Part shown: piece by piece, positions 1 through 64,000 of the stretch | Layout: every line of letters begins with the position of its first letter | Numbering within the stretch: position 1 is the first letter of the stretch | Source of the DNA: a virus | Direction: 5' to 3' (one strand) | DNA: 64,000 nt | IMG/VR virus record: IMGVR_UViG_3300049601_000013 | Span: 1 to 64,000 of that record | Notes under the pieces: model-generated | The model's database searches: none | Told to the model about the DNA's origin: nothing | Seen by the model: the letters and a program-made list of their open reading frames with translations, nothing else | Position numbers and translations under genes: made by a program

Positions 1-291
1 GCGACTCCCAGCGGCGCGCAGGCGCGTGACGCCATCGACGCCGTGGTGCACAACGCGACCACGCGCGTCAGCGGCGTCATCCATCCCGACGTCCACGAGA
101 TCGTGCGCAACGCCCGGGCGCTCGCGCACCAGCTGGTGCGCATGTCCGAGGCGCTGGCCGCCATGGCCGCCGCGGTGATCACCCTGGGCGCCAAGCTCAA
201 CGAGAAGCCGGAGATCACCCCGGAGGAGATCGCCGACCTGCGGTCCAAGGCCGACCAGCTGGACATGCTCAAGAACCTGCTCAACAAGTAG
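1..291 (+). CDS. hypothetical protein, 5'-truncated at window edge
   Basis: Frame 1 is open from base 1 (ATPSGAQARDAIDAV...) into the 43..291 ORF. Third-position GC is high. The protein is helical with no recognisable motif. Confidence 0.45.
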   Translation, partial: ATPSGAQARDAIDAVVHNATTRVSGVIHPDVHEIVRNARALAHQLVRMSEALAAMAAAVITLGAKLNEKPEITPEEIADLRSKADQLDMLKNLLNK

Positions 292-355
292 GCCGAAGGC
301 GGCGGAGGTCCTCGGATCTTCGCCGCCTACTGTCGACTACCCAACACGATCGAAG

Positions 356-976
356 GTGAACCAGATGACCACTCGACGCCGTCCAGGACCACGCTGGCGC
401 CGGCTCTTCCTACTCCCGACCGGCAACCGGCGCCAGCGGCGCGCGCGGGCGGCCGCCACGGCGGCGGTGCCGTCCGCGCCGCTCTACCCGCCGCGGCCCG
501 CGTACCCGCCGCGGCCGCTCCAGCCGCCGCCCACGCGGCCCGCGCTCACGGGCCGGCGCGGCTCGGACGGCGCGTCCTCGACGTCGGCTCCCGTGATTAA
601 GATCACGGCCATGGAGACGCCGGCCACGGGCACGCCGATTCACCGCATGCCTGCGACGGAGGGCGAGCACGGCGTGAGCGCGCGGCTCGTGCCGCGTAAG
701 CCCGAGCAGTCCCCCGATGAGTTCCTCATGACGGAGGGGTGGCAGCGGTTCTTCGACGCGGCCATCCGACGCGAGGACGTCGTGGAGTTCACCGTGCGCC
801 AGGGAAGCGGCGCGACGGTGCGCGTCAGTGAGACGACCATCGAGATCCCCAAGATCTTGGCGCAGCCAACGCGCGTCGCGCACCTCTGCCGCTGCTGCTG
901 GACACTGGCATCCGGCGACCAGCTCACCGGCCAGCTGTGGAGGTGCGACGAGTGTCGACAGATCGCGGCGTACTGA
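356..976 (+). CDS. hypothetical protein, Pro/Arg-rich N-terminus and C-terminal Cys-rich zinc-ribbon-like end
   Basis: 206-aa ORF with high GC3 throughout. C-terminus reads HLCRCCW...WRCDECRQ. An alternative ATG at 365 lies 8 nt after GAAGG. Confidence 0.45.
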   Translation: MNQMTTRRRPGPRWRRLFLLPTGNRRQRRARAAATAAVPSAPLYPPRPAYPPRPLQPPPTRPALTGRRGSDGASSTSAPVIKITAMETPATGTPIHRMPATEGEHGVSARLVPRKPEQSPDEFLMTEGWQRFFDAAIRREDVVEFTVRQGSGATVRVSETTIEIPKILAQPTRVAHLCRCCWTLASGDQLTGQLWRCDECRQIAAY

Positions 977-1347
977 CGCCCGACACGAAGCGGTGCGCGC
1001 GCTGCCTCGCCGTCAAGCCGGTCTCCGAGTACTACCCGCGGCGCACGCTGGACGGCCGCCCCTTCAGCTACTGCAAGGCGTGCGTCCTGGACGTCACGCG
1101 CGACCGTCACGTGCGTCGGCAGCGCCGACTGGACGAGGTGGGACGGCGACTGGCCAACGACCTGGTGGTAAGTGGTAAGCCGATCGACTTTCCTAAGCTG
1201 CCGCGCGCGGCGCGCACGTACGTCATCGAGCTTCTCGACACTCCGGGACGAGCGGCGCAGGACGTCGCGGACCGGGCGGGCTGCTCGCTGGGCACCGTCT
1301 ACCGGCACCGCAACAACCGGCTGATCAACGAGAACTCCCCGAAGTAA
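952..1347 (+). CDS. DNA-binding protein (zinc ribbon plus HTH-like C-terminus)
   Basis: KRCARCLAV...YCKACV followed by AAQDVADRAGCSLGTVYRHR. GTG 952 lies 8 nt after GGAGG and overlaps the upstream stop. The ORF track reports the longer 937 start. Confidence 0.55.
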   Translation: MSTDRGVLTPDTKRCARCLAVKPVSEYYPRRTLDGRPFSYCKACVLDVTRDRHVRRQRRLDEVGRRLANDLVVSGKPIDFPKLPRAARTYVIELLDTPGRAAQDVADRAGCSLGTVYRHRNNRLINENSPK

Positions 1348-1361
1348 GATCGCATTCTCAT

Positions 1362-1407
1362 GTGGTATGGTCGACTAACGGCGCCGGATGTTGGTCGGCC
1401 ATACCAC
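1362..1407 (+). terminator. hairpin between genes (weak terminator or regulatory structure)
   Basis: GTGGTATGG..CGAC / GTCG..CCATACCAC with an 18-nt loop. No T-tract. Confidence 0.3.
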
Positions 1408-1439
1408 CACGCGAGGCACGATGAACGGACACGACACGC

Positions 1440-2405
1440 ATGTTGATCCTTTGCGACGGAACAGACGGCGCGGGCAAGTCGACGCTCGCCACGCGGCTCA
1501 CGGAGTACCTGGAACGTCACCGCCCCGGCGACACGGTCGAGCTGTGGCACGCGGGCAAGCCGACGACGCACCCCCTCGACGAGTACGTCACGCCCCTGCT
1601 CGGGTACCGGCCCGGACGTGGACACCACATCATCTGCGACCGCTGGCACTGGGGCGAGACCGTCTACCCGGTCATCAAGGGGCGACCCACGGACCTCGAC
1701 CGGCCGACGCACCGGTACACGGAGCTGTTCCTCCAGACGCGCGGCGCGTTGGGCGTGCACGTCTGGCGCGACGTGCACGAGCTGCAGGCGGTCTTCCGCG
1801 ACCGTGGCGAGTTCATCTTGACCGACGCCGAGCTCCACGAGACGCAGAAGCTCTTCACGGTCGCGTACAACGACTCCACGATCACGAAGCGCACGATTCG
1901 TCCCGATGAGGCGGACGTCGTGGAGTACATCGTCGCGGAGGCGGCGCGCGCCGAGCTTAAGGCACGATCCGTCGCGAGCCTCGTGACGTACGTCGGGCCC
2001 CCGCAGGCGGACACGTTGCTCTTGGGCGACGTTCGCTGCCCGGGCAATCACAACCCCGCGGGACCGGCGTTCACGCCGTATCCCGCCACATCGGGCGCGT
2101 TCCTGATGCGCGCTCTCCACGAGTCGGGCATGGCCGAGACCCTCACCGGTGGCCTGGGAATCGCGAACGCGTGCGACGTGGACTCCGTCGCCGACCTCGT
2201 CGCCAGCGTGCGGCCGTACGCGGTCGTCACGCTCGGGGCCAACGCGTGGAAGACGTACACCGGCGCGTTCGGCACGGAGGGTGTCGGCGCCGTTCCTCAC
2301 CCGCAGTACGTTCGCCGGTTCCATCACAAGCACTGCGCGGACTACGGCGCCGCCATCTCGGAGGCGTCATACTACCGAAGGGACATGCGCTCGTGGCGAC
2401 CCTGA
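1440..2405 (+). CDS. fusion protein: dTMP/dNMP-kinase-like P-loop domain plus uracil-DNA-glycosylase-superfamily (family 4-like) domain
   Basis: N-terminus ILCDGTDGAGKST and IICDRWHWGETVYP match thymidylate-kinase motifs. The C-terminal half has LLLGDVRCPG..GPAFTPYPATSGAFL and VPHPQYVRR, resembling UDG family 4 motifs A and B. Confidence 0.7.
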   Translation: MLILCDGTDGAGKSTLATRLTEYLERHRPGDTVELWHAGKPTTHPLDEYVTPLLGYRPGRGHHIICDRWHWGETVYPVIKGRPTDLDRPTHRYTELFLQTRGALGVHVWRDVHELQAVFRDRGEFILTDAELHETQKLFTVAYNDSTITKRTIRPDEADVVEYIVAEAARAELKARSVASLVTYVGPPQADTLLLGDVRCPGNHNPAGPAFTPYPATSGAFLMRALHESGMAETLTGGLGIANACDVDSVADLVASVRPYAVVTLGANAWKTYTGAFGTEGVGAVPHPQYVRRFHHKHCADYGAAISEASYYRRDMRSWRP

Positions 2406-3232
2406 TCACCGCACTCACCGGACCCGCGGCCTACCTGGAGCTGGTGCGGACCGTCGTCAAGAACGGCGTCAAGCGCTCTCCCCGCAACCAGGCGACGCGC
2501 GACCTCGGCATGACCGTCGTCGAGATCGAGCGGCCCCGACGCGCGACTCCCCTGGGCGTCGGCCGTGGACTCAACCGGCACATCATGGCCGCGGAGGCCG
2601 TCCAGCTCGTCGGCGCCTTCTCGGATGCCAACCTCATGCCCGCGACGTTCGAGCCGTACAAGGAGGCCGACGGCCGGTTCTGGGGGGCGTACGGTGACCG
2701 CATCGGCTTCCAGCTGATGGACGTCGTGCGCAAGATCCGGCAGGACCACGCGACGCGGCAGGCCGTCATCGCGCTGTGGAACCCGCACCTGGACAACGTG
2801 CCGTTCAAGAACGACTACCCCTGCACGCTCAACCTGACGTTCTCGACCGATGAGGACGGCTACCTCGACCTTGACGTCATCATGCGCAGCCAGGACGTCT
2901 GGCTCGGCACGCCCTACGACTGGTGCCAGTTCAGCGTGCTGCAGCAGACGGTGGCCACCCTGACCGACCGTGAGTGCGGGCTGTACCGTCACACGACGTT
3001 GTCCACGCACATCTACGAGCGCGACGTCGCCAAGGCGTTGGAGAAGCTCCATGACGAACCCGAGGAGGTCGAGGGTGACTCGTTCCCCGCAGGACTGGCG
3101 CGCCCCGGTGATACCCCTATGGAGACCATCCAGCGGGTCCGGCAGATCCCGTACGTCGACCGCGCGTACATGGTCCACGAGCACTGGTTCCGTGACGCCA
3201 TCCTCAAGGGACGAGGCAACCTGCATGCGTGA
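2393..3232 (+). CDS. thymidylate-synthase-family pyrimidine C5 transferase, predicted dCMP-specific (hydroxymethylase or methylase)
   Basis: TRQAVIALWN, YPCTLNLTF (catalytic Cys 2822-2824) and MRSQDVWLGTPYD align to ThyA RRIIVSAWN, PCH and RSCDVFLGLPFN. Asp (2918-2920) replaces Asn177. GTG 2393 overlaps the upstream stop. Confidence 0.8.
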   Translation: MATLITALTGPAAYLELVRTVVKNGVKRSPRNQATRDLGMTVVEIERPRRATPLGVGRGLNRHIMAAEAVQLVGAFSDANLMPATFEPYKEADGRFWGAYGDRIGFQLMDVVRKIRQDHATRQAVIALWNPHLDNVPFKNDYPCTLNLTFSTDEDGYLDLDVIMRSQDVWLGTPYDWCQFSVLQQTVATLTDRECGLYRHTTLSTHIYERDVAKALEKLHDEPEEVEGDSFPAGLARPGDTPMETIQRVRQIPYVDRAYMVHEHWFRDAILKGRGNLHA

Positions 3233-3695
3233 GCGTCCGTCGTGGGATGAGGTCTGGCTCGCGGTCGCGCAAGATGTCGCCGAGCGCTCCCTGTGCGAGC
3301 GCGACCGCGTCGGGGCCGTCATCGTGGACCACCGCAACCGTCCCGTTGCCGCGGGACACAACAACCCGCCGCGCAACTTCGATCACGGAAACCTCGGCTG
3401 CACCGCGTGGTGTACCCGGGCGGTCGACGGCGGCGGCGATGCGGAGTACTCGACGTGCCCCAGCCTGCACGCGGAGGCGAACGCGCTGATCGTAGGCGAT
3501 GAGTCGGCGCGGCAGGGCGGCACGATCTACGTCACCAGTCACATCTGCTTCACGTGCGCCAAGCTGGTGGCCAACTCGGGACTGGCGCGCGTCGTCGTGG
3601 CGCCGCACTTTCCCGCGCTGCACCGGGCACCTCAGACGGGCTACGTGCTGCTCAACCGATGCGGAGTGGAAGTGGAGATCAAGAATGTGCTGTGA
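3225..3695 (+). CDS. dCMP deaminase (cytidine/deoxycytidylate deaminase fold)
   Basis: Zinc motifs SLHAEANAL and CFTCAKL (HAE...PCxxC type). ATG 3225 overlaps the upstream stop. Confidence 0.85.
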   Translation: MRERPSWDEVWLAVAQDVAERSLCERDRVGAVIVDHRNRPVAAGHNNPPRNFDHGNLGCTAWCTRAVDGGGDAEYSTCPSLHAEANALIVGDESARQGGTIYVTSHICFTCAKLVANSGLARVVVAPHFPALHRAPQTGYVLLNRCGVEVEIKNVL

Positions 3696-3900
3696 CGGCT
3701 GCTGCACCCGACCGGAGCCGGTCGACGAGCGCGAGCTGCGAGCGGTGGTGGAGCGCGCCGTGTCCGACTTCGACTTCCACGTCTATGATGCGGACGTCGT
3801 GGCCACCGTCAACTCGATGGACGCCCGGCTCCAGACGTGGCGTCGCGCGCTGGTCGCCGACGTCACCGACGCGGTCACAAGTGTGGTGAGCACCGCGTGA
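3685..3900 (+). CDS. hypothetical small protein
   Basis: Internal ATG of the 3499..3900 ORF (MCCDGCCTRPEP...). It overlaps neighbouring genes at both ends and its codon bias looks coding. Confidence 0.45.
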   Translation: MCCDGCCTRPEPVDERELRAVVERAVSDFDFHVYDADVVATVNSMDARLQTWRRALVADVTDAVTSVVSTA

Positions 3901-5714
3901 GTCTTGATGACGTGCAGGTCCACCTGGTGGACTCCACCGAGGACGTCGCCGACTTCATGCGGTGGCTTGGTGAGCGGCGACCCGACAATGAGATCGGCTG
4001 CGACACGGAGTCCACGGGACTCGATAAGCAGAAGGACCTCGTGCGAACGGTCCAGTTCGGCGACGCCGTCCACGGCTGGACGATTCCGATCGAAGACTGG
4101 CGCGGCGTCGTCAAGGAGGTGTTCACCAAGTTCACCGGCACGTATGTGGGGGCAAACTGGCCGTTCGATGACGCCATGCTTCGCAACGCGGGCATTGAGC
4201 CGCCGGCACGCGACAAGATTCACGACACGCGCATGATGCACCACCCGCTCGAGTCGACATACTCCACGGCGCTCAAGAACCTCGCGGCGCGCTACGTCGA
4301 CCCGCGCGCCGCGGCGGCGCAGAAGGACCTGGATGACGCCATCAAGATCTACGGGTGGGACGGCATTCCCGTCACCTTCCGGCCCTACTGGGTGTACGCC
4401 GCGCTGGACCCGGTGCTCACCAAGCGGGTGAAGGACGTCATCTACCCGCGGGTGCAGGCCGAGTGTCCGAGGGCGTACGACCTGGAGCTGGCGACGTCGT
4501 GGGTCACCAGCGACGTCGAGCGGTACGGCATTCACATCGACGCCGAGTACGCGGAGCAGGCCTTCGGCAAGTTCGAGCGGTACGTCGCCGACTCCGGTAA
4601 GTGGGTGCAGGACAACTACGGCATTTCCGCCGGCTCCAACCCGGGCGTCGTCAAGGTGCTCAATGAGCTCGGGTACGAGTGGAGTAAGACGACGGCGTCC
4701 GGTGCGGCGGCGCTGGACAAGGAGATCCTCGCCGGCATCGAGCACCCGCTCGCCCAGACGGTGCTGTCGCGTCGCCAGCGGCAGAAGCTCGCTAAGACGT
4801 ACCTCCGGCACTTCATTGACGAGCGTGACGCGTCCGACCTCATTCACTGCTCGATCAACTCGGTCGGCGCGCGGACCGGCCGCATGTCCGTCCAGCGTCC
4901 CGCGCTCCAGACGCTGCCGCGGCGCAGTGAAAAGAACTCCGACGCCATCGTCATTCGCAACTGCATCTCGGCGCGGCCGGGACACACGCTCCTGATGTGC
5001 GACTTCGACCAGATCGAGATGCGGATCCTCGCGTACCTGAGCAAGGACCCTGCCATGCTGGCGGCATTCCTCGCGGAGGGTGACTTCTTCACCAGCATGG
5101 CGTGTCAGCTCTTCCAGCTGGAGAGCATGCTGAAGTCCGACCCACGCCGACAGATCACGAAGAACGGGGGATACGCCAAGATCTACGGCGCGGGCATCGA
5201 CAAGTTCGCCCTCACCGCCGGAGTGTCACCCGCGGACGCCAAGAAGTTCATGACGGACTTCGACGCCATGTTCGCCGAGGTGCCGCGCTTCCAGCGTGAC
5301 GTCATCAACACGGCGATGGGTCGTCGGCAGCAAGAGGGCGTGGCGTACGTCCGCTCGCCACTCACGGGTCGTAAGCACGTCGCGGACCGCAACAAAGAGT
5401 ACGCGCTGACGAACTACCTCATCCAGGGACTAGCCGCCGAGCTGTTCAAGATGAAGGTCCTCGAGGTCGACGCGTCGGGGCTCGGCCAGTGGCTCACCAT
5501 GCTGGTGCACGATGAGGTCGTGCTCGACGTTCCGAATGAGCACGTGGTCGACGCGGTGCACACGCTGGAGCTGATCATGAACGACACCGCCATTCTCGAT
5601 CCCGTTCCCGTGTCCGCCTCCGTCTCCTTTGGTCTACGATGGGGGAGTAAGCAAGACTGGAACGCCGACTGGTGGAGGGAGACCCTTCGTGAGCACGAGC
5701 GCGCGACGGTTTGA
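3897..5714 (+). CDS. polA: DNA polymerase I (family A) with 3'-5' exonuclease domain
   Basis: Exo I motif GCDTESTGLD, motif B RRQITKNGGYAKIYGAG and motif C LVHDEVVLDV. GTG 3897 overlaps the upstream TGA. Confidence 0.9.
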   Translation: MSLDDVQVHLVDSTEDVADFMRWLGERRPDNEIGCDTESTGLDKQKDLVRTVQFGDAVHGWTIPIEDWRGVVKEVFTKFTGTYVGANWPFDDAMLRNAGIEPPARDKIHDTRMMHHPLESTYSTALKNLAARYVDPRAAAAQKDLDDAIKIYGWDGIPVTFRPYWVYAALDPVLTKRVKDVIYPRVQAECPRAYDLELATSWVTSDVERYGIHIDAEYAEQAFGKFERYVADSGKWVQDNYGISAGSNPGVVKVLNELGYEWSKTTASGAAALDKEILAGIEHPLAQTVLSRRQRQKLAKTYLRHFIDERDASDLIHCSINSVGARTGRMSVQRPALQTLPRRSEKNSDAIVIRNCISARPGHTLLMCDFDQIEMRILAYLSKDPAMLAAFLAEGDFFTSMACQLFQLESMLKSDPRRQITKNGGYAKIYGAGIDKFALTAGVSPADAKKFMTDFDAMFAEVPRFQRDVINTAMGRRQQEGVAYVRSPLTGRKHVADRNKEYALTNYLIQGLAAELFKMKVLEVDASGLGQWLTMLVHDEVVLDVPNEHVVDAVHTLELIMNDTAILDPVPVSASVSFGLRWGSKQDWNADWWRETLREHERATV

Positions 5715-6162
5715 GGACGTTCACATCATCGGCGCCGACCCGGGTAAGATGACCGGCCTCGCGCGTCTTCACCACGGTCACCTCACGGTGGTGGCCGCGA
5801 CCTTCGACGAGGTCGAGCCGGTGGTCCGCATGTGGCTCGCAGACGAGGAGCCGGCGGTCGTCGCGGTCGAGCGCTTCGTCATCACGCGCAACACGGCGAA
5901 GAAGACGCAGCAGCTCGACGCGCTGAAGTTGTCCGGCGTCTTGGAGAACCTCGTCGTGCAGGGTGAGCGTCACATCATCGCGTACCAGAACATGTCGGAC
6001 GCGAAGAAGATCGGGCACCCGACGCTTCTCAGGTCACTTCACTGGAAGTCCGTCGGCAAGCACGCGACCCACAAGAACGATGCAGCTGCGCAGGTGATCA
6101 TGATGCTGGCGAGCCGCTACCCGGTTGCCTTCAACCAGCTGGTCACACCTGATATAGTCTGA
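5689..6162 (+). CDS. RuvC-like Holliday junction resolvase
   Basis: VHIIGADPGKMTG, AVERFVI and KNDAAAQVIMM match the RuvC acidic catalytic positions. GTG 5689 overlaps the end of the polymerase gene. Confidence 0.7.
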   Translation: MSTSARRFEDVHIIGADPGKMTGLARLHHGHLTVVAATFDEVEPVVRMWLADEEPAVVAVERFVITRNTAKKTQQLDALKLSGVLENLVVQGERHIIAYQNMSDAKKIGHPTLLRSLHWKSVGKHATHKNDAAAQVIMMLASRYPVAFNQLVTPDIV

Positions 6163-6192
6163 CTCGACAACGACAAGCGACGAGGAGATCAC

Positions 6193-8067
6193 GTGGCCAC
6201 CGCAAAGCTTTCGCCCGACGGGCAGCTGATCGCCGTCTTCACCGAGTTCCGTGACAAGGAACTGATCAAGTCCGTTCCGGGCTCACGCTGGAACGCGACG
6301 CTCGAGCCGAAGCACTGGACCGTCCCGCTGTCGTGGGGCTCGTGCGTCGCGCTGCGCGGCATCTTCGGCGACAAGCTCCACATCGACGAGTCGCTTCACA
6401 ACTGGGCGTGGCTCACGCGTAAGACGCGCGTCGACCCGGCGCTCGCGCTGCGCGAGCTGATCGAGCTTCCCGAGCCTGATGAGGGCGACAAACGGCTCTA
6501 CTCTTTCCAGCGGGTGGGCGTGAAGTGGCTGACGACCGCCGGCTCCGCGCTGCTCGGGGACGACATGGGCAGCGGAAAAGGTGTGCAGCTTCCCTCCGCG
6601 CTGCAGGAGCTCGTCAACGCGGGAACCGAGGCCTTGCCCGCCGTCGTCATCTGTCCCAACTCCACCAAGCGCACGTGGAAGCGCGAGCTGGAGAAGTGGT
6701 GCCCGTCCGCCACGCCGTACATCTTGCACGGCTCCATGGCGCAGCGGCGTAAGACGATCACGCAGGCCGCCGACGACCCGAGCGCCGTCTTCATCGTGAA
6801 CATCGAGTCGGTGCGGCAGTTCACGCGGCTCGCGCCGTACCCGTCGGTCTCTCTGAAGAAGTGCCGCGAGTGCAACCCGCAGGGCGGCGAGGAACTTGTC
6901 ACCGCGACGCAGTGTGAGGTGCACCTGCGCGAGCTGAACGCGATCCAGCTGCGCACGGTGATCTTCGACGAGGTTCACCGCGCCAAGGACCCGCGGTCCA
7001 AGCAGACGCGGGCGTGGTGGGCGCTCGCGCACCAGGCCGGCGTCATCACCAACTGGGTCGCCAGCGGCACGCCCATCGCCCGCGACCCCGGCGACCTGTG
7101 GTCCGTTCTGCACGGCATCGCGCCCGAGGACTTTCCCACCAAGTCGAAGTTCGTCGACCGCTACGCGCTGATGTCGTGGAACGCGTTCGGCGGCATGGAG
7201 ATCGTTGGACTCAACCCGGCGACGCGCGACGAGTTCTTCCGGATCCTGGACACGCGGTTCCGCCGCATGCCGAAGGACCTGATCTTGCGGCACCTGCCGC
7301 CTAAGATCCGCACGCAGCGGTACGTCCAGCTGACGACCAAGCAGCGCAAGGCCTACAAGGAAATGGCCGCGCGCATGCTGACCCGACTGGATGACGGCAC
7401 GCTGTTCGTCGCCAAGAACAACCTCGTCGCGCACGGCCGGCTGCTCCAGCTGTCGTCGTCGTACGCCGAGATCATCAAGCCTGATGAGAACGACCCGGAC
7501 ACGTGGCAGGTCACGCTTAAGGAGCCGTCGCCGAAGGTCGACGAGCTCATCGAGATCTTGACCGACCTCGGCCCAGACAAGCAGGTCGCCGTCTGTGCGG
7601 CGTCCCGCCAGCTGGTCGAGCTGACCGCCAAGCGGCTGGACAAGGAGAAGATCTCCTACGGCATGATCACCGGCAAGGTGTCGGAGGCCGAGCGGGATCA
7701 CCAGCTGCAGAAGTTCCAGGCGGGCAAGTCGCGGGTGATGCTCTTCACGATCGCCGCGGGTGGCACCGGACTCACCATGACCGCCGCCAGCACGATCATC
7801 TTCATGCAGCGGTCGTGGTCGATGATCGAGAACAAGCAGGCGGAGGACCGCGTGCACCGCATCGGCTCGGAGATCCACGAGTCGGTGAACATCATCGACA
7901 TCATCGCGGAAGACACCATCGAAGAGACGCACCAGCTGCCCAAGCTGTTCGAGAAGCTCGAGCGCCTGGAAGAGATCGTGCGTGACCGTGAGACGCTCAA
8001 GAAGGCGGGCCTGTCCACCGCGGACCTCGACGACGAGGAATCTGCCATCATGTCGTCCGGCATCTGA
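6193..8067 (+). CDS. SNF2/Rad54-family helicase
   Basis: LGDDMGSGKG (motif I), FDEVHRAK (motif II, DEVH) and QAEDRVHRIGS (motif VI). Confidence 0.85.
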   Translation: MATAKLSPDGQLIAVFTEFRDKELIKSVPGSRWNATLEPKHWTVPLSWGSCVALRGIFGDKLHIDESLHNWAWLTRKTRVDPALALRELIELPEPDEGDKRLYSFQRVGVKWLTTAGSALLGDDMGSGKGVQLPSALQELVNAGTEALPAVVICPNSTKRTWKRELEKWCPSATPYILHGSMAQRRKTITQAADDPSAVFIVNIESVRQFTRLAPYPSVSLKKCRECNPQGGEELVTATQCEVHLRELNAIQLRTVIFDEVHRAKDPRSKQTRAWWALAHQAGVITNWVASGTPIARDPGDLWSVLHGIAPEDFPTKSKFVDRYALMSWNAFGGMEIVGLNPATRDEFFRILDTRFRRMPKDLILRHLPPKIRTQRYVQLTTKQRKAYKEMAARMLTRLDDGTLFVAKNNLVAHGRLLQLSSSYAEIIKPDENDPDTWQVTLKEPSPKVDELIEILTDLGPDKQVAVCAASRQLVELTAKRLDKEKISYGMITGKVSEAERDHQLQKFQAGKSRVMLFTIAAGGTGLTMTAASTIIFMQRSWSMIENKQAEDRVHRIGSEIHESVNIIDIIAEDTIEETHQLPKLFEKLERLEEIVRDRETLKKAGLSTADLDDEESAIMSSGI

Positions 8068-8075
8068 GGAGCAAC

Positions 8076-9065
8076 GTGCACAACGGAATCATTGACGGCG
8101 TGCGGCGCATCTCGAACTCGGAGATCCAGGCGTTCAAGAAGTGCCGCCGCCAGTGGTGGCTCGCGTGGTACCGCGGACTGCGGTTCAGCTACGAGGCACC
8201 CGTTGAGAAGAAGCACAACGGCGACCGCGTGCACAGGGCGCTCGCCCCCTGGTACGTCCCGGACGGCGTCCAGCGGGTAGACCCGCGGGAGACGCTCGAA
8301 GGTGTCATCCAGGAGGACCGAGACGTACTGCTGGGCCGGCTGACGGCGTCGGGTGCGTCGGTCGACGAGTCGCCCGAGTGGACCAAGCTGGTCAAGCTCA
8401 ACGACCTCGAGCGGATCATGGTCAACGGCTACATGGAGTGGCTGGAAGAGACGGGCGCCGATGAGCACCTGGAGATCGTCGCGGCGGAGACGTACCTCGA
8501 GGTGCCCATCCCAGGCTTTGGTCTCGATGTGCGCGCCGTGGGTAAGATCGACGTTCGCGCTCACCTGACGTCCAACGGACACCGTGTGTTCATCGACCAC
8601 AAGACCGCCGACGTCATGCCCAAGCTCGACGACCTCGAGCGCAACGAGCAGATGCAGTACTATGAGCTGCTCGAGTACCTGACGCCCGGCGAGGAGGCGT
8701 GCCACGGCGCGCTCTACAACGTCCTGCGCCGCGTGAAGCGCACCGCCCGCGCTAAGCCGCCGTTCTACGAGCGTCATCTCATTACGCACAACGTGCACCG
8801 GCGGGCGACGTTCTACCGCCGCACGATCGCCACGATCCGGGACATGCTCGCCGTCGAGGCCGCGCTCGACGCGGGTGCGGACCATCACGACGTCGCGTAC
8901 CTCCAGGCGACGCGAGACTGCGACTGGCAGTGCTCCTTCGCGGCGATCTGCACCATGTTCGATGACGGGTCACGCGTCGAGCAGATGCTCGAGCACCACT
9001 ACGTCGCCGGGGACCCGCTGCACTACTACGGCGACATCATTGAAAAGACGAGGACGGGATCATAG
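8076..9065 (+). CDS. Cas4/RecB-family PD-(D/E)XK exonuclease
   Basis: GKIDVRA...FIDHKT and QMQYYELL (QxxxY). One N-terminal Cys plus C-terminal CDWQCSFAAIC gives the Cas4-type four-Cys pattern. Confidence 0.75.
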   Translation: MHNGIIDGVRRISNSEIQAFKKCRRQWWLAWYRGLRFSYEAPVEKKHNGDRVHRALAPWYVPDGVQRVDPRETLEGVIQEDRDVLLGRLTASGASVDESPEWTKLVKLNDLERIMVNGYMEWLEETGADEHLEIVAAETYLEVPIPGFGLDVRAVGKIDVRAHLTSNGHRVFIDHKTADVMPKLDDLERNEQMQYYELLEYLTPGEEACHGALYNVLRRVKRTARAKPPFYERHLITHNVHRRATFYRRTIATIRDMLAVEAALDAGADHHDVAYLQATRDCDWQCSFAAICTMFDDGSRVEQMLEHHYVAGDPLHYYGDIIEKTRTGS

Positions 9066-9511
9066 TGGGGACCAATCACCTGCAGCGCGCGTTCCAGCGC
9101 GCGCTCATCATCGCGCAAGTCATGGAAGACACGCGCGTCCTGGGCCCGATCATTCGCACCAACTGGAAGGGCATCGCCCAGGTCAAGACGCTGTGCGTGG
9201 CGTGTGGCGACGACCTCGACGTCGGCCAGACGTACGAGAAGGCACACTACATGGAGCGTCCCAAGTGGGAACGCTTCGTGCACGAGCTGTGTCCGACGAC
9301 GCAAGAGATGATCGACATCTTGCGCAAGGGACAGCACGAGGACCTCGTCATGCACAGCTTCGCGGGGCAGGGCGGCGGCACGTGTGAGCGCTGTCAGCGT
9401 CGCTTCGACAAGTACCAGACGGTCTACGAGGTCCGCCCCTTCGGCGAGCTGCCGAAGACCGGTAAGATCTACCAACGCTGCTGTAAGGAGTGCGTGAGTG
9501 TCTTCAACTGA
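9065..9511 (+). CDS. hypothetical Cys-rich (zinc-binding) protein
   Basis: CVACGDD...ELCP...CERCQ...CCKEC. The GTG start overlaps the upstream TAG. Confidence 0.5.
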   Translation: MGTNHLQRAFQRALIIAQVMEDTRVLGPIIRTNWKGIAQVKTLCVACGDDLDVGQTYEKAHYMERPKWERFVHELCPTTQEMIDILRKGQHEDLVMHSFAGQGGGTCERCQRRFDKYQTVYEVRPFGELPKTGKIYQRCCKECVSVFN

Positions 9512-10337
9512 CGAGCAGGACACGAGTGCTGCGACGTCACCGATCGGTGAGGATGCGACGCTGTCGATTCTCATTCACGCGCCAAGCAAGGTCGGTAAGT
9601 CCACGCTGTCGTCCACCGCTCCCGCGCCCATCCTGGTGCTGGATGCGGAGGGCGGCTGGCGGTTCATTCGGGAGTCCGGCTTCCAGTCGGGAGTCCCGCT
9701 GCGGAAGAGGTTCTGGGACCCCCTCGCGGAGCCGCCTCCGCGTCACGACGGAACGTGGGACGCGTGCATCGTCACGGTCAGCAGCTGGGGCACGCTCAAG
9801 CGCGTGTATGAGTGGCTGCTGACGACGCCTCACGACTTCCGGTCGCTCGTGCTGGACTCCATCACCGAGGCGCAGCGCCGGTGCAAGGAGAACATCAAGA
9901 GTGACGGCCAGATGCAGATCCAGGACTGGGGCCGTCTTCTCGCGGAGATGGACAAGCTGGTGCGCGGCCTGCGTGACCTTATCTTGCTGCCCAATAACGT
10001 CCGCATCGCGGTGTTCCTCGCGGAGACGAAGGAGCACCTTGGCCGATGGCGTCCCGCCATGCAGGGCCAGATCGGGACCGCGCTCCCGTACTGGATGGAC
10101 GTGGTAGGGTACCTGTTCGTGGCCAACGACCTGGATGAAAACGGTCAGCCGACCGTCCCGGTGCGTCGCCTGCTCGTGGGTCCCAACCCCACGTATGAGT
10201 CGGGCGAGCGCGTGCAGGGCGTCCTGGGCGCGGTGGTCCACGAGCCTCACATCACCACCATCGTCAACACCGTCTTTCCTCACACATCCTCGAACACCTC
10301 CGCTGAACGCGACACGAAGAAGGGCACTGACCAGTGA
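9498..10337 (+). CDS. RecA-like AAA ATPase (Sak4/AAA_24-like)
   Basis: Walker A LIHAPSKVGKST and Walker B-like LVLDSITE. It sits between the nuclease and the SSB-like gene, as in phage recombination modules. Confidence 0.7.
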   Translation: MSSTDEQDTSAATSPIGEDATLSILIHAPSKVGKSTLSSTAPAPILVLDAEGGWRFIRESGFQSGVPLRKRFWDPLAEPPPRHDGTWDACIVTVSSWGTLKRVYEWLLTTPHDFRSLVLDSITEAQRRCKENIKSDGQMQIQDWGRLLAEMDKLVRGLRDLILLPNNVRIAVFLAETKEHLGRWRPAMQGQIGTALPYWMDVVGYLFVANDLDENGQPTVPVRRLLVGPNPTYESGERVQGVLGAVVHEPHITTIVNTVFPHTSSNTSAERDTKKGTDQ

Positions 10338-10876
10338 CATCATTCAACTTCGGCGACCTGTACAAGGACGCCACCACGCTCGTGACCGGCACCTTCGACG
10401 GCATCGTCTCCGAGTCGACTCTCACGGAGTCGTCCAACGGCAAGCCGATGATCAAGGTGAAGCTGCAGGTCGAGGGCGGCAAGCACCACGGCAAGACCTT
10501 CTTCACGCAGTTCGTGATCTCCGTCGACAGCCCCACCGCCCTGCGGATGTTCTTCGGCAACATGAAGGCGTTCGGCCTCGGCAAGGAGTACTTCGAGACC
10601 AACCCGGCGTCGGAGCAGGTGGCCGCCGCCATCCACGGCAAGCGCTGCCGCTTCACCGTCGGCACGCGTGAGTGGCAGGGCGTCGACCGCGAGAGCGTCG
10701 ACAAGGTCGAGCCGCCGCTGCCCGGCATGAACGGCCTGCCGGGGCTGCCGGGAGCGTCGACGCCCGCCGCGCCGGTTCCGGGGGTTCCGTCCACGCCGGT
10801 CGTCTCGGGCCCGCCGGCGGGCGCCCAGGGACCCGCCGCCAACGGCGCCGACGTTCCGCCGCCGCCCGCGTTCTAG
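10334..10876 (+). CDS. ssDNA-binding protein-like (DUF669-type) with Pro-rich tail
   Basis: FGDLYKDA..GTFDGIV..KVKLQVEGGKHHGKTFFTQF pattern. The C-terminal disordered tail ends GADVPPPPAF. Confidence 0.55.
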   Translation: MTSFNFGDLYKDATTLVTGTFDGIVSESTLTESSNGKPMIKVKLQVEGGKHHGKTFFTQFVISVDSPTALRMFFGNMKAFGLGKEYFETNPASEQVAAAIHGKRCRFTVGTREWQGVDRESVDKVEPPLPGMNGLPGLPGASTPAAPVPGVPSTPVVSGPPAGAQGPAANGADVPPPPAF

Positions 10877-10889
10877 TCGCCGCGTCGAC

Positions 10890-10918
10890 TTGAACAACCG
10901 CCGACGGTCTGGTACGTT
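10890..10918 (+). promoter_or_regulatory. sigma70-like promoter upstream of the glycosyltransferase operon
   Basis: TTGAAC (10890-10895), 17 nt spacer, TACGTT (10913-10918), with TGG just upstream of the -10. It lies in the 93-nt gap before ATG 10970. Confidence 0.45.
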
Positions 10919-10939
10919 CGCGCGTATCAGACCGTCGGC
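10900..10939 (+). promoter_or_regulatory. 12-bp perfect inverted repeat enclosing the predicted -10 box
   Basis: GCCGACGGTCTG (10900-10911) and CAGACCGTCGGC (10928-10939) are separated by a 16-nt loop containing TACGTT. It could be an operator or the terminator of the upstream operon. Confidence 0.5.
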
Positions 10940-10969
10940 CACCACGGCACGACAGAGACAAGGACGCGC

Positions 10970-12304
10970 ATGAAAATCTTGTATGGAAAGCTCGGTCGTG
11001 CCATGCCGTTGACCTTGGAAAAGTGCGGCACGCTGGGCGGCGACGTGGAGTGCATTCCCGTCGTCAAGGCGCTCGCCCAGCGGCATCCCGAGGACACCTT
11101 CTACCTCTTTGGCCGCAACTCCGGCGAGGTCGCCGAGGAGGCGGGGCTGCCGACGAACGTCGTCAACCCGTGGACCGAGTACGGCTGGCGCGACGAGCTT
11201 CGCGCGTTCATCAAGCGACACGAGATGAACGGCAACTTCACGGTCGCGCAGCAGCGGCAGCTGATCGCATTCATGGACGACATGGTGCGTCCGCTCGTGG
11301 ACGACACGGACGGCATCGTCGGCTGGATCGGACAGCACGGCACCACGAACCAGCCGACGCCCGGCATCACCAAGAAGTCCAGCGGGCAGCTTACGCGGCC
11401 GCAAGACTTCTCGGTGATCTACTGCAGCTTCTTCCTGAACGCGATCAACCGCTTCCGCGACGTCGACCCGTGGACGCGTGAGGAGGTCTGGCTCAACGCG
11501 GACTCGCGCAACTACCTCAAGATGCGCGACCTCGCGTGGCCGCTGGTCGAGCCGGTCCTCACCCAGCGGACGTACCAGCACACGATCCGACACGAGCGCG
11601 GCGACCGGCGCATCGCCGTGAATCACGACTGGCAGCAGCGCGTAGGCGCCCGCGAGCTGGACAAGCACGGGCATCACGTGTGGGAGTCCACCGTGAACTG
11701 CGTCTACTCGCGCCTGGAGATCAACGCACTGATGCCCGACACGCCCTTCGGCGACCTGGTGTCGTACAGCGACGACTTCGACCGGCCGGGCCGGTTCGGC
11801 CTCTTCATCAACGAGGCGCGGACGTACGTCTCCGACGCCACCAAGCGCGTCAACGCGCTGCGCGACTACGCGCTTCCGGTTCGTCCTCACTTCGTGCACG
11901 GCACGTGGTCAAAGCCGTCACAAGAAAGCTTGGGCATCACGATCACTCCCGCACCGTGGAGCGAGTACTACGCCAAGTTGCACAGCGTGAAGTGCACGCT
12001 GACGACGCCGTCCAGTGGGTCCGGCTTCGCGACCACCAAGCCGTGGGAGGCGTTCGCGGCGGGAACCGTCTGCTTCTTCCACCCCCGCTACGATGACCAG
12101 AATCACATTCTAGGCGGCCTTCCGGAGGTTGCCCAGCAGTGGCTACGGGTTAAGCATCCGGGAGACTTCCAGCGCAAGCTGCACGAGGTCTCGAACGACC
12201 GGGGGCTGTGGGAGTGGCTGGTCCGCGAGCAGCGCGAGTACTTCGAGCGCGAGATCGCCGACCTCCGTTACATCCAGCACATCGAGGAGAGGCTCTACGC
12301 ATGA
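10970..12304 (+). CDS. GT-B-fold glycosyltransferase, possibly a DNA (hydroxymethyl-base) glycosyltransferase
   Basis: N-terminal MKILYGKLG...GGDVECIPVVKAL...DTFYLFGRN and C-terminal TKPWEAFAAGTVCFFHPRYD loosely resemble T4 beta-glucosyltransferase (MKIAIINMG..SSETIYLF; RVWETMASDAVMLIDEEFD). It lies within the replication/modification operon. Confidence 0.5.
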   Translation: MKILYGKLGRAMPLTLEKCGTLGGDVECIPVVKALAQRHPEDTFYLFGRNSGEVAEEAGLPTNVVNPWTEYGWRDELRAFIKRHEMNGNFTVAQQRQLIAFMDDMVRPLVDDTDGIVGWIGQHGTTNQPTPGITKKSSGQLTRPQDFSVIYCSFFLNAINRFRDVDPWTREEVWLNADSRNYLKMRDLAWPLVEPVLTQRTYQHTIRHERGDRRIAVNHDWQQRVGARELDKHGHHVWESTVNCVYSRLEINALMPDTPFGDLVSYSDDFDRPGRFGLFINEARTYVSDATKRVNALRDYALPVRPHFVHGTWSKPSQESLGITITPAPWSEYYAKLHSVKCTLTTPSSGSGFATTKPWEAFAAGTVCFFHPRYDDQNHILGGLPEVAQQWLRVKHPGDFQRKLHEVSNDRGLWEWLVREQREYFEREIADLRYIQHIEERLYA

Positions 12305-13419
12305 CGTCGACGCGCGCCGCCATCATCAGCACGACGATCAACCCGATGCCCAACATGGAGTCGTGGCTCACGCACATGTCGCCGCGTGACGTCATGATCA
12401 TCGCGGGTGACCATAAGACCCCTCACGCCGAGATCGAGCGCATGGCGCGACGCGCGCGTGAGGAGTATGACCTCGACGTCACGTACGTTCGACCCGAGGT
12501 GCAGGGCCGCTGGCTGTCATCGGAGGTCCTCCCGTGGAACTGCATCCAGCGGCGTAACATCGCGATCCTCGAGGCGATCGACCGGACTCCCGAGTTCATC
12601 ATCACCATCGATGACGACAACTACCCAATGACCGACGTCACGCACATCGGCATGTCGTGGGTCGACCAGGTCGAGTGGGTTCTCATGCGACCGCACGACG
12701 TCGTCGTGGGCAGCTCCAACACCGGCTGGTTCAACCCCGGCGAGCTGTGCCGTCCCCGGGTGACGCACCGGGGATTCCCGTTCGGTCGTCGTCACGAGGA
12801 GACCGAGCTCGGGCTCAGCTTCAACGCGGGCAACCCCACGGTCGGCGTCTTCGCCGGACTGTGGTACGGCGACCCGGACATCGACGCGATCGAGCGCGTC
12901 GTCTCACAGCCGGACATCAAGATGATCGAGCAGGTCAACGTCACGCTCGCGCCGGGCACGTGGGCGCCCTTCAACTCGCAGTCCACCGCGTACCGCACCG
13001 AGCTGGCGCCGCTTATGATGTGCCTGCCTCACGTGGGTCGGATGGACGACATCTGGGCCAGCTACGTCGCGCGCACTGTCATGGATCACATCGGCTGGCT
13101 CGTCCAGTACGGTTCACCCACCGTCCGCCAGGACCGCAACCCGCACGACCTCTTCCGCGACATCCAGGCGGAGATGCTCGGGTACGAGCACACGCAACAC
13201 CTCTGCGACGTTCTTCGCGGCATTGAACTGCCCGCGACTTCGCACGTGGACGAGCTACTGACGTACGTGACCTCACACCTCACAGCACTTCCGTACGTTC
13301 CGGTTGGAACCCTGAATGCGTATGACGCGTGGAGCGACGACATCATACAGCTCGACGATCGTCACGCCGCCGCACGACTGTTCGACACCTCGAAGATGGG
13401 AAACGACAATGATGAGTGA
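12301..13419 (+). CDS. RGP/GT75-family (reversibly glycosylated polypeptide / UDP-arabinose mutase-like) glycosyltransferase
   Basis: FIITIDDDNYP, THRGFPFGRR, GLWYGDPDIDA and GRMDDIWASY align with plant RGP motifs FTIDDDCFV, RGYPFSLR, GLWLNIPDYDA and GRYDDMWAG. The ATG overlaps the upstream TGA. Confidence 0.7.
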   Translation: MTSTRAAIISTTINPMPNMESWLTHMSPRDVMIIAGDHKTPHAEIERMARRAREEYDLDVTYVRPEVQGRWLSSEVLPWNCIQRRNIAILEAIDRTPEFIITIDDDNYPMTDVTHIGMSWVDQVEWVLMRPHDVVVGSSNTGWFNPGELCRPRVTHRGFPFGRRHEETELGLSFNAGNPTVGVFAGLWYGDPDIDAIERVVSQPDIKMIEQVNVTLAPGTWAPFNSQSTAYRTELAPLMMCLPHVGRMDDIWASYVARTVMDHIGWLVQYGSPTVRQDRNPHDLFRDIQAEMLGYEHTQHLCDVLRGIELPATSHVDELLTYVTSHLTALPYVPVGTLNAYDAWSDDIIQLDDRHAAARLFDTSKMGNDNDE

Positions 13420-13945
13420 TTCGACCGACAACCTCGTCCGCCTGCTGGAGATGCAAGAGCGGCTCCAGCGGGAGGCGTATAAGACCGACCTGCGGGCGCT
13501 GCAGCCCGAGGAGCGCGTCGACTTCATCAAGGACATGGTGCTCGCCGCCACCGATGAGCTGCACGAGGCGCTCGCGGAGACCAGCTGGAAGCCGTGGGCG
13601 TCGACGTACGGCGACGTCCAGAGTGAGGCGTTCTTCAACGAGCTGGTGGACCTGCTACACTTCGTCATGAATCTCATGCTCGTCGCTCGCCAGGACCTGG
13701 AGCCGCGCGAGGTCGCCCAGCTGCTCGTCCAGCGGTACGAGGTCAAGAACGCGAAGAACCTCCAGCGGCAGGTCGAGGGCTACGACGGGAAGACCAACAA
13801 GTGCCCCGCGTGTAAGCGTGCCCTCGATGACGAGGCGGTCCGCTGCCGGCGCGTCACCGTCGACGACTTCGACGGGCCTCACCGGTTCTGGTGTTCACGT
13901 GATGCGGAGTTCTTTCACGCGGACGGCTCTCGCGCGCACTCCTAG
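13409..13945 (+). CDS. all-alpha NTP pyrophosphatase (dimeric dUTPase/dCTPase, MazG-like) with C-terminal zinc ribbon
   Basis: TDELHEALAETSWKPW and ELVDLLHFVMNL are typical of the dUTPase_2/MazG all-alpha family. The C-terminus reads CPACK...CRR..WC. Confidence 0.65.
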   Translation: MMSDSTDNLVRLLEMQERLQREAYKTDLRALQPEERVDFIKDMVLAATDELHEALAETSWKPWASTYGDVQSEAFFNELVDLLHFVMNLMLVARQDLEPREVAQLLVQRYEVKNAKNLQRQVEGYDGKTNKCPACKRALDDEAVRCRRVTVDDFDGPHRFWCSRDAEFFHADGSRAHS

Positions 13946-13946
13946 T

Positions 13947-13974
13947 ATGATCAGCTGAATGTGTCAGTGATCAT
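13947..13974 (+). promoter_or_regulatory. imperfect inverted repeat upstream of the C5-methyltransferase gene
   Basis: ATGATCAGCTGA, 5 nt spacer, TCAGTGATCAT, with two TGATCA hexamers. It lies 20 nt upstream of GTG 13995. Confidence 0.35.
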
Positions 13975-13994
13975 GGTAGCGTCGGGAGAGTCAT

Positions 13995-15665
13995 GTGACG
14001 TACAGGGCCGTGGACTGCCAGTCCTTCGCGGGCGGCTTCACGCTGGGAATGGTGCAGGCGGGTTTCGAGCTTACGGGAAAGCGTGAGCAGAAGGGTGGCT
14101 TTGGCACACCCAACTGTGAGGCCAACCGTCACCTGCTCGGCGACGGGTGGCAGGCGGAGGCGTGTTCACCTGAAGAGTGGACTGTACCGACAGCAACTAG
14201 TGATGTACTATTTGCTAATCCCCCGTGTTCGGGATTTTCGGTGATGAGCTCACGTGACTTTCGCGGAGCGGGTTCAGTCATCAACTCGTGCATGTGGGCC
14301 ACGATCGAGTACGCCGCTCGCGTTCGTCCAATTGTAGCCGTCTTCGAGTCGGTCCAGCTGGCCGCGAAAGAGGGTGAGGGACGCGAGCTGATGCGCGCGC
14401 TGCGCGACCGGCTCGAGGAGCTCACCGGCGACAAGTACCACCTGTACCACGTGTTGCACAACGCGTACTCCGTCGGCGGCGCGGGCATGCGGCGCCGGTA
14501 CTTCTGGCTCGCGTCCCGCGTGCCGTTCGGAATCGAGGAGCCGCTCATCCAGCGGTACCCGGTTCTCAACGAGGTCATCGGCGACCTGGTCGAGCAGCCG
14601 CTCGCGTGGGAGGCACGGCCGTACGCGAACCCCGCGCCGTCGTGGTGGGCGGCCACGCGTCGGAACGTCGGCTCGAACGGCGTTCCGGCGCACACGGTGG
14701 ACGGGCACGCGATGACCGAGTCGCCGCTTCACCTGCGCATCAAGGAGCTCATCGAGTGGGCAGACATGCGACCGCGCGAGCCCATACAGCACGCGCTTCG
14801 CCGCTGCTATGAGACGCACGGGTCGCTGCCGCCCTTGTGGAAGCACAACGAGGCGAAGCTGATCTCGCGCGACTTCTTCTCCGGCTTCACGGCGCCCGTC
14901 CGCTGGCAGGGCGACCTGCCGGCGCGCGTCATCACCGGCGGCGCGCTGGGCTCCGTGATTCACCCGACCCTCGACCGCACGATCACGCACCGTGAGACCG
15001 CCCGCGTCATGGGCTTTCCCGATGACTGGCTGATCGACCCGATCCCGCGCGGGGGTCTGGCACCCACGTGGGGCAAGGGCATCACCGTCGATTGCGGCCG
15101 GTGGATCGGCGAGTGGATCAGGGCCGCACTGGACGGCGCGCCCGGCACGTTCGCGGGCGACCTCGTCGGCGAGCGTGAGAGCTCGATCGACTGCACCAAC
15201 TCGTGGCAATCACAGGGCAAGATTGTGATCAAGTCTGGTAAGGTAGTACGGACTGCTGCGAAACGCAAAAACACACAGGGAGGAATCAGCATGTCCGAGG
15301 ACGTCAACGTGGAGAACGCGTCCCAGGCGGAGGCCACCGTCCCCGCCACCAACCGACGTGGCCGGCCACGTCCCGAGGTCACCATCGAACGCGATGCCGT
15401 CGTTCTGAAGGTGCTGGAGGCCGCGCCGTCCACCAAGGTGCAGGTCGCCGTGGAGACCGGCTTCAAGGAGAACGAGGTCTACCTCTCTCTGCACCGGCTG
15501 CAGAAGACCGGCAAGATCAAGCGTGTGCGCGACGGCGGGTCTCACATGTGGGAGGTGACCTCCTCGGAGGACGCTCCCGAGGTCGCCACCGCCGAACCCA
15601 CCGAGGCGACGCCGGCACCCGCGATCGAGCCGCAGGGTCCCGCGCAGCCGGAGTCGTGGATCTAA
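13995..15665 (+). CDS. DNA (cytosine-5) methyltransferase fused to a C-terminal winged-helix domain
   Basis: Motif I CQSFAGGFTLG, motif IV FANPPCSGFS, motif VI FESV and motif VIII GMRRRYFW. The C-terminal LEAAPSTKVQVAVETGFKENEVYLSLHRLQKTGKIKRV looks like a wHTH. Confidence 0.8.
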   Translation: MTYRAVDCQSFAGGFTLGMVQAGFELTGKREQKGGFGTPNCEANRHLLGDGWQAEACSPEEWTVPTATSDVLFANPPCSGFSVMSSRDFRGAGSVINSCMWATIEYAARVRPIVAVFESVQLAAKEGEGRELMRALRDRLEELTGDKYHLYHVLHNAYSVGGAGMRRRYFWLASRVPFGIEEPLIQRYPVLNEVIGDLVEQPLAWEARPYANPAPSWWAATRRNVGSNGVPAHTVDGHAMTESPLHLRIKELIEWADMRPREPIQHALRRCYETHGSLPPLWKHNEAKLISRDFFSGFTAPVRWQGDLPARVITGGALGSVIHPTLDRTITHRETARVMGFPDDWLIDPIPRGGLAPTWGKGITVDCGRWIGEWIRAALDGAPGTFAGDLVGERESSIDCTNSWQSQGKIVIKSGKVVRTAAKRKNTQGGISMSEDVNVENASQAEATVPATNRRGRPRPEVTIERDAVVLKVLEAAPSTKVQVAVETGFKENEVYLSLHRLQKTGKIKRVRDGGSHMWEVTSSEDAPEVATAEPTEATPAPAIEPQGPAQPESWI

Positions 15666-15668
15666 GGC

Positions 15669-15986
15669 GTGACCACCACGCCGCGTAACGAGGATCGGTC
15701 GTCAACGTCCAGTGACAACTCACTGGGCGTGACGATCGGCCTCCGTGAGATTTATGACAAGGTGGCGGACATCGCGGGCCGCATCACCCAGCTGACCATG
15801 CAGGTGATGACGCTCCAGACGAACCAGGTGTCGAGTACGACGGAGGTGGACGGCATTGAGACGCGCGTCCGCGCGCTCGAGCAGCGCTCCGTCGTGACAC
15901 CCGCCGCCATGTGGACGGCTCTCGGCGTGATCACCGCGGTCGCCGGAGTCATCGTAGCCGTCATCTTTGGGGTCCTGAGCAGCTAG
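15669..15986 (+). CDS. tail-anchored membrane protein (coiled coil plus C-terminal TM), lysis-cassette associated
   Basis: C-terminal AAMWTALGVITAVAGVIVAVIFGVL transmembrane segment. It lies directly upstream of the endolysin block. Confidence 0.55.
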   Translation: MTTTPRNEDRSSTSSDNSLGVTIGLREIYDKVADIAGRITQLTMQVMTLQTNQVSSTTEVDGIETRVRALEQRSVVTPAAMWTALGVITAVAGVIVAVIFGVLSS

Positions 15987-15994
15987 GAGTCTCC

Positions 15995-16255
15995 GTGCGC
16001 TACCACGCCGCGACGCACTCACCGGTCGTTGAACTTCCCGATGATCCCGACGCCGTCGCCGTTCCTCTGCCCTCCGAGTACTACGGAGTCGTGGACCAGG
16101 TCCACCTCGACGCGGTGCGTGAGCTCGCCGAACCCGACGACGTTCCACGCGTCTTCAAGCCCCACCCGCGCGACCCAGGCCAGTTCTTCGTGCTGCGTGG
16201 TGACGGACTGCTCGATCACTACGTCGGCATTCCCGACGATGAGGAGGTGGAGTAG
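15995..16255 (+). CDS. hypothetical acidic protein
   Basis: GTG 15995 lies 5 nt after AGGAG. This is the downstream part of the 15911..16255 ORF and abuts the endolysin start. Confidence 0.45.
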   Translation: MRYHAATHSPVVELPDDPDAVAVPLPSEYYGVVDQVHLDAVRELAEPDDVPRVFKPHPRDPGQFFVLRGDGLLDHYVGIPDDEEVE

Positions 16256-17430
16256 TGGCCACCGTCTGGGTCCAGGGAGCCGAGCGCTTCGGCGACGGAG
16301 TCATCGGCGGCGTGATGGACGGCGGCAAGCCGCGCTCCACGCAACACACCGTCGAGTGTCCTCCCGGCCGCGGGTATTTCATGTCCATGGGCGCGTACCT
16401 CGTGCGCGTCGCGACCGAGCCGCAGCTGCTCTACGATCCCCAGTCGGACTCACTGGGCCAGTTCGGTCCGCTGAACCGGTCAGGGCGGGCGCTGCGCAAC
16501 GCGGGTTCGGTGCGTACCAACCGCACCGGCACGGTGAACATCCAGGTCGAGGTCTGCGCGTACGCGTCACGGCCGTGGACCACGGGCTTCAACCCGGCGG
16601 AGAAGCCCAACTACCTGAAGATGATCGCCGCGATCGACTCGTGGGACGTCCCGCGCGACTGGCCCGCCGGCCCGCCGCAGGCGTACCCGGGTGACCATGA
16701 TGACCGCGACATGTGGACGTGGCTCAACCGCTCCGGGTACTTCGGGCACAGCCAAGTGCCGGGCAATGATCACGGCGACCCCGGCGCCATCGACATCACG
16801 AAGTGTCCGCCTCGTGACGGCGTCGGCCCGACGCCGCCACCCGCCGACGCCAACGCCTTCCCGGGAGCGGCTTACTTCGGCCCGGGTAAGACGAACACGT
16901 ACATCACACGACTGGGTGAGATGCTCATCGCGCGGGGTGCGCGTCGGTTCTACGCCGTGGGACCGTCGCCCTTCTGGGGCGAGTCCGACCGGCTCGCCAC
17001 CCAGGCGTTCCAGCGGGCACAGGGCTGGACGGGCGCTGATGCGGACGGCTTCCCCGGCCCGACGACGTGGAGTCTGCTGACGCGCGGTGCTGGCAGTGAC
17101 GTCCCTAGTGGGGCGGCACCCACCACGCCGACCCCGGTGATCACGATTACGCTGCGTGGCATTCTCAACGCCGCGCGGTCCGACCCGCCAAAGAGCGACA
17201 CAAGCACCACGAACTACGCGGAGGTGATCGTGGTGGAGGACGCGCTCGCCGCGGACGGCTTCCTGGACCGATCGCTCGTGGACGGCCACTTCGGCACCGC
17301 CACCGTCGCCGCATACGCGGAGTTCCAGCGCAGCCTCGGCTACACCGGAGCCGCGGCGAACGGCATTCCGGGACTGTCGTCGCTGACGACGCTCGGCCGG
17401 CGGCACAACTTCAGGGTCGTGGAACGGTGA
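16255..17430 (+). CDS. endolysin (amidase-type catalytic domain plus two peptidoglycan-binding repeats)
   Basis: GHSQVPGNDHGDPG catalytic-type motif. Wall-binding repeats are AFQRAQGWTGADADGFPGPTTW and FQRSLGYTGAAANGIPG (PG_binding_1-like). Confidence 0.75.
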   Translation: MATVWVQGAERFGDGVIGGVMDGGKPRSTQHTVECPPGRGYFMSMGAYLVRVATEPQLLYDPQSDSLGQFGPLNRSGRALRNAGSVRTNRTGTVNIQVEVCAYASRPWTTGFNPAEKPNYLKMIAAIDSWDVPRDWPAGPPQAYPGDHDDRDMWTWLNRSGYFGHSQVPGNDHGDPGAIDITKCPPRDGVGPTPPPADANAFPGAAYFGPGKTNTYITRLGEMLIARGARRFYAVGPSPFWGESDRLATQAFQRAQGWTGADADGFPGPTTWSLLTRGAGSDVPSGAAPTTPTPVITITLRGILNAARSDPPKSDTSTTNYAEVIVVEDALAADGFLDRSLVDGHFGTATVAAYAEFQRSLGYTGAAANGIPGLSSLTTLGRRHNFRVVER

Positions 17431-17669
17431 ACGTTCCGGTGACGGGATCCAACATCACCACCGCGACCACGGCCGGCGGCGCGACGTACGTGGGTGCGAC
17501 GCTCCTCCTGGCACTGCTCAACGCCTTCGCCAACCCGGACCTACGGACGGGAATGCCGGGATGGGTAGAGGTCTTCGTAGCCCCGCTCGTGCCGGCGCTG
17601 GTCACCCTGGTGGCCGGCTACGTGGCCAAGAATCCGGCTGAGATGAGCGCGGGTCGCCACCGCGGCTAG
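17427..17669 (+). CDS. holin-like membrane protein (2 TM)
   Basis: Two hydrophobic segments (GATYVGATLLLALLNAF and VFVAPLVPALVTLVAGYV) and a charged C-terminus. It overlaps the endolysin stop and is followed by a strong terminator. Confidence 0.6.
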   Translation: MNVPVTGSNITTATTAGGATYVGATLLLALLNAFANPDLRTGMPGWVEVFVAPLVPALVTLVAGYVAKNPAEMSAGRHRG

Positions 17670-17681
17670 CGCGCGTAGGAC

Positions 17682-17718
17682 GTCAACGACCGTGCGGCGG
17701 TACGGTCGTTGACTTTTT
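17682..17718 (+). terminator. rho-independent terminator after the lysis cassette
   Basis: GTCAACGACCGT / ACGGTCGTTGAC stem followed by TTTTT. Confidence 0.8.
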
Positions 17719-17738
17719 AGTCACATGTGTTGTATAGT
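17709..17738 (+). promoter_or_regulatory. sigma70-like promoter
   Basis: TTGACT (17709-17714, inside the terminator stem and T-tract), 18 nt spacer, TATAGT (17733-17738). It precedes gene 17783. Confidence 0.55.
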
Positions 17739-17782
17739 AGTACCATCAGCAACGACACGACAACGACCTGAGGGAGACAGAC

Positions 17783-17974
17783 ATGGCAACGGTCACCAAG
17801 TGGTCCTGCTCCGGCTGCGGCAAGCGGGCGATCAAGATGCGTACGAAGACCGGTCGACGGTGGTACATCGTACACACCTCCGACTGCACGGTCCAGGCGA
17901 ACCTCACCGAAGACGTGGGACCGGTCACATCGGTAAACGATCCGGACAACGCGTACTTCGTGAAAGACGACTAA
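17783..17974 (+). CDS. hypothetical small Cys-containing protein
   Basis: ATG lies behind GAGGGAG and a predicted promoter. Contains WSCSGCGK...HTSDC. The C-terminus carries SVNDPDNAYFV. Confidence 0.5.
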   Translation: MATVTKWSCSGCGKRAIKMRTKTGRRWYIVHTSDCTVQANLTEDVGPVTSVNDPDNAYFVKDD

Positions 17975-17991
17975 GATCTTATGACCGATGG

Positions 17992-18021
17992 TTGACATCG
18001 CGTCATATCATCTGATACATT
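17992..18021 (+). promoter_or_regulatory. sigma70-like promoter
   Basis: TTGACA (17992-17997), 18 nt spacer, TACATT (18016-18021). It precedes gene 18060. Confidence 0.5.
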
Positions 18022-18059
18022 AATCTCAGCACAACAACACGACACGACGGGAGATCACG

Positions 18060-18971
18060 ATGACCGACACGATGGTAACCACACGGTCCGTCCCGTGGAT
18101 GCAGCTGGGCAGCATCCTCGATGAGGAAGTCATGACGGCGGAGCGTGCGATCGACCTCGGTGGAATGGACTTCACCGTCTCCATGCAGCCGTGCTTCCAG
18201 CGGCTGAGCACCGGCACCTTCGCGGAGATCACAAACCGTAAGGCGGTCACGCGAGACGACACGGAGGAGGTCTTTGAGGTCGTCTCTGACGGCTACGAGA
18301 TCCTGCAGTTCGGCGAGGCGTTCGACTTCCTCGACGCGATCAACCCGCGGTTCGTCGCGGCGGGAACGCTCAAGGGTGGCAAGCAGGGCTTCGTCGTCGT
18401 GCAGGCGCCTGAGATGGAGTCGCTCAACCTGCTGGGTGATGACAAGCATGACATGTACGTCGTCGTGCGAACGTCGCACGACCGCTCCCGGGCGGTGGAG
18501 GCGATGATCATGCCTCTCCGTGAGAGGTGCATGAACCAGCTCGGGCTCCAGTCCTTCAAGGCGGGCGTCGCGAACCGCTGGTCCATCCCTCACACGAAGT
18601 CCATGCACGACAAGCTGATCGTCGCGCAGGACGCGATCACAAAGATCGACGTGTACGCGGATGAGCTCAAGAAGACGGCGGAGCGGCTCGCGGCGGCGAC
18701 CTTCTCCCGGGAGACCGGCGAGAAGCTGATCCGGCGGGTGCTGCCTCAGCGGCCGAAGACCGATGAGGTCGTGGCACGGATCCTGGACCTCTGGCAGCAC
18801 GGCGAGACGGTCGGCTACGCGGGCAACGGGTGGGGACTCGTCAACGCGGTGTCGGACTACTTCGACCACGGTCGCGCGGGCGGCTCGGCGGAGTCCCGGT
18901 TCACCGGGGCGCTGCAGGGTGTGACCTACAAAATGATCAACTCAACGGCGGCACTCGCGCTCGCGGCGTGA
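18060..18971 (+). CDS. DUF932/DUF945-family phage-plasmid protein
   Basis: DGYEILQFGEAFDFLD...GTLKGGKQGFVVVQ pattern typical of the family. It has its own promoter and terminator. Confidence 0.65.
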   Translation: MTDTMVTTRSVPWMQLGSILDEEVMTAERAIDLGGMDFTVSMQPCFQRLSTGTFAEITNRKAVTRDDTEEVFEVVSDGYEILQFGEAFDFLDAINPRFVAAGTLKGGKQGFVVVQAPEMESLNLLGDDKHDMYVVVRTSHDRSRAVEAMIMPLRERCMNQLGLQSFKAGVANRWSIPHTKSMHDKLIVAQDAITKIDVYADELKKTAERLAAATFSRETGEKLIRRVLPQRPKTDEVVARILDLWQHGETVGYAGNGWGLVNAVSDYFDHGRAGGSAESRFTGALQGVTYKMINSTAALALAA

Positions 18972-18977
18972 TCTCAC

Positions 18978-19003
18978 GACCCGCCGGCTTCGGCCGGCGG
19001 GTC
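18978..19003 (+). terminator. hairpin terminator
   Basis: GACCCGCCGGC ttcg GCCGGCGGGTC, directly after the stop at 18971. Confidence 0.65.
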
Positions 19004-19025
19004 TCTCACTTGGGAGGGATGACGC

Positions 19026-19406
19026 GTGGGATCACCACGAGTTCGCATGGTGGAACCGTACGAAGAGGTACGCGCGCAGCGCGAAGATGCGTGGATGGAG
19101 AAGGCCGCGTGCGCGGACGATGATCCCTACCTCTATGATGAGCGGTACGATAGGCGACCTCCGTCCAACGTACGCTGCTTCAGCGGCTGCGTCGTACGCG
19201 CGCAGTGCTTCACATTCGCGGTACGTCACGGCTTCGAGGGCGTCTGGGGCGGCACAACGCACAAGCAGCGTAAGCTGCTGCAGCGGCGCCAGAGTCGCGT
19301 ACGCTGCCCCGGGTCCGAGTGTGGCGGCACTCACATCCAGCGCGACGGCGGGCGTGCCACGTGCGCAAGCTGTGGGCTCAGCTGGCCTACGACGCAGTCC
19401 GCCTAG
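19026..19406 (+). CDS. whiB: WhiB-family transcription factor with C-terminal zinc-ribbon extension
   Basis: Cys cluster AACADD...RCFSGCVVRAQC, then the GVWGG turn and a basic KQRKLLQRRQ. Extra CPGSECGG...CASCG follows. The start is uncertain (GTG 19026 after GGGAGGG, or ATG 19047). Confidence 0.75.
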   Translation: MGSPRVRMVEPYEEVRAQREDAWMEKAACADDDPYLYDERYDRRPPSNVRCFSGCVVRAQCFTFAVRHGFEGVWGGTTHKQRKLLQRRQSRVRCPGSECGGTHIQRDGGRATCASCGLSWPTTQSA

Positions 19407-19414
19407 CAATGCGC

Positions 19415-19443
19415 TCAGCCCCGGTCCGGTGGGCCGGGGCTGA
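19415..19443. terminator. bidirectional hairpin terminator between convergent genes
   Basis: TCAGCCCCGG / CCGGGGCTGA stem between the whiB stop (19406) and the GT1 stop (19459). Confidence 0.65.
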
Positions 19444-19458
19444 CTCGCGTGCCAAGTT

Positions 19459-20520
19459 CTACCGGAGGCGTGCCGCCTCCTCCCAGACCTCCATCCAGCG
19501 ACTCGCGTGCTGGGCGTATGACAGCTTCTGTGCGGCCACACGTGCCTGCAGTCCACGAAGTCGACGGTACGACTCATCTTCCACGAGTCGCTTCAGCTCG
19601 CGGTACCACTCCTTGGGACGTTCGGCGAGAACGCCAATGCCCGTCTCCTCGTGCAGCTTGACGTACTCGGCGCGCGGTGACATGACGCAGGGTACGCCGA
19701 GGGCGGCGTACTCCAGCGGCTTCAGGTACGACTTCGCCGCGTTGAAGCGCGTGTTCGCCAGCGGCGCGATCCCGACTCCGATGCGCGTTACCGCGTGAGG
19801 CCAGTCGTCGATGTGCAGTGAACCCGTCGCCTCAACGTCATCCTCGCCGACTCCGAACGCGGTGGCCACGTGCTCGCGCGGGCCGGCGAAGCGAAAGGTC
19901 GCCCCGTTGTTCACCAGGCGCGCCACCGCGGGACCCACCTCGGGACCGTCGTCCGGGTGCGTCCACGCCGAGCCACACCAGCCGATCGTGTCGTTGTCCT
20001 CGTGCTCGATCTCCAAGTAGTGGTTCGGCACGAAGTTCGGAATGACGCGGGCGCCGTGAACGCCGCGGTACTTAAGCGCCAGCGCGTCACTGGAGACGAC
20101 GGTGAGCGTCGAGTTGCGCGCGGCGGTCTCCACGTGATGCCACGAGTGATCTTGTGTGAGTGTGTTGCCCGCCGTCTTGGGATGAAGTATCTTCCACGCC
20201 GGGTTGTTCGGGTGAATGGACGAGAGGTCATCGTCGATGTCCATGACGACCGCGACGCCCTGCCGACGCATCACCTCGATCGCCTGCGCCAGAAACTTGT
20301 GTGACACCCGTTGAAGCACGATGACGTCGGCATCCGACGGAAGTGACACACGCTTAACGACGCCGTTGGTGATCTCCGCGTGAAACTGGCCACGAGACTC
20401 CGGCGGCATCACCGTGACATCGTAGCCCTGCTTCTTAAGCTCTTCCGCCGGCCAGATGATGCGAAAGTGACCGCAGCCGGTCGCGTCCGCCGGGTAAGCA
20501 TAGATCTTCATACTTACCAC
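19459..20520 (-). CDS. glycosyltransferase, GT-B (GT1/GT4-like)
   Basis: MKIYAYPADATGCGHFRIIWPAEEL..VVMDIDDD..; the C-terminal half has the typical GT-B nucleotide-sugar-binding layout. An alternative ATG lies at 20511. Confidence 0.7.
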   Translation of the reverse strand: MVSMKIYAYPADATGCGHFRIIWPAEELKKQGYDVTVMPPESRGQFHAEITNGVVKRVSLPSDADVIVLQRVSHKFLAQAIEVMRRQGVAVVMDIDDDLSSIHPNNPAWKILHPKTAGNTLTQDHSWHHVETAARNSTLTVVSSDALALKYRGVHGARVIPNFVPNHYLEIEHEDNDTIGWCGSAWTHPDDGPEVGPAVARLVNNGATFRFAGPREHVATAFGVGEDDVEATGSLHIDDWPHAVTRIGVGIAPLANTRFNAAKSYLKPLEYAALGVPCVMSPRAEYVKLHEETGIGVLAERPKEWYRELKRLVEDESYRRLRGLQARVAAQKLSYAQHASRWMEVWEEAARLR

Positions 20521-20735
20521 GTGCTCGCGTCAAAACCATGCACGAGATCCCGAATAAACAACTCTGCCGCAGCCTCCGTCGCAAATGAACCCGAAGTGGC
20601 AACACGTGCGCTGCCACCGGAAACATTCGCGATTTCTACGTTCCAGTTGGATGGACCATCTTGGATTGCGTAGATGGAAAAGACTTGCGCCAAGTTGACG
20701 TAGCTGCCGTCAATGATTTTGATGAAGCCATTCAC
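20514..20735 (-). CDS. hypothetical small protein
   Basis: GTG 20735 forms a GTGA overlap with the upstream GT2 stop. The 73-aa product has no recognisable motif. Confidence 0.4.
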   Translation of the reverse strand: MNGFIKIIDGSYVNLAQVFSIYAIQDGPSNWNVEIANVSGGSARVATSGSFATEAAAELFIRDLVHGFDASTW

Positions 20736-21313
20736 CAGCGATCTCCTCGTCCCGAAGTATTTCCCGTACCGTGATCCCACACCCATGTGCGACACGGCGA
20801 GTGCACGATCTTGCCGCCGGCGTAGTGCACCGCGAGCCAGCAGCCCCAATCCTCGTTGGGGTGACCTGCGGCGTCCGGATGAGGCCTAAAGCCGTGAACG
20901 TCGCCTAGTGCTTGCGTTCGTGCGACGACCGTCACCGGGATGTAGTTGCTGCGCTCCAGGTGTACCGGGTCGAACGGCTTCCCGAACATTCCCAAGGGAT
21001 CCGTGCCGTTGATGACGTCGAACCACGGATACACGACGTCAGCTCGACTCTCACGAGCCTCAGCCATGCACGTCTCAATGTGATTGGGGTAGAGGTAGTC
21101 GTCATCATCCAGGAACGCGACGTACTTCGTCTCCACCATGTTAAGACCGCGATTACGCGTCACTGCGGCGCCCTCGTGGTGTACGTCCGTCACCACGATG
21201 ATGTCGGCAGGCATTACAGACTGCGTTAGCAGTGAGCCCAATGCCCTCTTCAGAAGTCGAGCTCGCGTGGGAATGTGCGGAATGACCACTGTCACATCTT
21301 CGAAGTCAGTCAC
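20732..21313 (-). CDS. glycosyltransferase family 2 (GT-A)
   Basis: VVIPHIPTR...LLTQS...AVTRNRGL...VAFLDDDDYLYPNH (DxD). It ends HGTGNTSGRGDRW. Confidence 0.8.
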   Translation of the reverse strand: MTDFEDVTVVIPHIPTRARLLKRALGSLLTQSVMPADIIVVTDVHHEGAAVTRNRGLNMVETKYVAFLDDDDYLYPNHIETCMAEARESRADVVYPWFDVINGTDPLGMFGKPFDPVHLERSNYIPVTVVARTQALGDVHGFRPHPDAAGHPNEDWGCWLAVHYAGGKIVHSPCRTWVWDHGTGNTSGRGDRW

Positions 21314-21861
21314 CAGCGATCCGCCCTTCCACTGGTGTTGCCGGTGCCGTGATGCCAGCGCCAGGTACGTTGAGGAAGATGCACGATCTTTGCACCCAGC
21401 TCAATGCAGCGCAACGTGAAATCCCAGTCCTCACCACCGCCTGCATCTCGGAACCCGACCTCTTGAGCAAGCTTCGTTCGCACCATGGTGGTAACCGTGG
21501 TGTGATGCGGATCATTGACGTCGTATGTCTTTCCGAAATGCTGAGGAAACGGGTCGAATCCATTGACGACTTCGAACCATGAAAAGACGTAGTCCGCACC
21601 GGTCGCGGCGGCCATGCTGATCAGCCTTGCAACGTGCTCAGGCATGAACTCATCATCATCATCAAGGAACGCGACCCAGTCCGTCTGAATCGCGTTCAGT
21701 GCGCGCTGCCGGTTGCCGGCCGCCCCGAGCCGTTCGTGGTCGACCGAGATGCTCAGCTGCCGGACCGGGTAGGTCTGACTCAGTACGGATCCAACGGCCC
21801 GCTGGAGGAGGTCTGCCCGCACTGGAATGCTCGGTATGGCGACGCCGACGGTGTCAGGCAT
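21310..21861 (-). CDS. glycosyltransferase family 2 (GT-A), paralog of 20732..21313
   Basis: VAIPSIPVR...VLSQT...AGNRQRAL...VAFLDDDDEFMPEH. It ends HGTGNTSGRADRW. ATG 21861 overlaps the upstream TGA. Confidence 0.8.
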   Translation of the reverse strand: MPDTVGVAIPSIPVRADLLQRAVGSVLSQTYPVRQLSISVDHERLGAAGNRQRALNAIQTDWVAFLDDDDEFMPEHVARLISMAAATGADYVFSWFEVVNGFDPFPQHFGKTYDVNDPHHTTVTTMVRTKLAQEVGFRDAGGGEDWDFTLRCIELGAKIVHLPQRTWRWHHGTGNTSGRADRW

Positions 21862-22441
21862 GCGTGGCACCCCAGATCTGATATGTGTAGTACGCGCTGG
21901 GTCCGGTCGGCGTGAAGAGCATATGATTGCTTGGCGCCCAACCCGCCTGCTCCAGGAGGTCCAGAACGCCGTGCTCATCCCAGCCCCAGTAGTGCTCAGG
22001 ATTATTAGCGTCCTGCTCGTCTCGAGGGGTCGACAGTATCAGCTGACTCGCGTGATTGCGAATCTTCACCAGCAGCTCGTGAGGCTTATCGATGTGCTCA
22101 AGCGTCTCTGACAGGACGAAGAGGTCGACGTAGCCAATGAGGTCGATGGTGCGCTCGATCGCGCCGGTGAACGCGTACTCATCGTTGTGCACGTAGTCGC
22201 CCAAGATGACCAGGCGTGTGCCCTCGATGTTACGCGCGATGGTCGCATCGCCGCACGACAGGTCCGCGACGATGCGCCGCGCACTCGGCGCCGTCCACGC
22301 GTGGATGCAGTCCAGCGTCGCATTCACACGCTGGATGTGATCCTCCCAGCGGGTGTGATCGTACTGCTTGGCATACACGGTGTGAAGTTCTTCCGGCGTG
22401 TACGCCGGTCGCAGTCGGCGAATGCTCACCGTGTTACGCAC
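21854..22441 (-). CDS. class I SAM-dependent methyltransferase
   Basis: IVADLSCGDATIA (motif I-like) and DLFVLSETLEHIDKP (motif-IV-region pattern of small-molecule/O-methyltransferases). Confidence 0.65.
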   Translation of the reverse strand: MRNTVSIRRLRPAYTPEELHTVYAKQYDHTRWEDHIQRVNATLDCIHAWTAPSARRIVADLSCGDATIARNIEGTRLVILGDYVHNDEYAFTGAIERTIDLIGYVDLFVLSETLEHIDKPHELLVKIRNHASQLILSTPRDEQDANNPEHYWGWDEHGVLDLLEQAGWAPSNHMLFTPTGPSAYYTYQIWGATHA

Positions 22442-23112
22442 CTCGCAACGATCTTATCAGCATCCAACTGAAGCTGCTCTTCGAGGTATTGTCGAAAGAG
22501 TCGGCCGTCGTTCTCGTACATCTCTCCGGAGTTGACCTCCGCGTACCGCTCATCCCAGGCGGCCTTGCCGGCGACGGGATGCATGTGCTCAATGATGACG
22601 TCGTTGATGTACGCCAGCCGCTGGAGCCGCATGCCCAGCGCCTTCCAGAAGTCATCGAGGTAGAGGTGGATCATGCCGGGCGGCACCATGTATCCGAGCG
22701 TCTCGATGATGCACGACGACATCCAGACGGCGGTCGGCAGGTTGACCCCCTGGATGAGGTCGTTGCCGTAGGCGAGGCCGACGCCGCCGAGCGTCGCGAT
22801 GCTCGCGGCGAGGCGCTGATCCCACCCGTACGTTCGCGGACGGTGATCGTCGCCCATGAAGCCGATGATGTCGTAGTTGTCCGCGTAGAACGTCGCGAAG
22901 TCGTTGAGCGTTGGGCCGAGGCGCTTACGCGAAGTGACCGCGAAGCGAACCCAGTTGGGCGCGTCGACGAGCGCCGCGCGGTAAGACTCCAACGTCTCAT
23001 CGTCATCATCGACGACGATCAAGAGCTCCGCGTAAGATCGCGTGTCACGCCACGACTGGATCAAGTTGGTGATGTTGTCCGGTCGTCCACGAGACGGAAC
23101 GATGACGAGCAT
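22426..23112 (-). CDS. GT-A-like glycosyltransferase
   Basis: MLVIVPSRGRP...LLIVVDDDDE...GFMGDDH. ATG 23112 follows GGGAGGTAGAG. Confidence 0.55.
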   Translation of the reverse strand: MLVIVPSRGRPDNITNLIQSWRDTRSYAELLIVVDDDDETLESYRAALVDAPNWVRFAVTSRKRLGPTLNDFATFYADNYDIIGFMGDDHRPRTYGWDQRLAASIATLGGVGLAYGNDLIQGVNLPTAVWMSSCIIETLGYMVPPGMIHLYLDDFWKALGMRLQRLAYINDVIIEHMHPVAGKAAWDERYAEVNSGEMYENDGRLFRQYLEEQLQLDADKIVARCVTR

Positions 23113-23146
23113 CTCTACCTCCCAGTGAGAGATCTCCACGGTCGCG

Positions 23147-23869
23147 CTACACGAACGCCACCGCGAATGGATATTCTACCGCGGGTCCCGCGTACTGGAT
23201 GCTGACGTAGCGCGGTCGGCCGGTGTCGGCGCCCCAGGTCGATGTGGAAGACAACGTTTGCCCGGTAAGTACCAGGTCTGTGACCTGCGTTCCGGTGTTA
23301 TTGATGAAGTAACCCACGTGCCGCATTGACGCTTGCACAAGTCCCTGTCCCACGAATGCATCCGATGCGGTGAGAACCTGACCTGCGGCGTTGGTCTCAC
23401 GAAGCCTAAAAAACGTGAAGAGTCCCGCGCCAGCGAGAAGCCAGCCGTCGATCTCGACCCTGTACGCCGCGCCACTCATGAGGTTGAATCGTGAGAACGT
23501 CTCCAGCACGGTCTCGGTTGTGGTGATGGTCGTGGCGTGGTTGGTGAAGCCACCCTCTTCATACCGCTGGACACTTGTGGAGCTGATAATGCCTACCACA
23601 TAGTTGCCCGCGGGCGGCACAAACATCACCATGACACGCATGCCGACCGCGAGTCCTCCAGCCAGCGATGCGGCGATGATCGTCGTGCTCTCATCATCGC
23701 CGTCGAGCTGCACGCGCGGGTTGTACGGCCCACCGGCCGCGGTCGTGTCCACGACAAGTCCCGGCCGTAGTCCCCACGTCAGGCCCAGGCGTCGTGCTTG
23801 CGTCACCAGCTCATCGACGCTTGCCAGTGAGACGGTCTGCGTAATCGTAGGATCAACGGGTGTGCTCAT
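23147..23869 (-). CDS. minor tail protein (distal tail/fibre module)
   Basis: Last gene of the tail block. ATG 23869 overlaps the upstream stop. The protein looks beta-rich with no enzymatic motif. Confidence 0.5.
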   Translation of the reverse strand: MSTPVDPTITQTVSLASVDELVTQARRLGLTWGLRPGLVVDTTAAGGPYNPRVQLDGDDESTTIIAASLAGGLAVGMRVMVMFVPPAGNYVVGIISSTSVQRYEEGGFTNHATTITTTETVLETFSRFNLMSGAAYRVEIDGWLLAGAGLFTFFRLRETNAAGQVLTASDAFVGQGLVQASMRHVGYFINNTGTQVTDLVLTGQTLSSTSTWGADTGRPRYVSIQYAGPAVEYPFAVAFV

Positions 23870-25062
23870 GCGTAGATCCTCTGCATCGTGTGCGTCATCT
23901 GACCGCCCTCGACCAGTGGCATGGACCACGCCGTCTCGAGCCAGAGCTCGCCGGCCCAGCGGATGACGTCGTAGGAGTCGTGACGCGGGTCGGGCGGCGT
24001 CGCCAGCGACACGCGCTCGACGACACGCTGGTTGAGTCCGATGTTGCGCGCCATGGCGTTGGCCTGTGACGTCGACGTCACCTGGGTGTCGATGATATCC
24101 GGGATGACGAAGCCACGTCGGGCAATGGAGTGAGGCGCGGACGCCGGAATGTCGAACCGTCCCACGACGGGCGTCGTTCGGTTGTCGCCCATGGCCTCAT
24201 TGGAGACCACAATGATACGGTTGGGCGCGTTGAGCAAGTCGTTCGTCCGGGTGATTGAGTCGCGGATGACGTTGAACTGCCTGTCAAAGTCGAACCGTGG
24301 CACCGCGTCCTCGGGGTTGAACGCGCGAATCATGTGAAAGTTCGCGTCATTGCCCATCCACGGCGTGAAGTAGTCTCCGGTGAGCGCCAGGTCTCCGAGG
24401 ACCGTGACGCCCTCGGTGCCGGTCTGCCACGAGCCACTGGACACGTAGTTGGTGAATTCGATGTCACGCTCGATGCGCGGCATCGTGTCGCGTGTGTTGC
24501 CGACGGTGAATGACGACGTAAGACCGCCAACGTACGCCTGTGGGTTAAAGAGCGTGTAGCGGTCGAGAAAGTCGTTGATCAGGTCATACACGTTGGTGCG
24601 TCCGACGCCGTCCAGCGTGAAGCTCTTGGGCAGCACCGCCGCGCTGAAGCTCTCAGAGATCTTCTGCGCGATGACGAACATCTCATCGGTCAGCGCCACG
24701 GTGCTCAGGTCGCCGGCGGTCGTCGGAATGAGCGACTTGCTCACCGACATGTAGCGGCCCAGTGGAAACTCACGCCCGTCACCGGTGATCATAAAGACGT
24801 TGATGCGGTGCGTGATCTCATCGAACGTCGCCGTGTCCGCGGCGTTGAGGGTCAGCGTAAGCGTCCGCTTCACGCCTCGTGACGTGTCGTGCGCGAGCGT
24901 CGGCGTCGTGTCGCGGATCGGGTGAATCTCACCGACCGTGAACTCGGTGATGACGTCGACCACATCGAATCGGAACGTCGAGCCGCGTAGTCCGCGCTCC
25001 GTGAAGTCGAAGAACTCATCCGGCTCATCCGTCGTGATCGGGTGACGCGTGATGACGGGCAC
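23866..25062 (-). CDS. minor tail protein
   Basis: 398 aa, positioned between the large tail protein and the distal tail gene. The call rests on synteny. Confidence 0.55.
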   Translation of the reverse strand: MPVITRHPITTDEPDEFFDFTERGLRGSTFRFDVVDVITEFTVGEIHPIRDTTPTLAHDTSRGVKRTLTLTLNAADTATFDEITHRINVFMITGDGREFPLGRYMSVSKSLIPTTAGDLSTVALTDEMFVIAQKISESFSAAVLPKSFTLDGVGRTNVYDLINDFLDRYTLFNPQAYVGGLTSSFTVGNTRDTMPRIERDIEFTNYVSSGSWQTGTEGVTVLGDLALTGDYFTPWMGNDANFHMIRAFNPEDAVPRFDFDRQFNVIRDSITRTNDLLNAPNRIIVVSNEAMGDNRTTPVVGRFDIPASAPHSIARRGFVIPDIIDTQVTSTSQANAMARNIGLNQRVVERVSLATPPDPRHDSYDVIRWAGELWLETAWSMPLVEGGQMTHTMQRIYA

Positions 25063-25077
25063 AACGTCTCCTAGGTG

Positions 25078-28000
25078 CTAGCTGGATGAGACGGACTCCG
25101 TTGTGAACAACGGCGTGACGTCTTGGACGGATGATGTGGTGGACACCTCGGTGATTCGTACCTGCACCAGCTGAAGCTTACGTCCGCGCGACACCGAGCC
25201 GGACGGCACCTCCACGGCGGCGAACCAGCGGTCTCCCGCGTTGGTGCGCACACAGACGTACTCGAGCTCGTACCACGCCAGGTCGCGAAGTGAGCGGAAC
25301 GCGGTCTCCAAGATCGGCGCGGAGACCGCCGCATTCTGCACCAGCAGTGTACGCTCGAACTGCGCTCCGCCACGCTCCAGCGCGTGAAAGCCTACCTGGA
25401 AGTCACGGTCGTACATGCGCTGGAACTGCATCATACCGCTCCCCTCGAAGTACGTGAAGTCCTCCGACGGGTTGCCGTCCCAGACCTCCGCGTACGCCAG
25501 GGCACGCGCGCCCAACTGATCCTCGTTGCTGGTGAACGTCATGAGGTACGAGACGCCGGTGGACGCGGGCACGGTGGCCGAGATCGTGGTGGACCACGGT
25601 CCCGTGAAGCCGTGCACGTTGACCTGGCGCATGCGGTAGTCCGACTGGATGCCGATCCGCGCCTCCGTGTCATTGAACCCGGTCACGGTGGGTGACGTGG
25701 CTTGCAGGATCGTCTGCCAGTCGGTGACCTCATCCGACCGCTGAAGTTCATAGTAGCCGAACGCGCTCGTGGGCGGCGTCGTCGTGAACGTCGGAAAGCG
25801 GAACCGCACCGGCAACGCGTTGGTGTTGCCGGTGATCAGCTCCGAACGAAGGCCTACTTGACCGGCGACGATGGACGTGTCCGACACGGTCTGCGTCCAC
25901 GCGACGGGTTCATCGGTCAGCGTCGCGTCCCAGACTTTCATGCGCAACATTGAGCCTTGGCCCTGCACGCGCATGCTTACGATGCCGTCTGCGGTGCCGC
26001 CGAGGTTAAAGCTGTTCGGGTTGGAGACCGTCGTGGTCAGCTGCGTGAACACACCCGCGAGAACGCGCATAATGTCCACCTCAAACGCGTCGGCCTGCGT
26101 CCAGCGTACGCGGAAGTAGTAGTAGTTCGACGTGTTTACGAAGCGCCCAATGACCGCCATTTCGTAGGGCGCGGTCAGAGGCGCCAAGCCCGGCCACTGG
26201 AGCTCCGCGAACACCTCGAAGTCGCGCATCGTGGTGGGTCCGACGACGCTGTGGTGCCCGACATTCACCGCGGTATGCGTGTGAATTCCGTGACTCCCGG
26301 TCGCCGAGACCGAGTAGTCGCTCGCGGCGCCGCCGGTGGTCGTCCACGCCTGACCCGTGTTGGCGTTGCCCCACCCGCCGGACACATCTCGGTCGAATGT
26401 GTCCAGCACGGTGGTGCCAAAGTTAGGCGCGGTCCACGTGACACGGTTGTACGGAACGGTCTCGGGAATGCAGCGTGGTACGACGCTGCACTCCGTCCCG
26501 ATGCCCGTCACCGCGAACGTCGCGGGCGTGACGCCGATGCCGGTGACCGCGGGCGGGTCGGTGGAGAAGAGGAAGACCGCATCCGCGGTCGTCGCCTTGC
26601 CGAAGGCGATGCCGACGTCGAACGTGCTCGTCTCATAGTTGGCATCTTGCATGATCGTGCTTGACGCCGCGGCCATGATCTCATACGACGTCTCGGCCGT
26701 TGTGCTTGTGATGCCAAAGACGCTCCACACCCAGTTGCGCGTGAGTGTGGTTCCGTCCATGTTCGGCACGTTGGACGGCGACTCGAACCGGAGTGTCACC
26801 TCGCGCCAGCCGTCCACGATCTCCGGAAGCGCCATCAGCTCTTCGCCTGTGATTCGGACGAACGTGTTGTTCGCTCCGACCGCATCCGCGAACTGAATGC
26901 CGCCGTTCGGCTCACCGGATGCCAGGCGCGCGTAGAAGCGCACCTGCGGGTACGGCAGCGTCCCGTTGAGGTTGACCGACTGGAACTGCTGCGTCGCCGA
27001 CGCCAGAACGAATGCGAAGGCCTGCGTCTGGTACTGGTAGCCGTGGCAGCCGGAGTAGACGTCGGAGTCGCCGGTCACCGTGACGCCGACCGCGGGAATG
27101 ATGGCAGACTCACTAATGTCGAAGACGTCCGTTGGCGCGAGTATGCGGTCGATTTCCACACCCTGAATGGGTGGTTCCTGGTACAGCTCACGAATCGCGT
27201 TGAACGTCGGACGCGTGTTTGTGGCCGCCGCCGCGTTGATGCCGAAGATCGGCTGGTTCATGTCGCCGAGGTCAGCGAGGTGCGTCGTGACGGTGTACTC
27301 GCCCGACTGCACGCGTAGTCCCGTGCCGGTGGCCAGCGAGTTGGCCGTTCGCAAGATGACGAAGTTGTCACTGACGTTGTAGTAAGCGGGACCCGCGGTC
27401 GCCGCCTGGTCGAAGCCTAGGTGCTTACCGCCGTACGCGATGCGGTTCTCGAACGGCGCCCACGTGACCTCAAGTGCCGCGTACATGAGTGACGGGTAGT
27501 CATTCGCGTTCAACGTGTCGAGCTGCCAGTTGAAGCGGAAGCGGAAGTTGGGCGACGCCACCGACTCATCGAAGAGGCTAAGACGTGTGACCGTCCACGG
27601 GTATCGGTCGTTGGTCGCCTGGTAAGTCGCGTTACTCCAATTGGGGTTGATCTCCCCGAATGAGATGCGACCAAGTGAGGTGGTCATGTCGCCGCGCAGT
27701 GACGGTCCACCCTCGAGAACGCCGTTGCCGTAGAAGACGAAGACACCCTGGTGCGCAATGGACGTCTGCATGTAGTTCGGCAGCGTCGCCGCACGAACGC
27801 CGTTGCCGTCGGCGGCGTAGATGAGTGACACGTTGAAGATTCGCGACGTCGTGAACGACGCCAGCGCCGAGCCTGAGACGTCGAATGCCAGCTCCAGCGT
27901 GCCGCTGGCCGTGATGCTCGCGACGCCGGTGGAGAAGTTGAAGCCGGCGCCGTCCGACGCGTTCTGCAGGGACTGCGCGCCTGTGAGGCCGCCGAAGAAG

Positions 28001-28302
28001 TCGCCGTGCGTTCCGGTGTCTGTCGCACCGCTGCACGGGATGATCGTCTTAATGACGGGACCCGCCGGATACTCGCGGTTCTTAGGGCAGACCGCGACGA
28101 ACGGCACCTGTGATGTCGTCACGCCGGTAGGCGTCGAGTTGACGTGATAGATGCCACGGTTCAACACAAGAGGACCCGCGGTCTGGGTGGCGGTGAACGA
28201 GTAACCACGCTCGATCGTGATGTCCGGCTCGTAGTGTGCGTCGAGAATGGGAACCCACTCTTGACCTACGATGTCTGGCCGGTGGTAGTTGTAATCAGCC
28301 AC
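25078..28302 (-). CDS. large minor tail protein (tip/receptor-binding candidate with lectin/LamG-like module)
   Basis: 1074 aa, immediately downstream of the tape measure. An internal segment (GGWGNANTGQAWTT...YYYFRVRW...MRVQGQGSMLRMKVW) resembles concanavalin/LamG-type modules of actinophage tail proteins. Confidence 0.6.
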   Translation of the reverse strand: MADYNYHRPDIVGQEWVPILDAHYEPDITIERGYSFTATQTAGPLVLNRGIYHVNSTPTGVTTSQVPFVAVCPKNREYPAGPVIKTIIPCSGATDTGTHGDFFGGLTGAQSLQNASDGAGFNFSTGVASITASGTLELAFDVSGSALASFTTSRIFNVSLIYAADGNGVRAATLPNYMQTSIAHQGVFVFYGNGVLEGGPSLRGDMTTSLGRISFGEINPNWSNATYQATNDRYPWTVTRLSLFDESVASPNFRFRFNWQLDTLNANDYPSLMYAALEVTWAPFENRIAYGGKHLGFDQAATAGPAYYNVSDNFVILRTANSLATGTGLRVQSGEYTVTTHLADLGDMNQPIFGINAAAATNTRPTFNAIRELYQEPPIQGVEIDRILAPTDVFDISESAIIPAVGVTVTGDSDVYSGCHGYQYQTQAFAFVLASATQQFQSVNLNGTLPYPQVRFYARLASGEPNGGIQFADAVGANNTFVRITGEELMALPEIVDGWREVTLRFESPSNVPNMDGTTLTRNWVWSVFGITSTTAETSYEIMAAASSTIMQDANYETSTFDVGIAFGKATTADAVFLFSTDPPAVTGIGVTPATFAVTGIGTECSVVPRCIPETVPYNRVTWTAPNFGTTVLDTFDRDVSGGWGNANTGQAWTTTGGAASDYSVSATGSHGIHTHTAVNVGHHSVVGPTTMRDFEVFAELQWPGLAPLTAPYEMAVIGRFVNTSNYYYFRVRWTQADAFEVDIMRVLAGVFTQLTTTVSNPNSFNLGGTADGIVSMRVQGQGSMLRMKVWDATLTDEPVAWTQTVSDTSIVAGQVGLRSELITGNTNALPVRFRFPTFTTTPPTSAFGYYELQRSDEVTDWQTILQATSPTVTGFNDTEARIGIQSDYRMRQVNVHGFTGPWSTTISATVPASTGVSYLMTFTSNEDQLGARALAYAEVWDGNPSEDFTYFEGSGMMQFQRMYDRDFQVGFHALERGGAQFERTLLVQNAAVSAPILETAFRSLRDLAWYELEYVCVRTNAGDRWFAAVEVPSGSVSRGRKLQLVQVRITEVSTTSSVQDVTPLFTTESVSSS

Positions 28303-31300
28303 TAGAGCACCCTCACCGCAAGCCGAGCATCACGCTCGGCGATGACATCCAAGATTCCACGACCGACGGCCTGGCCGGTCTTCAGCGCGTCCGCCTCCGA
28401 CGGCACGACCCCCTCGAAACTTACCACAACGGCGCCCTCGCCGAAGGTCACCGTCAGCGTCGTCCCCGAGCTGCCCGCCATGACGCCAGATGGCACGAGG
28501 GGCGCCGCGCCGAGCAGGCTCGATATGTTGGGCGTAGGTCCGGTGAGGGATGCCTCAAACGGTCGTTTTGTGGCGTTGAGCAGCGCCTGCGTCGCGTCGA
28601 CCGCGACGGACTGCTCGGCCTCCAGTCCCTCGGCGAATCCCTGCACGACCCACTTGCCGCGCTGCGTCATCCAGCGTGACGGCGAGCCGGTGATCCAGCC
28701 AGTGACGCCGTCCCACAGCTCCTTTGCCTTGTTGACGATCTCTTGCAGCTTGTTGTAGAGATCTTGCGCCGTGGCCGTGAGACCGTTGATGAATCCCTGG
28801 ATGACGTTCTTTCCGGAGTCGTAGAGCCATGTAACGGCGTCGAGAAAGATCAGTCCCACCGCGCCCGGCAGCGCGCTCAAAGAGCTAAGGATCTCCAGCA
28901 TCTTATCACCGACGGTGGTGACCATCTCGGCGAACTTGGTGCTGAAGATGCCGGCGACGTTGGTGAGCGCGTTCCACACCGCGTTCCAGATGTCCAGGCC
29001 CCAGTCCTTCAGGTTCTGAAGAATCGTGGCGATCGTACGCGACACCAGTCCCGAGATCTCACTCCAGACCTCGCCGATCATGCGCTTGAAAGTCTGCCAC
29101 GCCTCCGTGAAGTCTCCCTGAAGAAGAGAGATGATTGTGTCAAAGATGCCCTTGAGAATCGTCCACGCCACCTGCACGGCCGTCACAATGACGTCCCACG
29201 CGATCTTAAACGTCAAGGCGAGTGCATCGATCGCAATGGCGAGTAGTGTAAGCGTGATGGCGCGGAACTCAGTAAGAGTCACCATGATAAGCAAGATGGG
29301 CGGAAGCAAGACCTGGATGATCACCGTGGCGACGTCCGCCAGCAGCACGATGATCGGCGTCAGGGCGAGTGCGATCTGTACGAGAGGCGGCAGCAGGTCG
29401 ACCAGCGAGGGAAGCAGCTTAATGAACGCGTCGATCAAGATGGGCAGCACCGGCAGGATCGCCTGGATCACTGGCAGCAGCGCGTCGCGTAGCACCTGCA
29501 CGGCGAGCTGGCTCAGCACCGGCAGCACCGGAAGCACGGCCTGCAGCAGCTGGTTGAACGCCGGAATGAGCACGCTCAAGATCTCGGTGCCGATCTGAAT
29601 GAGCGGCGGAACGATCGGCAAGATGGCCTGCACGAGCCCGACGAACAGCTGTGCCATGCCAACCAGCAGGTCGCCGGCGAGCTCGGCGAGCTGCGGAAGC
29701 ACCGGCTTAAGCGCCTCAAAGATCTTCTTAAAGCCGTCGACGATGATGGGCAGAGACGGCGCCAGTGCGGCGAAGAGTTCTCTTGCGATGTCCGCGATGA
29801 TCGGCAGAAGTGGCGCCAGCGCGTCCACCACGATCGGAATGATCTCTGCCAAGATCTCAAAGCCCTTGGAGATCAGGTCAATGATCACCGGCACCAGGGG
29901 CTCGATCGCGGTGATCAGGTGCTCGAAGTGGCTGCTCACCATGGTGAGCACCTTCGTCGCCAGGTCCGTGAGCATCGGAAGAAACGGCTCGAGAACCTGG
30001 AAGACCGTCGTAAGCACGGTGGCGAAGAGCTGTAGGACGTTGACCGCCAGGTCCAAGATCACCGGCAGCAGCGGGGTAACGGCGTCCATAAGCGCCATCA
30101 GGGCGAGGGTGAACGTCTCCAAGCCCGAGGCGATGATCGCCTGGATCTCCGGCAGAAGAGGCTGCAGTGCGGTAAGAAACGAGTTGAGTAGTCCGGCCAC
30201 GAGGCTGAGGGTGACGGCGAAGTGCTCCGCCAGCATGCCGACGATCTCACCCAGCACGGGTAGCAGCGGCGCGACGGCGTTCATGATGTCGCCAAAGCTG
30301 GTGGCGAGCGTGCCGATCGCCGACGACACACCGCCCGCGGCCTCCTGCGCGAAGAAGCCCAGGCCCTCGATCAGCGCGTCGAGTCCCGGCTTCATCTCCT
30401 GCAGCGCGCCCACGAGCGCCTCACTGAAGGCCAAGACCAGCTCGCCGACCACGGGAAGTAGCGCCCCGACCGCGTCACCGAGAATCGCCGCCGCGGTCGC
30501 ACCGGCGTTCATCAGGGCGGTGAGGCTTTCGATGCCCGCGTCGGAGTTGAGGAACGTCGCGAACTGCTCGGTAAGCCGCTCGATCACACCGAGGAAGCTG
30601 GCACCCGCCTCCTGTGCCGCGAACCAGAAGGCGCCAAAGATGTCGGCGGTGTTCATGACGATGCGGCCGAGCTGCGCGAACGCGTCCAGCGCGGTCTGAA
30701 GTCGCGCCTGCAGCTCACCGGTCTGCGCGGCGGTGTTGACCCACGTGGCAAACTGCTCGATCAACACGCCCACGCCGGCGATCATGTCTCCGGCGAAGCC
30801 CGATCCTACCTGAAAGAGGTTGCCCAGCGCGTCGGCGACCTCGCCCATGACGCCTCGCCAGCGCTGCAGGCCGCTTACCGTCTGGTCGACGAGCGCGCGC
30901 AAGCCGGTGAAGAACGTTCCTCGACTTGCGACGGTGAGAAACTCATTGCCGATCGTACCCAGCTCGGTGGAGATTCGCGGCAGCGCGTTCTCGGCCAGGC
31001 CTACCGCCTGGGTCGAGAAGGCGCCGAAGCTTTGAATCATTGGAGCGAAGAAGTTCTGCTGCGTCGCATCCTTCAGCTCATTGATGCGTGGACGCAGCTT
31101 AACGATGCTTTGCACCGCCTGCTGGGCCGCCGGCGTAAGCTCGGCCATGGCCGCGACGAGCGCGTCGGCGTCACCACTCACGGCCGCACTCATGGCCTCG
31201 CCGACGCCGTCCATCGCGACCTTGAAGGTACCCATGACCAGCGCGGCGGATCCTACGACCGCGGGAAGACCGATGAGAACGCCGGATAGCTCACTCGCCG

Positions 31301-31667
31301 CGCCCAGCACGGCGCCGAGTGTGAAGGCGACGTTGCCGAGGGCAAGCCCGAGCGCGCCGATGCCCGCTCCCGCCTTCGTGGCCGTGGAACCGACCGACAG
31401 CAGTCCACCAACCACACTCTTTGAGACGCTCACCGTCACATTGAGTCGGTCGTTGACGCCGGCGGTCATCGCCTCGAGCGCCAGCCGGGCACGCGTCGCG
31501 CCGGCGGTGATCTGGTTCGCGATGGAGTCGCCCATCGCGTCGGCGGCGTCACTCACCGCCTCACGGGCGCGCTGGAGCCCCGCCTGCAGCTGCTGGTTGA
31601 ACGCGGCGGTGGACGGCGTGATCGCCACGGACGCGACGCCGACGATCGGCCCGGTGGGTGTGGTCAC
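28302..31667 (-). CDS. tape measure protein
   Basis: 1121 aa, strongly helical with long Leu/Pro/Ile/Val periodic repeats. It lies downstream of the frameshifted chaperone pair. Confidence 0.85.
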   Translation of the reverse strand: MTTPTGPIVGVASVAITPSTAAFNQQLQAGLQRAREAVSDAADAMGDSIANQITAGATRARLALEAMTAGVNDRLNVTVSVSKSVVGGLLSVGSTATKAGAGIGALGLALGNVAFTLGAVLGAASELSGVLIGLPAVVGSAALVMGTFKVAMDGVGEAMSAAVSGDADALVAAMAELTPAAQQAVQSIVKLRPRINELKDATQQNFFAPMIQSFGAFSTQAVGLAENALPRISTELGTIGNEFLTVASRGTFFTGLRALVDQTVSGLQRWRGVMGEVADALGNLFQVGSGFAGDMIAGVGVLIEQFATWVNTAAQTGELQARLQTALDAFAQLGRIVMNTADIFGAFWFAAQEAGASFLGVIERLTEQFATFLNSDAGIESLTALMNAGATAAAILGDAVGALLPVVGELVLAFSEALVGALQEMKPGLDALIEGLGFFAQEAAGGVSSAIGTLATSFGDIMNAVAPLLPVLGEIVGMLAEHFAVTLSLVAGLLNSFLTALQPLLPEIQAIIASGLETFTLALMALMDAVTPLLPVILDLAVNVLQLFATVLTTVFQVLEPFLPMLTDLATKVLTMVSSHFEHLITAIEPLVPVIIDLISKGFEILAEIIPIVVDALAPLLPIIADIARELFAALAPSLPIIVDGFKKIFEALKPVLPQLAELAGDLLVGMAQLFVGLVQAILPIVPPLIQIGTEILSVLIPAFNQLLQAVLPVLPVLSQLAVQVLRDALLPVIQAILPVLPILIDAFIKLLPSLVDLLPPLVQIALALTPIIVLLADVATVIIQVLLPPILLIMVTLTEFRAITLTLLAIAIDALALTFKIAWDVIVTAVQVAWTILKGIFDTIISLLQGDFTEAWQTFKRMIGEVWSEISGLVSRTIATILQNLKDWGLDIWNAVWNALTNVAGIFSTKFAEMVTTVGDKMLEILSSLSALPGAVGLIFLDAVTWLYDSGKNVIQGFINGLTATAQDLYNKLQEIVNKAKELWDGVTGWITGSPSRWMTQRGKWVVQGFAEGLEAEQSVAVDATQALLNATKRPFEASLTGPTPNISSLLGAAPLVPSGVMAGSSGTTLTVTFGEGAVVVSFEGVVPSEADALKTGQAVGRGILDVIAERDARLAVRVL
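29200..30300 (-). repeat. periodic Leu/Pro/Ile/Val helical repeats within the tape measure
   Basis: Recurrent units of the form xLLPVLxxLxxxxL (LPVLPVLSQL, LPVLPILIDAF, LLPVILDLAVNVL, LLPEIQAIIASGL and others). Boundaries are approximate. Confidence 0.45.
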
Positions 31668-31676
31668 GCCGTCCTC

Positions 31677-32033
31677 CTACTTCCTTCTCAACGCCGTCAT
31701 CGCCGCCATGTTGGCGGTGGTGGCATCCTCATCGCCGTGCCACCACGTCGGAGCCCAGTCCACGATCTTTGGCTCATCCGCGTTCTCACGTAGTCGCGTA
31801 GGCCCGGTGAGCTCTCGAACCAGCCGGGCGCGCTTCTTTTCGTCGATCTCGTAGGAGCTGAGTAGAAAGTGCTGTACGAGGTCGAGAAAGGTCGGCGGGT
31901 CCAGCTCCAGCGGCTCTACTCGACGGCTGGCGCACCAGCCGTTGAAAGCGTGCCAGACGTCACGCTGAGCGCACCATTGGAAGAGTCCGATGACGGCTGA
32001 GTAGGGCGCAGCCCATACTCCTCGAGCAGCCAC
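31677..32033 (-). CDS. tail assembly chaperone, -1 frameshift extension (T-like part)
   Basis: Its frame is -1 relative to 31916..32320 and overlaps that gene's last ~118 nt. It has no plausible independent RBS. The G/T arrangement upstream of a tape measure is classic. Confidence 0.55.
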   Translation of the reverse strand: MAARGVWAAPYSAVIGLFQWCAQRDVWHAFNGWCASRRVEPLELDPPTFLDLVQHFLLSSYEIDEKKRARLVRELTGPTRLRENADEPKIVDWAPTWWHGDEDATTANMAAMTALRRK

Positions 32034-32320
32034 AGCATGATGTCCACCAGCTGCTCGACGTCGATGGGCTCTTCCTTGCTGGTGACGCGCTGCCGAAAGC
32101 GCTTCGCCGAGGTCTCGGTCAAGACCGCGTCGAAGACCTCGGTGATCCGCTGGAAAAGCTTGGCGTTGTCCGTCTCGACCTTGATCGCGTTGGCGACCTC
32201 GGCGAGCTCTTGCATGGAGGGGACGGGCAAGATCGACGGCGCGGTGAAGATGTCGTCGTCGATCTGGAACTCGACCGGCTCCCTCTTCTTGGAGAAGTCT
32301 TTGAAGCGTGTGCTGGTCAT
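31916..32320 (-). CDS. tail assembly chaperone (G-like)
   Basis: ATG 32320 follows GGGAGGTTCG. The 134-aa acidic protein sits directly upstream of the tape measure. Confidence 0.65.
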   Translation of the reverse strand: MTSTRFKDFSKKREPVEFQIDDDIFTAPSILPVPSMQELAEVANAIKVETDNAKLFQRITEVFDAVLTETSAKRFRQRVTSKEEPIDVEQLVDIMLWLLEEYGLRPTQPSSDSSNGALSVTSGTLSTAGAPAVE

Positions 32321-32380
32321 CGAACCTCCCAGTGTGGTGACCAGGTCTATCGTACTAGTCACCACTCTGTGGCTGTGCAG

Positions 32381-32788
32381 TTACAGCGCGGCGGCCGGAA
32401 GTGCACGCTTCAGGAAGAACGTGGGCATGGAGCCACGCACCGACTTGGCGTAGACGAACTCCGTGGAACCCTTGGGCCGGAAGCGCAGCGCCTGCGCGTT
32501 GAGCGGCACGATGGGTGTGCCGTTCGGCCCGTAGATGCCGGTGCCCTCGTGCTGGAACATCGCGTACTCGACGTTCGTGCCGATGACGACCGCGATGCTT
32601 CCGCCGTACTTCACCAGCTTCGCCTCGATGCTGGCGCGCAGCCGTCCGGTGTTGACGGGCGCGTACTTCTTCGCGAGGGTGGCGACGTTGTTGCCTCGTC
32701 GCAGCAGGTCGCGTGCCACGCCACCGGAGGGGTCCACGAGCAACGCGCGCACCGCGGCCCGGTTGATCTGAAGATTCACTTGGGCCAC
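32381..32788 (-). CDS. HK97 gp10-like head-tail joining / tail terminator family protein
   Basis: NTGRLRASIEAKL...VVIGTNVEYAMFQHEGTG matches the gp10-family signature. GTG 32788 follows GAGGAGAACGTC. Confidence 0.65.
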   Translation of the reverse strand: MAQVNLQINRAAVRALLVDPSGGVARDLLRRGNNVATLAKKYAPVNTGRLRASIEAKLVKYGGSIAVVIGTNVEYAMFQHEGTGIYGPNGTPIVPLNAQALRFRPKGSTEFVYAKSVRGSMPTFFLKRALPAAAL

Positions 32789-32798
32789 GACGTTCTCC

Positions 32799-33326
32799 TC
32801 AGCAGCACGGACCAATGTAGCCGAGTTGAATCGACAGTGTCGACCCGGCGCATCGCCCCTGGGGTCCCTCGAAGGACTGAGCGGACATGTTGTACTCGGC
32901 CACCATGCCTTGCGCGCGCATTTCCAGCAGGCAGCAGAGGGTTCCCTGCCAGACGGCGAAGGCGTCCTCATACATGACCTGCGCGGCGTTGCCAAGCTGC
33001 TCGCACGACGGCGCGCGAGTGCCTCCCTGCGTGCCGGGAACGCAGCGAAGCATGGTGATGTCCAGCGTGGCGACCATCCAGGGCAGGCCGCACTGCGCGA
33101 GGCTGACCCCGGACACGCCCTCATTGGGAAACGTCTCTGAGCCGAAGATCCGCGACGTCGTCAGCGCGAGCATGCCACACTCACACTCGTCCCAGGCGAC
33201 GGCTCCGGGGTAGATGCAGACGCGTCCGGGAACGCCCGCGGTGGTGTCTGCCAGGCGATCCGTGATGCACATCGCGATGCCTGTGACGTTGACGTAGTGC
33301 CCCAGGGGCGTGTATGCGGTGGGCAT
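32799..33326 (-). CDS. Cys-rich head-tail connector-like protein
   Basis: GRVCIYPGAVAWDECECGMLAL...RCVP pattern seen in actinophage connector proteins. The ATG forms a TAATG overlap with the upstream gene. Confidence 0.45.
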   Translation of the reverse strand: MPTAYTPLGHYVNVTGIAMCITDRLADTTAGVPGRVCIYPGAVAWDECECGMLALTTSRIFGSETFPNEGVSGVSLAQCGLPWMVATLDITMLRCVPGTQGGTRAPSCEQLGNAAQVMYEDAFAVWQGTLCCLLEMRAQGMVAEYNMSAQSFEGPQGRCAGSTLSIQLGYIGPCC

Positions 33327-35080
33327 TAGATGGTGTCCACTCGTCGCCACGGACTTGGGTTTCGGTCGACGTCATACACCTTGCCGCGTCGCTTTAGGCC
33401 GTTGGGGTTGTAAGTGTTCACGAAGAGACTCACCCAGCGGAGACCCATCTGGCCGATGGCCGGGTCGACCTCGTTGGGTGAGCCGAACGACAGGTTGACT
33501 CCCTGCCGCGAGATCGACGTCACCTCGTAGGGCGACAGTGAGCAGTCCTCACCGGCGCAGTCCCTCGCGAGCTCCGCCGCCAGCTGTCCCATCGCGCGAC
33601 GGCCTAGCGTGGGAACGTCCTCGCCGACGGTGAGGGTCACCGACCACGTGCCCGGCTGATCGTCCGCCGCGGCCATGTCTTGGCACATCGGCCACAGCTG
33701 GCCGTCCGTGCGGACGAGCTTCCGGTTCTCATCGACGCGGTACGTCGTCGGGTCCATGACGACGCCGTCGAGCATGACGCGCACGACCTCGCGCGTGGGC
33801 GCCGGAAGAAGTGCGGTGTCGATCATCGTGCACGAGCACGAGCCGGGGCAAGAGCCGCAGACGTTGTACCACATGCCGTTCCACCACCACGGCCTCGGGC
33901 CACCACCCGACACGCCGCGCGTTCCGCCCACCCCGGGCCACCACTGGTCCCAGCCGTTGTACCCGTCCCAGCACTCCTGGCGACACGGTCGAATGGTTAC
34001 TTCACAGAGTCCGAAGCGCTGCCCCGTCGCGATCCAGAGGATCTCCGCCGCCATCTGGACCGCGTCACCGGTAACGGCCGCCGCTCCGGCGGACAACGTC
34101 TCGCACCAGATGGGCTCCCAGTCGTCCAGCGGGGAGCACGGACCCGTTGAGTTGAAGGGGTTGCCCACGCCTGCGCTCCTCACTGTAACCAGGGATGCGC
34201 CGTTCAGCTCCTCCGCGGTCGCGATGTCAACGACTTGATTGACGACCGCGTCGAGCGCTCCGGCAACATCCGTCTCATCGGCGGTGTCGACGTTGACGAC
34301 GAGAGGTTCGAGGTCAAGTGTGATGCTTTCGGCGGCGTCCGTTTCGTCGGCCGTACCAACGGCTAGCGTAGCAGTTGCCTGCGGCGTGATCGCAAATGCG
34401 GCGTCAGTCTCATCCGCGGTGCTCACCGGAAGCGCGTTCAGCGCCTGCGGCGTGATCACGAACGCCTCATCTACCTCACTCGCGCCGGTGATCGCGAGCG
34501 TGAGAGTGGCCAGTACGGAGATCGCGAACGCGGAGGAGGTGGAGTCCGCGGTGTCGATCGGCACGCCACTGGCCGCGGCCGACGCCGTGAAGAGCACGTC
34601 AGCGAAGTAGTTCGACTGGCGAAACTCATTGGTGGGGTACGTCGGGGTGGCGTTCTGGATGAACTTGCCGTTGTGCGGGCTGCCGCCGGGGTTGTCTTGA
34701 ACGGCGGTGAGGTTGCCGTTGACGATCGGCGCGCTGGTGAAGACGAAGTTGGTGAAGGCGTAGTGGTCAGGTGTGAAGATGCACGTCACGTACCGCTGGC
34801 CCGGAACGACCGCGACCGGGACCGCGTAGTTGACGGTGTTCCACGCGGCGGGAGTGATTACTCCGAAGTTCGTCTGCGCGAGAAGCGTGCCGGTGGCGTC
34901 ATTCGTCCACTGGTAGAGAAGCGCCTGCACCGTACCGGTGGGTGCCACGGTGGACGCGAACCAGCGGCAGCCGTCAATCGTTCCGTTGACGGCGACCGTG
35001 AAGACGGTCCCCAGCGTCGACGCGCCGTCGTTGGCGTCCGGCGTCGCAGGAGTCTGCGACGTGAAGATGCTTTCGGCCAC
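33326..35080 (-). CDS. fusion: DUF4082-like N-terminal domain, tandem acidic repeats, head-to-tail adaptor C-terminal domain
   Basis: N-terminus GTVFTVAVNGTIDGCRWFAS...QRYVTCIFTP is DUF4082-like. The middle has about 5 TADETDAAFAITPQA-type repeats. The C-terminus GQRFGLCEVTIRPCRQEC...CGSCPGSCSC...RTDGQLWPMCQD...SRQGV matches the actinophage adaptor signature. Confidence 0.6.
   Translation of the reverse strand: MAESIFTSQTPATPDANDGASTLGTVFTVAVNGTIDGCRWFASTVAPTGTVQALLYQWTNDATGTLLAQTNFGVITPAAWNTVNYAVPVAVVPGQRYVTCIFTPDHYAFTNFVFTSAPIVNGNLTAVQDNPGGSPHNGKFIQNATPTYPTNEFRQSNYFADVLFTASAAASGVPIDTADSTSSAFAISVLATLTLAITGASEVDEAFVITPQALNALPVSTADETDAAFAITPQATATLAVGTADETDAAESITLDLEPLVVNVDTADETDVAGALDAVVNQVVDIATAEELNGASLVTVRSAGVGNPFNSTGPCSPLDDWEPIWCETLSAGAAAVTGDAVQMAAEILWIATGQRFGLCEVTIRPCRQECWDGYNGWDQWWPGVGGTRGVSGGGPRPWWWNGMWYNVCGSCPGSCSCTMIDTALLPAPTREVVRVMLDGVVMDPTTYRVDENRKLVRTDGQLWPMCQDMAAADDQPGTWSVTLTVGEDVPTLGRRAMGQLAAELARDCAGEDCSLSPYEVTSISRQGVNLSFGSPNEVDPAIGQMGLRWVSLFVNTYNPNGLKRRGKVYDVDRNPSPWRRVDTI
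34205..34564 (-). repeat. in-frame tandem repeats (~20 aa, about 5 copies) inside the DUF4082-adaptor gene
   Basis: DTADSTSSAFAISVLATLTLAI / GASEVDEAFVITPQALNALPV / STADETDAAFAITPQATATLAV / GTADETDAAESITLDLEPL / DTADETDVAGALDAV. Confidence 0.6.
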
Positions 35081-35095
35081 GCGTCCTCCTCTCGC

Positions 35096-35539
35096 TTAGG
35101 AGGCGCGTCCGAAGCCCGTCGCCGCCACCTGACCGGTGATGTCGCCACCGTTGGGAGTCACCACAAAGTCGTGCTTCGTCAGCGGAACGATGTCCGCATC
35201 CGTACCGCCCGTTGTGTCCGGGTCGTAGCAGATGAGCAGCGCGCCGACCGCGTTCCCCGTCGCCGCGGTCCACGTGACGTCGCTTACGTCCACGAACGCC
35301 CAGTTGTTCGTGTCATCGACGGTGACCGCGACTCCCGCCGCGGTCTTCCGTCCCATCGTCGTCTGCTCGTTGTTCGTGCCGGCGAGAAGCAGGGCAAGGT
35401 TGTCGTAGTCGATCAAGACCGAGTCGGCCTCGAGTCCGGCGGCCTCCAGCGGCACGATGATGATCGCATCATTGGCCGCGGGCAGCGTGCCGTACTGGAC
35501 GAAGCGACCCTTGGCGATGTTGAAGACGACGTTTGCCAT
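35096..35539 (-). CDS. hypothetical virion-module protein
   Basis: 147 aa (MANVVFNIAKGRFVQYG...) in the capsid-to-connector interval. No motif was recognised. Confidence 0.45.
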   Translation of the reverse strand: MANVVFNIAKGRFVQYGTLPAANDAIIIVPLEAAGLEADSVLIDYDNLALLLAGTNNEQTTMGRKTAAGVAVTVDDTNNWAFVDVSDVTWTAATGNAVGALLICYDPDTTGGTDADIVPLTKHDFVVTPNGGDITGQVAATGFGRAS

Positions 35540-35548
35540 GCGTGATCC

Positions 35549-36220
35549 TTACGCGAGCAGGACCGCGCCGCAGCTCGCGGCCGGCGGCGGCGTTGTGGTG
35601 ATGTTCCAGAGGAAGTGCTCGAGCGACTCCAGCGTGTTGTCGCCGAGGCCCGTCGTCAGCGCGCCGATGAGTGTCGGCCACAGTGTGTACCAGGCCTGCG
35701 TCTCGGCGGAGAATGAGAACGTGAACGTGCCGTTCTCGAAGGTGAAGTCGCTGATCATGGTGTTGCCGACGTTGCCGAAGAGCCAGTAGACGTACTGCTG
35801 CACGCCTCCCGGAGAACACGCGTTGGCGCCCGCGATCGGCTGCCACAGTTCCATGGAGAAGCGCGACAAGAGCTGGCCCTCGCCGTACGCGACGCCGGTG
35901 CCGGTCGCGGGAGTGCCCGTGGTCAGAAGTCGCTCGCCGGAGACGATGACCTGCACGTCGGGGTCAAGCGTGCAGACCTCGATGTCCAGGCCGACGCGCT
36001 TGAGCTCGTTGGGGTCCTTCTGGTTCACGCAGAGCGAGCCGTCGGCGCGCTTGAGAATGAACTCTTCGCCCTCTTCGTAGTCCGGCGAGGCGCCGACCGA
36101 GATGAAGCCGTTGAAGACCGCGACGGCCGAGTCGGCGCCCGAGACCGGAACGCCGCACGCGTCGAGCTTGATGAAGCGAATCACCGATGCCTTGATCGGC
36201 GTCACGCAAGTGGCAACCAT
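35549..36220 (-). CDS. virion structural protein, possible major tail (tube) protein
   Basis: N-terminal IKASVIRFIKLDACGVPV...GFISVGASPDYEEGEEF...EVCTLDPDV resembles a tail-tube family I recall from actinophages. The C-terminus ends in a Thr/Pro patch (NITTTPPPAAS). Its position upstream of the adaptors is atypical. Confidence 0.35.
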   Translation of the reverse strand: MVATCVTPIKASVIRFIKLDACGVPVSGADSAVAVFNGFISVGASPDYEEGEEFILKRADGSLCVNQKDPNELKRVGLDIEVCTLDPDVQVIVSGERLLTTGTPATGTGVAYGEGQLLSRFSMELWQPIAGANACSPGGVQQYVYWLFGNVGNTMISDFTFENGTFTFSFSAETQAWYTLWPTLIGALTTGLGDNTLESLEHFLWNITTTPPPAASCGAVLLA

Positions 36221-36231
36221 TCCTTACCCCA

Positions 36232-37128
36232 CTAATCGCACGTCAAGGCTACCGGGACCGCATGCAAGCAGCAGTCGTAACCCAGCAGGTAGTTGCGCTC
36301 GGCGATGGCGAACACCGTGTTCACCGAGCGATCCATCGTTTCCACACGCGGGAATGTTCGAACGTCGCTTCGATATCCGAAGATCGGCGGCGTCATGTAC
36401 ATCCAGCGAACACCCTCGGCCAGTGCGCCGTCGGGTCCACTTCCGGTGTAGCCGCCGCTTACCGCGACGAGGTTTCCGGCGCGCGTCATCAGTCGGCCGT
36501 CGACGTCGGTCACGAGCCAGCCGTCTTCCATGAGCGGAAGAATGGCGATCGGCACGTGAATGATTCCTGTGCCGCGGTAGCAGTCGGCGAACGACTCTTC
36601 CAGGAGGCCGAGGGCCACCTCCACGCACGTGGCCGTGCCGGTGACGACGGTTGCCGCCAGCTGGAGAGTGACCTCCGAGGCACCCGCCTCCGCGTCAACG
36701 AGCTCCGTGTCGGCGGCGAGGTGCGGATACACCACATCATTGGAGACGCCGGCGACCCCGGTCCAGAAGGCCCTCTCCACCTCGAACATCTCGTTGCGCA
36801 GCAGCACCTGCTCCGCCCACGCGGTCGAGTCCTCGTAGAACCCCACCGCCGAGCAGTCAACCTGCCCCACGACGGTGAACGGCGTCGCGCCGAATGTGGA
36901 GAGCGTCGCGTTGCCCTCCTTGGGCTCGGGCTCGGCGATGCCCGTGCCGGTCACGGCGTTGTTGAGCACGCACTCGTCGAACGTCGTGGACGCGTCGCCG
37001 CAGATGGCCTGCCACTCCACACCCGCCTGCCAGTGGCTATCGCCGTCGCGCCACTGGACGACGGACTCCAGTCCGAACGGCGTCGGCGTGAAGTCCGCGG
37101 GCGCCACAATCAGCCTTGCGCTGGTCAC
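36232..37128 (-). CDS. virion structural protein (possible second capsid-fold protein)
   Basis: 298 aa, immediately after the major capsid gene. GTG 37128 follows GAGGAGACGTAG. The C-terminal MYMTPPIFGYR...NTVFAIAERNYLLGYD pattern is reminiscent of HK97-fold capsid proteins. Confidence 0.4.
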   Translation of the reverse strand: MTSARLIVAPADFTPTPFGLESVVQWRDGDSHWQAGVEWQAICGDASTTFDECVLNNAVTGTGIAEPEPKEGNATLSTFGATPFTVVGQVDCSAVGFYEDSTAWAEQVLLRNEMFEVERAFWTGVAGVSNDVVYPHLAADTELVDAEAGASEVTLQLAATVVTGTATCVEVALGLLEESFADCYRGTGIIHVPIAILPLMEDGWLVTDVDGRLMTRAGNLVAVSGGYTGSGPDGALAEGVRWMYMTPPIFGYRSDVRTFPRVETMDRSVNTVFAIAERNYLLGYDCCLHAVPVALTCD

Positions 37129-37174
37129 CTACGTCTCCTCACGCCGACGTCGCTTCGGTCTCGGTCTGTCGCGA

Positions 37175-38902
37175 TCAGAGGCCGCAGGCGGTGATGTCCG
37201 CCGCGCCCGTCCGGCCGTTGGCGCAGATGTTGATGGTCAGCAGGCGCGACTCGTGTCCGAGCTTGGCGATCAGCCAGCACTCTTCCATCCACGCGGCGGT
37301 GAAGTCGTTCGTCGCGTTGAGGACGGAGTCCCTGATGACGCCGAGGTCCAGGGTCAGGCCGTTGCCGAGCACGAAGGTGCCGGGCGCATACATGAGCGCC
37401 TGCACGGTCGTCGGCCAGGTGAGGATGCCGCCGGTGACGCCCGGCAGTCCCGCGGTGCGGACCTGCCAGTCGCCGACGAACTGGATGCGAATGTCCAGCG
37501 CGTCGAAGAGGCCCTCGATGTACGAGTCGGCGACGGAGAGCAGCTCGACGCCGGTGCGACGGCGAATGTCCGACCGCATCATGTCGAGGATCCAGCGGGG
37601 AAGCACGACCTCGAGAACCGCGTCATCGCACATGGCGAACTTCTCGCGGTAGTCGCGCGCCTGCAGCTCCAGCGCGCCGAGGACGTTGTTGACGACCGAC
37701 TCGCCGACGGCGCCGAGGCCGGTGAAACCCGAGACGGCGACGGATGCGGTGACCAGCTCCTGGATGCGCGACAGGTTCATCTTGTGCGCGTGGAACGCCA
37801 TGAGGAGCTTCATGTGGTTCGCGATGAGCTCGGGGTACGCGTCGTCCATCAGGTTGCCGACGGTGAGGCAGACGCCGTCACACGCGAGACGCTCTTCGGT
37901 GAACGTGGCGCACGGCACGATGCCACACGTCTTGGTACCCGACTGTGCGGTGCCGGTGACCGCCGCGATGTCCTGCGTCTCGGTCCACGTCCAGAGGGCG
38001 GGGTTGCCGGAGAGGCTGGAGAAGTCGGGCGAGATCGGGAACCGGATGCCGCCACGGTTGATGCCGACGGTCGGCAGGTCGAGCATGCCGTCTTCGCAGA
38101 CGATGTTGAACAGGTCGTACGAGATCTCCGACGGCGCGCACCAGCCGCCGGCGGCGACCAGCGCGTCGACGTTGCTGGCCGCGGTGAGAACGTCCGAGAT
38201 CTGCTGCGGCGTCGCCTGGCGGTCGAGGTTGTACTTGAACTGCCGGTTGAGCGACGCGACGGTGTAGCGCGGCGCGTCCTGCCCGCGGGTGGTGGTGCCG
38301 ACGGTGCGCACGCGAGCGTGTGCCGCGGCGACCAGCTGGTTCATGTCGGTGAGACGCGAGCCCTGGGCGAAGCCCGGGATGTCCGCGCTGGCGACGAGAA
38401 CCGACTCCGCGTCACTGCGAGGTCCGGGAACCTCGGGAGCGCGCGCCTGGATGCTCGACAGCGAGACGTTGAGGCGACGCTTGCCACCGACGTTGCGCGG
38501 CTGGGTGCGGCCGGGGCTGTAGTGCCCGCCGGCGGTGACCTCGTCCTGCTCGTCCACTTCTTCCGACCCTTCGGTGGCCATTTCTTGCGTGGTCTCACCG
38601 GCGTCGTCCGCGGCGGACTCGCCACGGCCGTGGACGCGCGCCTGCAGTGCTTCACGGTCGGCGGCGTGCTGAAGCGCCATTTCTTCGCGCGAGGCGATCT
38701 CGGCGCGGATGGTCTCGATGTCGTCGGCCAGCTGGGCCGCCTGCGAGACGGTGTCCGCGGAGACGTCGGCCTCCGGGTCGGCGATCTCATCGAACGCCTC
38801 GACGGCCGCGGCCTCCAGCGCGCGAAGCTCATCATCGCTCAGCGCGGAGAGGTCCTCCGGCAGACCTGCATATCCATTCATGCTTTTCCTTTTCGGAGAC
38901 AT
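37175..38902 (-). CDS. major capsid protein with N-terminal acidic coiled-coil (scaffold/delta-like) region
   Basis: 575 aa. The first ~130 aa are an acidic coiled coil. Contains AAGGWCAPSEISYD, which I associate with actinophage major capsid proteins. It lies downstream of the protease. An alternative ATG lies at 38881. Confidence 0.65.
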   Translation of the reverse strand: MSPKRKSMNGYAGLPEDLSALSDDELRALEAAAVEAFDEIADPEADVSADTVSQAAQLADDIETIRAEIASREEMALQHAADREALQARVHGRGESAADDAGETTQEMATEGSEEVDEQDEVTAGGHYSPGRTQPRNVGGKRRLNVSLSSIQARAPEVPGPRSDAESVLVASADIPGFAQGSRLTDMNQLVAAAHARVRTVGTTTRGQDAPRYTVASLNRQFKYNLDRQATPQQISDVLTAASNVDALVAAGGWCAPSEISYDLFNIVCEDGMLDLPTVGINRGGIRFPISPDFSSLSGNPALWTWTETQDIAAVTGTAQSGTKTCGIVPCATFTEERLACDGVCLTVGNLMDDAYPELIANHMKLLMAFHAHKMNLSRIQELVTASVAVSGFTGLGAVGESVVNNVLGALELQARDYREKFAMCDDAVLEVVLPRWILDMMRSDIRRRTGVELLSVADSYIEGLFDALDIRIQFVGDWQVRTAGLPGVTGGILTWPTTVQALMYAPGTFVLGNGLTLDLGVIRDSVLNATNDFTAAWMEECWLIAKLGHESRLLTINICANGRTGAADITACGL

Positions 38903-38979
38903 CCGTCATGCTTCACTTTGATGAACCCTACGTGCACTATACACCATGATGTTGATCTAGGCAAACTTCACGGTGTATG

Positions 38980-39150
38980 CTACTTCGACGGTGTGTTGTC
39001 CACCACTTGCGACTGCGAGTTGTAGACGGCGGCGCGCAGCGACTCCAAGTCGCGAAGCAGCCCGTCCTTCTCTTCCTGCTGACGCACGGCCAGCTGCGCC
39101 TCATTCACCGAAGTGACGGCCGTCTTCTTCCGACCACATCCGCATCCCAC
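38980..39150 (-). CDS. hypothetical small coiled-coil protein (56 aa, below ORF-track cutoff)
   Basis: GTG 39150 follows GGGAGGTAGTC, which lies at the protease stop. It translates to MGCGCGRKKTAVTSVNEAQLAVRQQEEKDGLLRDLESLRAAVYNSQSQVVDNTPSK and ends in TAG at 38980. Confidence 0.4.
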   Translation of the reverse strand: MGCGCGRKKTAVTSVNEAQLAVRQQEEKDGLLRDLESLRAAVYNSQSQVVDNTPSK

Positions 39151-39152
39151 GA

Positions 39153-41336
39153 CTACCTCCCACGGACCCGGTTGCGAATTTCATCCATGCGCGACTTGTC
39201 GTCGCGTCCCACGCGGTTCTTCAGGCTGGCGATGACGCTCTGCAGCGCCCTCGTCTCGCCGCTGCTCTGCGTCAGCTTCGGCTTCGGCTTCGCCTCGGCA
39301 ACGATGGTGTAGGGGTTGACGCCCGCCGCGACGAGTGTCGTCTGGACTCCCCGGCGCGCCGCGGTCTTCACCCGCGGAACCGGGAAGCCTGGGACGTTGA
39401 CGGCGAGAAGTGCGATGAGCCGCAGCCCGTTGCCGAAGCGGCGCCAGTCTCCGGACAGCTTCGCGGCGCGCAGCGTGCGCAGGCGCAGGGGCGAGAGGTT
39501 CGGACGAAGTGCTCCGGAGAACCACAGGCCGTACTGGTCCTCGCCGGTGACGACGTCCGCGACCGCCGCGCCGGTGTGGTCATAGTGGTCGATGGCTTGG
39601 ACGGCGGTAAGCTTACCGCCGGTCGACGCGTGACCGGTTCCGAGGGTGATGGTGCCGGTGGCGACGGTGTTCCCGTCCGCCGTCAGCGTCTCTCCCAGCA
39701 TGAAGTACTCGTGGAACCGCTCACGTGGCGGCGTTACGCACTGGCCCGAGAAGCCGGTGTGGCACGTTCCCCAGACGGCGGCGTGTCCGTAGATGCGACC
39801 ATCTTCGGTGACGGTGAGTGGCGTCGGTCCCGCCAGCTTGGGGTCATCGAACCACTCACGAGGCGGCGCCTCATCGGTGCAGCCGCAGGCGGTCAACTCG
39901 GCGCGGGCGTCGATGTGACCGGCGAATTGCGCCTCATCATCCTCATCTTCGTCATCGACGTCGTCTTCCTCCGACGACTCCACGGCCATGCTTACGCTCG
40001 CGGACGCGCGAGGTTCGATGGCGAAGTCGGCGTCATCCGGCTCGACCGTGGCCTCGCCGGCATCCAGCATCTGGCCCTCGAGCGCGATGGACGCCTCCAC
40101 GAAGGCGGGGAACTGGACGAGCGTCGCGCCGCGCAGTCGACCGCGGTGAAAGATCGTCAGCTCCGGCGCGGCGAAGAGGTCGCCGAATCCCTCGGCATCC
40201 GCGGCCGCGTCAGACTTCGGGAAGACGAGCTCGACATCCGAGTCCTTGACCGAGTCGACGTCGCCGGACACGCCGCGCAAGAACTTCTGCTCGACCTGGC
40301 GGTACGCCTCGGCGCCGTCATCCCCCTCCAGGTCGAAGACTCCGCGTCCCCAGATCTCGTTGTTCTCGCGCCAGAGCTCATCGATGCGGCCGGCCTGGAC
40401 CGCGGTCTTGTGCCCCTCATCGGTCTGCTTCTGCCACATGAGCGGCAGCGGAAGCGGCGCCGAGCGCAGTGAGCCCTCCGCAAACATGCGACCGTCGCCC
40501 GACTCAACCCCCTCGACGATGAGGACACCGGACCACGCGCCAACCTCGCCGGGCGCCGCCTGGACATCACTTGCGACGTCCGAAGAAGCCTGCGTCACGT
40601 TCATCACCTCATTTTCGCGATCATTGTAGCGCATCGTGAAGCTTTGTTCAGTCGAGTAGCTCTCATCGTCGTACGTCTCATCCGCATTCACCGGCTCTGC
40701 GTCGGCAGCCTCGAAGTTGTCGGTGAGGTCGAAGTCGTAGACCTCATCACCCATGGCCAGTCGAATGCGGTCAAATGTGATGTCCCCGGTGCGGTCAGCC
40801 AGCGACTCCACGAGCGAGTGATCATCGGTGTACGCGAGCGTCACGTGTGGGATCCACGGCTCGTGTTGCTCCGGAATCGCGACGCTGTGGTCCGTCATTC
40901 GGCCGAGTACGCGCTCTCGAATCTTTCGGCAGATGTCGTGAAGACCCGCACCGCTCAGCCCCAGCGTGATGCACGTGTCACGTTCAACGTTGTGGGGGTT
41001 GAACAATGACACGTTAAAGCCGTCCGCGACGACGGGGCCGGTCTCTTCGTCGGCGATCTCGGCGAGCTCGGACAACATCACGTTGAATGACTCTTCGGTG
41101 TGCTCACCGATGTCACCCAGGAAGATCACCGTGCAGTGAAGGTCCTCGCCGTACTCACCTCCGTCGAGCATAAGTCGCTCGGCGTTGCCCACCGTGGGGA
41201 TCAGGGCGATCATGCCGTTGTGAGAGTTGTCGCCCGCGGCGGTTAGCTCTTCCGCCTCCGGCGCACTGAGCACCAGGTCCACGTTGTCCGGGTCCGTGAC
41301 CGCGGTAAGCGTCGTTTCTTCCGTGGGCATCGTCAT
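39153..41336 (-). CDS. capsid maturation protease with N-terminal 2H-phosphoesterase (LigT-like) domain
   Basis: Two HxTx motifs, DLHCTVIFLG and IPHVTLAYT, lie about 97 aa apart. Then come prohead-protease-type segments LIVEGVESGDGRMFAEGSLRSAPLPLPLMWQ and GRIYGHAAVWGTCHTGFSGQCVTPP. Confidence 0.75.
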   Translation of the reverse strand: MTMPTEETTLTAVTDPDNVDLVLSAPEAEELTAAGDNSHNGMIALIPTVGNAERLMLDGGEYGEDLHCTVIFLGDIGEHTEESFNVMLSELAEIADEETGPVVADGFNVSLFNPHNVERDTCITLGLSGAGLHDICRKIRERVLGRMTDHSVAIPEQHEPWIPHVTLAYTDDHSLVESLADRTGDITFDRIRLAMGDEVYDFDLTDNFEAADAEPVNADETYDDESYSTEQSFTMRYNDRENEVMNVTQASSDVASDVQAAPGEVGAWSGVLIVEGVESGDGRMFAEGSLRSAPLPLPLMWQKQTDEGHKTAVQAGRIDELWRENNEIWGRGVFDLEGDDGAEAYRQVEQKFLRGVSGDVDSVKDSDVELVFPKSDAAADAEGFGDLFAAPELTIFHRGRLRGATLVQFPAFVEASIALEGQMLDAGEATVEPDDADFAIEPRASASVSMAVESSEEDDVDDEDEDDEAQFAGHIDARAELTACGCTDEAPPREWFDDPKLAGPTPLTVTEDGRIYGHAAVWGTCHTGFSGQCVTPPRERFHEYFMLGETLTADGNTVATGTITLGTGHASTGGKLTAVQAIDHYDHTGAAVADVVTGEDQYGLWFSGALRPNLSPLRLRTLRAAKLSGDWRRFGNGLRLIALLAVNVPGFPVPRVKTAARRGVQTTLVAAGVNPYTIVAEAKPKPKLTQSSGETRALQSVIASLKNRVGRDDKSRMDEIRNRVRGR

Positions 41337-42340
41337 GATATCACCTGAAGTCGTACGGCCGGACGTCCGGATGGTGTGTTGCGGTTGACCTCCAGGACGC
41401 GGAACCGCGTGCGCGGTCCCAAGATAAGCTCCTGCTCATCTTGAATCGCCGCACGTGATCCCGTGAAGATCGCGGGGGTTCCCGCCGGTACCTCGATCTG
41501 CATGTCCACATCTCCGAAGATCTCGGTGACGCTTGGGTCCAGCGACGTACTAGAGAAGCCGTTGTCCGAGATGTCGAACCCCGCCAGCCGCTCGAGGTCG
41601 TCGATGGACGTCGCGCCGCCGAGGTGCTCCAGGTTCGTCGATCGGAAGACGGTGACCGGCTCGCCCAAGGGCCGCAGCGCGTCGCGAAGCTGGCCGTTAC
41701 GCGTGTTCGCCTCGGCCGTGCAGCTCTGCCCGGTGCGCAAGCACTCGTTCATGTCGTGGTACGCCGTCACCGAGTAGTCGCGCACGGTCTGCTCTTGCTC
41801 GGGCGTCAGGGGCGGCGGGTTCTGCGACTCCATCTCGCCCTGAATGGCTTCCAGGTCACCCGCGTCGCGCGTTGGGAAGTCCGTATCGACGGCCAGGGGA
41901 GCGGTCGACTCGTGGGGACCGGGGCCGGCTGAAGGCGCCGCCGACGGCGCGTTGGGATCGGGCGCGTTCGGATTGGGCGCCGAGGCGGGTGCGGCCGGCG
42001 GCTGGTCCTCCGCCTCTCCCACACGCCAGCCAAGCTTCGTGAGGAGGTACGTCGCGAGCTTGCCTCGCTTGCCGATCGACTGCCACGAGCCGTCGGGCTG
42101 CCGCACCTGCTGGTCGAACTGGCCGGTGCCTGCGTCGTACACCATGCGCTGCGTGCCGTCCTCCGACACGTGCGTGACGTCGCCGTCGGCGTGCTGGCGA
42201 AAGACGTTGGCCTCGGGGTTGTTGCGCGCTCGCAGCGGCGGAGGCACGAAGAAGCGCGCGGCCTTCTTAGCGAAGCGGCCTCCCTTACCTCGCTTATGCT
42301 TCTTTTCGTCGTAGCGTCCTCGCCGCGCGAGCGTGTCCAT
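41333..42340 (-). CDS. ADP-ribosyltransferase-domain protein (R-S-ExE type), short paralog
   Basis: C-terminus has VTVFRSTN, NGFSSTSLD and QDEQELILGPRTRF. The N-terminus has GRFAKK and a DGTQRMVYDAGTGQF...PDGSWQ module shared with the 1267-aa protein. The ATG forms a TAATG overlap. Confidence 0.7.
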   Translation of the reverse strand: MDTLARRGRYDEKKHKRGKGGRFAKKAARFFVPPPLRARNNPEANVFRQHADGDVTHVSEDGTQRMVYDAGTGQFDQQVRQPDGSWQSIGKRGKLATYLLTKLGWRVGEAEDQPPAAPASAPNPNAPDPNAPSAAPSAGPGPHESTAPLAVDTDFPTRDAGDLEAIQGEMESQNPPPLTPEQEQTVRDYSVTAYHDMNECLRTGQSCTAEANTRNGQLRDALRPLGEPVTVFRSTNLEHLGGATSIDDLERLAGFDISDNGFSSTSLDPSVTEIFGDVDMQIEVPAGTPAIFTGSRAAIQDEQELILGPRTRFRVLEVNRNTPSGRPAVRLQVIS

Positions 42341-42825
42341 TACTTGTCTCGCTTCTCGCCGGGCCAGTGGCCGGTCGCCTCGTGGTAGAGGTTGGCGCAC
42401 AAGCCCTCAACGTTTGACGGAAAGTGCTCGCGCAGCTCGCTGGTGCAGCGTCGGAACGAGCCCTCCGTGCCCCACCTGATCTTCGCCGCGCCCTCGCCAC
42501 GAAGCCAGTAGTCTTGAAGCTCACGAGGCATGCGCGACTGCAGCTCCGTTCGCGCCGCCTGCGCGACGGGTCCGGTGACGTCGACGTTCCACCCAGCTGA
42601 TGCCAACACTTCATTCACGTGGGCGGCGGGCGTCTGAAAGATGGCCGCGTACTGCTCGTCAGTGAGACCATTGTTGTCGAGGTCTTCGTCCTCGACGGGA
42701 TTCTCCGGCGACGGCGGCTCCTCCCGAATGAAGAGCGCGTTTTCCGGGTCAGAGACGCTCGTCAGAACGCCCGGGTACGCGGGCTGGTAAGTGGCCCACG
42801 GGTCTTCGTCGGTCGGCGTTGTCAT
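42340..42825 (-). CDS. hypothetical head-module protein
   Basis: N-terminal MTTPT..SVSDPENALF leader. C-terminal YWLRGEGAAKIRWGTEGSFRRC...GLCANLYHEATGHWPGE is a conserved actinophage head-module motif. Confidence 0.55.
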   Translation of the reverse strand: MTTPTDEDPWATYQPAYPGVLTSVSDPENALFIREEPPSPENPVEDEDLDNNGLTDEQYAAIFQTPAAHVNEVLASAGWNVDVTGPVAQAARTELQSRMPRELQDYWLRGEGAAKIRWGTEGSFRRCTSELREHFPSNVEGLCANLYHEATGHWPGEKRDK

Positions 42826-45800
42826 GCGGGAATGACCTCCACTCGTACGCGTGCGTTGCTGCCGTCTTGCACTACTTCGAGAATGCGAAAGCGTGTTCCC
42901 GGTGCCAAGAGAAACTCCCGTTCACCTGGAAATTGACTTACGTTGGCGACGTAAGCTCCTCGCGTGCCCGGAGGAATCTCAATCTGCATGGCGACCGAAC
43001 CGTTAAACGCACTACCTGGGTTGATTGACGTGCTGGAGAATCCGAGATCGCGAACGACATCACCGGTCATGTTTTCCAACTCACTGACGCTCGACACACC
43101 GAACATCTCGAGGTCCGTACCCCGGAACGTCGTGATTGGCTCAGTGGTCGGACGCATCGCCTCAGTGGCCCGCGCGATTCGTCCCTTCACACTTGGCGTG
43201 CAGTCGAATGCTTTATTAAGGCGCAAGCACCTATTTATAGACTTGTACCCACCACCTGTGTAGCTTACCACGGCAGAGTGTTGCGCGTTGGTCCACGACG
43301 GCGGGCTGTTCACCATCATATTATACTGAAGTTGCGTCGCTTGCGACTCATTAAGAATGGCGTAGTTAGGGTTCGGTGGGAACGGCGTGGAACCGATAAC
43401 TCCTGGAATGCCCGTGGGTGATACGGACGGGAGTGTGGGCGTCGGTGTCGGAAAGGAGTTTCCGGCAAGATGGCCCATTACTTTATTTTCAAACAAGCTC
43501 CCATTCGGCACACCCGCTTGCGCGGCCTTCTTTTCATCCACGATCTTTAGAACTTGCTCGGGCGTCAGGCCCACGCTGTTGGCGACGTCGGCGGCCTTCT
43601 GCGCCAGCGCCTGGGGAGAGTCACTTAGCGACATCATGCCGGAAGTGAACTGGAAGAATGCTTGCGTCTGTATCAGCGGTGGCACGCCGGTGATGCTAGG
43701 GTCAGGCGAAGTCGTGGCCGCAGGCGCAGACGAGGGTGTCGGCGTTGGGACGGCCGCACCAGGCGACGCCGGCGGTGGCGTTGATGCGACCGGTGCGGCG
43801 GCCGCCGTACCCAGCTTCGCCTGGATGTGCGCCTTACCCTTGGACGACTTGGACCACTTAGCGATCTTCGCCTGGATCGGCTTCCCGCCGTCCTTCGACG
43901 AGTTGTGGAAGTTCGCGTCCGCATACTTCAGCACATCCTCGATGGACATGCCGGTCGCCTGCGACGCCGCGTACGCGGCGTCAAAGAGCGACTCTGAAGA
44001 GTTGTACCAGTTGACGCCCGCATTTTGAAACTGCGCGTGTACGTCATTCTGCTGCGCGGGCGTCAGCTGTGGTACACCGTTGGCGTCGTACGTCATCGCA
44101 GGCGGAGTAGGTGGTGTGGGCGGCGTAGGCACGGGCGTCGCGCTGGTGATCGGAGAGATGTCACCTTCGGGCAGTGTCACACTTGCGCCACCTGACACAT
44201 TAATGGTGTACGTGCCTCCGGGGTTCGCTGACACGACGGTGCCGGTTCCGTACATCGTGGAAACCGCAGTTCCGGGAGCATGCGATGTGGTTGCGGTCGG
44301 CGCCGGCGCAGGCGTGATCACACTTAGATCATTTACGTTAAACATAGCGGTGGCTCCGCCGGGAAACTCCACTTGCGCCATTGTGCCACTTGGCGCCATG
44401 TTTGTGACTACGCCCGTACCGTCAGGTGTGCTGACTTCGGCGCCAATAGCCGGAAGACTCGGGTCAGTCTCTGACATGTCATCAAACTCACTGGGCTTCA
44501 GCCACAATATGCTACCGTCGGGGCCGGACACCTTGATGAACAGCATGCCGGTGACGTCTGCCTTGACCTCATCAAGTATGGTGTATTCATCAGGTGGTGA
44601 GCCCACCTTCGTACCCGGCTTAGGCACCGTGTCCACAAGCGCTGCTTGCGCATCGCTGAGCTTTACGGGAACGCTCATGGGCACAATCACACTACTACCA
44701 TCGGGAAGTTGAAGCTGAATTCCCGTACTTCCGTTAGGCAGTGTGCCGGTTCCCATGACAGTGCCTACGGTGCCACTTATCGTCTTTACCTTGACGCCAA
44801 CGCCCACTCCGATGTTTGCCCCCGGAATCGGTCCACTTATCGCCGGTGCCGGTGCCGGTGTGGGGTCAATGGCGGGATTCACGGCATTATTGTATGCCTC
44901 CGCCACCTTTACGCTGTGTTGCGGCGTCCACGACGTGCCGTACTTTTCCTTGTACTTATGTGTCTCCACCTCCAGCTGGTCGGCGAGTTCATCACCCAAT
45001 GCAGTGTCACCGTTGGCGTACGCCTCGAGTACTTGGCTGTGTGCATTGGCGATTTTCATGCTGGCATTCGCCTGCACCGTAAGATCAATTAGGCTGTATG
45101 GCTCACCATTGAGTGCTTGTGTTGCGGGAGCATTTGTGGCGCTAAACGTCTTAGCGGTGGTTTTCTTAGCGGTCTTTTTCGCGGGAATGGCCACCGTCGG
45201 AGCCGGAGCTATGGTTGGCGTCGGTGGCGTGACGGCCGCCGCGGCCTTCTTAGCGGTGGCAGCTGCCTTCTTAGTCGCCGCAACGGTTGGGTAGACCGAT
45301 GACGGAAACGGTCCACCTCCGAGCTTTTCCTTCATCGTGTCTGAGATGAGGGTGTCTCCGCGCTGCTCGTCCATGAGCGCGACGACGTGTTCGGGAGCGA
45401 CGTTGTACGTCTGCGCGATGTTCGCGATGTACTGCGCCATCAAGTCGGCAGACATCGTCTCCGGCTTGGGCATCTGTGTCTTCGCCGACGTCAAGATCTG
45501 AAGCACCTTGAACGGCGTGATTCCCGCACCTGAGACGTCATTCCAGCCGGGTGCAAAGGGCCCTGTGATAGGAGCGGTGGGAGCGGCGACCGGCGTGAGC
45601 TCTTCGGTCGTGCCGTCGTGCGGGTCTTCCCACAAGGCACTCAGCTCGTTTGCCTTCTTATACGCGGCGCCCTTGCCCAGGACGTCGATGACCTCCCAGC
45701 CGCCGTCCGGTGTACGACGCTGCACCGTCCAGTTGTTGCCGGCGGCGTTGAAGATCATGCGGTGCTGGCCGTCAGCGGACGCGATGATGGTGCCGTTTGG

Positions 45801-46625
45801 GTGCTTACCGTAGATGACCTTGTTGGTCATCTTCTTTCCACCGGAAGCCGTAGTCGTGGGGGTCGGCGCGGGCGCAGGTGAAGCACCAGGTGTGGATGAA
45901 GCGGTGGGAGCAGAGGTAGGCGTTGCGGCCTTCTTAGCCGATGCTTTCTTTCCGGCACGAGATGTAACGAGTGGTGATACGTTGCCCTCGGTGGTGCCAA
46001 GGGTGAGATCAGTTACCTTTTCTTTCTCACTCGATGTTGAACCCTCCGGCGTGACGACGACCTCAACGACGCCCACACTGGCATTGAAGGTGGGATAGCT
46101 TGTGACGATTCCTACTAGGCCACTCGGCAGCACGACCGACGTACCAGGCGGAGGTGCATCGGCGAACTGCTTACGCTGTGCCGCAGTCATCTTATGAATA
46201 TCGGACGCGAAGTGCTCTTCTTGTGTTCCGTCCGGAAGTTCAACGATGACCGAGTCAAGACCAAACTTGCCCTTCTTATGTGAAAGAATGCGTCCGATAC
46301 CGCCACCGGTGAGTGCCACCGTGTCATTGACGTGCACGCCCGACTCTGCGCCCGGCACTTGCTCGCCACGTGATGGTGTCGGCGCCGCACTCTTTGAGCC
46401 GGCCTTCTTAGCAAAGCGTCCCTTGGAGTCGCGCTTTACCTCACCCTCCGTGAAATCCGGATCCGCCGCAGCCGTCAGGGCCTTGATGAGCGTCGCGTAC
46501 GTCGTCATCTTCGGCCGACGAACGCTCGCCACCGTCTCCGTAGGCGCGGGCGCGGGCATCTCAACGACCCACATGACGTTGTCAGGGTCGGTCAGTGGCG
46601 TGATTTTTGGCGTAGGCGTGGTCAT
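42822..46625 (-). CDS. giant modular protein with C-terminal ADP-ribosyltransferase domain (R-S-ExE)
   Basis: C-terminus has YTGGGYKSINRCLR, ITTFRGTD, LGFSSTSINP and PGEREFLLAPGTRF. Upstream are repeated SH3/KOW-like beta modules, three helical modules and Ala/Pro/Thr linkers. Confidence 0.75.
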   Translation of the reverse strand: MTTPTPKITPLTDPDNVMWVVEMPAPAPTETVASVRRPKMTTYATLIKALTAAADPDFTEGEVKRDSKGRFAKKAGSKSAAPTPSRGEQVPGAESGVHVNDTVALTGGGIGRILSHKKGKFGLDSVIVELPDGTQEEHFASDIHKMTAAQRKQFADAPPPGTSVVLPSGLVGIVTSYPTFNASVGVVEVVVTPEGSTSSEKEKVTDLTLGTTEGNVSPLVTSRAGKKASAKKAATPTSAPTASSTPGASPAPAPTPTTTASGGKKMTNKVIYGKHPNGTIIASADGQHRMIFNAAGNNWTVQRRTPDGGWEVIDVLGKGAAYKKANELSALWEDPHDGTTEELTPVAAPTAPITGPFAPGWNDVSGAGITPFKVLQILTSAKTQMPKPETMSADLMAQYIANIAQTYNVAPEHVVALMDEQRGDTLISDTMKEKLGGGPFPSSVYPTVAATKKAAATAKKAAAAVTPPTPTIAPAPTVAIPAKKTAKKTTAKTFSATNAPATQALNGEPYSLIDLTVQANASMKIANAHSQVLEAYANGDTALGDELADQLEVETHKYKEKYGTSWTPQHSVKVAEAYNNAVNPAIDPTPAPAPAISGPIPGANIGVGVGVKVKTISGTVGTVMGTGTLPNGSTGIQLQLPDGSSVIVPMSVPVKLSDAQAALVDTVPKPGTKVGSPPDEYTILDEVKADVTGMLFIKVSGPDGSILWLKPSEFDDMSETDPSLPAIGAEVSTPDGTGVVTNMAPSGTMAQVEFPGGATAMFNVNDLSVITPAPAPTATTSHAPGTAVSTMYGTGTVVSANPGGTYTINVSGGASVTLPEGDISPITSATPVPTPPTPPTPPAMTYDANGVPQLTPAQQNDVHAQFQNAGVNWYNSSESLFDAAYAASQATGMSIEDVLKYADANFHNSSKDGGKPIQAKIAKWSKSSKGKAHIQAKLGTAAAAPVASTPPPASPGAAVPTPTPSSAPAATTSPDPSITGVPPLIQTQAFFQFTSGMMSLSDSPQALAQKAADVANSVGLTPEQVLKIVDEKKAAQAGVPNGSLFENKVMGHLAGNSFPTPTPTLPSVSPTGIPGVIGSTPFPPNPNYAILNESQATQLQYNMMVNSPPSWTNAQHSAVVSYTGGGYKSINRCLRLNKAFDCTPSVKGRIARATEAMRPTTEPITTFRGTDLEMFGVSSVSELENMTGDVVRDLGFSSTSINPGSAFNGSVAMQIEIPPGTRGAYVANVSQFPGEREFLLAPGTRFRILEVVQDGSNARVRVEVIPA

Positions 46626-48823
46626 ACGACAACCCTCAAGCGAACGACCGACGGGTCACCGTCAGTGGCGGGTGGGATGACTTCCAAGATCTCATAGCGC
46701 GTGCTGGGTGGCATGACCAGCTCATACTCTTCGGTGTTCTCGGTGATGTTCTCGACGTATGCGGCGGGAGCACCGGCGGGAGTCTCGATCTGCATGAGCA
46801 CCGCCTGGCCAGGTGGTGGCGCCGATGAGCCGTGTGTGAAAGACTCCGCCACCTCCGAGTCGATTGAGCTGCTGCTAAAGCCAGGGTCACGCACGACGGC
46901 GCCGACCATTCCCTCGAGTGCCGCGACGTTCCCGACGCCCAGCGCCTGCAGGTTGGCTCCTCGGAACGTCGTTACGCCGCGTGGAAGTGGCCGCATACCC
47001 GCGGTCGCGTTCTCATTGAGCGTCTCAACGTCGTCATCGCAGCCCTCATCGAACCGCAGGCAGTTGTTCATGTCGCGATATGATGACCCCGTGTATGTGA
47101 CGAGTCCACTTTGTTCAGCGGATGTCCACGGCTCATCGTCAAGCATCTCTTGCTGCAGCGCGTCCATCTCCGCGGGCGACGCCCGCGGAAAGTCTTCATC
47201 CACATCCAAGAACGGCGTGCCGCGAATCTCGGAGTCCGCACCGGCGGAGGGAGGAGCGGTCGCGACCGCGAAGTCATCACCGGCGAGCGCGTCGATGCCG
47301 AAGGGCTGCGCCAAGATGTCTTCGAATCCGTCGCTGTCCTCGATGACTTGCGCCGCATCCGGTGAGACGTTCTCCAGCGACTGCGGAGAGTCGTCAAACT
47401 GGACGCGAATGTTCTCGTTGAGCCCGTCGGATCCCGCATCCGCGACGCGAACAGTTCCCGCACGGTTGCCCACGACGACACGGTCGCCGGGGAGCGCGTA
47501 CACCCCCTCCGCTACGGAGAGGCTGTCGAGTACATCTTGGTCCACCTGGACGAGCGGAGCCGCCGGCGAGGGAGGGCCGGTCGTTGGCTCGATCGTGATG
47601 TCATCCGGCTCCGGCTCCGGCTCCGGAGTGGGCGGAGGCGGAGGCGCCGCGGGTGCGGTCTTCTTTCCCGGAACCTTCTTCGCGCTCTTCTTCGCCGGCG
47701 GTGGTGCCACCGGTGCGGGTGTCGGCGGGGGTGGCGTAGGCGCCGGAGCCGGTGCGGCCGGAGTGGGCGCCGGCGCCGGCGGTGGCGTTGGCGCGGGAGC
47801 CGTCTTCTTCGCGGGCGGCGGTGCAGCCTTCTTCGCCGGCTTCGTGTAGTCGATCTTTGGGGCGGCCTTCTTCGCCGGCTTCTTGTAGCTGATCTTCTTG
47901 CCGGAACCCGGCTTCGGAGCGAAGCGTCCCTTGTCCCGGTTCACCTTCGACTCATCGAATGGCCTACGAGCAAGCTCGTTAAGCTGCACCGCCGCGGTCA
48001 GCGAGTCGAGGTCGACGAAGTTCGCGGGGTCGAACTCGTCGGTCACGTCCGGGAGGTCGTCCAGCGCGAGCGTCAGCTCGGACTTCTTAACGTCGAAGGT
48101 CATCGTGCAGCGGCAGTTGATGACGCAGCCGGGCTCACCCTGCGGGTCGCCGGGAAAAGCCAGCGCCTCGCCACAGACGATGAACACGTTGTTGACGCTT
48201 ACCGTCTGGCCATTGGCCTTGCGATGTGCCTCACGCGTGCGATCATCCTTGGTGGCGAGCCACGTCTTCTTCGCGATGACGCCAGTCGACATGATCTCGT
48301 CCAGCGCGCCGGCGTTGCTGGCAGAGATGATCTCCGTCCGCGCCACCGTCTCGGCGCGCGAGCGGCTCCAGTCGGTGACACCCTGAAGTCGCGTCGCGAG
48401 CTGCTCCGTCGACTCGCCCGCCCGGAAGCCCTCGATCAGCTGTGCACGCGCGCGGGCCCACGTTCCCTCGGTGACGCCCACCATGCGGTTTGCGGCGTCG
48501 ATCAGGTAAGCAACCGCCGCGGACTGCGACACGAAGGGAACGTCGGCGTTGGCGAGGGTGACGAGCTGCAGGTGCGTACGCTCCGCCGAGCCGACGTACT
48601 CATCCACGACCCGCGGAAAGAAGTGGTCATTGACCGCTCCTCGCCAGGCGGCCCGCGCCTGGTCGAGAATGACCCGCTCAGGTCGCTCGGCGGCCGCCGT
48701 GATAGTCGACTCGAGGGCGGCCGTCGCGCGTCGCAGAATGCCACTCAACGTCGTGAACATGTCGGCAGCGAGGGCGTCCGCGTGGCGCTGTAGCTCGGTC
48801 TCGGGCGCCATCTTGAGCTTCAT
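46622..48823 (-). CDS. MuF/SPP1 gp7-like head morphogenesis protein fused to C-terminal ADP-ribosyltransferase domain
   Basis: MuF core ETVARTEIISASNAG...WLATKDDRTREAHRKANGQ...CVINCRCTM, then a Pro/Ala/Lys linker. C-terminal YTGSSYRDMNNCLR, TTFRGAN, GFSSSSID and TEEYELVMPPSTRY. Confidence 0.8.
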   Translation of the reverse strand: MKLKMAPETELQRHADALAADMFTTLSGILRRATAALESTITAAAERPERVILDQARAAWRGAVNDHFFPRVVDEYVGSAERTHLQLVTLANADVPFVSQSAAVAYLIDAANRMVGVTEGTWARARAQLIEGFRAGESTEQLATRLQGVTDWSRSRAETVARTEIISASNAGALDEIMSTGVIAKKTWLATKDDRTREAHRKANGQTVSVNNVFIVCGEALAFPGDPQGEPGCVINCRCTMTFDVKKSELTLALDDLPDVTDEFDPANFVDLDSLTAAVQLNELARRPFDESKVNRDKGRFAPKPGSGKKISYKKPAKKAAPKIDYTKPAKKAAPPPAKKTAPAPTPPPAPAPTPAAPAPAPTPPPPTPAPVAPPPAKKSAKKVPGKKTAPAAPPPPPTPEPEPEPDDITIEPTTGPPSPAAPLVQVDQDVLDSLSVAEGVYALPGDRVVVGNRAGTVRVADAGSDGLNENIRVQFDDSPQSLENVSPDAAQVIEDSDGFEDILAQPFGIDALAGDDFAVATAPPSAGADSEIRGTPFLDVDEDFPRASPAEMDALQQEMLDDEPWTSAEQSGLVTYTGSSYRDMNNCLRFDEGCDDDVETLNENATAGMRPLPRGVTTFRGANLQALGVGNVAALEGMVGAVVRDPGFSSSSIDSEVAESFTHGSSAPPPGQAVLMQIETPAGAPAAYVENITENTEEYELVMPPSTRYEILEVIPPATDGDPSVVRLRVVV
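47590..47900 (-). repeat. Pro/Ala/Lys low-complexity linker with a ~32-nt imperfect direct repeat
   Basis: gccttcttcgccggcttcgtgtagtcgatctt and gccttcttcgccggcttcttgtagctgatctt encode KIDYTKPAKKAAP and KISYKKPAKKAAP. PAP/PPP runs flank them. Confidence 0.55.
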
Positions 48824-50451
48824 TACGGACGAGTCCTCTCGGCGATCTCGAGAAAGCGACGGTCGACGGCGCTCTCACCGGGCGGTGGTGGAGGCGCCGT
48901 GGACGTCTCCGGTGGACCGAGAGACGGTGCACCGGTGGCCGGCTGGGGTACGGGGAGGTTCGCACCGGGCGGGGTCGTGGATTCCTCGCCCTCACCGCCG
49001 GCCACCGGAGTTCCTGTAAGCATCTCGAACGAGTTGACTACCTGCTGGCCGTTGTACGCCAGCTTCGTCAAGATCTGCTCGTCGCGCTCTGCGTCCGTGG
49101 GAGCGTCGGCGTCATCGAAGCCGGTGACTCGCCGAAGCGCGGCGTTGGAGATCGCGACCCGGTCGTGCAGCTGGACCGCACGTTCTCCGAGGTCGGGCTT
49201 CTTCTCAAGTTCGGATGCGTCGTACCAGACGACGTAGCGTACGCCGTCGTCATCCTCACCGTCATCATCCTGGTCGGTGTCGGCGGCGTACTCCGCGAGA
49301 CTCTGACTCGACAGACCCGGCTGGAGGTAGCCCACGGTCAAGCCGCGGCAGATCGTTTCCACGGTGGGTAGCACGTGAACCTTGATCGCCTGCTCTTCGA
49401 TGTTCCACGCACTCCAGTGGTTCACATCTCCCATTCCCGTGAGAACCTCGGCCGGGACGTTGAGTATCTTGGCCAGTCGACCCAGCGCGCGGTCGCGCCC
49501 GTCAAGCGTCTCCGCGACGACGTTATCCGAGAAGCGGATGTGCTTGAACTTGTCGATGAACTCCGACGCGACGCGCATCGGAATGGGCAGTGCGGCCGCG
49601 GCGCTCCCCGGGTTCTGAATCGCCTTCGACGCAACATCGATCCACTCAGAGATCAGCGGGTCCGCCGCGTCGGAGAACTCATCACGAACGGGAAACGTGA
49701 CCTCATCCGGAATCAGCCAGACGCCGTTGCTAGCGACGCGGGCGGTTAGCTCGGTGATGATCTTACGGTTGTAGAGGTCGACCTCACGCATCACGCCAAG
49801 CGCGGGCTCCGTCGGCGAGATGGCGAGCCACGGGAACTGCTCGTCGGGGTTCCAGATGCGTACGACCAGCGACTCCGCCGGCAGCGGGACCCACGCGGAC
49901 TCGTCGACGCGGATCGCGAAGTTTCCGCTGTTGTCCTTGCGAACGACGTCGGTCGAGTAGACGCCACTGTGCGTGTTGCCATCATCATCTTCGTACATGA
50001 TGAAGTACGCATCACCCGCGATGTCAAGCTTCACGGAAAAGCTCTTCATCAAGACCGACTGGCCGCCCACGCCCTCGGCGAGCTTGTCCATAAGCTCGGC
50101 GGCGGGACCCTCTTCCACGATCTCCGGCTCATCCGAGCCGGGCACGATCTTCGCCGCCTTCAATCGGACGCGCGAGACCGCGTTGCCCTTCCACTCGGTG
50201 GCATACCAGAGCTCACCTTGAGTGCGCCAGTTGTCCCACGCCTCATCCTGCCAACGCTTCGACTGGATGGTTGTGCCGCGGTCGGCGCGCAGTACGGCGG
50301 CCGCGGCGGTAAGTGAGTCGCGTGGCGCACGCGCCGCGGCGCGTCGCTCACGGCGGGTCAGCTTCCGGTGCGCGGGAACGCGTGAAGCCACGACCTCCGT
50401 GGACATGACACGAGCTCGGCCTCGCGCCGATGAGGTCTTGCGCCACGCCAT
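48823..50451 (-). CDS. portal protein
   Basis: 542 aa from ATG 50451 (after GGAGGTAGTAGG). The WQDEAWDNWRTQGELWYATEWKGNAVSRVRL pattern and its position upstream of MuF are typical of actinophage portals. Confidence 0.75.
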   Translation of the reverse strand: MAWRKTSSARGRARVMSTEVVASRVPAHRKLTRRERRAAARAPRDSLTAAAAVLRADRGTTIQSKRWQDEAWDNWRTQGELWYATEWKGNAVSRVRLKAAKIVPGSDEPEIVEEGPAAELMDKLAEGVGGQSVLMKSFSVKLDIAGDAYFIMYEDDDGNTHSGVYSTDVVRKDNSGNFAIRVDESAWVPLPAESLVVRIWNPDEQFPWLAISPTEPALGVMREVDLYNRKIITELTARVASNGVWLIPDEVTFPVRDEFSDAADPLISEWIDVASKAIQNPGSAAAALPIPMRVASEFIDKFKHIRFSDNVVAETLDGRDRALGRLAKILNVPAEVLTGMGDVNHWSAWNIEEQAIKVHVLPTVETICRGLTVGYLQPGLSSQSLAEYAADTDQDDDGEDDDGVRYVVWYDASELEKKPDLGERAVQLHDRVAISNAALRRVTGFDDADAPTDAERDEQILTKLAYNGQQVVNSFEMLTGTPVAGGEGEESTTPPGANLPVPQPATGAPSLGPPETSTAPPPPPGESAVDRRFLEIAERTRP

Positions 50452-50455
50452 CCTA

Positions 50456-51040
50456 CTACCTCCGAGCGAGTACGACTTGGTAACGGCCTGCGGTCTCGTG
50501 CCGAACGACGTTCCAGCCGCCGCTCTCAATCATGGCGCGGTAGCCGGGCATGTCCCACGCCCACGCGTGCACCGCGTCATGTGACGCCTCAGTCTCATCC
50601 ACGGGCGATGATGCGATCAAGACGCGGACGCCCGCGTTCCGGACGGCGCGAACCAGGTCGTGAGGCCGAGCCACGTGCTCGAGAACCTCGAGCATCGTGG
50701 TGACGGTCCCAAGCTCTGGCCGCTCGACGGTGAAGTCTTGCAGGCGCACGTCCACCCCGCGCTCCGCCGCTCCCACGACGTTGGCCGGGCAGAGGTCGTA
50801 ACCCCACGCGCGTTCCACGAACGGCGCCACGAGGGTCAAGAACCCGCCGTCGCCCGCTCCCAGGTCCGACAGCGTCGGACGCGCGTACCAGTTCTCAGCC
50901 GCGCGTACGCAGTCGAGCGCGAGGTCCATGCGCGGCCGATGGTGCGTCTGCTCCAGGTGCGGGGCGCGCTCGCGGTCGCGGTGAAACTCGGCGGTGCTGA
51001 CGTGCGGCACCGTGTTCTCCTCGAAGAGTCGCCACTCCAT
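50456..51040 (-). CDS. class I SAM-dependent methyltransferase-like protein
   Basis: LSDLGAGDGGFL (motif I) and VTTMLEVLEHVARP. ATG 51040 overlaps the upstream TGA. Confidence 0.6.
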   Translation of the reverse strand: MEWRLFEENTVPHVSTAEFHRDRERAPHLEQTHHRPRMDLALDCVRAAENWYARPTLSDLGAGDGGFLTLVAPFVERAWGYDLCPANVVGAAERGVDVRLQDFTVERPELGTVTTMLEVLEHVARPHDLVRAVRNAGVRVLIASSPVDETEASHDAVHAWAWDMPGYRAMIESGGWNVVRHETAGRYQVVLARR

Positions 51041-51387
51041 CAGTCCACCTCCGGCTCGTGTGTGGCAATGATGCCGGTTAGCGCCGACGCGGCGAAGACC
51101 ATCGCGTAGGGCCACGGCACCGAGGTGTACCGGTCGAACACCAGCACGACACCCGCGGCGACGTACATGGACGCGCACCACATGCACGTGATCAGGTACG
51201 AGAACCAGTGATCTTCGCCGAACTTCCGGATCACCCAGTCGCGCGGTCGGGCGATCAACGGAAACGCGTCTGCGGCGATCAGCCGGGTGACGCGGTACGT
51301 CACGAGGCTGATCACGATGAGTATGAAGATCGGGTAAAGAGGATCAAAGCCTGCCCACGAGTTGTACTCACCTACGGTGCTCTCCAC
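51040..51387 (-). CDS. DUF1360-like integral membrane protein
   Basis: YRVTRLIAADAFPLIARPRDW...LITCMWCASMYVAAG pattern. GTG 51387 follows GGGAGGCTATC. Confidence 0.55.
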   Translation of the reverse strand: MESTVGEYNSWAGFDPLYPIFILIVISLVTYRVTRLIAADAFPLIARPRDWVIRKFGEDHWFSYLITCMWCASMYVAAGVVLVFDRYTSVPWPYAMVFAASALTGIIATHEPEVD

Positions 51388-51490
51388 GATAGCCTCCCAG
51401 TGATACGGTACTACACCTATGTGAAGTTTGACGTGTATTGACGAGAGTGCGGGTTGACCTGGCCCGATGTGTGCCACCTGGACACGACAA

Positions 51491-51521
51491 AGAGCCCCAC
51501 CCAGGAAGCGGGTGGGGCTCT
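51491..51521 (-). terminator. rho-independent terminator
   Basis: AGAGCCCCACCC / GGGTGGGGCTCT stem, followed by minus-sense TTTGTCGTGT. Confidence 0.6.
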
Positions 51522-51541
51522 GTGCGTTGCCGCGGTGGATG

Positions 51542-51973
51542 CTAGTCGGACAGCAGCCAGGCGATGAGTACCACGATCGCGGCGACGAAGATGCCGGCGA
51601 TGAGGGCGATGGCCCACACCGGCATGTCATCGTCATCGTGCTTCTTACGACTGAGGCACTGCTGGAACGCGACGCTGTTAAGCGCGTTCGCGTTCGGCAG
51701 GTAGCAGAAGTCCTGCATGTTCATGACGATCGCGGTGCCGTCCGGGTGCGTCACGGTCGTGGGCGGCAGCTTGGCGAGGTCCTTGGGCTTCTGGATCTTA
51801 ACGCCGCCCCCGCCCGAGTTGCCGCCGGTGGACCCGCTCGTCGACCCGCCTTTAGAGCCGCTCGAGCCCTTTCCGCCGGTCGAACTGCCTCCACTGGAGC
51901 TACCCCCGGTGCCGCCTCCCTTGCCGCCTGAGGAGCCGCCGGAGGTCTTTTCCACGTACGCTACGTAGTACAC
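51542..51973 (-). CDS. Gly/Ser-rich low-complexity protein with C-terminal TM anchor
   Basis: GTG 51973 follows GGGAGACAAC. A ~47-aa (G/S/T/K)n tract is followed by a DDDD patch and then VWAIALIAGIFVAAIVVLIAWLL. Confidence 0.45.
   Translation of the reverse strand: MYYVAYVEKTSGGSSGGKGGGTGGSSSGGSSTGGKGSSGSKGGSTSGSTGGNSGGGGVKIQKPKDLAKLPPTTVTHPDGTAIVMNMQDFCYLPNANALNSVAFQQCLSRKKHDDDDMPVWAIALIAGIFVAAIVVLIAWLLSD
51803..51943 (-). repeat. Gly/Ser/Thr/Lys low-complexity coding tract
   Basis: SGGSSGGKGGGTGGSSSGGSSTGGKGSSGSKGGSTSGSTGGNSGGGG. Confidence 0.6.
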
Positions 51974-52010
51974 GTTGTCTCCCTGTCGTGTCCTGTCGTG
52001 CCGTGGTACG

Positions 52011-52039
52011 AATATACCACAAGTACGCCCGCCGAGCAA
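52011..52039 (-). promoter_or_regulatory. sigma70-like promoter overlapping a terminator hairpin
   Basis: Minus-sense TTGCTC, 17 nt spacer, TATATT with TGTGG upstream of the -10 (ttgtggTATATTcgtacc). Confidence 0.5.
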
Positions 52040-52053
52040 CGGCGGGCGTACTT
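52021..52053 (-). terminator. hairpin terminator
   Basis: AAGTACGCCCGCCG / CGGCGGGCGTACTT (14-bp stem), 12 nt after the stop at 52065. Confidence 0.6.
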
Positions 52054-52064
52054 ACGCGAGACGG

Positions 52065-53006
52065 TCAGATGTGGCAGTCGATGATGATCAGCACCGTGTC
52101 GGGGTCCACGCTCGCGATGCGGCCGTTGATCAGCTGGTCGTACGTCTCACGACTTTGCAGCGTGTCCGAGCTCATGCCGAACCAACCCATCTCACCGGGT
52201 GCCAGCCACTCGCCGTCTTGCGTCAGGTACGCGTACCCGGGCACGGCGCTGAGGACGGCGCGACGCACGTACTGCTCGCGTCCCCACTGGAAGTCGCTTA
52301 TGGGATTGCCGAAGAAGCCGTTCAGGTCGCGCGTCGCGGCGACTCGCGGCTGCTCGTGGTAGAACGTGCGCGCCTCGTCGACGTTGTCGAACATCTCCAG
52401 GGCCTCGCCCCACGTCACGGCCTCCGGCGTTCCCAGGATGGCGCGCTCGTACTTGTCCGCGTACTCGTTCGCCTCCCGCTCGACGCGCAGCCGCTGGCCG
52501 ACCAGGTCGAGCAGTCGGATGGGACCGCCGTCACATGCGTGCTGGCGCACCTCGTGACCCTCATTCATCCAGTCGATGCCTGAGATGATCAGTCGCTGCG
52601 CGTCGTCCGATGACATCTTCGTCATCATGGTGAAGTAGCCGCGCCACCGGCCACCGACGCACCACCAGTCCCACTTAGAGTCGGGGTTGTACGTCGTCAT
52701 CTCGTACGGGCAGTCGCGCTCGGCGTCATACAGCACCGCACGACCGCCGTCGCCCTTGTAGTGCAGGTTGTACGCGTCGACGAAGTCCGACCACGTGACC
52801 GTGTCAACGGCGGAGAGTCGCTCGGACGACTCGAGCACGTACTCGAATGACCAGTGCTCTTGCGGCGTGCCGCGGTCCCAGTAGCTGCGGTACTCCGGAA
52901 CCTCACGGTCCTCGTCGTACGGGGCCATAAGCTCCGCAACCTTGTCCTCGTACTCGGCCGGAGGCGTGCCCGCCGGCAGCTCCACGATCAGCGTGAAGTG
53001 TGACAT
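52065..53006 (-). CDS. hypothetical protein (conserved-looking, WDWWCVGGRWRGYF motif)
   Basis: 313 aa with clean coding bias and a terminator downstream. No nucleotide-binding motif. Confidence 0.55.
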   Translation of the reverse strand: MSHFTLIVELPAGTPPAEYEDKVAELMAPYDEDREVPEYRSYWDRGTPQEHWSFEYVLESSERLSAVDTVTWSDFVDAYNLHYKGDGGRAVLYDAERDCPYEMTTYNPDSKWDWWCVGGRWRGYFTMMTKMSSDDAQRLIISGIDWMNEGHEVRQHACDGGPIRLLDLVGQRLRVEREANEYADKYERAILGTPEAVTWGEALEMFDNVDEARTFYHEQPRVAATRDLNGFFGNPISDFQWGREQYVRRAVLSAVPGYAYLTQDGEWLAPGEMGWFGMSSDTLQSRETYDQLINGRIASVDPDTVLIIIDCHI

Positions 53007-53022
53007 CGTGTCTCCTTGTCTC

Positions 53023-53865
53023 TTACTTGCGAACGTACGCGTTGAGCGTGTCGTGAATTCCCCACCACGTCATGTGACCCTGTGAAGTTGAGAGCCACTG
53101 CCAGTCGCTCTCAAGCAGGTCGTAGAACGCGTCATCGGCGGTGCAGCCACCCGCGTCTTCGCCGGCGTAGATCAGCATATCACCCGCGTAGTCACGCAGC
53201 GCCTCGTACGCCCACGACGTCTCGTAGCCGGGCCACGACATCAGCAGCACGTCGGCCCCGTGCTCCTTCACCACCGTGTGATCGCGGCGAAGCACCCGTG
53301 TGAACTTCTTCCGGGTGGTGAAGTAGAAGTTGTCATCGCCGGGAATGTGAGGGTCGTACGGGTGCACCGTAACTCCCGCCTGCCGCAGCATCCACGCCCA
53401 GTAGCCGCGACCCGCTCCCAGCTCGACGACGGCTCGGTCTCCGATGAGCTGCTTCATCCAGGCGATGTCATCGGGTGTGCAGATGGAGAAGGTGAAGGCG
53501 GTGCTCAGCCCCTGACGGTCGAGACCCATCGTGATGAGCTCGTCGAGAACCTTCGGCTCGAGCTCGAACAGCGGCAGCTGAACCTTGGGCATGCTGCCGC
53601 AATAGCACGCCTCACACGTCGTGGGGAACCAGCGGATGATGTCCCACAGTGGGTTCTCGTCGATCAGGTGTGTGAACTGGTCGTGAGGTCCGGCCACGAT
53701 GGGCAGCATGGTACGACGACCAACGTTCGTGGCCCGGTAGGACGCTGACTGCACGTCACTGCGAAGCTGAATGCCGTCGACGTCATCACGATCCCACAGG
53801 TCACGCATCATGGCCACCGCATCATCGGGGGCGCAGCGCAGCGGCTTCCACGGCGTCTTCGTCAT
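53023..53865 (-). CDS. SAM-methyltransferase-like protein
   Basis: AVVELGAGRGYWAWML (motif I), VHPYDP (motif II-like) and ADVLLMSWP. Confidence 0.5.
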   Translation of the reverse strand: MTKTPWKPLRCAPDDAVAMMRDLWDRDDVDGIQLRSDVQSASYRATNVGRRTMLPIVAGPHDQFTHLIDENPLWDIIRWFPTTCEACYCGSMPKVQLPLFELEPKVLDELITMGLDRQGLSTAFTFSICTPDDIAWMKQLIGDRAVVELGAGRGYWAWMLRQAGVTVHPYDPHIPGDDNFYFTTRKKFTRVLRRDHTVVKEHGADVLLMSWPGYETSWAYEALRDYAGDMLIYAGEDAGGCTADDAFYDLLESDWQWLSTSQGHMTWWGIHDTLNAYVRK

Positions 53866-54125
53866 CAGATTTCCAACGTGACGTCGTTGATGGTTCCGGT
53901 GCGCACCCGCTGGATCAGCTCGGCGCCCTTCCGCGTGAAGCGGTACTCGTCTCGCACGCGCGTCATGAGGCCGTGCACCACCATCTTATCCAGCGTGTTG
54001 CCGGCGTCGCGCGACGACAGTCCCAGCTCCGTCTTCAAGATCTCGACGGTCAGCGGTCGCGGGTGCGTGCCGGTGTCCGCGAGCTTAAGCGCGTTCCAGC
54101 GGGTACGCGTCAGGTAGATCTTCAC
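53865..54125 (-). CDS. winged-helix (MarR-like) DNA-binding protein
   Basis: LTVEILKTELGLSSRDAGNTLDKMVVHGLMTRVRDEYRFTRKG. Confidence 0.55.
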   Translation of the reverse strand: MKIYLTRTRWNALKLADTGTHPRPLTVEILKTELGLSSRDAGNTLDKMVVHGLMTRVRDEYRFTRKGAELIQRVRTGTINDVTLEI

Positions 54126-54358
54126 GCTTCACCTTCCTCATCATCGTCATCATCTGCCCACTCGGAGATCACGGTCCAGTTGAGCAGCATCGTCGCGCAC
54201 GCGCTGGAGCTGAGCATCAGCGCGATCACGAGAAGCATAAGCTCGCCGGTGTTGGCCCGCGCCAGGTCTTCCGTGAAGATAAGGAAGCCTAGCAGAAACG
54301 CGAGTGCGGTGACCGAGCCGCCGATCGAGATGACCAGCGAGCGCACGGGATCCCTCAC
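54122..54358 (-). CDS. small membrane protein (2 TM) with acidic tail
   Basis: GTG 54358 forms a GTGA overlap. Contains SLVISIGGSVTALAFLLGFLIF and LMLLVIALMLSSSACATMLL, and ends DDDDDEEGEA. Confidence 0.45.
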   Translation of the reverse strand: MRDPVRSLVISIGGSVTALAFLLGFLIFTEDLARANTGELMLLVIALMLSSSACATMLLNWTVISEWADDDDDEEGEA

Positions 54359-54756
54359 CGTGAGACTTCCTCGCGCAGCAGCCGCATCGCCCAGTTGTCG
54401 ACGGAGCTGCCGGTGCCGGTGACGTCCTGGGGGTTGCCGATGTGCCACATGTGGTGCCGGTCGCAGTAGTACGCGTGGAGTCGCTCACGCGGCTCGCGCG
54501 CCAGGTTGTGCTGGCGCGCCGCGCGGTCCGCATCATCCGGCGTGTAGTAGCAGTACTTCGGGTCGTCACGGTCCGTCCAGCACGACCGCGGGTGCTCCTT
54601 GACGTCCGGGGCCGCCACTCCCGCGCAGTCGTATGAGCAGTACTGCCGGTCGATCACGATGAACGTGAACGCCCCTCGACAGCCACGGCACTTCTTACGC
54701 TCGGGAAAGAGAAGCTGGTCAGACCTCTCGCGACTCGTCTTACTGGTCGCCATCAT
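54355..54756 (-). CDS. zinc-finger protein
   Basis: KKCRGCRG...YCSYDC and HAYYCDRHHMWHIGN. ATG 54756 follows GAGAGGGTGACA; the start is uncertain. Confidence 0.45.
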   Translation of the reverse strand: MMATSKTSRERSDQLLFPERKKCRGCRGAFTFIVIDRQYCSYDCAGVAAPDVKEHPRSCWTDRDDPKYCYYTPDDADRAARQHNLAREPRERLHAYYCDRHHMWHIGNPQDVTGTGSSVDNWAMRLLREEVSR

Positions 54757-55537
54757 TGTCACCCTCTCGGAGCGCGGCACGCGCCCGGTCGACCTGCGTG
54801 ACGGCCTCGCGCAGCCGCGTCACCGAGACGCCGCGCTCGAAGTCACGTGACATGAACCTCTTAATGATCGACTCGTCATCATTCGTCGGCGACGTGATCG
54901 GCGGTCGCGGCGAGATGTCGTACGCTACCACGCCGTCACTCACGGTCCACGTGACCGGCGCCGTCGCCTCGAGCTCGTACTCGAACGTGAGCTCGCCGTC
55001 GGCGTCGAACGTGTCCGGCATCTCACGGTCATTGAGCAGCTGGACCTGCATTCGCAGGTACGGAAATGCGGCCGCGATCGCTGTGAGGTCGCAGTGCATC
55101 TCGTGCGCGGTCGGCCACTTGCCGACGTTGTACCGTGAGGTGCCGATCGTGCCGTCCCAGTCGCACCAGCCGTGAGGACCGCCGACGTACGCGGACACAA
55201 TCCGGCTGTTCTGCATGTTGTGCAGGTCGAGGACGCCGAGCTCCGCGCCACGCGCGTCGATCGCCGCCCACTGCGTACGGTGCCGGGCGAGGCGCGCGTC
55301 GGCGTCCTCACCGTAGTCCGCAACGTAGTCCGCCGGAAGGCCGAGCTCGCGGCGGACGGTGTCCAGCCAGGACTTGTCATTGCTGAAGATGAAGTTGACG
55401 TCCGTCGTACGAATGATGATCTCGTTCGCCTGCTCCTGGGTCACCTGATCGCCGGTGACGAGCAGCCGTGGCCACTTCACATAGTCGATGTTCAGCAGGT
55501 CCGGAAGCTCCGGCGGGTCGTTGTTCACGTCAATCAT
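54740..55537 (-). CDS. hypothetical protein
   Basis: 265 aa. It is the first gene after the hairpin and promoter at 55583-55629, with good coding bias. Confidence 0.55.
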   Translation of the reverse strand: MIDVNNDPPELPDLLNIDYVKWPRLLVTGDQVTQEQANEIIIRTTDVNFIFSNDKSWLDTVRRELGLPADYVADYGEDADARLARHRTQWAAIDARGAELGVLDLHNMQNSRIVSAYVGGPHGWCDWDGTIGTSRYNVGKWPTAHEMHCDLTAIAAAFPYLRMQVQLLNDREMPDTFDADGELTFEYELEATAPVTWTVSDGVVAYDISPRPPITSPTNDDESIIKRFMSRDFERGVSVTRLREAVTQVDRARAALREGDNDGDQ

Positions 55538-55582
55538 CCTCTCTCGTGCTCCGTCAGCGTCGTGCCGTATCCAGCTAAGATT

Positions 55583-55611
55583 ATCTTACCATGATCCGGC
55601 ACGATCGGCAA
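55583..55611 (-). promoter_or_regulatory. possible promoter
   Basis: Minus-sense TTGCCG, 17 nt spacer, TAAGAT. The -35 lies inside the hairpin 55596-55629. Confidence 0.3.
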
Positions 55612-55629
55612 AAAAGCCGATCGTGCCGG
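55596..55629 (-). terminator. hairpin terminator (14-bp stem, A6/U6 loop)
   Basis: CCGGCACGATCGGC aaaaaa GCCGATCGTGCCGG, 10 nt after the stop at 55639. Confidence 0.5.
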
Positions 55630-55638
55630 GTCAGCGGC

Positions 55639-56607
55639 CTACACGTGCACGGTGATCCAGTCGCGAGCGAGCTGCACCAGCTCGTGAAGTGTTCGTCCGG
55701 AGCAGCGTTCCACCTGCAGCGCCATGTCGCGCAGCGCACGTCCCGCCGTCAGCGGACTCTCAACCTCCTCACGCACGTGCCGGTAGATGACGCCCATGAC
55801 CAGGGCCGCCGCGTCATCGAACGACTCATCGCCGATCAGTATGAGGTGCGCGTCCGGAAAGCGAGGCTCGTGCGTGTCGACGTCGATGCGAGCCGGTGAG
55901 ACCTCGCGAGCCTTCCGCAAGTCATCCGCCGACAGCTCCCCGTCGGGCAGGTACACACCCGCGAGGTCGAGGCCGGCGCGACGTGCCTCCGCGTAGTAGA
56001 TCTCCGTGAACTCGGCGAGGTGACGGTTCACCAAGATTGACACCGCACGGTCACCCGCGGTACGTCGCACCACCTTCTTCTCACCCTGCTCCGCGGGTCC
56101 GCCGCGCGCAAGTGCGCCACACTCGCCCTGGCGCAGCTCCACGGACGCGACCATCTCGACGAGCAGCGCGCGCCACTCGTCATCTTCCGGAGACGGGTTG
56201 CGCAGCTTGCTGAGGCTCGACAGCTGCAGCTCCACCCGCTTACGCAGGCTCACCAGCGCGTCGCGCCAGCGCGCGATGACCTGCGCGTGTCGCAGGAACT
56301 CACCGTCTGACGGGTCAAGCTGACCCGTGACGTCGGCGATGACCACGTTGGCGAATGAGTTCTCATCCATTCCCAAGATGTGACCAAGCCCGTGGACCTG
56401 GACCTCGGGAATGTTCGTGATCTCTTCCTGCCGCCGCTTCGTCAGGTGGAATGACCCGCAGCCGCAGTGGTACGTGTAGAGCGGAAAGCCCACGCTGCGG
56501 CTGCGCACGTTCGCCGCATTTCGCGCCGCACCACGCGTTAGGTAGCGCACCTTGCGCGGCGTTGGGCAGTTGGAACGGTTAGCCTGCGTCTCCGTCATGG
56601 TCGGCAT
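55639..56607 (-). CDS. hypothetical protein with N-terminal zinc-ribbon motif
   Basis: CPTPRKVRYLTRGAARNAA...YTYHCGCGSFHLTK. An alternative ATG at 56598 has better SD spacing. Confidence 0.55.
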   Translation of the reverse strand: MPTMTETQANRSNCPTPRKVRYLTRGAARNAANVRSRSVGFPLYTYHCGCGSFHLTKRRQEEITNIPEVQVHGLGHILGMDENSFANVVIADVTGQLDPSDGEFLRHAQVIARWRDALVSLRKRVELQLSSLSKLRNPSPEDDEWRALLVEMVASVELRQGECGALARGGPAEQGEKKVVRRTAGDRAVSILVNRHLAEFTEIYYAEARRAGLDLAGVYLPDGELSADDLRKAREVSPARIDVDTHEPRFPDAHLILIGDESFDDAAALVMGVIYRHVREEVESPLTAGRALRDMALQVERCSGRTLHELVQLARDWITVHV

Positions 56608-57004
56608 CCTCTGTCATCGTGTCGGTGGAAACTTCACGCTCAAGCCGACTCTCCACGATGACGTAGTCACCCGCATTCGTGAAGATCCGCTCGGCGTCCA
56701 AGATCCGTGCGCGCGTGTCAGCGCACACGAATACGTACGGCTTCTCACTTCGTGTTCCGGCGTAGCGCATGGACAAGAATGCGTCCGGACGGTGGATCAT
56801 CGTGAGCTCGGCGCGCTGGAACGGGGTCAGGCCGTCGACGTCCGAGTCGGTGGCGGTCGGGTGCCAGACGCGCACGACGTCACCCACGACGTCGAACACG
56901 TACCCCACGGGTCCCATGTGAGGCAGCCGCGTCAGGGCGACGACGTCGCCGGCACGAACAGCACTCCACGGACTTGCCACCGCTGTGATCACGTTGCTTG
57001 TCAT
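56579..57004 (-). CDS. hypothetical protein
   Basis: 141-aa ORF preceded by a hairpin terminator upstream. Its acidic C-terminus overlaps the next gene. Confidence 0.5.
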   Translation of the reverse strand: MTSNVITAVASPWSAVRAGDVVALTRLPHMGPVGYVFDVVGDVVRVWHPTATDSDVDGLTPFQRAELTMIHRPDAFLSMRYAGTRSEKPYVFVCADTRARILDAERIFTNAGDYVIVESRLEREVSTDTMTEDADHDGDAG

Positions 57005-57027
57005 ATGGCGTACTTCCTTGGGTGAGG

Positions 57028-57055
57028 CGTCCTCCGTGTGGCGGCACGGAGGACG
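57028..57055 (-). terminator. hairpin terminator
   Basis: CGTCCTCCGTG / CACGGAGGACG stem between stop 57064 and start 57004. Confidence 0.45.
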
Positions 57056-57063
57056 GCGATCGG

Positions 57064-57306
57064 CTATGTGACGGTGAGCCAGCGCGTGACGGCGGCCAGC
57101 GCCGTCGCGTAGCTCTCTTGGGCGGTGATCTCGTCGGTCATCCGCTGGACCTCCGACCGCGCCTCCGGCTTGAGCATGATCTCGTTGGTCGTGAGGTGCT
57201 GGTAGAGTGACGTCCTCGCGTGAGCGATGACTCCGAAGATGTTCCCGTTTTGGCCACTCAGCTCGACCACGCAGTCCGGGTACTTGATGACTTCTTCCAC
57301 GGTCAC
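57064..57306 (-). CDS. hypothetical small protein
   Basis: 80 aa, with an ATGA-type overlap with the upstream gene. Confidence 0.45.
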   Translation of the reverse strand: MTVEEVIKYPDCVVELSGQNGNIFGVIAHARTSLYQHLTTNEIMLKPEARSEVQRMTDEITAQESYATALAAVTRWLTVT

Positions 57307-57698
57307 TTCCTCAGGTTCGCGATGAACTCTTCGATCGCACGTGCCATGGCGACCGTGTCGGCTCGCCAGTCAACGACCGCGCTGGTGGCGCTCTTCCATA
57401 CCTCATCGCCGTGCACGATCTCGAACGGCTCGCCGTTCAACATCGCGTCCTCGTTGGCATAGTAGAGCACGAGCCAGCCGGTGAACCTCTCACGGTCTTC
57501 CTCGGTGAGGCAGACGGTGGAGTTTCCGTTGGTGACGGAGACGTACGCGGTCTCGATCGCCGGGTCATCGTGCTTGACCTCGACCTCCACGGAGGTGCAC
57601 CCGCCGCCGGTGTGCCACAGCGAGCCGTCGACGCCGTGACGTCCCAGCTCACTGATCACGAGCTGAACGGACGCGTACTTGTCGATACTCTCACTCAT
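57303..57698 (-). CDS. hypothetical protein
   Basis: 131 aa. It is the first gene behind the TTGACT-17-TATAGT promoter. Confidence 0.5.
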   Translation of the reverse strand: MSESIDKYASVQLVISELGRHGVDGSLWHTGGGCTSVEVEVKHDDPAIETAYVSVTNGNSTVCLTEEDRERFTGWLVLYYANEDAMLNGEPFEIVHGDEVWKSATSAVVDWRADTVAMARAIEEFIANLRK

Positions 57699-57743
57699 CG
57701 TGTCTCCCGTCGTGTCCTCGCCGGTTGTTCCGGCGATGTTACT

Positions 57744-57772
57744 ACTATATCACACATGCTAGGTCGAGTCAA
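57744..57772 (-). promoter_or_regulatory. sigma70-like promoter
   Basis: Minus-sense TTGACT, 17 nt spacer, TATAGT with catgtgtga upstream of the -10. The -10 context is nearly identical to the 17709 promoter. Confidence 0.6.
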
Positions 57773-57778
57773 TCACGC

Positions 57779-58051
57779 TCAGTTACATGATGTGGCGATG
57801 GCCGCGAAGGCGTGTGCATCTTCCTCATCCGTGCTGATGCCCAGCACGTGGTAGGCGTGGCGGGTATCGACGGCCGTCTCACGGGGGTCGAAGTCCGTCA
57901 CGCCGACCATGCTGTCGCCGCGCCGCCAGACGTACCATAGGGTGATGCCGTGCGCGCCCTCGGTCGCGACACCTTCATCATCAAACTCATCGTGAAAGCC
58001 GCCGACATCTTGAAAGATGTTGCGGCCCACGATGCGACAGAGGGCGCACAT
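57779..58051 (-). CDS. hypothetical small protein
   Basis: ATG 58051 follows TAGGAGATCGC. This is the downstream part of the 57779..58285 ORF. Confidence 0.4.
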   Translation of the reverse strand: MCALCRIVGRNIFQDVGGFHDEFDDEGVATEGAHGITLWYVWRRGDSMVGVTDFDPRETAVDTRHAYHVLGISTDEEDAHAFAAIATSCN

Positions 58052-58059
58052 GCGATCTC

Positions 58060-58551
58060 CTAACCTTGTGCGGTGATGTCGGCGGTGGTCAGGATCCCGA
58101 TGCGAAGCGCGATGGCCACGGCGTGTGCCGCGTTGCGCGCTCCCAGCGCCGCGTACGCGTTGCCCAGGTACGTCTTGACGGTCTGCGGTGAGATGCCGAG
58201 CATCGCCCCGATCTCCGCCGACTGGTGCCCCATGGCGACGCCAATGAGCATGCGCTTCTCGCGATCGGTGAGCACGTAAGAGCACGCGCGCTGCCGGCGG
58301 GTGGGCGGTCGCTTGGCCGCGTACGGCAGCTGCAAGATCACGGGACGAAGTCCGTCGACCATGCGTCGGATGTCGGTGTGACTCAGCTCCAAGTGACCCT
58401 CCACCGACGCGCGAGCCAGCGCCTGAAAGAGGCGCTGGCCCAGTCCGTCCAGCGTCGACTGGCGCGTCGCACGTGGTGCGTCAGCGGTCGCCGCCGTCGA
58501 CGGTCGTGACCTGTGCCGTGGTACCTCGTTGTGTGCGTTACTGGGCAGCAC
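58060..58551 (-). CDS. LuxR/GerE-type HTH regulator
   Basis: C-terminal LTDREKRMLIGVAMGHQSAEIGAMLGISPQTVKTYLGNAYAALG. GTG 58551 follows GAGGAGGAACGAC. Confidence 0.65.
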   Translation of the reverse strand: MLPSNAHNEVPRHRSRPSTAATADAPRATRQSTLDGLGQRLFQALARASVEGHLELSHTDIRRMVDGLRPVILQLPYAAKRPPTRRQRACSYVLTDREKRMLIGVAMGHQSAEIGAMLGISPQTVKTYLGNAYAALGARNAAHAVAIALRIGILTTADITAQG

Positions 58552-59170
58552 GTCGTTCCTCCTCGACCGTAAGAGCCGCGCGAACGCGCACCAGCTCATC
58601 GTCCTTCGCCCGACCGTTCTCCACACGCCACAGCGCGCTCACCGTCAGTTCACAGCGTCGTGCCAGCTCGCCACGTGAAAGGCCGAGCGCCTCCCTGCGG
58701 ACGCGCTCGCCGGCCGCCTGGTCTACCTGCCGCGCATCGGCGACGGGTGTCTCAGCGGGCGACTCGGTCGACGCTACGGCCGGTTCGGCGACCACAGGCT
58801 CGGCGGCCGGTTCGGCGGCCGTGGCCGAGGTGACGTCGGTCGGCTGGGCGGCCGTGTCGTTGTCATCACGTGCTCCTCGTCGCGTCGCGTGACGCCGTTC
58901 GGTCGCGGACAGCGGCCGCACCTGGGGGTCCACATCGTCATCCGTCAGAACGACGTAGTAGGCATCCTCACTGGCGGCGTGCCGATGAAAGGCGCTCATG
59001 TCGAGCACGACCTTCACCATGCGCTGGTGCGACCGCTCGGCGGTGTAGTGCCAGACGCCCGTGACGCGGCGCCAGCGGCCTAGGGCGTCATCCCACACGA
59101 GGTCATTCTGCTCGAGCTGCGTCACATGACGCGAGATCGAGTTGCCCACCGGTTCACGTGAGTTGTTCAC
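58538..59170 (-). CDS. XRE/Cro-type HTH protein with long N-terminal domain
   Basis: C-terminal RVRREALGLSRGELARRCELTVSALWRVENGR. Confidence 0.55.
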   Translation of the reverse strand: MNNSREPVGNSISRHVTQLEQNDLVWDDALGRWRRVTGVWHYTAERSHQRMVKVVLDMSAFHRHAASEDAYYVVLTDDDVDPQVRPLSATERRHATRRGARDDNDTAAQPTDVTSATAAEPAAEPVVAEPAVASTESPAETPVADARQVDQAAGERVRREALGLSRGELARRCELTVSALWRVENGRAKDDELVRVRAALTVEEERRAAQ

Positions 59171-59212
59171 AGCATCACCTCATCTTATCGTGTCGACCAA
59201 TGTGCTCATAGG

Positions 59213-59240
59213 TTGATAGTAGCACACGTGGTAAGATCAA
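59213..59240 (-). promoter_or_regulatory. possible promoter
   Basis: Minus-sense TTGATC, 16 nt spacer, TATCAA, with the shared ccacgtgtg element upstream of the -10. Confidence 0.35.
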
Positions 59241-59260
59241 GCCAACGTCGTCGACGGAAG

Positions 59261-59290
59261 GGCCACCCGCGCAGCGAGCCGCGGGTGGCC
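59261..59290 (-). terminator. hairpin terminator
   Basis: GGCCACCCGCG / CGCGGGTGGCC stem, 10 nt after the stop at 59300. Confidence 0.5.
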
Positions 59291-59299
59291 TTCTTCCGA

Positions 59300-60097
59300 T
59301 CACTTATCCGTCGTCGTGGTCGCCGGCCGCGCCGCCGCGGTGCCCTTTCCGTTGCCCACCAGCGTGCGCCGCAGCCGGAAGGTTCGACCGTACCACACGC
59401 CGTGGCTGATGTCGCCGTTGTCGTACAGCTCTTCCAGGTACGTGGTGACGATGTCCAGGTACAGGCCGGCGATCTCTTCCGGCGTGTGGTCGCCCTCACT
59501 CCGCTCACGTGCGGTGTTCGCCCAAGCGAAGCCATCACCGGCGGAGTCGAACGTGGGCGGGTTCTCCAGCAGCGCGTAGGCGCTGGTGGCCCACATGGTC
59601 AGTCCCTGGTGCTGCACGAACTCGTTGCGGCTGTCCGGCACCACGGTGTGCGCGACCTTCTTACTCTTCGCGCTCTTCCCGCTCTTCACGCTCTTCGTCG
59701 ACGTCGGTGCGGTCGGCGGCGCCGTGATCGCGTTCATGATCTCATCGATCTTCGCGTCGGCGTCGTCATCGACCGGTGCCGGTGCGATCGGCAACGCCTC
59801 GGCGACGGCGATCTCATCGACCACATCCTCGGCGACCTCGGTCGTGATGAGCAGCTCGAAGATCGCGGGCTTCGAGTCGGTGTTCTTGTACAGCGAGCCG
59901 AAGTCCACCATCGACTTGACCATCTTGCGGACGGTGGTCTCCGACCGACCGGACTTCTCCACCAGGCCGGCGACCGTCTGCGGTCCCAGTTCGGCGATCA
60001 CGTGCTCGATCCACGCGGCGTCGAAGACGGCCGGCTGCGCCTGGACCTCGGTCCCGTTCTCCAAAATGACGGTCTCGGATGCGATAACAACGGTCAT
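59300..60097 (-). CDS. putative DNA-binding protein (N-terminal wHTH-like)
   Basis: ATG 60097 follows AAGGA, downstream of the TTGACA-17-TAGATT promoter. N-terminus LGPQTVAGLVEKSGRSETTVRKMVKSMVDFGSLY. The centre is acidic then Lys/Ser-rich. Confidence 0.5.
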   Translation of the reverse strand: MTVVIASETVILENGTEVQAQPAVFDAAWIEHVIAELGPQTVAGLVEKSGRSETTVRKMVKSMVDFGSLYKNTDSKPAIFELLITTEVAEDVVDEIAVAEALPIAPAPVDDDADAKIDEIMNAITAPPTAPTSTKSVKSGKSAKSKKVAHTVVPDSRNEFVQHQGLTMWATSAYALLENPPTFDSAGDGFAWANTARERSEGDHTPEEIAGLYLDIVTTYLEELYDNGDISHGVWYGRTFRLRRTLVGNGKGTAAARPATTTTDK

Positions 60098-60138
60098 GTC
60101 AATCAGTCCTTTGTCTTGTCGTGTTCCTGACAACGACC

Positions 60139-60167
60139 AATCTATCACACGTGGTGTAGTGTGTCAA
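60139..60167 (-). promoter_or_regulatory. sigma70-like promoter
   Basis: Minus-sense TTGACA, 17 nt spacer, TAGATT, with ccacgtgtga upstream of the -10. Confidence 0.6.
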
Positions 60168-60206
60168 CGGCGAGTGGTGAACTTCACAAGATTCTTTCCA
60201 AGCGCG

Positions 60207-60243
60207 CGTGAGGCGCCCACGTGGGATACGTGGACGCCTCACG
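60207..60243 (-). terminator. compound hairpin
   Basis: CGTGAGGCG-CCACGT...ACGTGG-CGCCTCACG, 12 nt after the stop at 60255. Confidence 0.45.
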
Positions 60244-60254
60244 TGCCTCGACTA

Positions 60255-60560
60255 CTACGGCAGGGGCACGCACTTCGCCGAGCCGCCGTTACGGTAACGC
60301 GCCTCGATGATGCGCACGTCACGCGCGATGACCTGGAGCATCCAGCACTCCACGTGAGCCGGGCGGTACTCACCCTGCTCGTAGTAGGCCCGCGCCCGGT
60401 GGTCGATGAGCTCATTGCAGATGCCGCAGGGTGTCGTCACGTGCGTGACCAGCAGCTGGACGATCCAGCTGGGCACCTCGCGGTCGCGGGTGCTGACGAG
60501 GATGAGCTCGTCCGGCACGTTGGCGGTGTTCACGTTGATGCGGGGAATGATCGTGGTCAT
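60255..60560 (-). CDS. small CxxC...HxxC zinc-finger protein
   Basis: TPCGICNELIDHRARAYYEQGEYRPAHVECW. Confidence 0.45.
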   Translation of the reverse strand: MTTIIPRINVNTANVPDELILVSTRDREVPSWIVQLLVTHVTTPCGICNELIDHRARAYYEQGEYRPAHVECWMLQVIARDVRIIEARYRNGGSAKCVPLP

Positions 60561-60587
60561 GTCACTGTCCTATCTCTCGTCGTGAAC

Positions 60588-60884
60588 CTACTGAGGCGCT
60601 ACCCACCACACGTTGCGCATGTACCACCGGTCCGGGTTGCCCGCATCCAGCATGACGCGCAGTAGCTCGAGAAAGCAGTCGCGGTGCCACGTGCCCAGCG
60701 AGCTGGCATCCCGGTACATCGGCGTGCCGACGATCAGCCGCACGTTGCAGCGACGGCACTCACGGGTTACATCATCGGCCGACGACTCAGAGAGTGCACA
60801 CGCGTACTCCACCAGGTCGCCGCTCAGCGTCGGACGCAGCACCTCCACCATCGAGGGCCACTCAGACATGTTCATCACGAACAT
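60588..60884 (-). CDS. small CxxC...HxxC zinc-finger protein (paralog-like of 60255..60560)
   Basis: ECRRCNVRLIVGTPMYRDASSLGTWHRDCF. The ATG follows GGGAGACGCG. Confidence 0.45.
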   Translation of the reverse strand: MFVMNMSEWPSMVEVLRPTLSGDLVEYACALSESSADDVTRECRRCNVRLIVGTPMYRDASSLGTWHRDCFLELLRVMLDAGNPDRWYMRNVWWVAPQ

Positions 60885-60922
60885 CGCGTCTCCCGTCTCC
60901 GCCGGTTCGTGCTTGTGAGTCT

Positions 60923-60952
60923 AACGTAAACCACATAAGACTTAGTTGTCAA
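60923..60952 (-). promoter_or_regulatory. sigma70-like promoter (divergent partner)
   Basis: Minus-sense TTGACA (60947-60952), 18 nt spacer, TACGTT (60923-60928). Confidence 0.45.
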
Positions 60953-60955
60953 CCG

Positions 60956-60984
60956 TTGACACGGTGATGTACACGTGATATATT
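60956..60984 (+). promoter_or_regulatory. sigma70-like promoter (consensus-grade)
   Basis: TTGACA (60956-60961), 17 nt spacer, TATATT (60979-60984), with acgtga upstream of the -10. Confidence 0.7.
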
Positions 60985-61022
60985 GGAACCATCGACAACG
61001 ACACTGACAAGCGGAGGACACG

Positions 61023-61256
61023 ATGGCACGCATGATCACCGTTACCGTAGGCGACCTCGACGCGCACGACTTCGACACCGAGGTCGAGCTGATCGCCTAC
61101 GCGCTTGAGACCGTCGGAGAGTTTGCGTCCGACGTCGACGCGGAGGTGGATGTGACCCTCGAAGGCTTCAACCGCTGGGCCGCGTGGGTCAACGTCGAGG
61201 TAACGGGCGCCGACGAGGACGTCGCGCTGTTCAGCCGCCGCTGGTTCGAGGAGTGA
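61023..61256 (+). CDS. hypothetical acidic small protein
   Basis: ATG follows GCGGAGGACACG, behind the TTGACA-17-TATATT promoter. Confidence 0.5.
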   Translation: MARMITVTVGDLDAHDFDTEVELIAYALETVGEFASDVDAEVDVTLEGFNRWAAWVNVEVTGADEDVALFSRRWFEE

Positions 61257-61258
61257 GC

Positions 61259-61594
61259 ATGACATTCACGTTCAACCCGCGGGACCTGGCTCGTAAGATC
61301 GTACACGAGCTGGGTCACGCGGATGATCGACAGGTCGCCCTGTACGTGCAGGGTTACTGCATCAGCGTCGGCTCGGTGCTACCCGCCGACGTGGACGATT
61401 ACGACCGGCTGCTCAAGCATACGAGGCAGCTCGTGCGGACGGCTAAGATTCACCGCGTGGTCGTCCTGGAGGACGAGGACACGCCCGAGGTCCAGATGAG
61501 CACGTGCCCGTACGACTGCGGCGGATGTCACGACCTCGATGACTGCGAGTGTGGCAGCTGCCGCTTGTGGCGAAGGGAGCGCGACGATGAGTGA
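61259..61594 (+). CDS. hypothetical protein with C-terminal Cys cluster
   Basis: ATG 61259 follows GAGGAGTGAGC. The C-terminus reads CPYDCGGCHDLDDCECGSCRLW. Confidence 0.45.
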   Translation: MTFTFNPRDLARKIVHELGHADDRQVALYVQGYCISVGSVLPADVDDYDRLLKHTRQLVRTAKIHRVVVLEDEDTPEVQMSTCPYDCGGCHDLDDCECGSCRLWRRERDDE

Positions 61595-61871
61595 GATGAA
61601 GATCGGATTCACGGATCCCAAGGTGATCGCCGCTGTGATCATCGCCAATCACGGCCAGATGGCCTCACACGATGATGTGGTGACCATCACGTGGGATGCC
61701 TTGCGCGCCGTAGATGAAGACCCACGCGACCCGGCGTACGATGACTTGGTCGATCAAGTGAAGTTCCGCATCGCATCCGCTGAGGTCATCGTCCGCTGGA
61801 ACGATGATGACGATGACATCACGACTGACGTCTCGGATGCCGCCGCCTGTGATGGGCCGTGCTGCACCTGA
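61587..61871 (+). CDS. hypothetical acidic protein
   Basis: ATG 61587 overlaps the upstream stop (ATGA). 94 aa. Confidence 0.45.
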   Translation: MSEMKIGFTDPKVIAAVIIANHGQMASHDDVVTITWDALRAVDEDPRDPAYDDLVDQVKFRIASAEVIVRWNDDDDDITTDVSDAAACDGPCCT

Positions 61872-61897
61872 CACTCCGTCAACAACGCACGCTCGAG

Positions 61898-61925
61898 AGG
61901 CCGTTGCCCGCGAGGGCGGCGGCCT
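61898..61925 (+). terminator. bulged hairpin after gene 61587..61871
   Basis: AGGCCG..GCCC gcga GGGC..CGGCCT. No T-tract. Confidence 0.35.
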
Positions 61926-61941
61926 TCGTGCGCGCGACAAG

Positions 61942-61970
61942 TTGCGCTTTCAACCGTAACACGGTACGGT
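61942..61970 (+). promoter_or_regulatory. possible promoter overlapping a small hairpin
   Basis: TTGCGC, 17 nt spacer, TACGGT. The CAACCGTA/TACGGTTG hairpin (61951-61972) spans the spacer and the -10. Confidence 0.25.
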
Positions 61971-62057
61971 TGTCGTCAACCCATGACTAACCTGCCGCGT
62001 CTACGGCCGTACGAACGTGTCACCCACGGGGGATCGGAAGCAAGTTGAGGAGGCGCG

Positions 62058-62324
62058 GTGGACTGGGAAATTGCTCCCACCGACGACGGTAACTGCGGAG
62101 ACGCAAGTGCAACTCTCGTGTACCTCTACGGTGTGCTGATCATTCTCGCGGTGGTCATCGCGCTGGGCGAGTGGGTCGGCCGACGCGGCAAGCGTGGCCG
62201 GTCACACGATCAGCGCGACTCGGACTTTCGCGCGTACGTCGCCATGGCGGTCCTATGGCCACTCTTCATCATCACGGTGATCTTTATCGTCTTGTGGACC
62301 GCGCTTACGCGTCGCGCCTCGTGA
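62058..62324 (+). CDS. small membrane protein (2 TM)
   Basis: GTG follows GAGGAGGCGCG. Contains LVYLYGVLIILAVVIALGEWV and AMAVLWPLFIITVIFIVLWTAL. A terminator follows. Confidence 0.5.
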   Translation: MDWEIAPTDDGNCGDASATLVYLYGVLIILAVVIALGEWVGRRGKRGRSHDQRDSDFRAYVAMAVLWPLFIITVIFIVLWTALTRRAS

Positions 62325-62328
62325 TAAA

Positions 62329-62357
62329 GCGACCCACCCCCGTGCGGGGTGGGTCGC
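62329..62357 (+). terminator. hairpin terminator
   Basis: GCGACCCACCCC cgtgc GGGGTGGGTCGC, 5 nt after the stop at 62324. Confidence 0.65.
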
Positions 62358-62451
62358 CGGTGGTGGCGGTGGTGAGCCGCCGTGCCAGGTGGAACGCGAA
62401 CGTGAACCCTGACGTGCCTAGTGTATCACACTTCTCTACGTACGTCCATGG

Positions 62452-62480
62452 TTGCACTTTCATCCTTTGTGTGATATATT
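62452..62480 (+). promoter_or_regulatory. sigma70-like promoter
   Basis: TTGCAC, 17 nt spacer, TATATT with an extended -10 (tgtgtgaTATATTggtac). Confidence 0.6.
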
Positions 62481-62510
62481 GGTACTACCAACCAAACAAC
62501 AGGAGGCACC

Positions 62511-62699
62511 GTGGACCACCACACTCTCTTTCGCCTCGGCGTCCGCGTCGAGGACCGCGTAGGCAACCGAGGCACCGTCATCCAGGTGCCGTGGGAGAGC
62601 GTCGCGGGCTGGGTCTGCAAGGTCGCGTGGGACTCCGAGGCGATCACCGCATCTGGCTCCAGTAACGAGCGCACCGTGAACCTCACGGTTGTTCGCTGA
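62511..62699 (+). CDS. hypothetical small protein
   Basis: GTG follows AGGAGGCACC, behind the TTGCAC-17-TATATT promoter. Confidence 0.45.
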   Translation: MDHHTLFRLGVRVEDRVGNRGTVIQVPWESVAGWVCKVAWDSEAITASGSSNERTVNLTVVR

Positions 62700-62711
62700 G
62701 AGGAAGATCAC

Positions 62712-62849
62712 ATGGAGACGATCAGGCGTGACGGCAGCGGCTGGGCGTGGACCGCGAAGTGTGGTACCAGCGGCTCCGGCACATCCCGTGATGACGCGGT
62801 CAACCGGCTGCGCCTTCACAAGAACACCTGCCCGCAGTGTAAGCGCTAG
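62712..62849 (+). CDS. hypothetical 45-aa protein (below ORF-track cutoff), paralog of 62860..63012
   Basis: ATG follows GAGAGGAAGATCAC. Translates to METIRRDGSGWAWTAKCGTSGSGTSRDDAVNRLRLHKNTCPQCKR. Confidence 0.4.
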   Translation: METIRRDGSGWAWTAKCGTSGSGTSRDDAVNRLRLHKNTCPQCKR

Positions 62850-62859
62850 CGAGAGGATC

Positions 62860-63012
62860 ATGACCGTGGGAATGTCAAAGGTCATCAAGCACCCCGTACA
62901 CGGCACGTACACGTGGTACGCCGCGTGTGGCGCGTCGGGCGGCGGCTTCGGCGACAAGAAGAGCGCCGAGGTCGCGCTGCGACTGCACCAGGTCGGCTGC
63001 AAGAAGTGCTGA
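62860..63012 (+). CDS. hypothetical 50-aa protein, paralog of 62712..62849
   Basis: ATG follows GAGAGGATC. Translates to MTVGMSKVIKHPVHGTYTWYAACGASGGGFGDKKSAEVALRLHQVGCKKC. Confidence 0.4.
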   Translation: MTVGMSKVIKHPVHGTYTWYAACGASGGGFGDKKSAEVALRLHQVGCKKC

Positions 63013-63029
63013 CGTAGCACCGACACCGG

Positions 63030-63059
63030 GAAGGCCCGCCTCGAAGGAGGCGGGCCTTC
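63030..63059. terminator. bidirectional hairpin terminator between convergent genes
   Basis: GAAGGCCCGCCTC gaag GAGGCGGGCCTTC between stops 63012 (+) and 63072 (-). Confidence 0.7.
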
Positions 63060-63071
63060 GTCGTGCGCGGG

Positions 63072-64000
63072 TCAGGCGCGCAGCCACTCGGGGTTGTCAA
63101 CGTACCACCGCACCGTGTTCTCCAGCGACCGCTGGAGCGTCGTAGGTGGCATCCAGCCGAGCTTCATCCTGATCTTACCGCCGTCCAGCGCGTACCGCAG
63201 GTCGTGCCCCGGACGTGACGTGTGGAAGTCCGTGTAGACCGTAAGACTCTCCACGTATCGGTCGACGTCGATGTGAGGCACGTCCAGTGCGCCCAGGCGC
63301 TGGAGAATGTGAGCCACCGTGCGAACGAGCTCATCATTTGCGATCTCACGCTCGCCCACGACGTTGTACCGCGGAGGCAGCGCGTCGCCGTCCGAGTACG
63401 ACGTCGGCCTCCCGTGCATGGTGAGGTACATCCACGCGTCCGCGAGGTTGTCCGCGTGCAGGTAGAAGCGGCTGCCCGCCACGCCGTCGCGGTCCGCGTG
63501 CACGATGATCTCTTCGTCGTCCAGCAGCTTACGGATCACCATGGGCAGGAACTTCTCGGGATCCTGCCGCTCGCCGATGATGTTCATCGTGTTGGTGATC
63601 ACGATGGGCAAGTCGTACGTCCGCCAGTACGAGTAGGCGATGGCCTCCTGCGCCGCCTTGCTCGCGGAGTACGGGTTGCTCGGCAGGATCGTCTCCCACT
63701 CCCGGTGCCGGTGCTCGCCGGCCGCCGGGCCGTAGACCTCATCGGTCGACATCTGGAGAAAGATGTCAAGGTCATCCATTCGGCGCGCGGCGTCGAGCAC
63801 GTTCGTCATGAGCGCGACGTTGTTCTGGATGAACGACCCCGGCTCGATGATGGACCGATCGACGTGACTCGATGACGCGACGTTGAAGACGTAGCGGCAG
63901 CTTCCCCAGCGCTCCAGGATCGTCGGGCCGAGGGGAAGCGCCAGGTCGCAGGGCGTGATGAGCGTGCGTTCCCACGCGGCCTTGCCCGAGAGGTCATCAT
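63072..64000 (-). CDS. rmlB: dTDP-glucose 4,6-dehydratase (NDP-sugar dehydratase, SDR family), N-terminus beyond window
   Basis: MSTDEVYG, YSASKAAQE (YxxxK) and SRPGHDLRYALD. The frame stays open upstream of the listed Met to the window end (..VFNVASSSHVDRSIIEPGSFIQNNV..). Confidence 0.85.
   Translation of the reverse strand, partial: DDLSGKAAWERTLITPCDLALPLGPTILERWGSCRYVFNVASSSHVDRSIIEPGSFIQNNVALMTNVLDAARRMDDLDIFLQMSTDEVYGPAAGEHRHREWETILPSNPYSASKAAQEAIAYSYWRTYDLPIVITNTMNIIGERQDPEKFLPMVIRKLLDDEEIIVHADRDGVAGSRFYLHADNLADAWMYLTMHGRPTSYSDGDALPPRYNVVGEREIANDELVRTVAHILQRLGALDVPHIDVDRYVESLTVYTDFHTSRPGHDLRYALDGGKIRMKLGWMPPTTLQRSLENTVRWYVDNPEWLRA

Follow-up and report, generated by a model that had tools for sequence, protein, structure and literature searches.

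In phage T4, a capsid targeting sequence (CTS) is removed by the gp21 protease through L/I-x-E cleavage, and HK97-type proteases usually digest themselves, with their fragments exiting the capsid. Phage heads have also been linked to the 2H superfamily, whose members have a pair of H-x-(T/S)-x motifs, each in a hydrophobic strand and separated by some 80-110 aa. In a prediction that dates from 2017, Iyer et al. (2017, PMC5512222; 2022, PMC9503650) proposed that head-packaged 2H proteins break down defence nucleotides or serve as RNases. The 2H partners named in these two papers are MuF and portal proteins, and a capsid serine peptidase is named only for Nudix fusions. Here we describe a 727-aa open reading frame (ORF) in a 64-kb window, that is, the whole stretch of viral DNA analysed, in which a predicted 2H phosphoesterase precedes a capsid maturation protease (Table 1). 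What this locus probably adds to the known prediction is a leader shared with neighbouring head proteins, read together with an LTA[A/C] motif.

We first consider the N-terminal domain. Residues 1-215 matched PF13563 (2_5_RNA_ligase2) above the gathering cut-off of 27 (29.5 bits, E = 9e-7), and the full-length protein scored just under it (26.3 bits). PF02834 (LigT_PEase) gave a weaker match (E = 1e-3), PHROG 2659 'RNA ligase' matched the 2H domain with E = 1.4e-27, and a profile search of PDB sequences returned mostly 2H proteins, each of them weak. Both H-x-T motifs were present, as the superfamily demands: DLHCTVIFLG contains H67 (codon 41136-41138) and T69, and IPHVTLAYT, 97 aa away from histidine to histidine, contains H164 (codon 40845-40847) and T166. 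We observed that H67, T69 and H164 were invariant across 69 related 2H domains; position 166 varied among them, with 50 T, 15 C and 4 A.

The AlphaFold2 model (mean pLDDT 78; core aa 40-205 mostly >85) contained the bilobed alpha+beta 2H fold. When the domain was compared to the PDB with Foldseek, ranks 1-49 were all of the 2H fold (probability 1.00), including 1vdx, 1iuh, E. coli LigT, Usb1, AKAP18 and Acb1, as well as the rotavirus and MHV 2'-5' PDEs and the penguinpox cGAMP PDE. The first-pass annotation had reported two HxTx motifs near 41138 and 40847, about 97 aa apart, and had read the N-terminus of the protease ORF as a 2H (LigT/CPDase) domain fused in frame ahead of a prohead protease and lying next to ADP-ribosyltransferases (ARTs). 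Its coordinates were exact, and PF13563, AlphaFold2, Foldseek and the invariant residues all agree with its reading of the domain. The fusion is in frame, and three ART proteins lie nearby among the head-assembly genes. The fold comparison that it had proposed returned LigT, AKAP18 and Acb1, all within the top 49. These data indicate that the N-terminal 205 residues are a 2H phosphoesterase with intact catalytic motifs and predicted activity. Sequence comparison places the domain in a separate, actinophage-specific clade.

Table 1. Features of the 2H-protease ORF and of neighbouring head genes (positions in the window).
Feature	Position	Strand	Basis or description
Whole ORF, 727 aa	39153..41336	-	Leader, 2H phosphoesterase, two protease-like modules, helical tail
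N-terminal leader, aa 1-34, MTMPTEETTLTAVTDPDNVDLVLSAPEAEELTAA	41235..41336	-	Disordered in model
2H phosphoesterase core, aa 39-205	40722..41222	-	AlphaFold2, Foldseek (PDB, BFVD), PF13563, PHROG 2659
Catalytic motif 1, H67-C68-T69 (LHCTV)	41130..41138	-	H and T conserved in 69/69 sequences
Catalytic motif 2, H164-V165-T166 (PHVTL), within clade signature PEQHEPWIPHVTLAY	40839..40847	-	H in 69/69
Acidic disordered linker, aa 206-264	40545..40721	-	pLDDT <50
Protease-like module 1, aa 265-420	40077..40544	-	High pLDDT, invariant columns, HK97 gp4 comparison, PHROG 859 and 21470
Disordered acidic linker, aa 421-485, ending AELTAC/GC (aa 479-485)	39882..40076	-	pLDDT <50
Protease-like module 2, aa 486-645	39402..39881	-	PHROG 18402, invariant columns, Foldseek, weak hhalign
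C-terminal tail, aa 646-727, basic, two final helices (about aa 692-724)	39156..39401	-	Predicted secondary structure
Portal protein, LTAA near N-terminus	48823..50529	-	Weak Pfam portal match; synteny with annotated phages
MuF head protein fused to ART domain	46622..48823	-	PF04233 and PF03496
1267-aa protein, leader MTTPTPKITPLTDPDNVMWVV ... KALTAA/ADP, C-terminal ART domain	42822..46625	-	PF03496, E = 1e-23
161-aa protein, same leader tag (VLTSVSDPENALFI)	42340..42825	-	In-frame tag search
ART protein, upstream neighbour, 355-aa ORF	41333..42400	-	PF03496, E = 5e-15
56-aa conserved ORF between protease and capsid genes, start VGCGCGRKK	38980..39150	-	Conservation
Major capsid protein, 575 aa	37175..38902	-	PHROG 777, E = 2e-138

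Judged by its sequence, the rest of the 727-aa protein is probably a capsid maturation protease. Module 1 fits, by eye, the HK97 gp4 (S78) pattern (VEGVESGDGRMFAEGSL ... LRGVSGDVD), with Ser357 invariant. Module 2 (PPREWFDDP...TVTEDGRIYGHAAVWGTCH...GTGHA...HYDHTG...GEDQYGLWFSGAL...KLSGDWRR) contains the invariant residues H569, H584 and S628; it matched PHROG 18402 'head maturation protease' (E = 9e-72) and, weakly, residues 79-105 of HK97 gp4 by hhalign. The best Foldseek matches of the protease part were T4 gp21 (E = 0.017, probability 0.94) and then the herpesvirus assemblins. TM-scores against T4 gp21 and the herpesvirus proteases were low because the query has two domains. Residues 216-727 had no Pfam or NCBIfam match. 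By tblastn, 1099 phage records matched the protease; all matches listed lay on head-assembly genes, and most of them were annotated as capsid maturation protease. The gene follows the portal/MuF genes and precedes that of the major capsid protein, as expected for HK97/T4-type proteases, and its product may be anchored to the capsid or scaffold by the C-terminal tail, which is the case in HK97-type proteases.

We also assessed the gene neighbourhood, which runs portal, MuF-ART, ART, 161-aa protein, ART, 2H-protease, capsid protein. The ATG start of the 727-aa ORF and the stop codon of the ART gene upstream of it overlap in the sequence ATGA, an arrangement that predicts translational coupling. 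That ART protein is called as 335 aa on the JGI and Logan contigs. The C-terminal part of the 161-aa protein (YWLRGEGAAKIRWGTEGSFRRC...) matched the N-terminal domain of the protease proteins of relatives. In the MuF-ART protein, LTAA occurs at aa 275, just past the MuF domain. The capsid protein has ISDVLTAA/SNVDA at aa 235-247, the expected removal point of its scaffold-like N-terminal part; the position of this LTAA at the expected scaffold/mature boundary is conserved in contigs L004, L006 and L018.

The 2H-protease itself begins with a low-confidence stretch (aa 1-37, pLDDT <50) that contains the tag (A/P)(L/V)(T/S)DPxN(V/A)hhhV and, after it, the candidate cleavage motif LTAA/G, with the cut after LTAA and before G. 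The tag was conserved in about 40 homologues. Across the 64-kb window, it occurred in frame at the start of three consecutive head-module proteins and nowhere else, and in relatives it was also found on ART and unknown-cargo proteins. LTA[AC], a motif recognised post hoc, occurred 6 times in 4684 aa of the window's head proteins (0.34 expected) and 0 times in 13157 aa of its other proteins. The sites fall at domain borders, in stretches predicted to be disordered. A motif of this type also stands at the very C-terminal end of the capsid protein (...ITACGL), where cutting makes little sense.

Upstream of module 2, h-(T/V)-A-(A/S/C/G) was present at a distance of 8-15 aa in 57 of 96 homologues (LTA[ACSL] in 22, h-x-A-[ACS] in 35). 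This motif resembles the rule of the homologous herpesvirus assemblins, which cut at V/L-x-A/S, and AELTAC/GC is a candidate autoprocessing site here. In the linker behind the 2H domain, V-Q-A/A at aa 256-259 may be a secondary cleavage site; close homologues have V-x-A/S in the same place. No canonical LTA[AC] was found between the 2H domain and protease module 1, which leaves it doubtful whether the enzyme is set free. Overall, the conserved leader and the LTA[A/C] motif point to a putative removable targeting peptide.

To place the fusion among its relatives, we compared related contigs and cultured phages. The identical 727-aa protein was found on 6 contigs (the four shown come from four different samples), and 56 of the 120 nearest protease cluster representatives had the same N-terminal 2H architecture; because of these two observations, we regard the fusion as genuine and not as an artefact. 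On metagenome contigs L004 and L006, the 2H domain is a standalone gene of 235-242 aa directly upstream of the protease gene, across a gap of 4-38 nt. Catera and Pupper have a standalone 'RNA ligase' between the portal and large head proteins, and cluster C mycobacteriophages have a standalone 2H gene in the portal-to-capsid slot. The domain lies inside MuF-protease fusions in TurkishDelight, Marcie and Ranunculus, inside gp18 in RiverRaider, and at the C-terminus of a 'putative structural protein' in GMA2. The best BFVD structural matches to the 2H domain were large actinophage head proteins, and cultured phages with 2H head proteins infect Streptomyces, Arthrobacter, Microbacterium and Gordonia.

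Across the sequences compared, the 2H clade always accompanied head-assembly genes, as a gene of its own between portal and protease, as an insert between MuF and protease, or as a fusion ahead of the protease. A head-associated 2H enzyme is known from hundreds of actinobacterial phages, and the architecture is common and not new. The novelty implied by the first-pass annotation was overstated on this count, and the automatic JGI annotation already names the identical protein '2'-5' RNA ligase'.

The explanation that we prefer is a packaged and ejected 2H enzyme that hydrolyses a phosphodiester, and we consider it about evenly balanced between right and wrong. The protein would be made late, in translational coupling to the three ART proteins, and would enter the procapsid via the protease tail, the N-terminal leader (ALTDPxNV...) common to the ART proteins, or both. 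The protease would then trim the leader at LTAA/G, and further cuts may occur at VQA/A in the linker and at LTAC/G ahead of the second protease module. The folded 2H domain would remain as an internal head protein because it is too large to exit the capsid pores, and it would leave the head with the DNA when the next host is infected. There, and late in the producing cell, it would hydrolyse a 2',3'-cyclic, 2'-5' or 3'-5' phosphodiester by a metal-independent two-histidine mechanism. Against packaging, the self-digestion of HK97-type proteases could also destroy the fused 2H domain. We found no virion proteomics or enzymology in the literature for any member of the 2H head clade.

Small second messengers of CBASS, type III CRISPR or Pycsar-like abortive infection are our first choice of substrate, which would make the enzyme Acb1-like; host RNA or RNA ends appear nearly as likely. 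Against an Acb1-like role, LigT, 1vdx and 1iuh matched with E = 4e-7 to 2e-6 compared to E = 8e-5 for Acb1. In sequence and modelled fold, the domain seems no more distant from RNA 2',3'-cyclic phosphodiesterases than from Acb1. The first-pass annotation had suggested a pre-packaged degrader of signalling nucleotides, which is plausible although not original, since Iyer et al. (2017, 2022) had made the same proposal for 2H domains joined to MuF or portal. Its second suggestion, that the enzyme processes Appr>p or RNA ends with the adjacent ARTs, looks weak. These ARTs are of the PF03496 type, which we take to be the Alt/VIP2 exotoxin type as opposed to KptA/Tpt1, and such ARTs should yield no Appr>p. 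In addition, the cultured fusions checked (TurkishDelight, RiverRaider and GMA2) had no ART domain, and no RNA-repair partner turned up in a scan of the window's 20 larger non-head ORFs.

A broader reading is more tentative and less likely than not. This actinophage group may use modular cargo-loading, in which a propeptide sends interchangeable enzymes to the procapsid. The propeptide would be ALTDPxNVxLVVV, sometimes followed by TEDEAYAFL, and would end in LTAA/G, where the prohead protease would clip it. The arsenal injected with the DNA would comprise the 2H phosphoesterase and the ART toxins, along with other, uncharacterised domains. The 2H enzyme would have a double role: it would be the first enzyme to encounter nucleotide alarm signals once the next host is entered, and it would also act in cis as an antidote to CBASS signalling triggered by the prohead protease.

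RNA-end healing is an unlikely alternative to the packaged, ejected enzyme. Here, a LigT/ThpR-like 2',3'-cyclic phosphodiesterase would open cyclic phosphate ends for RNA repair, on tRNA or mRNA cut by host metal-independent RNases (anticodon nucleases, HEPN/MazF-type toxins, Csm6/Cas13). The best sequence and fold matches were indeed the archaeal/bacterial LigT-type proteins 1vdx, 1iuh and 5ldm (E. coli LigT), TIGR02258 (RNA 2',3'-cyclic phosphodiesterase) was the sole NCBIfam match, and databases name relatives 'RNA ligase'. However, TIGR02258 scored 20.4 bits, far under its cut-off of 65.7. A scan of the 20 larger non-head ORFs in the window, which covers 64 kb of the 92-kb genome, revealed no RNA ligase, polynucleotide kinase-phosphatase (Pnkp), RtcB or KptA, and the conserved head-module slot is not the usual site of phage RNA-repair genes. 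The 2'-phosphate product would itself stand in the way, since 2'-phosphate RNA ends block RtcB-type ligation. Such 2H domains never associate with RNA ligases according to Iyer et al. (2017, PMC5512222).

The domain could instead be an offensive RNase that cuts or trims host RNA and leaves a cyclic phosphate, like eukaryotic Usb1/Mpn1, and thereby serves as an injected takeover effector beside the ARTs. Iyer et al. (2017, PMC5512222) favoured the RNase reading because 2H-MuF and 2H-portal architectures parallel PBECR RNase domains. Usb1 was among the top fold matches (E = 2e-5, TM-score about 0.53-0.60), and the adjoining genes encode host-modifying ART effectors. Yet the fold similarity to Usb1 is generic to the superfamily, and the clade signature (PEQHEPWIPHVTLAY, FNP) is absent from Usb1. 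We judge this role improbable.

A third possibility, to which we give a low likelihood, is action in the producing cell with no delivery: the 2H domain would destroy cyclic-nucleotide alarm signals provoked by the prohead protease itself. The fusion would then serve co-expression and stoichiometry, and the domain would be degraded or lie outside the mature capsid. The self-destruction and exit usual for HK97-type proteases agrees with this, and the gene lies in a late, translationally coupled operon. Prohead proteases cleave and activate CBASS CD-NTases late in infection (Hobbs and Kranzusch 2026, PMC12991175). The common leader and the polyvalent ART neighbours, however, point to capsid loading, and standalone 2H copies retain both the leader and the head-module position. 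Action in the producing cell is also compatible with a packaged, ejected enzyme and does not exclude it. Least credible is a structural or scaffold-like spacer of no catalytic relevance, or an annotation or assembly artefact joining two genes: the two genes are separate and 4-38 nt apart in close relatives, so a lost stop codon could yield the fusion, but its recurrence on 6 contigs and in 56 cluster representatives, the invariant catalytic His, Thr and His and the high model confidence effectively refute both.

If the 2H enzyme is packaged and active, these phages bring a preformed enzyme that targets host nucleotide signalling or RNA, together with ADP-ribosylating toxins, as a counter-defence that works ahead of any phage gene expression. 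Cultured relatives that carry the 2H domain are available in Marcie, Ranunculus and TurkishDelight, and in the Bxz1-like mycobacteriophages (Bxz1/Catera) with a standalone gp92. If confirmed, the leader and LTA/A motif would give a rule for spotting capsid cargo and protease sites in actinophage genomes, and both would help to direct foreign proteins into phage heads. Annotation is affected too, since a 2H domain is concealed or wrongly named in many entries for a 'capsid maturation protease' or an 'RNA ligase'.

Compared to known systems, the 2H-MuF and 2H-portal proteins of Iyer et al. (PMC5512222, PMC9503650) have the same superfamily domain within tailed-phage head-assembly proteins, adjoin MuF-ART effectors, showed no RNA ligase partner, and have the same proposed role as an injected 2'-5'/cyclic-nucleotide degrader or RNase. 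The domain described here likewise has the genomic marks of a head-packaged or polyvalent effector, being fused to the protease and encoded among head proteins; it differs in that the partner is the prohead protease and the domain opens the protein, preceded by nothing more than a short leader. Comparable actinophage proteins are TurkishDelight gp15 and TP1604 (Streptomyces), Marcie gp27 and OneinaGillian (Microbacterium), Ranunculus gp18 (Arthrobacter), and RiverRaider gp18, Tardus, MelBins and GMA2 Orf10 (Gordonia), annotated as 'capsid maturation protease and MuF-like fusion protein' or as large 'RNA ligase' head proteins. They share a homologous 2H domain (hmmsearch E = 1e-14 to 1e-51, both His motifs), homologous protease modules and the slot from portal to major capsid protein. 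In contrast, their identity to the window's protein is <40%, their domain order differs (MuF-2H-protease, protease module-2H, or C-terminal 2H), and most of their records make no mention of a 2H domain.

Among characterised enzymes, LigT/ThpR proteins (TIGR02258; 5ldm, 1vdx, 1iuh) were the best structural and sequence matches and have the same motif-1 context, H-x-T-h-x-F-L-G. The window's domain departs from them in missing the equivalog cut-off (20.4 vs 65.7 bits), in its clade-specific second motif PEQHEPWIPHVTLAY, and in a head-module rather than an RNA-repair context. Acb1, an anti-CBASS nuclease (T4 gp57B family, PF23474) defined by cleavage of 3'3'-cGAMP, cUA or cAAA and by rescue of the phage from CBASS, is likewise phage-encoded with a 2H fold and two HxT motifs, and its structures 7t27 and 7t26 matched the fold with E = 8e-5 to 1e-4. 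The PF23474 threshold was missed (12.6 bits vs gathering 27, E = 0.12, only aa 158-189 covered), and the window's domain, whose activity is predicted, is nearer LigT-type proteins than Acb1. Acb1 is moreover small (about 150 aa), non-structural and free, whereas the window's domain is fused to a head protease. The arrangement recalls the T4 internal head proteins and Alt, where one short leader is also common to several head-encoded effectors, ARTs included. A leader with a recurring candidate site for the prohead protease behind it would follow T4-like logic. The leader and motif are unrelated to those of T4 in sequence, and one putative cargo here is covalently joined to the protease.

The two HxTx motifs of the 2H-protease, a 727-aa ORF that joins an N-terminal 2H phosphoesterase domain to the head maturation protease, lie exactly where the first-pass annotation had placed them: DLHCTVIFLG holds H67 and IPHVTLAYT holds H164, 97 residues further on. 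We observed that H67, T69 and H164 were invariant in 69 of 69 related domains, with T (50), C (15) or A (4) at the position of T166. Residues 1-215 matched the Pfam 2'-5' RNA ligase superfamily (PF13563; 29.5 bits, gathering score 27, E = 9e-7) and PHROG 2659 (E = 1.4e-27); the LigT_PEase and Acb1 Pfam models matched more weakly than PF13563. A profile of the domain retrieved mostly 2H proteins from the PDB sequences, each match being weak. The AlphaFold2 model, which rests on ten sequences (mean pLDDT 78), had a confident core (aa 40-205) and disordered ends (aa 1-37 and 208-215). When this model was compared with the PDB using Foldseek, the best 49 matches were all 2H-fold proteins (probability 1.00), headed by LigT-like proteins of Pyrococcus and Thermus (E = 4e-7 to 2e-6) and by E. 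coli LigT. They also included Usb1, a Burkholderia phage phosphodiesterase, AKAP18, rotavirus and coronavirus 2'-5' phosphodiesterases and, further down, Acb1 (E = 8e-5) and the penguinpox cGAMP phosphodiesterase, which bears out the 2H fold claimed in that annotation. These database matches, together with the model and the invariant residues, show that the 2H domain is real and folded, has an intact active site and is almost certainly catalytic. Membership in the Acb1 and ThpR families was rejected, with scores below threshold for both (12.6 vs 27 bits and 20.4 vs 65.7 bits, respectively); the domain is about equally distant from the two. The phosphodiesterase of Burkholderia phage BCSR5 (PDB 9q2g) was a good fold match, and a literature search on it returned nothing.

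The identical 2H-protease protein was present on six contigs; the four shown came from four different samples, and the longest was a 92-kb JGI contig that evidently includes the window. The JGI name of this protein is already "2'-5' RNA ligase". Among the cluster representatives nearest to the protease part, 56 of 120 had the same N-terminal 2H domain. On these two grounds we rejected an assembly or annotation artefact, and the fusion reported in the first-pass annotation stands.

Among cultured phages, the domain was found in 332 records. Streptomyces phages (TurkishDelight gp15, TP1604 and relatives) carry it inside a "capsid maturation protease and MuF-like fusion protein", where MuF is a head protein domain. 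It is also internal in Microbacterium phage Marcie gp27 and Arthrobacter phage Ranunculus gp18 (order MuF-2H-protease), follows a protease module in Gordonia phage RiverRaider gp18, and is C-terminal in a "putative structural protein" of Gordonia phage GMA2. About 200 Bxz1-like mycobacteriophages and the Pupper-like Gordonia phages have it as a free "RNA ligase" gene, flanked by the portal gene and the large head proteins in both examples examined (Catera and Pupper). BFVD structure matches agreed in placing the domain in actinophage head proteins. Two close relatives of the window, metagenome contigs of 66 kb, encode a separate 2H gene (235-242 aa) in the same slot, 4-38 nt upstream of the protease gene. 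When 20 kb surrounding the 2H-protease gene were compared with phages by megablast, the only matches were short pieces of 60 bp in Gordonia phages; judged by sequence, a close cultured relative is absent. What stays constant across these phages and contigs is the tie of this 2H clade to the head-assembly module; the protease fusion is one among several interchangeable layouts.

Residues 216-727 matched the PHROGs "head maturation protease" family (E = 9e-72) and portal fusion proteins (E = 1e-94). Using tblastn, the protease part matched 1099 phage records; the matches listed all fell on head-assembly genes, annotated mostly as capsid maturation protease. Curated Pfam and NCBIfam protease models did not match these residues, and a sequence-profile search of the protease part against the PDB gave no match. 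The structural model (pLDDT 71) had two folded modules (aa 267-419 and ~486-645) separated by an acidic disordered linker and followed by a helical tail. Its best PDB matches were the T4 prohead protease gp21 (E = 0.017, probability 0.94) and herpesvirus assemblins. Invariant residues were S357 in module 1 and H569, H584 and S628 in module 2. By eye, both modules resemble the HK97 gp4 pattern; hhalign against HK97 gp4 gave a weak match over 27 columns. hhalign found no significant match between modules 1 and 2, so the suggestion that the protease fold was duplicated in tandem comes from visual comparison only. We accept the 2H-protease as a predicted prohead protease, in which either module could be the active one.

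The coordinates of the head module and related features are collected in the table. Every junction from the MuF-ART gene (ART, ADP-ribosyltransferase) through the 2H-protease gene overlaps by 1-4 nt. The same gene order was present on five related metagenomic contigs, where one or two ART proteins precede the 2H gene. Three Alt/VIP2-type ART domains are consecutive in the window's head module. The shortest ART protein looks like a compressed paralogue of the 1267-aa one, as both contain KGRFAKKA and DG..RM...A..G.......PDG.W motifs. On one related contig (L006), a 1920-aa MuF-Nudix-ART polyvalent protein lies directly upstream of a standalone 2H gene, which brings another NAD/ADPr-related cargo domain, Nudix, into that slot. 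The C-terminal part of the 161-aa protein (YWLRGEGAAKIRWGTEGSFRRC...GLCANLYHEATGHWPGE) is the counterpart of the domain at the N-terminus of the proteases of L006 and a second related contig, L004; thus, this domain has been split off from the protease here and the 2H domain joined on. In the window and related contigs, the protease and capsid genes are separated by a conserved ORF of 47-59 aa, whose start, (M/V)(G)CGCG(K/R), resembles the residues that come after the LTA↓CGC motif of the protease's linker. The 298-aa ORF is conserved in related contigs (298-310 aa). Because the ORF at the matching position in RiverRaider is annotated as a "major capsid pentamer protein", the window's phage may use separate hexamer and pentamer proteins.

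Features of the window and of related metagenome contigs (L004, L006, L018, L019, L020); ↓ marks a candidate cut point
Feature	Sequence	Position	Strand	Remark
Portal	window	48823-50529	−	First in transcription order
MuF fused to ART (PF03496)	window	46622-48823	−	Second
1267-aa low-complexity protein ending in ART (PF03496)	window	42822-46625	−	Third
161-aa protein with leader	window	42340-42825	−	Fourth
Third ART protein (PF03496), 335-355 aa	window	41333-42400	−	Directly before 2H-protease
2H-protease	window	39153-41336	−	ATG overlaps upstream stop codon as ATGA
H67 codon	window	41136-41138	−	
H164 codon	window	40845-40847	−	
56-aa ORF	window	38980-39150	−	Between 2H-protease and capsid gene; the window's 47-59 aa ORF
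Major capsid protein	window	37175-38902	−	After 56-aa ORF
Capsid protein C-terminus	window	37175-37192	−	...GAADITACGL
298-aa ORF	window	36232-37128	−	Directly after capsid gene
Leader motif	window	41297	−	N-terminus of ORF starting 41336
Leader motif	window	42753	−	N-terminus of consecutive ORF starting 42825
Leader motif	window	46592	−	N-terminus of consecutive ORF starting 46625
LTA[A/C]	2H-protease	aa 31		EELTAA↓GDNSH (aa 29-39), just before 2H core
LTA[A/C]	2H-protease	aa 481		AELTAC↓GC, disordered linker ahead of module 2
LTA[A/C]	1267-aa ART protein	aa 50		After leader
LTA[A/C]	MuF-ART	aa 275		Just after MuF domain
LTA[A/C]	portal	aa 73		Near N-terminus
LTA[A/C]	575-aa capsid protein	aa 239-242		ISDVLTAA↓SNVDA, 12 residues before GGW motif
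47-59 aa ORF	L004	12805-12972		
47-59 aa ORF	L006	13272-13433		
47-59 aa ORF	L018	12184-12363		
47-59 aa ORF	L019	12767-12937		
47-59 aa ORF	L020	9609-9752		
MuF-Nudix-ART protein	L006	4242-10004		
Replication/nucleotide-metabolism block	window	2171-18971	+	
Group-1 glycosyltransferase and GDP-mannose 4,6-dehydratase/epimerase-like protein	window	19459-20520 and 63072-63809	−	

The 2H-protease, the 1267-aa ART protein and the 161-aa protein share a leader that starts MT(T/M)PT... and continues with (A/P/S)(L/V)(T/S)DP(D/E)N(V/A), after which comes a hydrophobic stretch. When the whole window was translated in all six frames, the motif was in frame only at those three N-termini. We found it conserved in ~40 homologues; it also occurs on standalone 2H proteins, the L004 ART protein and a 282-aa protein of unassigned function on L019, this range of cargo being that of the loci retrieved. 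Longer forms add TE(D/N)EAYAFL and terminate in GGLTAAG. A 28-position leader profile recovered only 9 short fragment proteins from 1.84 billion representatives and 4 fragments from a 5.8-billion library, and tblastn of the 28-aa tag against phages gave no match. The distribution of the leader suggests that it is a capsid-targeting propeptide.

The tetrapeptide LTA[A/C], which was spotted post hoc, occurred 6 times in the 4684 residues of eight head-module proteins, vs 0.34 expected from composition, and 0 times in the remaining 13157 residues of the window's proteins. All six sites are at predicted domain borders or in disordered linkers. A cut at the capsid-protein site, which lies at the expected scaffold/mature boundary and is conserved in L004, L006 and L018, would give a mature protein of ~335 aa. 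Equivalent sites were present in the protease and cargo proteins of the same three contigs, in Marcie gp27 (between MuF and 2H) and in RiverRaider gp18. The looser pattern h-(T/V)-A-(A/S/C/G) was found 8-15 residues upstream of module 2 in 57 of 96 protease homologues. These occurrences make LTA[A/C] a candidate cleavage motif of the prohead protease. Between the 2H domain and module 1, the 2H-protease has no canonical LTA[A/C] site; this linker showed only the weaker V-Q-A↓A, and V-x-A↓S in close homologues. Cleavage at the related C-terminus of the capsid protein makes little sense. The capsid proteins of L006 and L018 also end in (L/I)TACG(L/I/V), the same motif as in the protease linker.

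In a packaged-effector model, the 2H domain would be loaded into procapsids, trimmed, retained and ejected, and/or would be active late in the producing cell. We consider the case for this model, whichever the substrate, to be evenly balanced. A separate judgement divides one total over substrate and site of action. Because RNA-repair partners were not found among the ORFs scanned and the ARTs are not KptA, we rank degradation of nucleotide second messengers first, as a tentative role. A recent preprint (PMC12991175) reports that prohead proteases themselves set off CBASS, so a 2H nuclease joined to such a protease may be an attractive pairing. RNase activity and RNA-end processing, taken jointly, come second and seem rather unlikely. 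This share includes simple RNA repair, against which we found no ligase, kinase-phosphatase, RtcB or KptA among the 20 larger non-head ORFs scanned in the window (including thymidylate synthase, PolA, SNF2 helicase, PD-(D/E)XK nuclease, dUTPase and C5 methylase). This agrees with the report that such 2H versions never accompany RNA ligases (Iyer et al. 2017, PMC5512222). Activity confined to the producing cell comes third and is improbable. The first-pass proposal of joint Appr>p or RNA-end processing with the ARTs is weak, since these are Alt/VIP2-type enzymes, not KptA, and no repair partner was among the scanned ORFs. Cooperation with a KptA-type ART making Appr>p was rejected, as the ARTs are of the PF03496 exotoxin type and the cultured fusions checked (TurkishDelight, RiverRaider and GMA2) have no ART domain.

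Elsewhere in the window, the replication/nucleotide-metabolism block and the structural genes are transcribed in opposite directions. The block encodes a thymidylate synthase-like protein, a family A DNA polymerase with 3'-5' exonuclease, an SNF2 helicase, a PD-(D/E)XK nuclease, an AAA_24 ATPase, dUTPase_2, a C-5 cytosine DNA methylase, a peptidoglycan-binding-domain protein and a DUF932 protein; no RNA ligase was among the ORFs scanned in it. The glycosyltransferase and the GDP-mannose 4,6-dehydratase/epimerase-like protein may serve virion or host-surface glycosylation.

Packaged and injected 2H domains on head proteins, destroying 2'-5' or cyclic nucleotide signals or acting as RNases, have already been proposed (PMC5512222, "The 2H phosphoesterase domain"; PMC9503650, section 3.4.5). 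The kind of protein is already predicted; the particular arrangement read from the sequence here is a leader and 2H domain directly on the protease. Hundreds of sequenced actinophages carry the domain, mostly without comment or under the mistaken label "RNA ligase". Literature searches found no experimental work on actinophage head-associated 2H domains and no virion proteomics of LigT-like proteins. As far as these searches show, the shared leader and LTA↓A motif are undescribed, and they are the part of the finding most worth pursuing. The assemblins of herpesviruses are homologous to phage prohead proteases and follow a V/L-x-A↓S cleavage rule, which the h-(T/V)-A-(A/S/C/G) pattern before module 2 resembles. 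We infer that the leader and LTA[A/C] may work together as a propeptide with its cleavage site, on the same logic as the capsid targeting sequences found on the T4 internal proteins and Alt.
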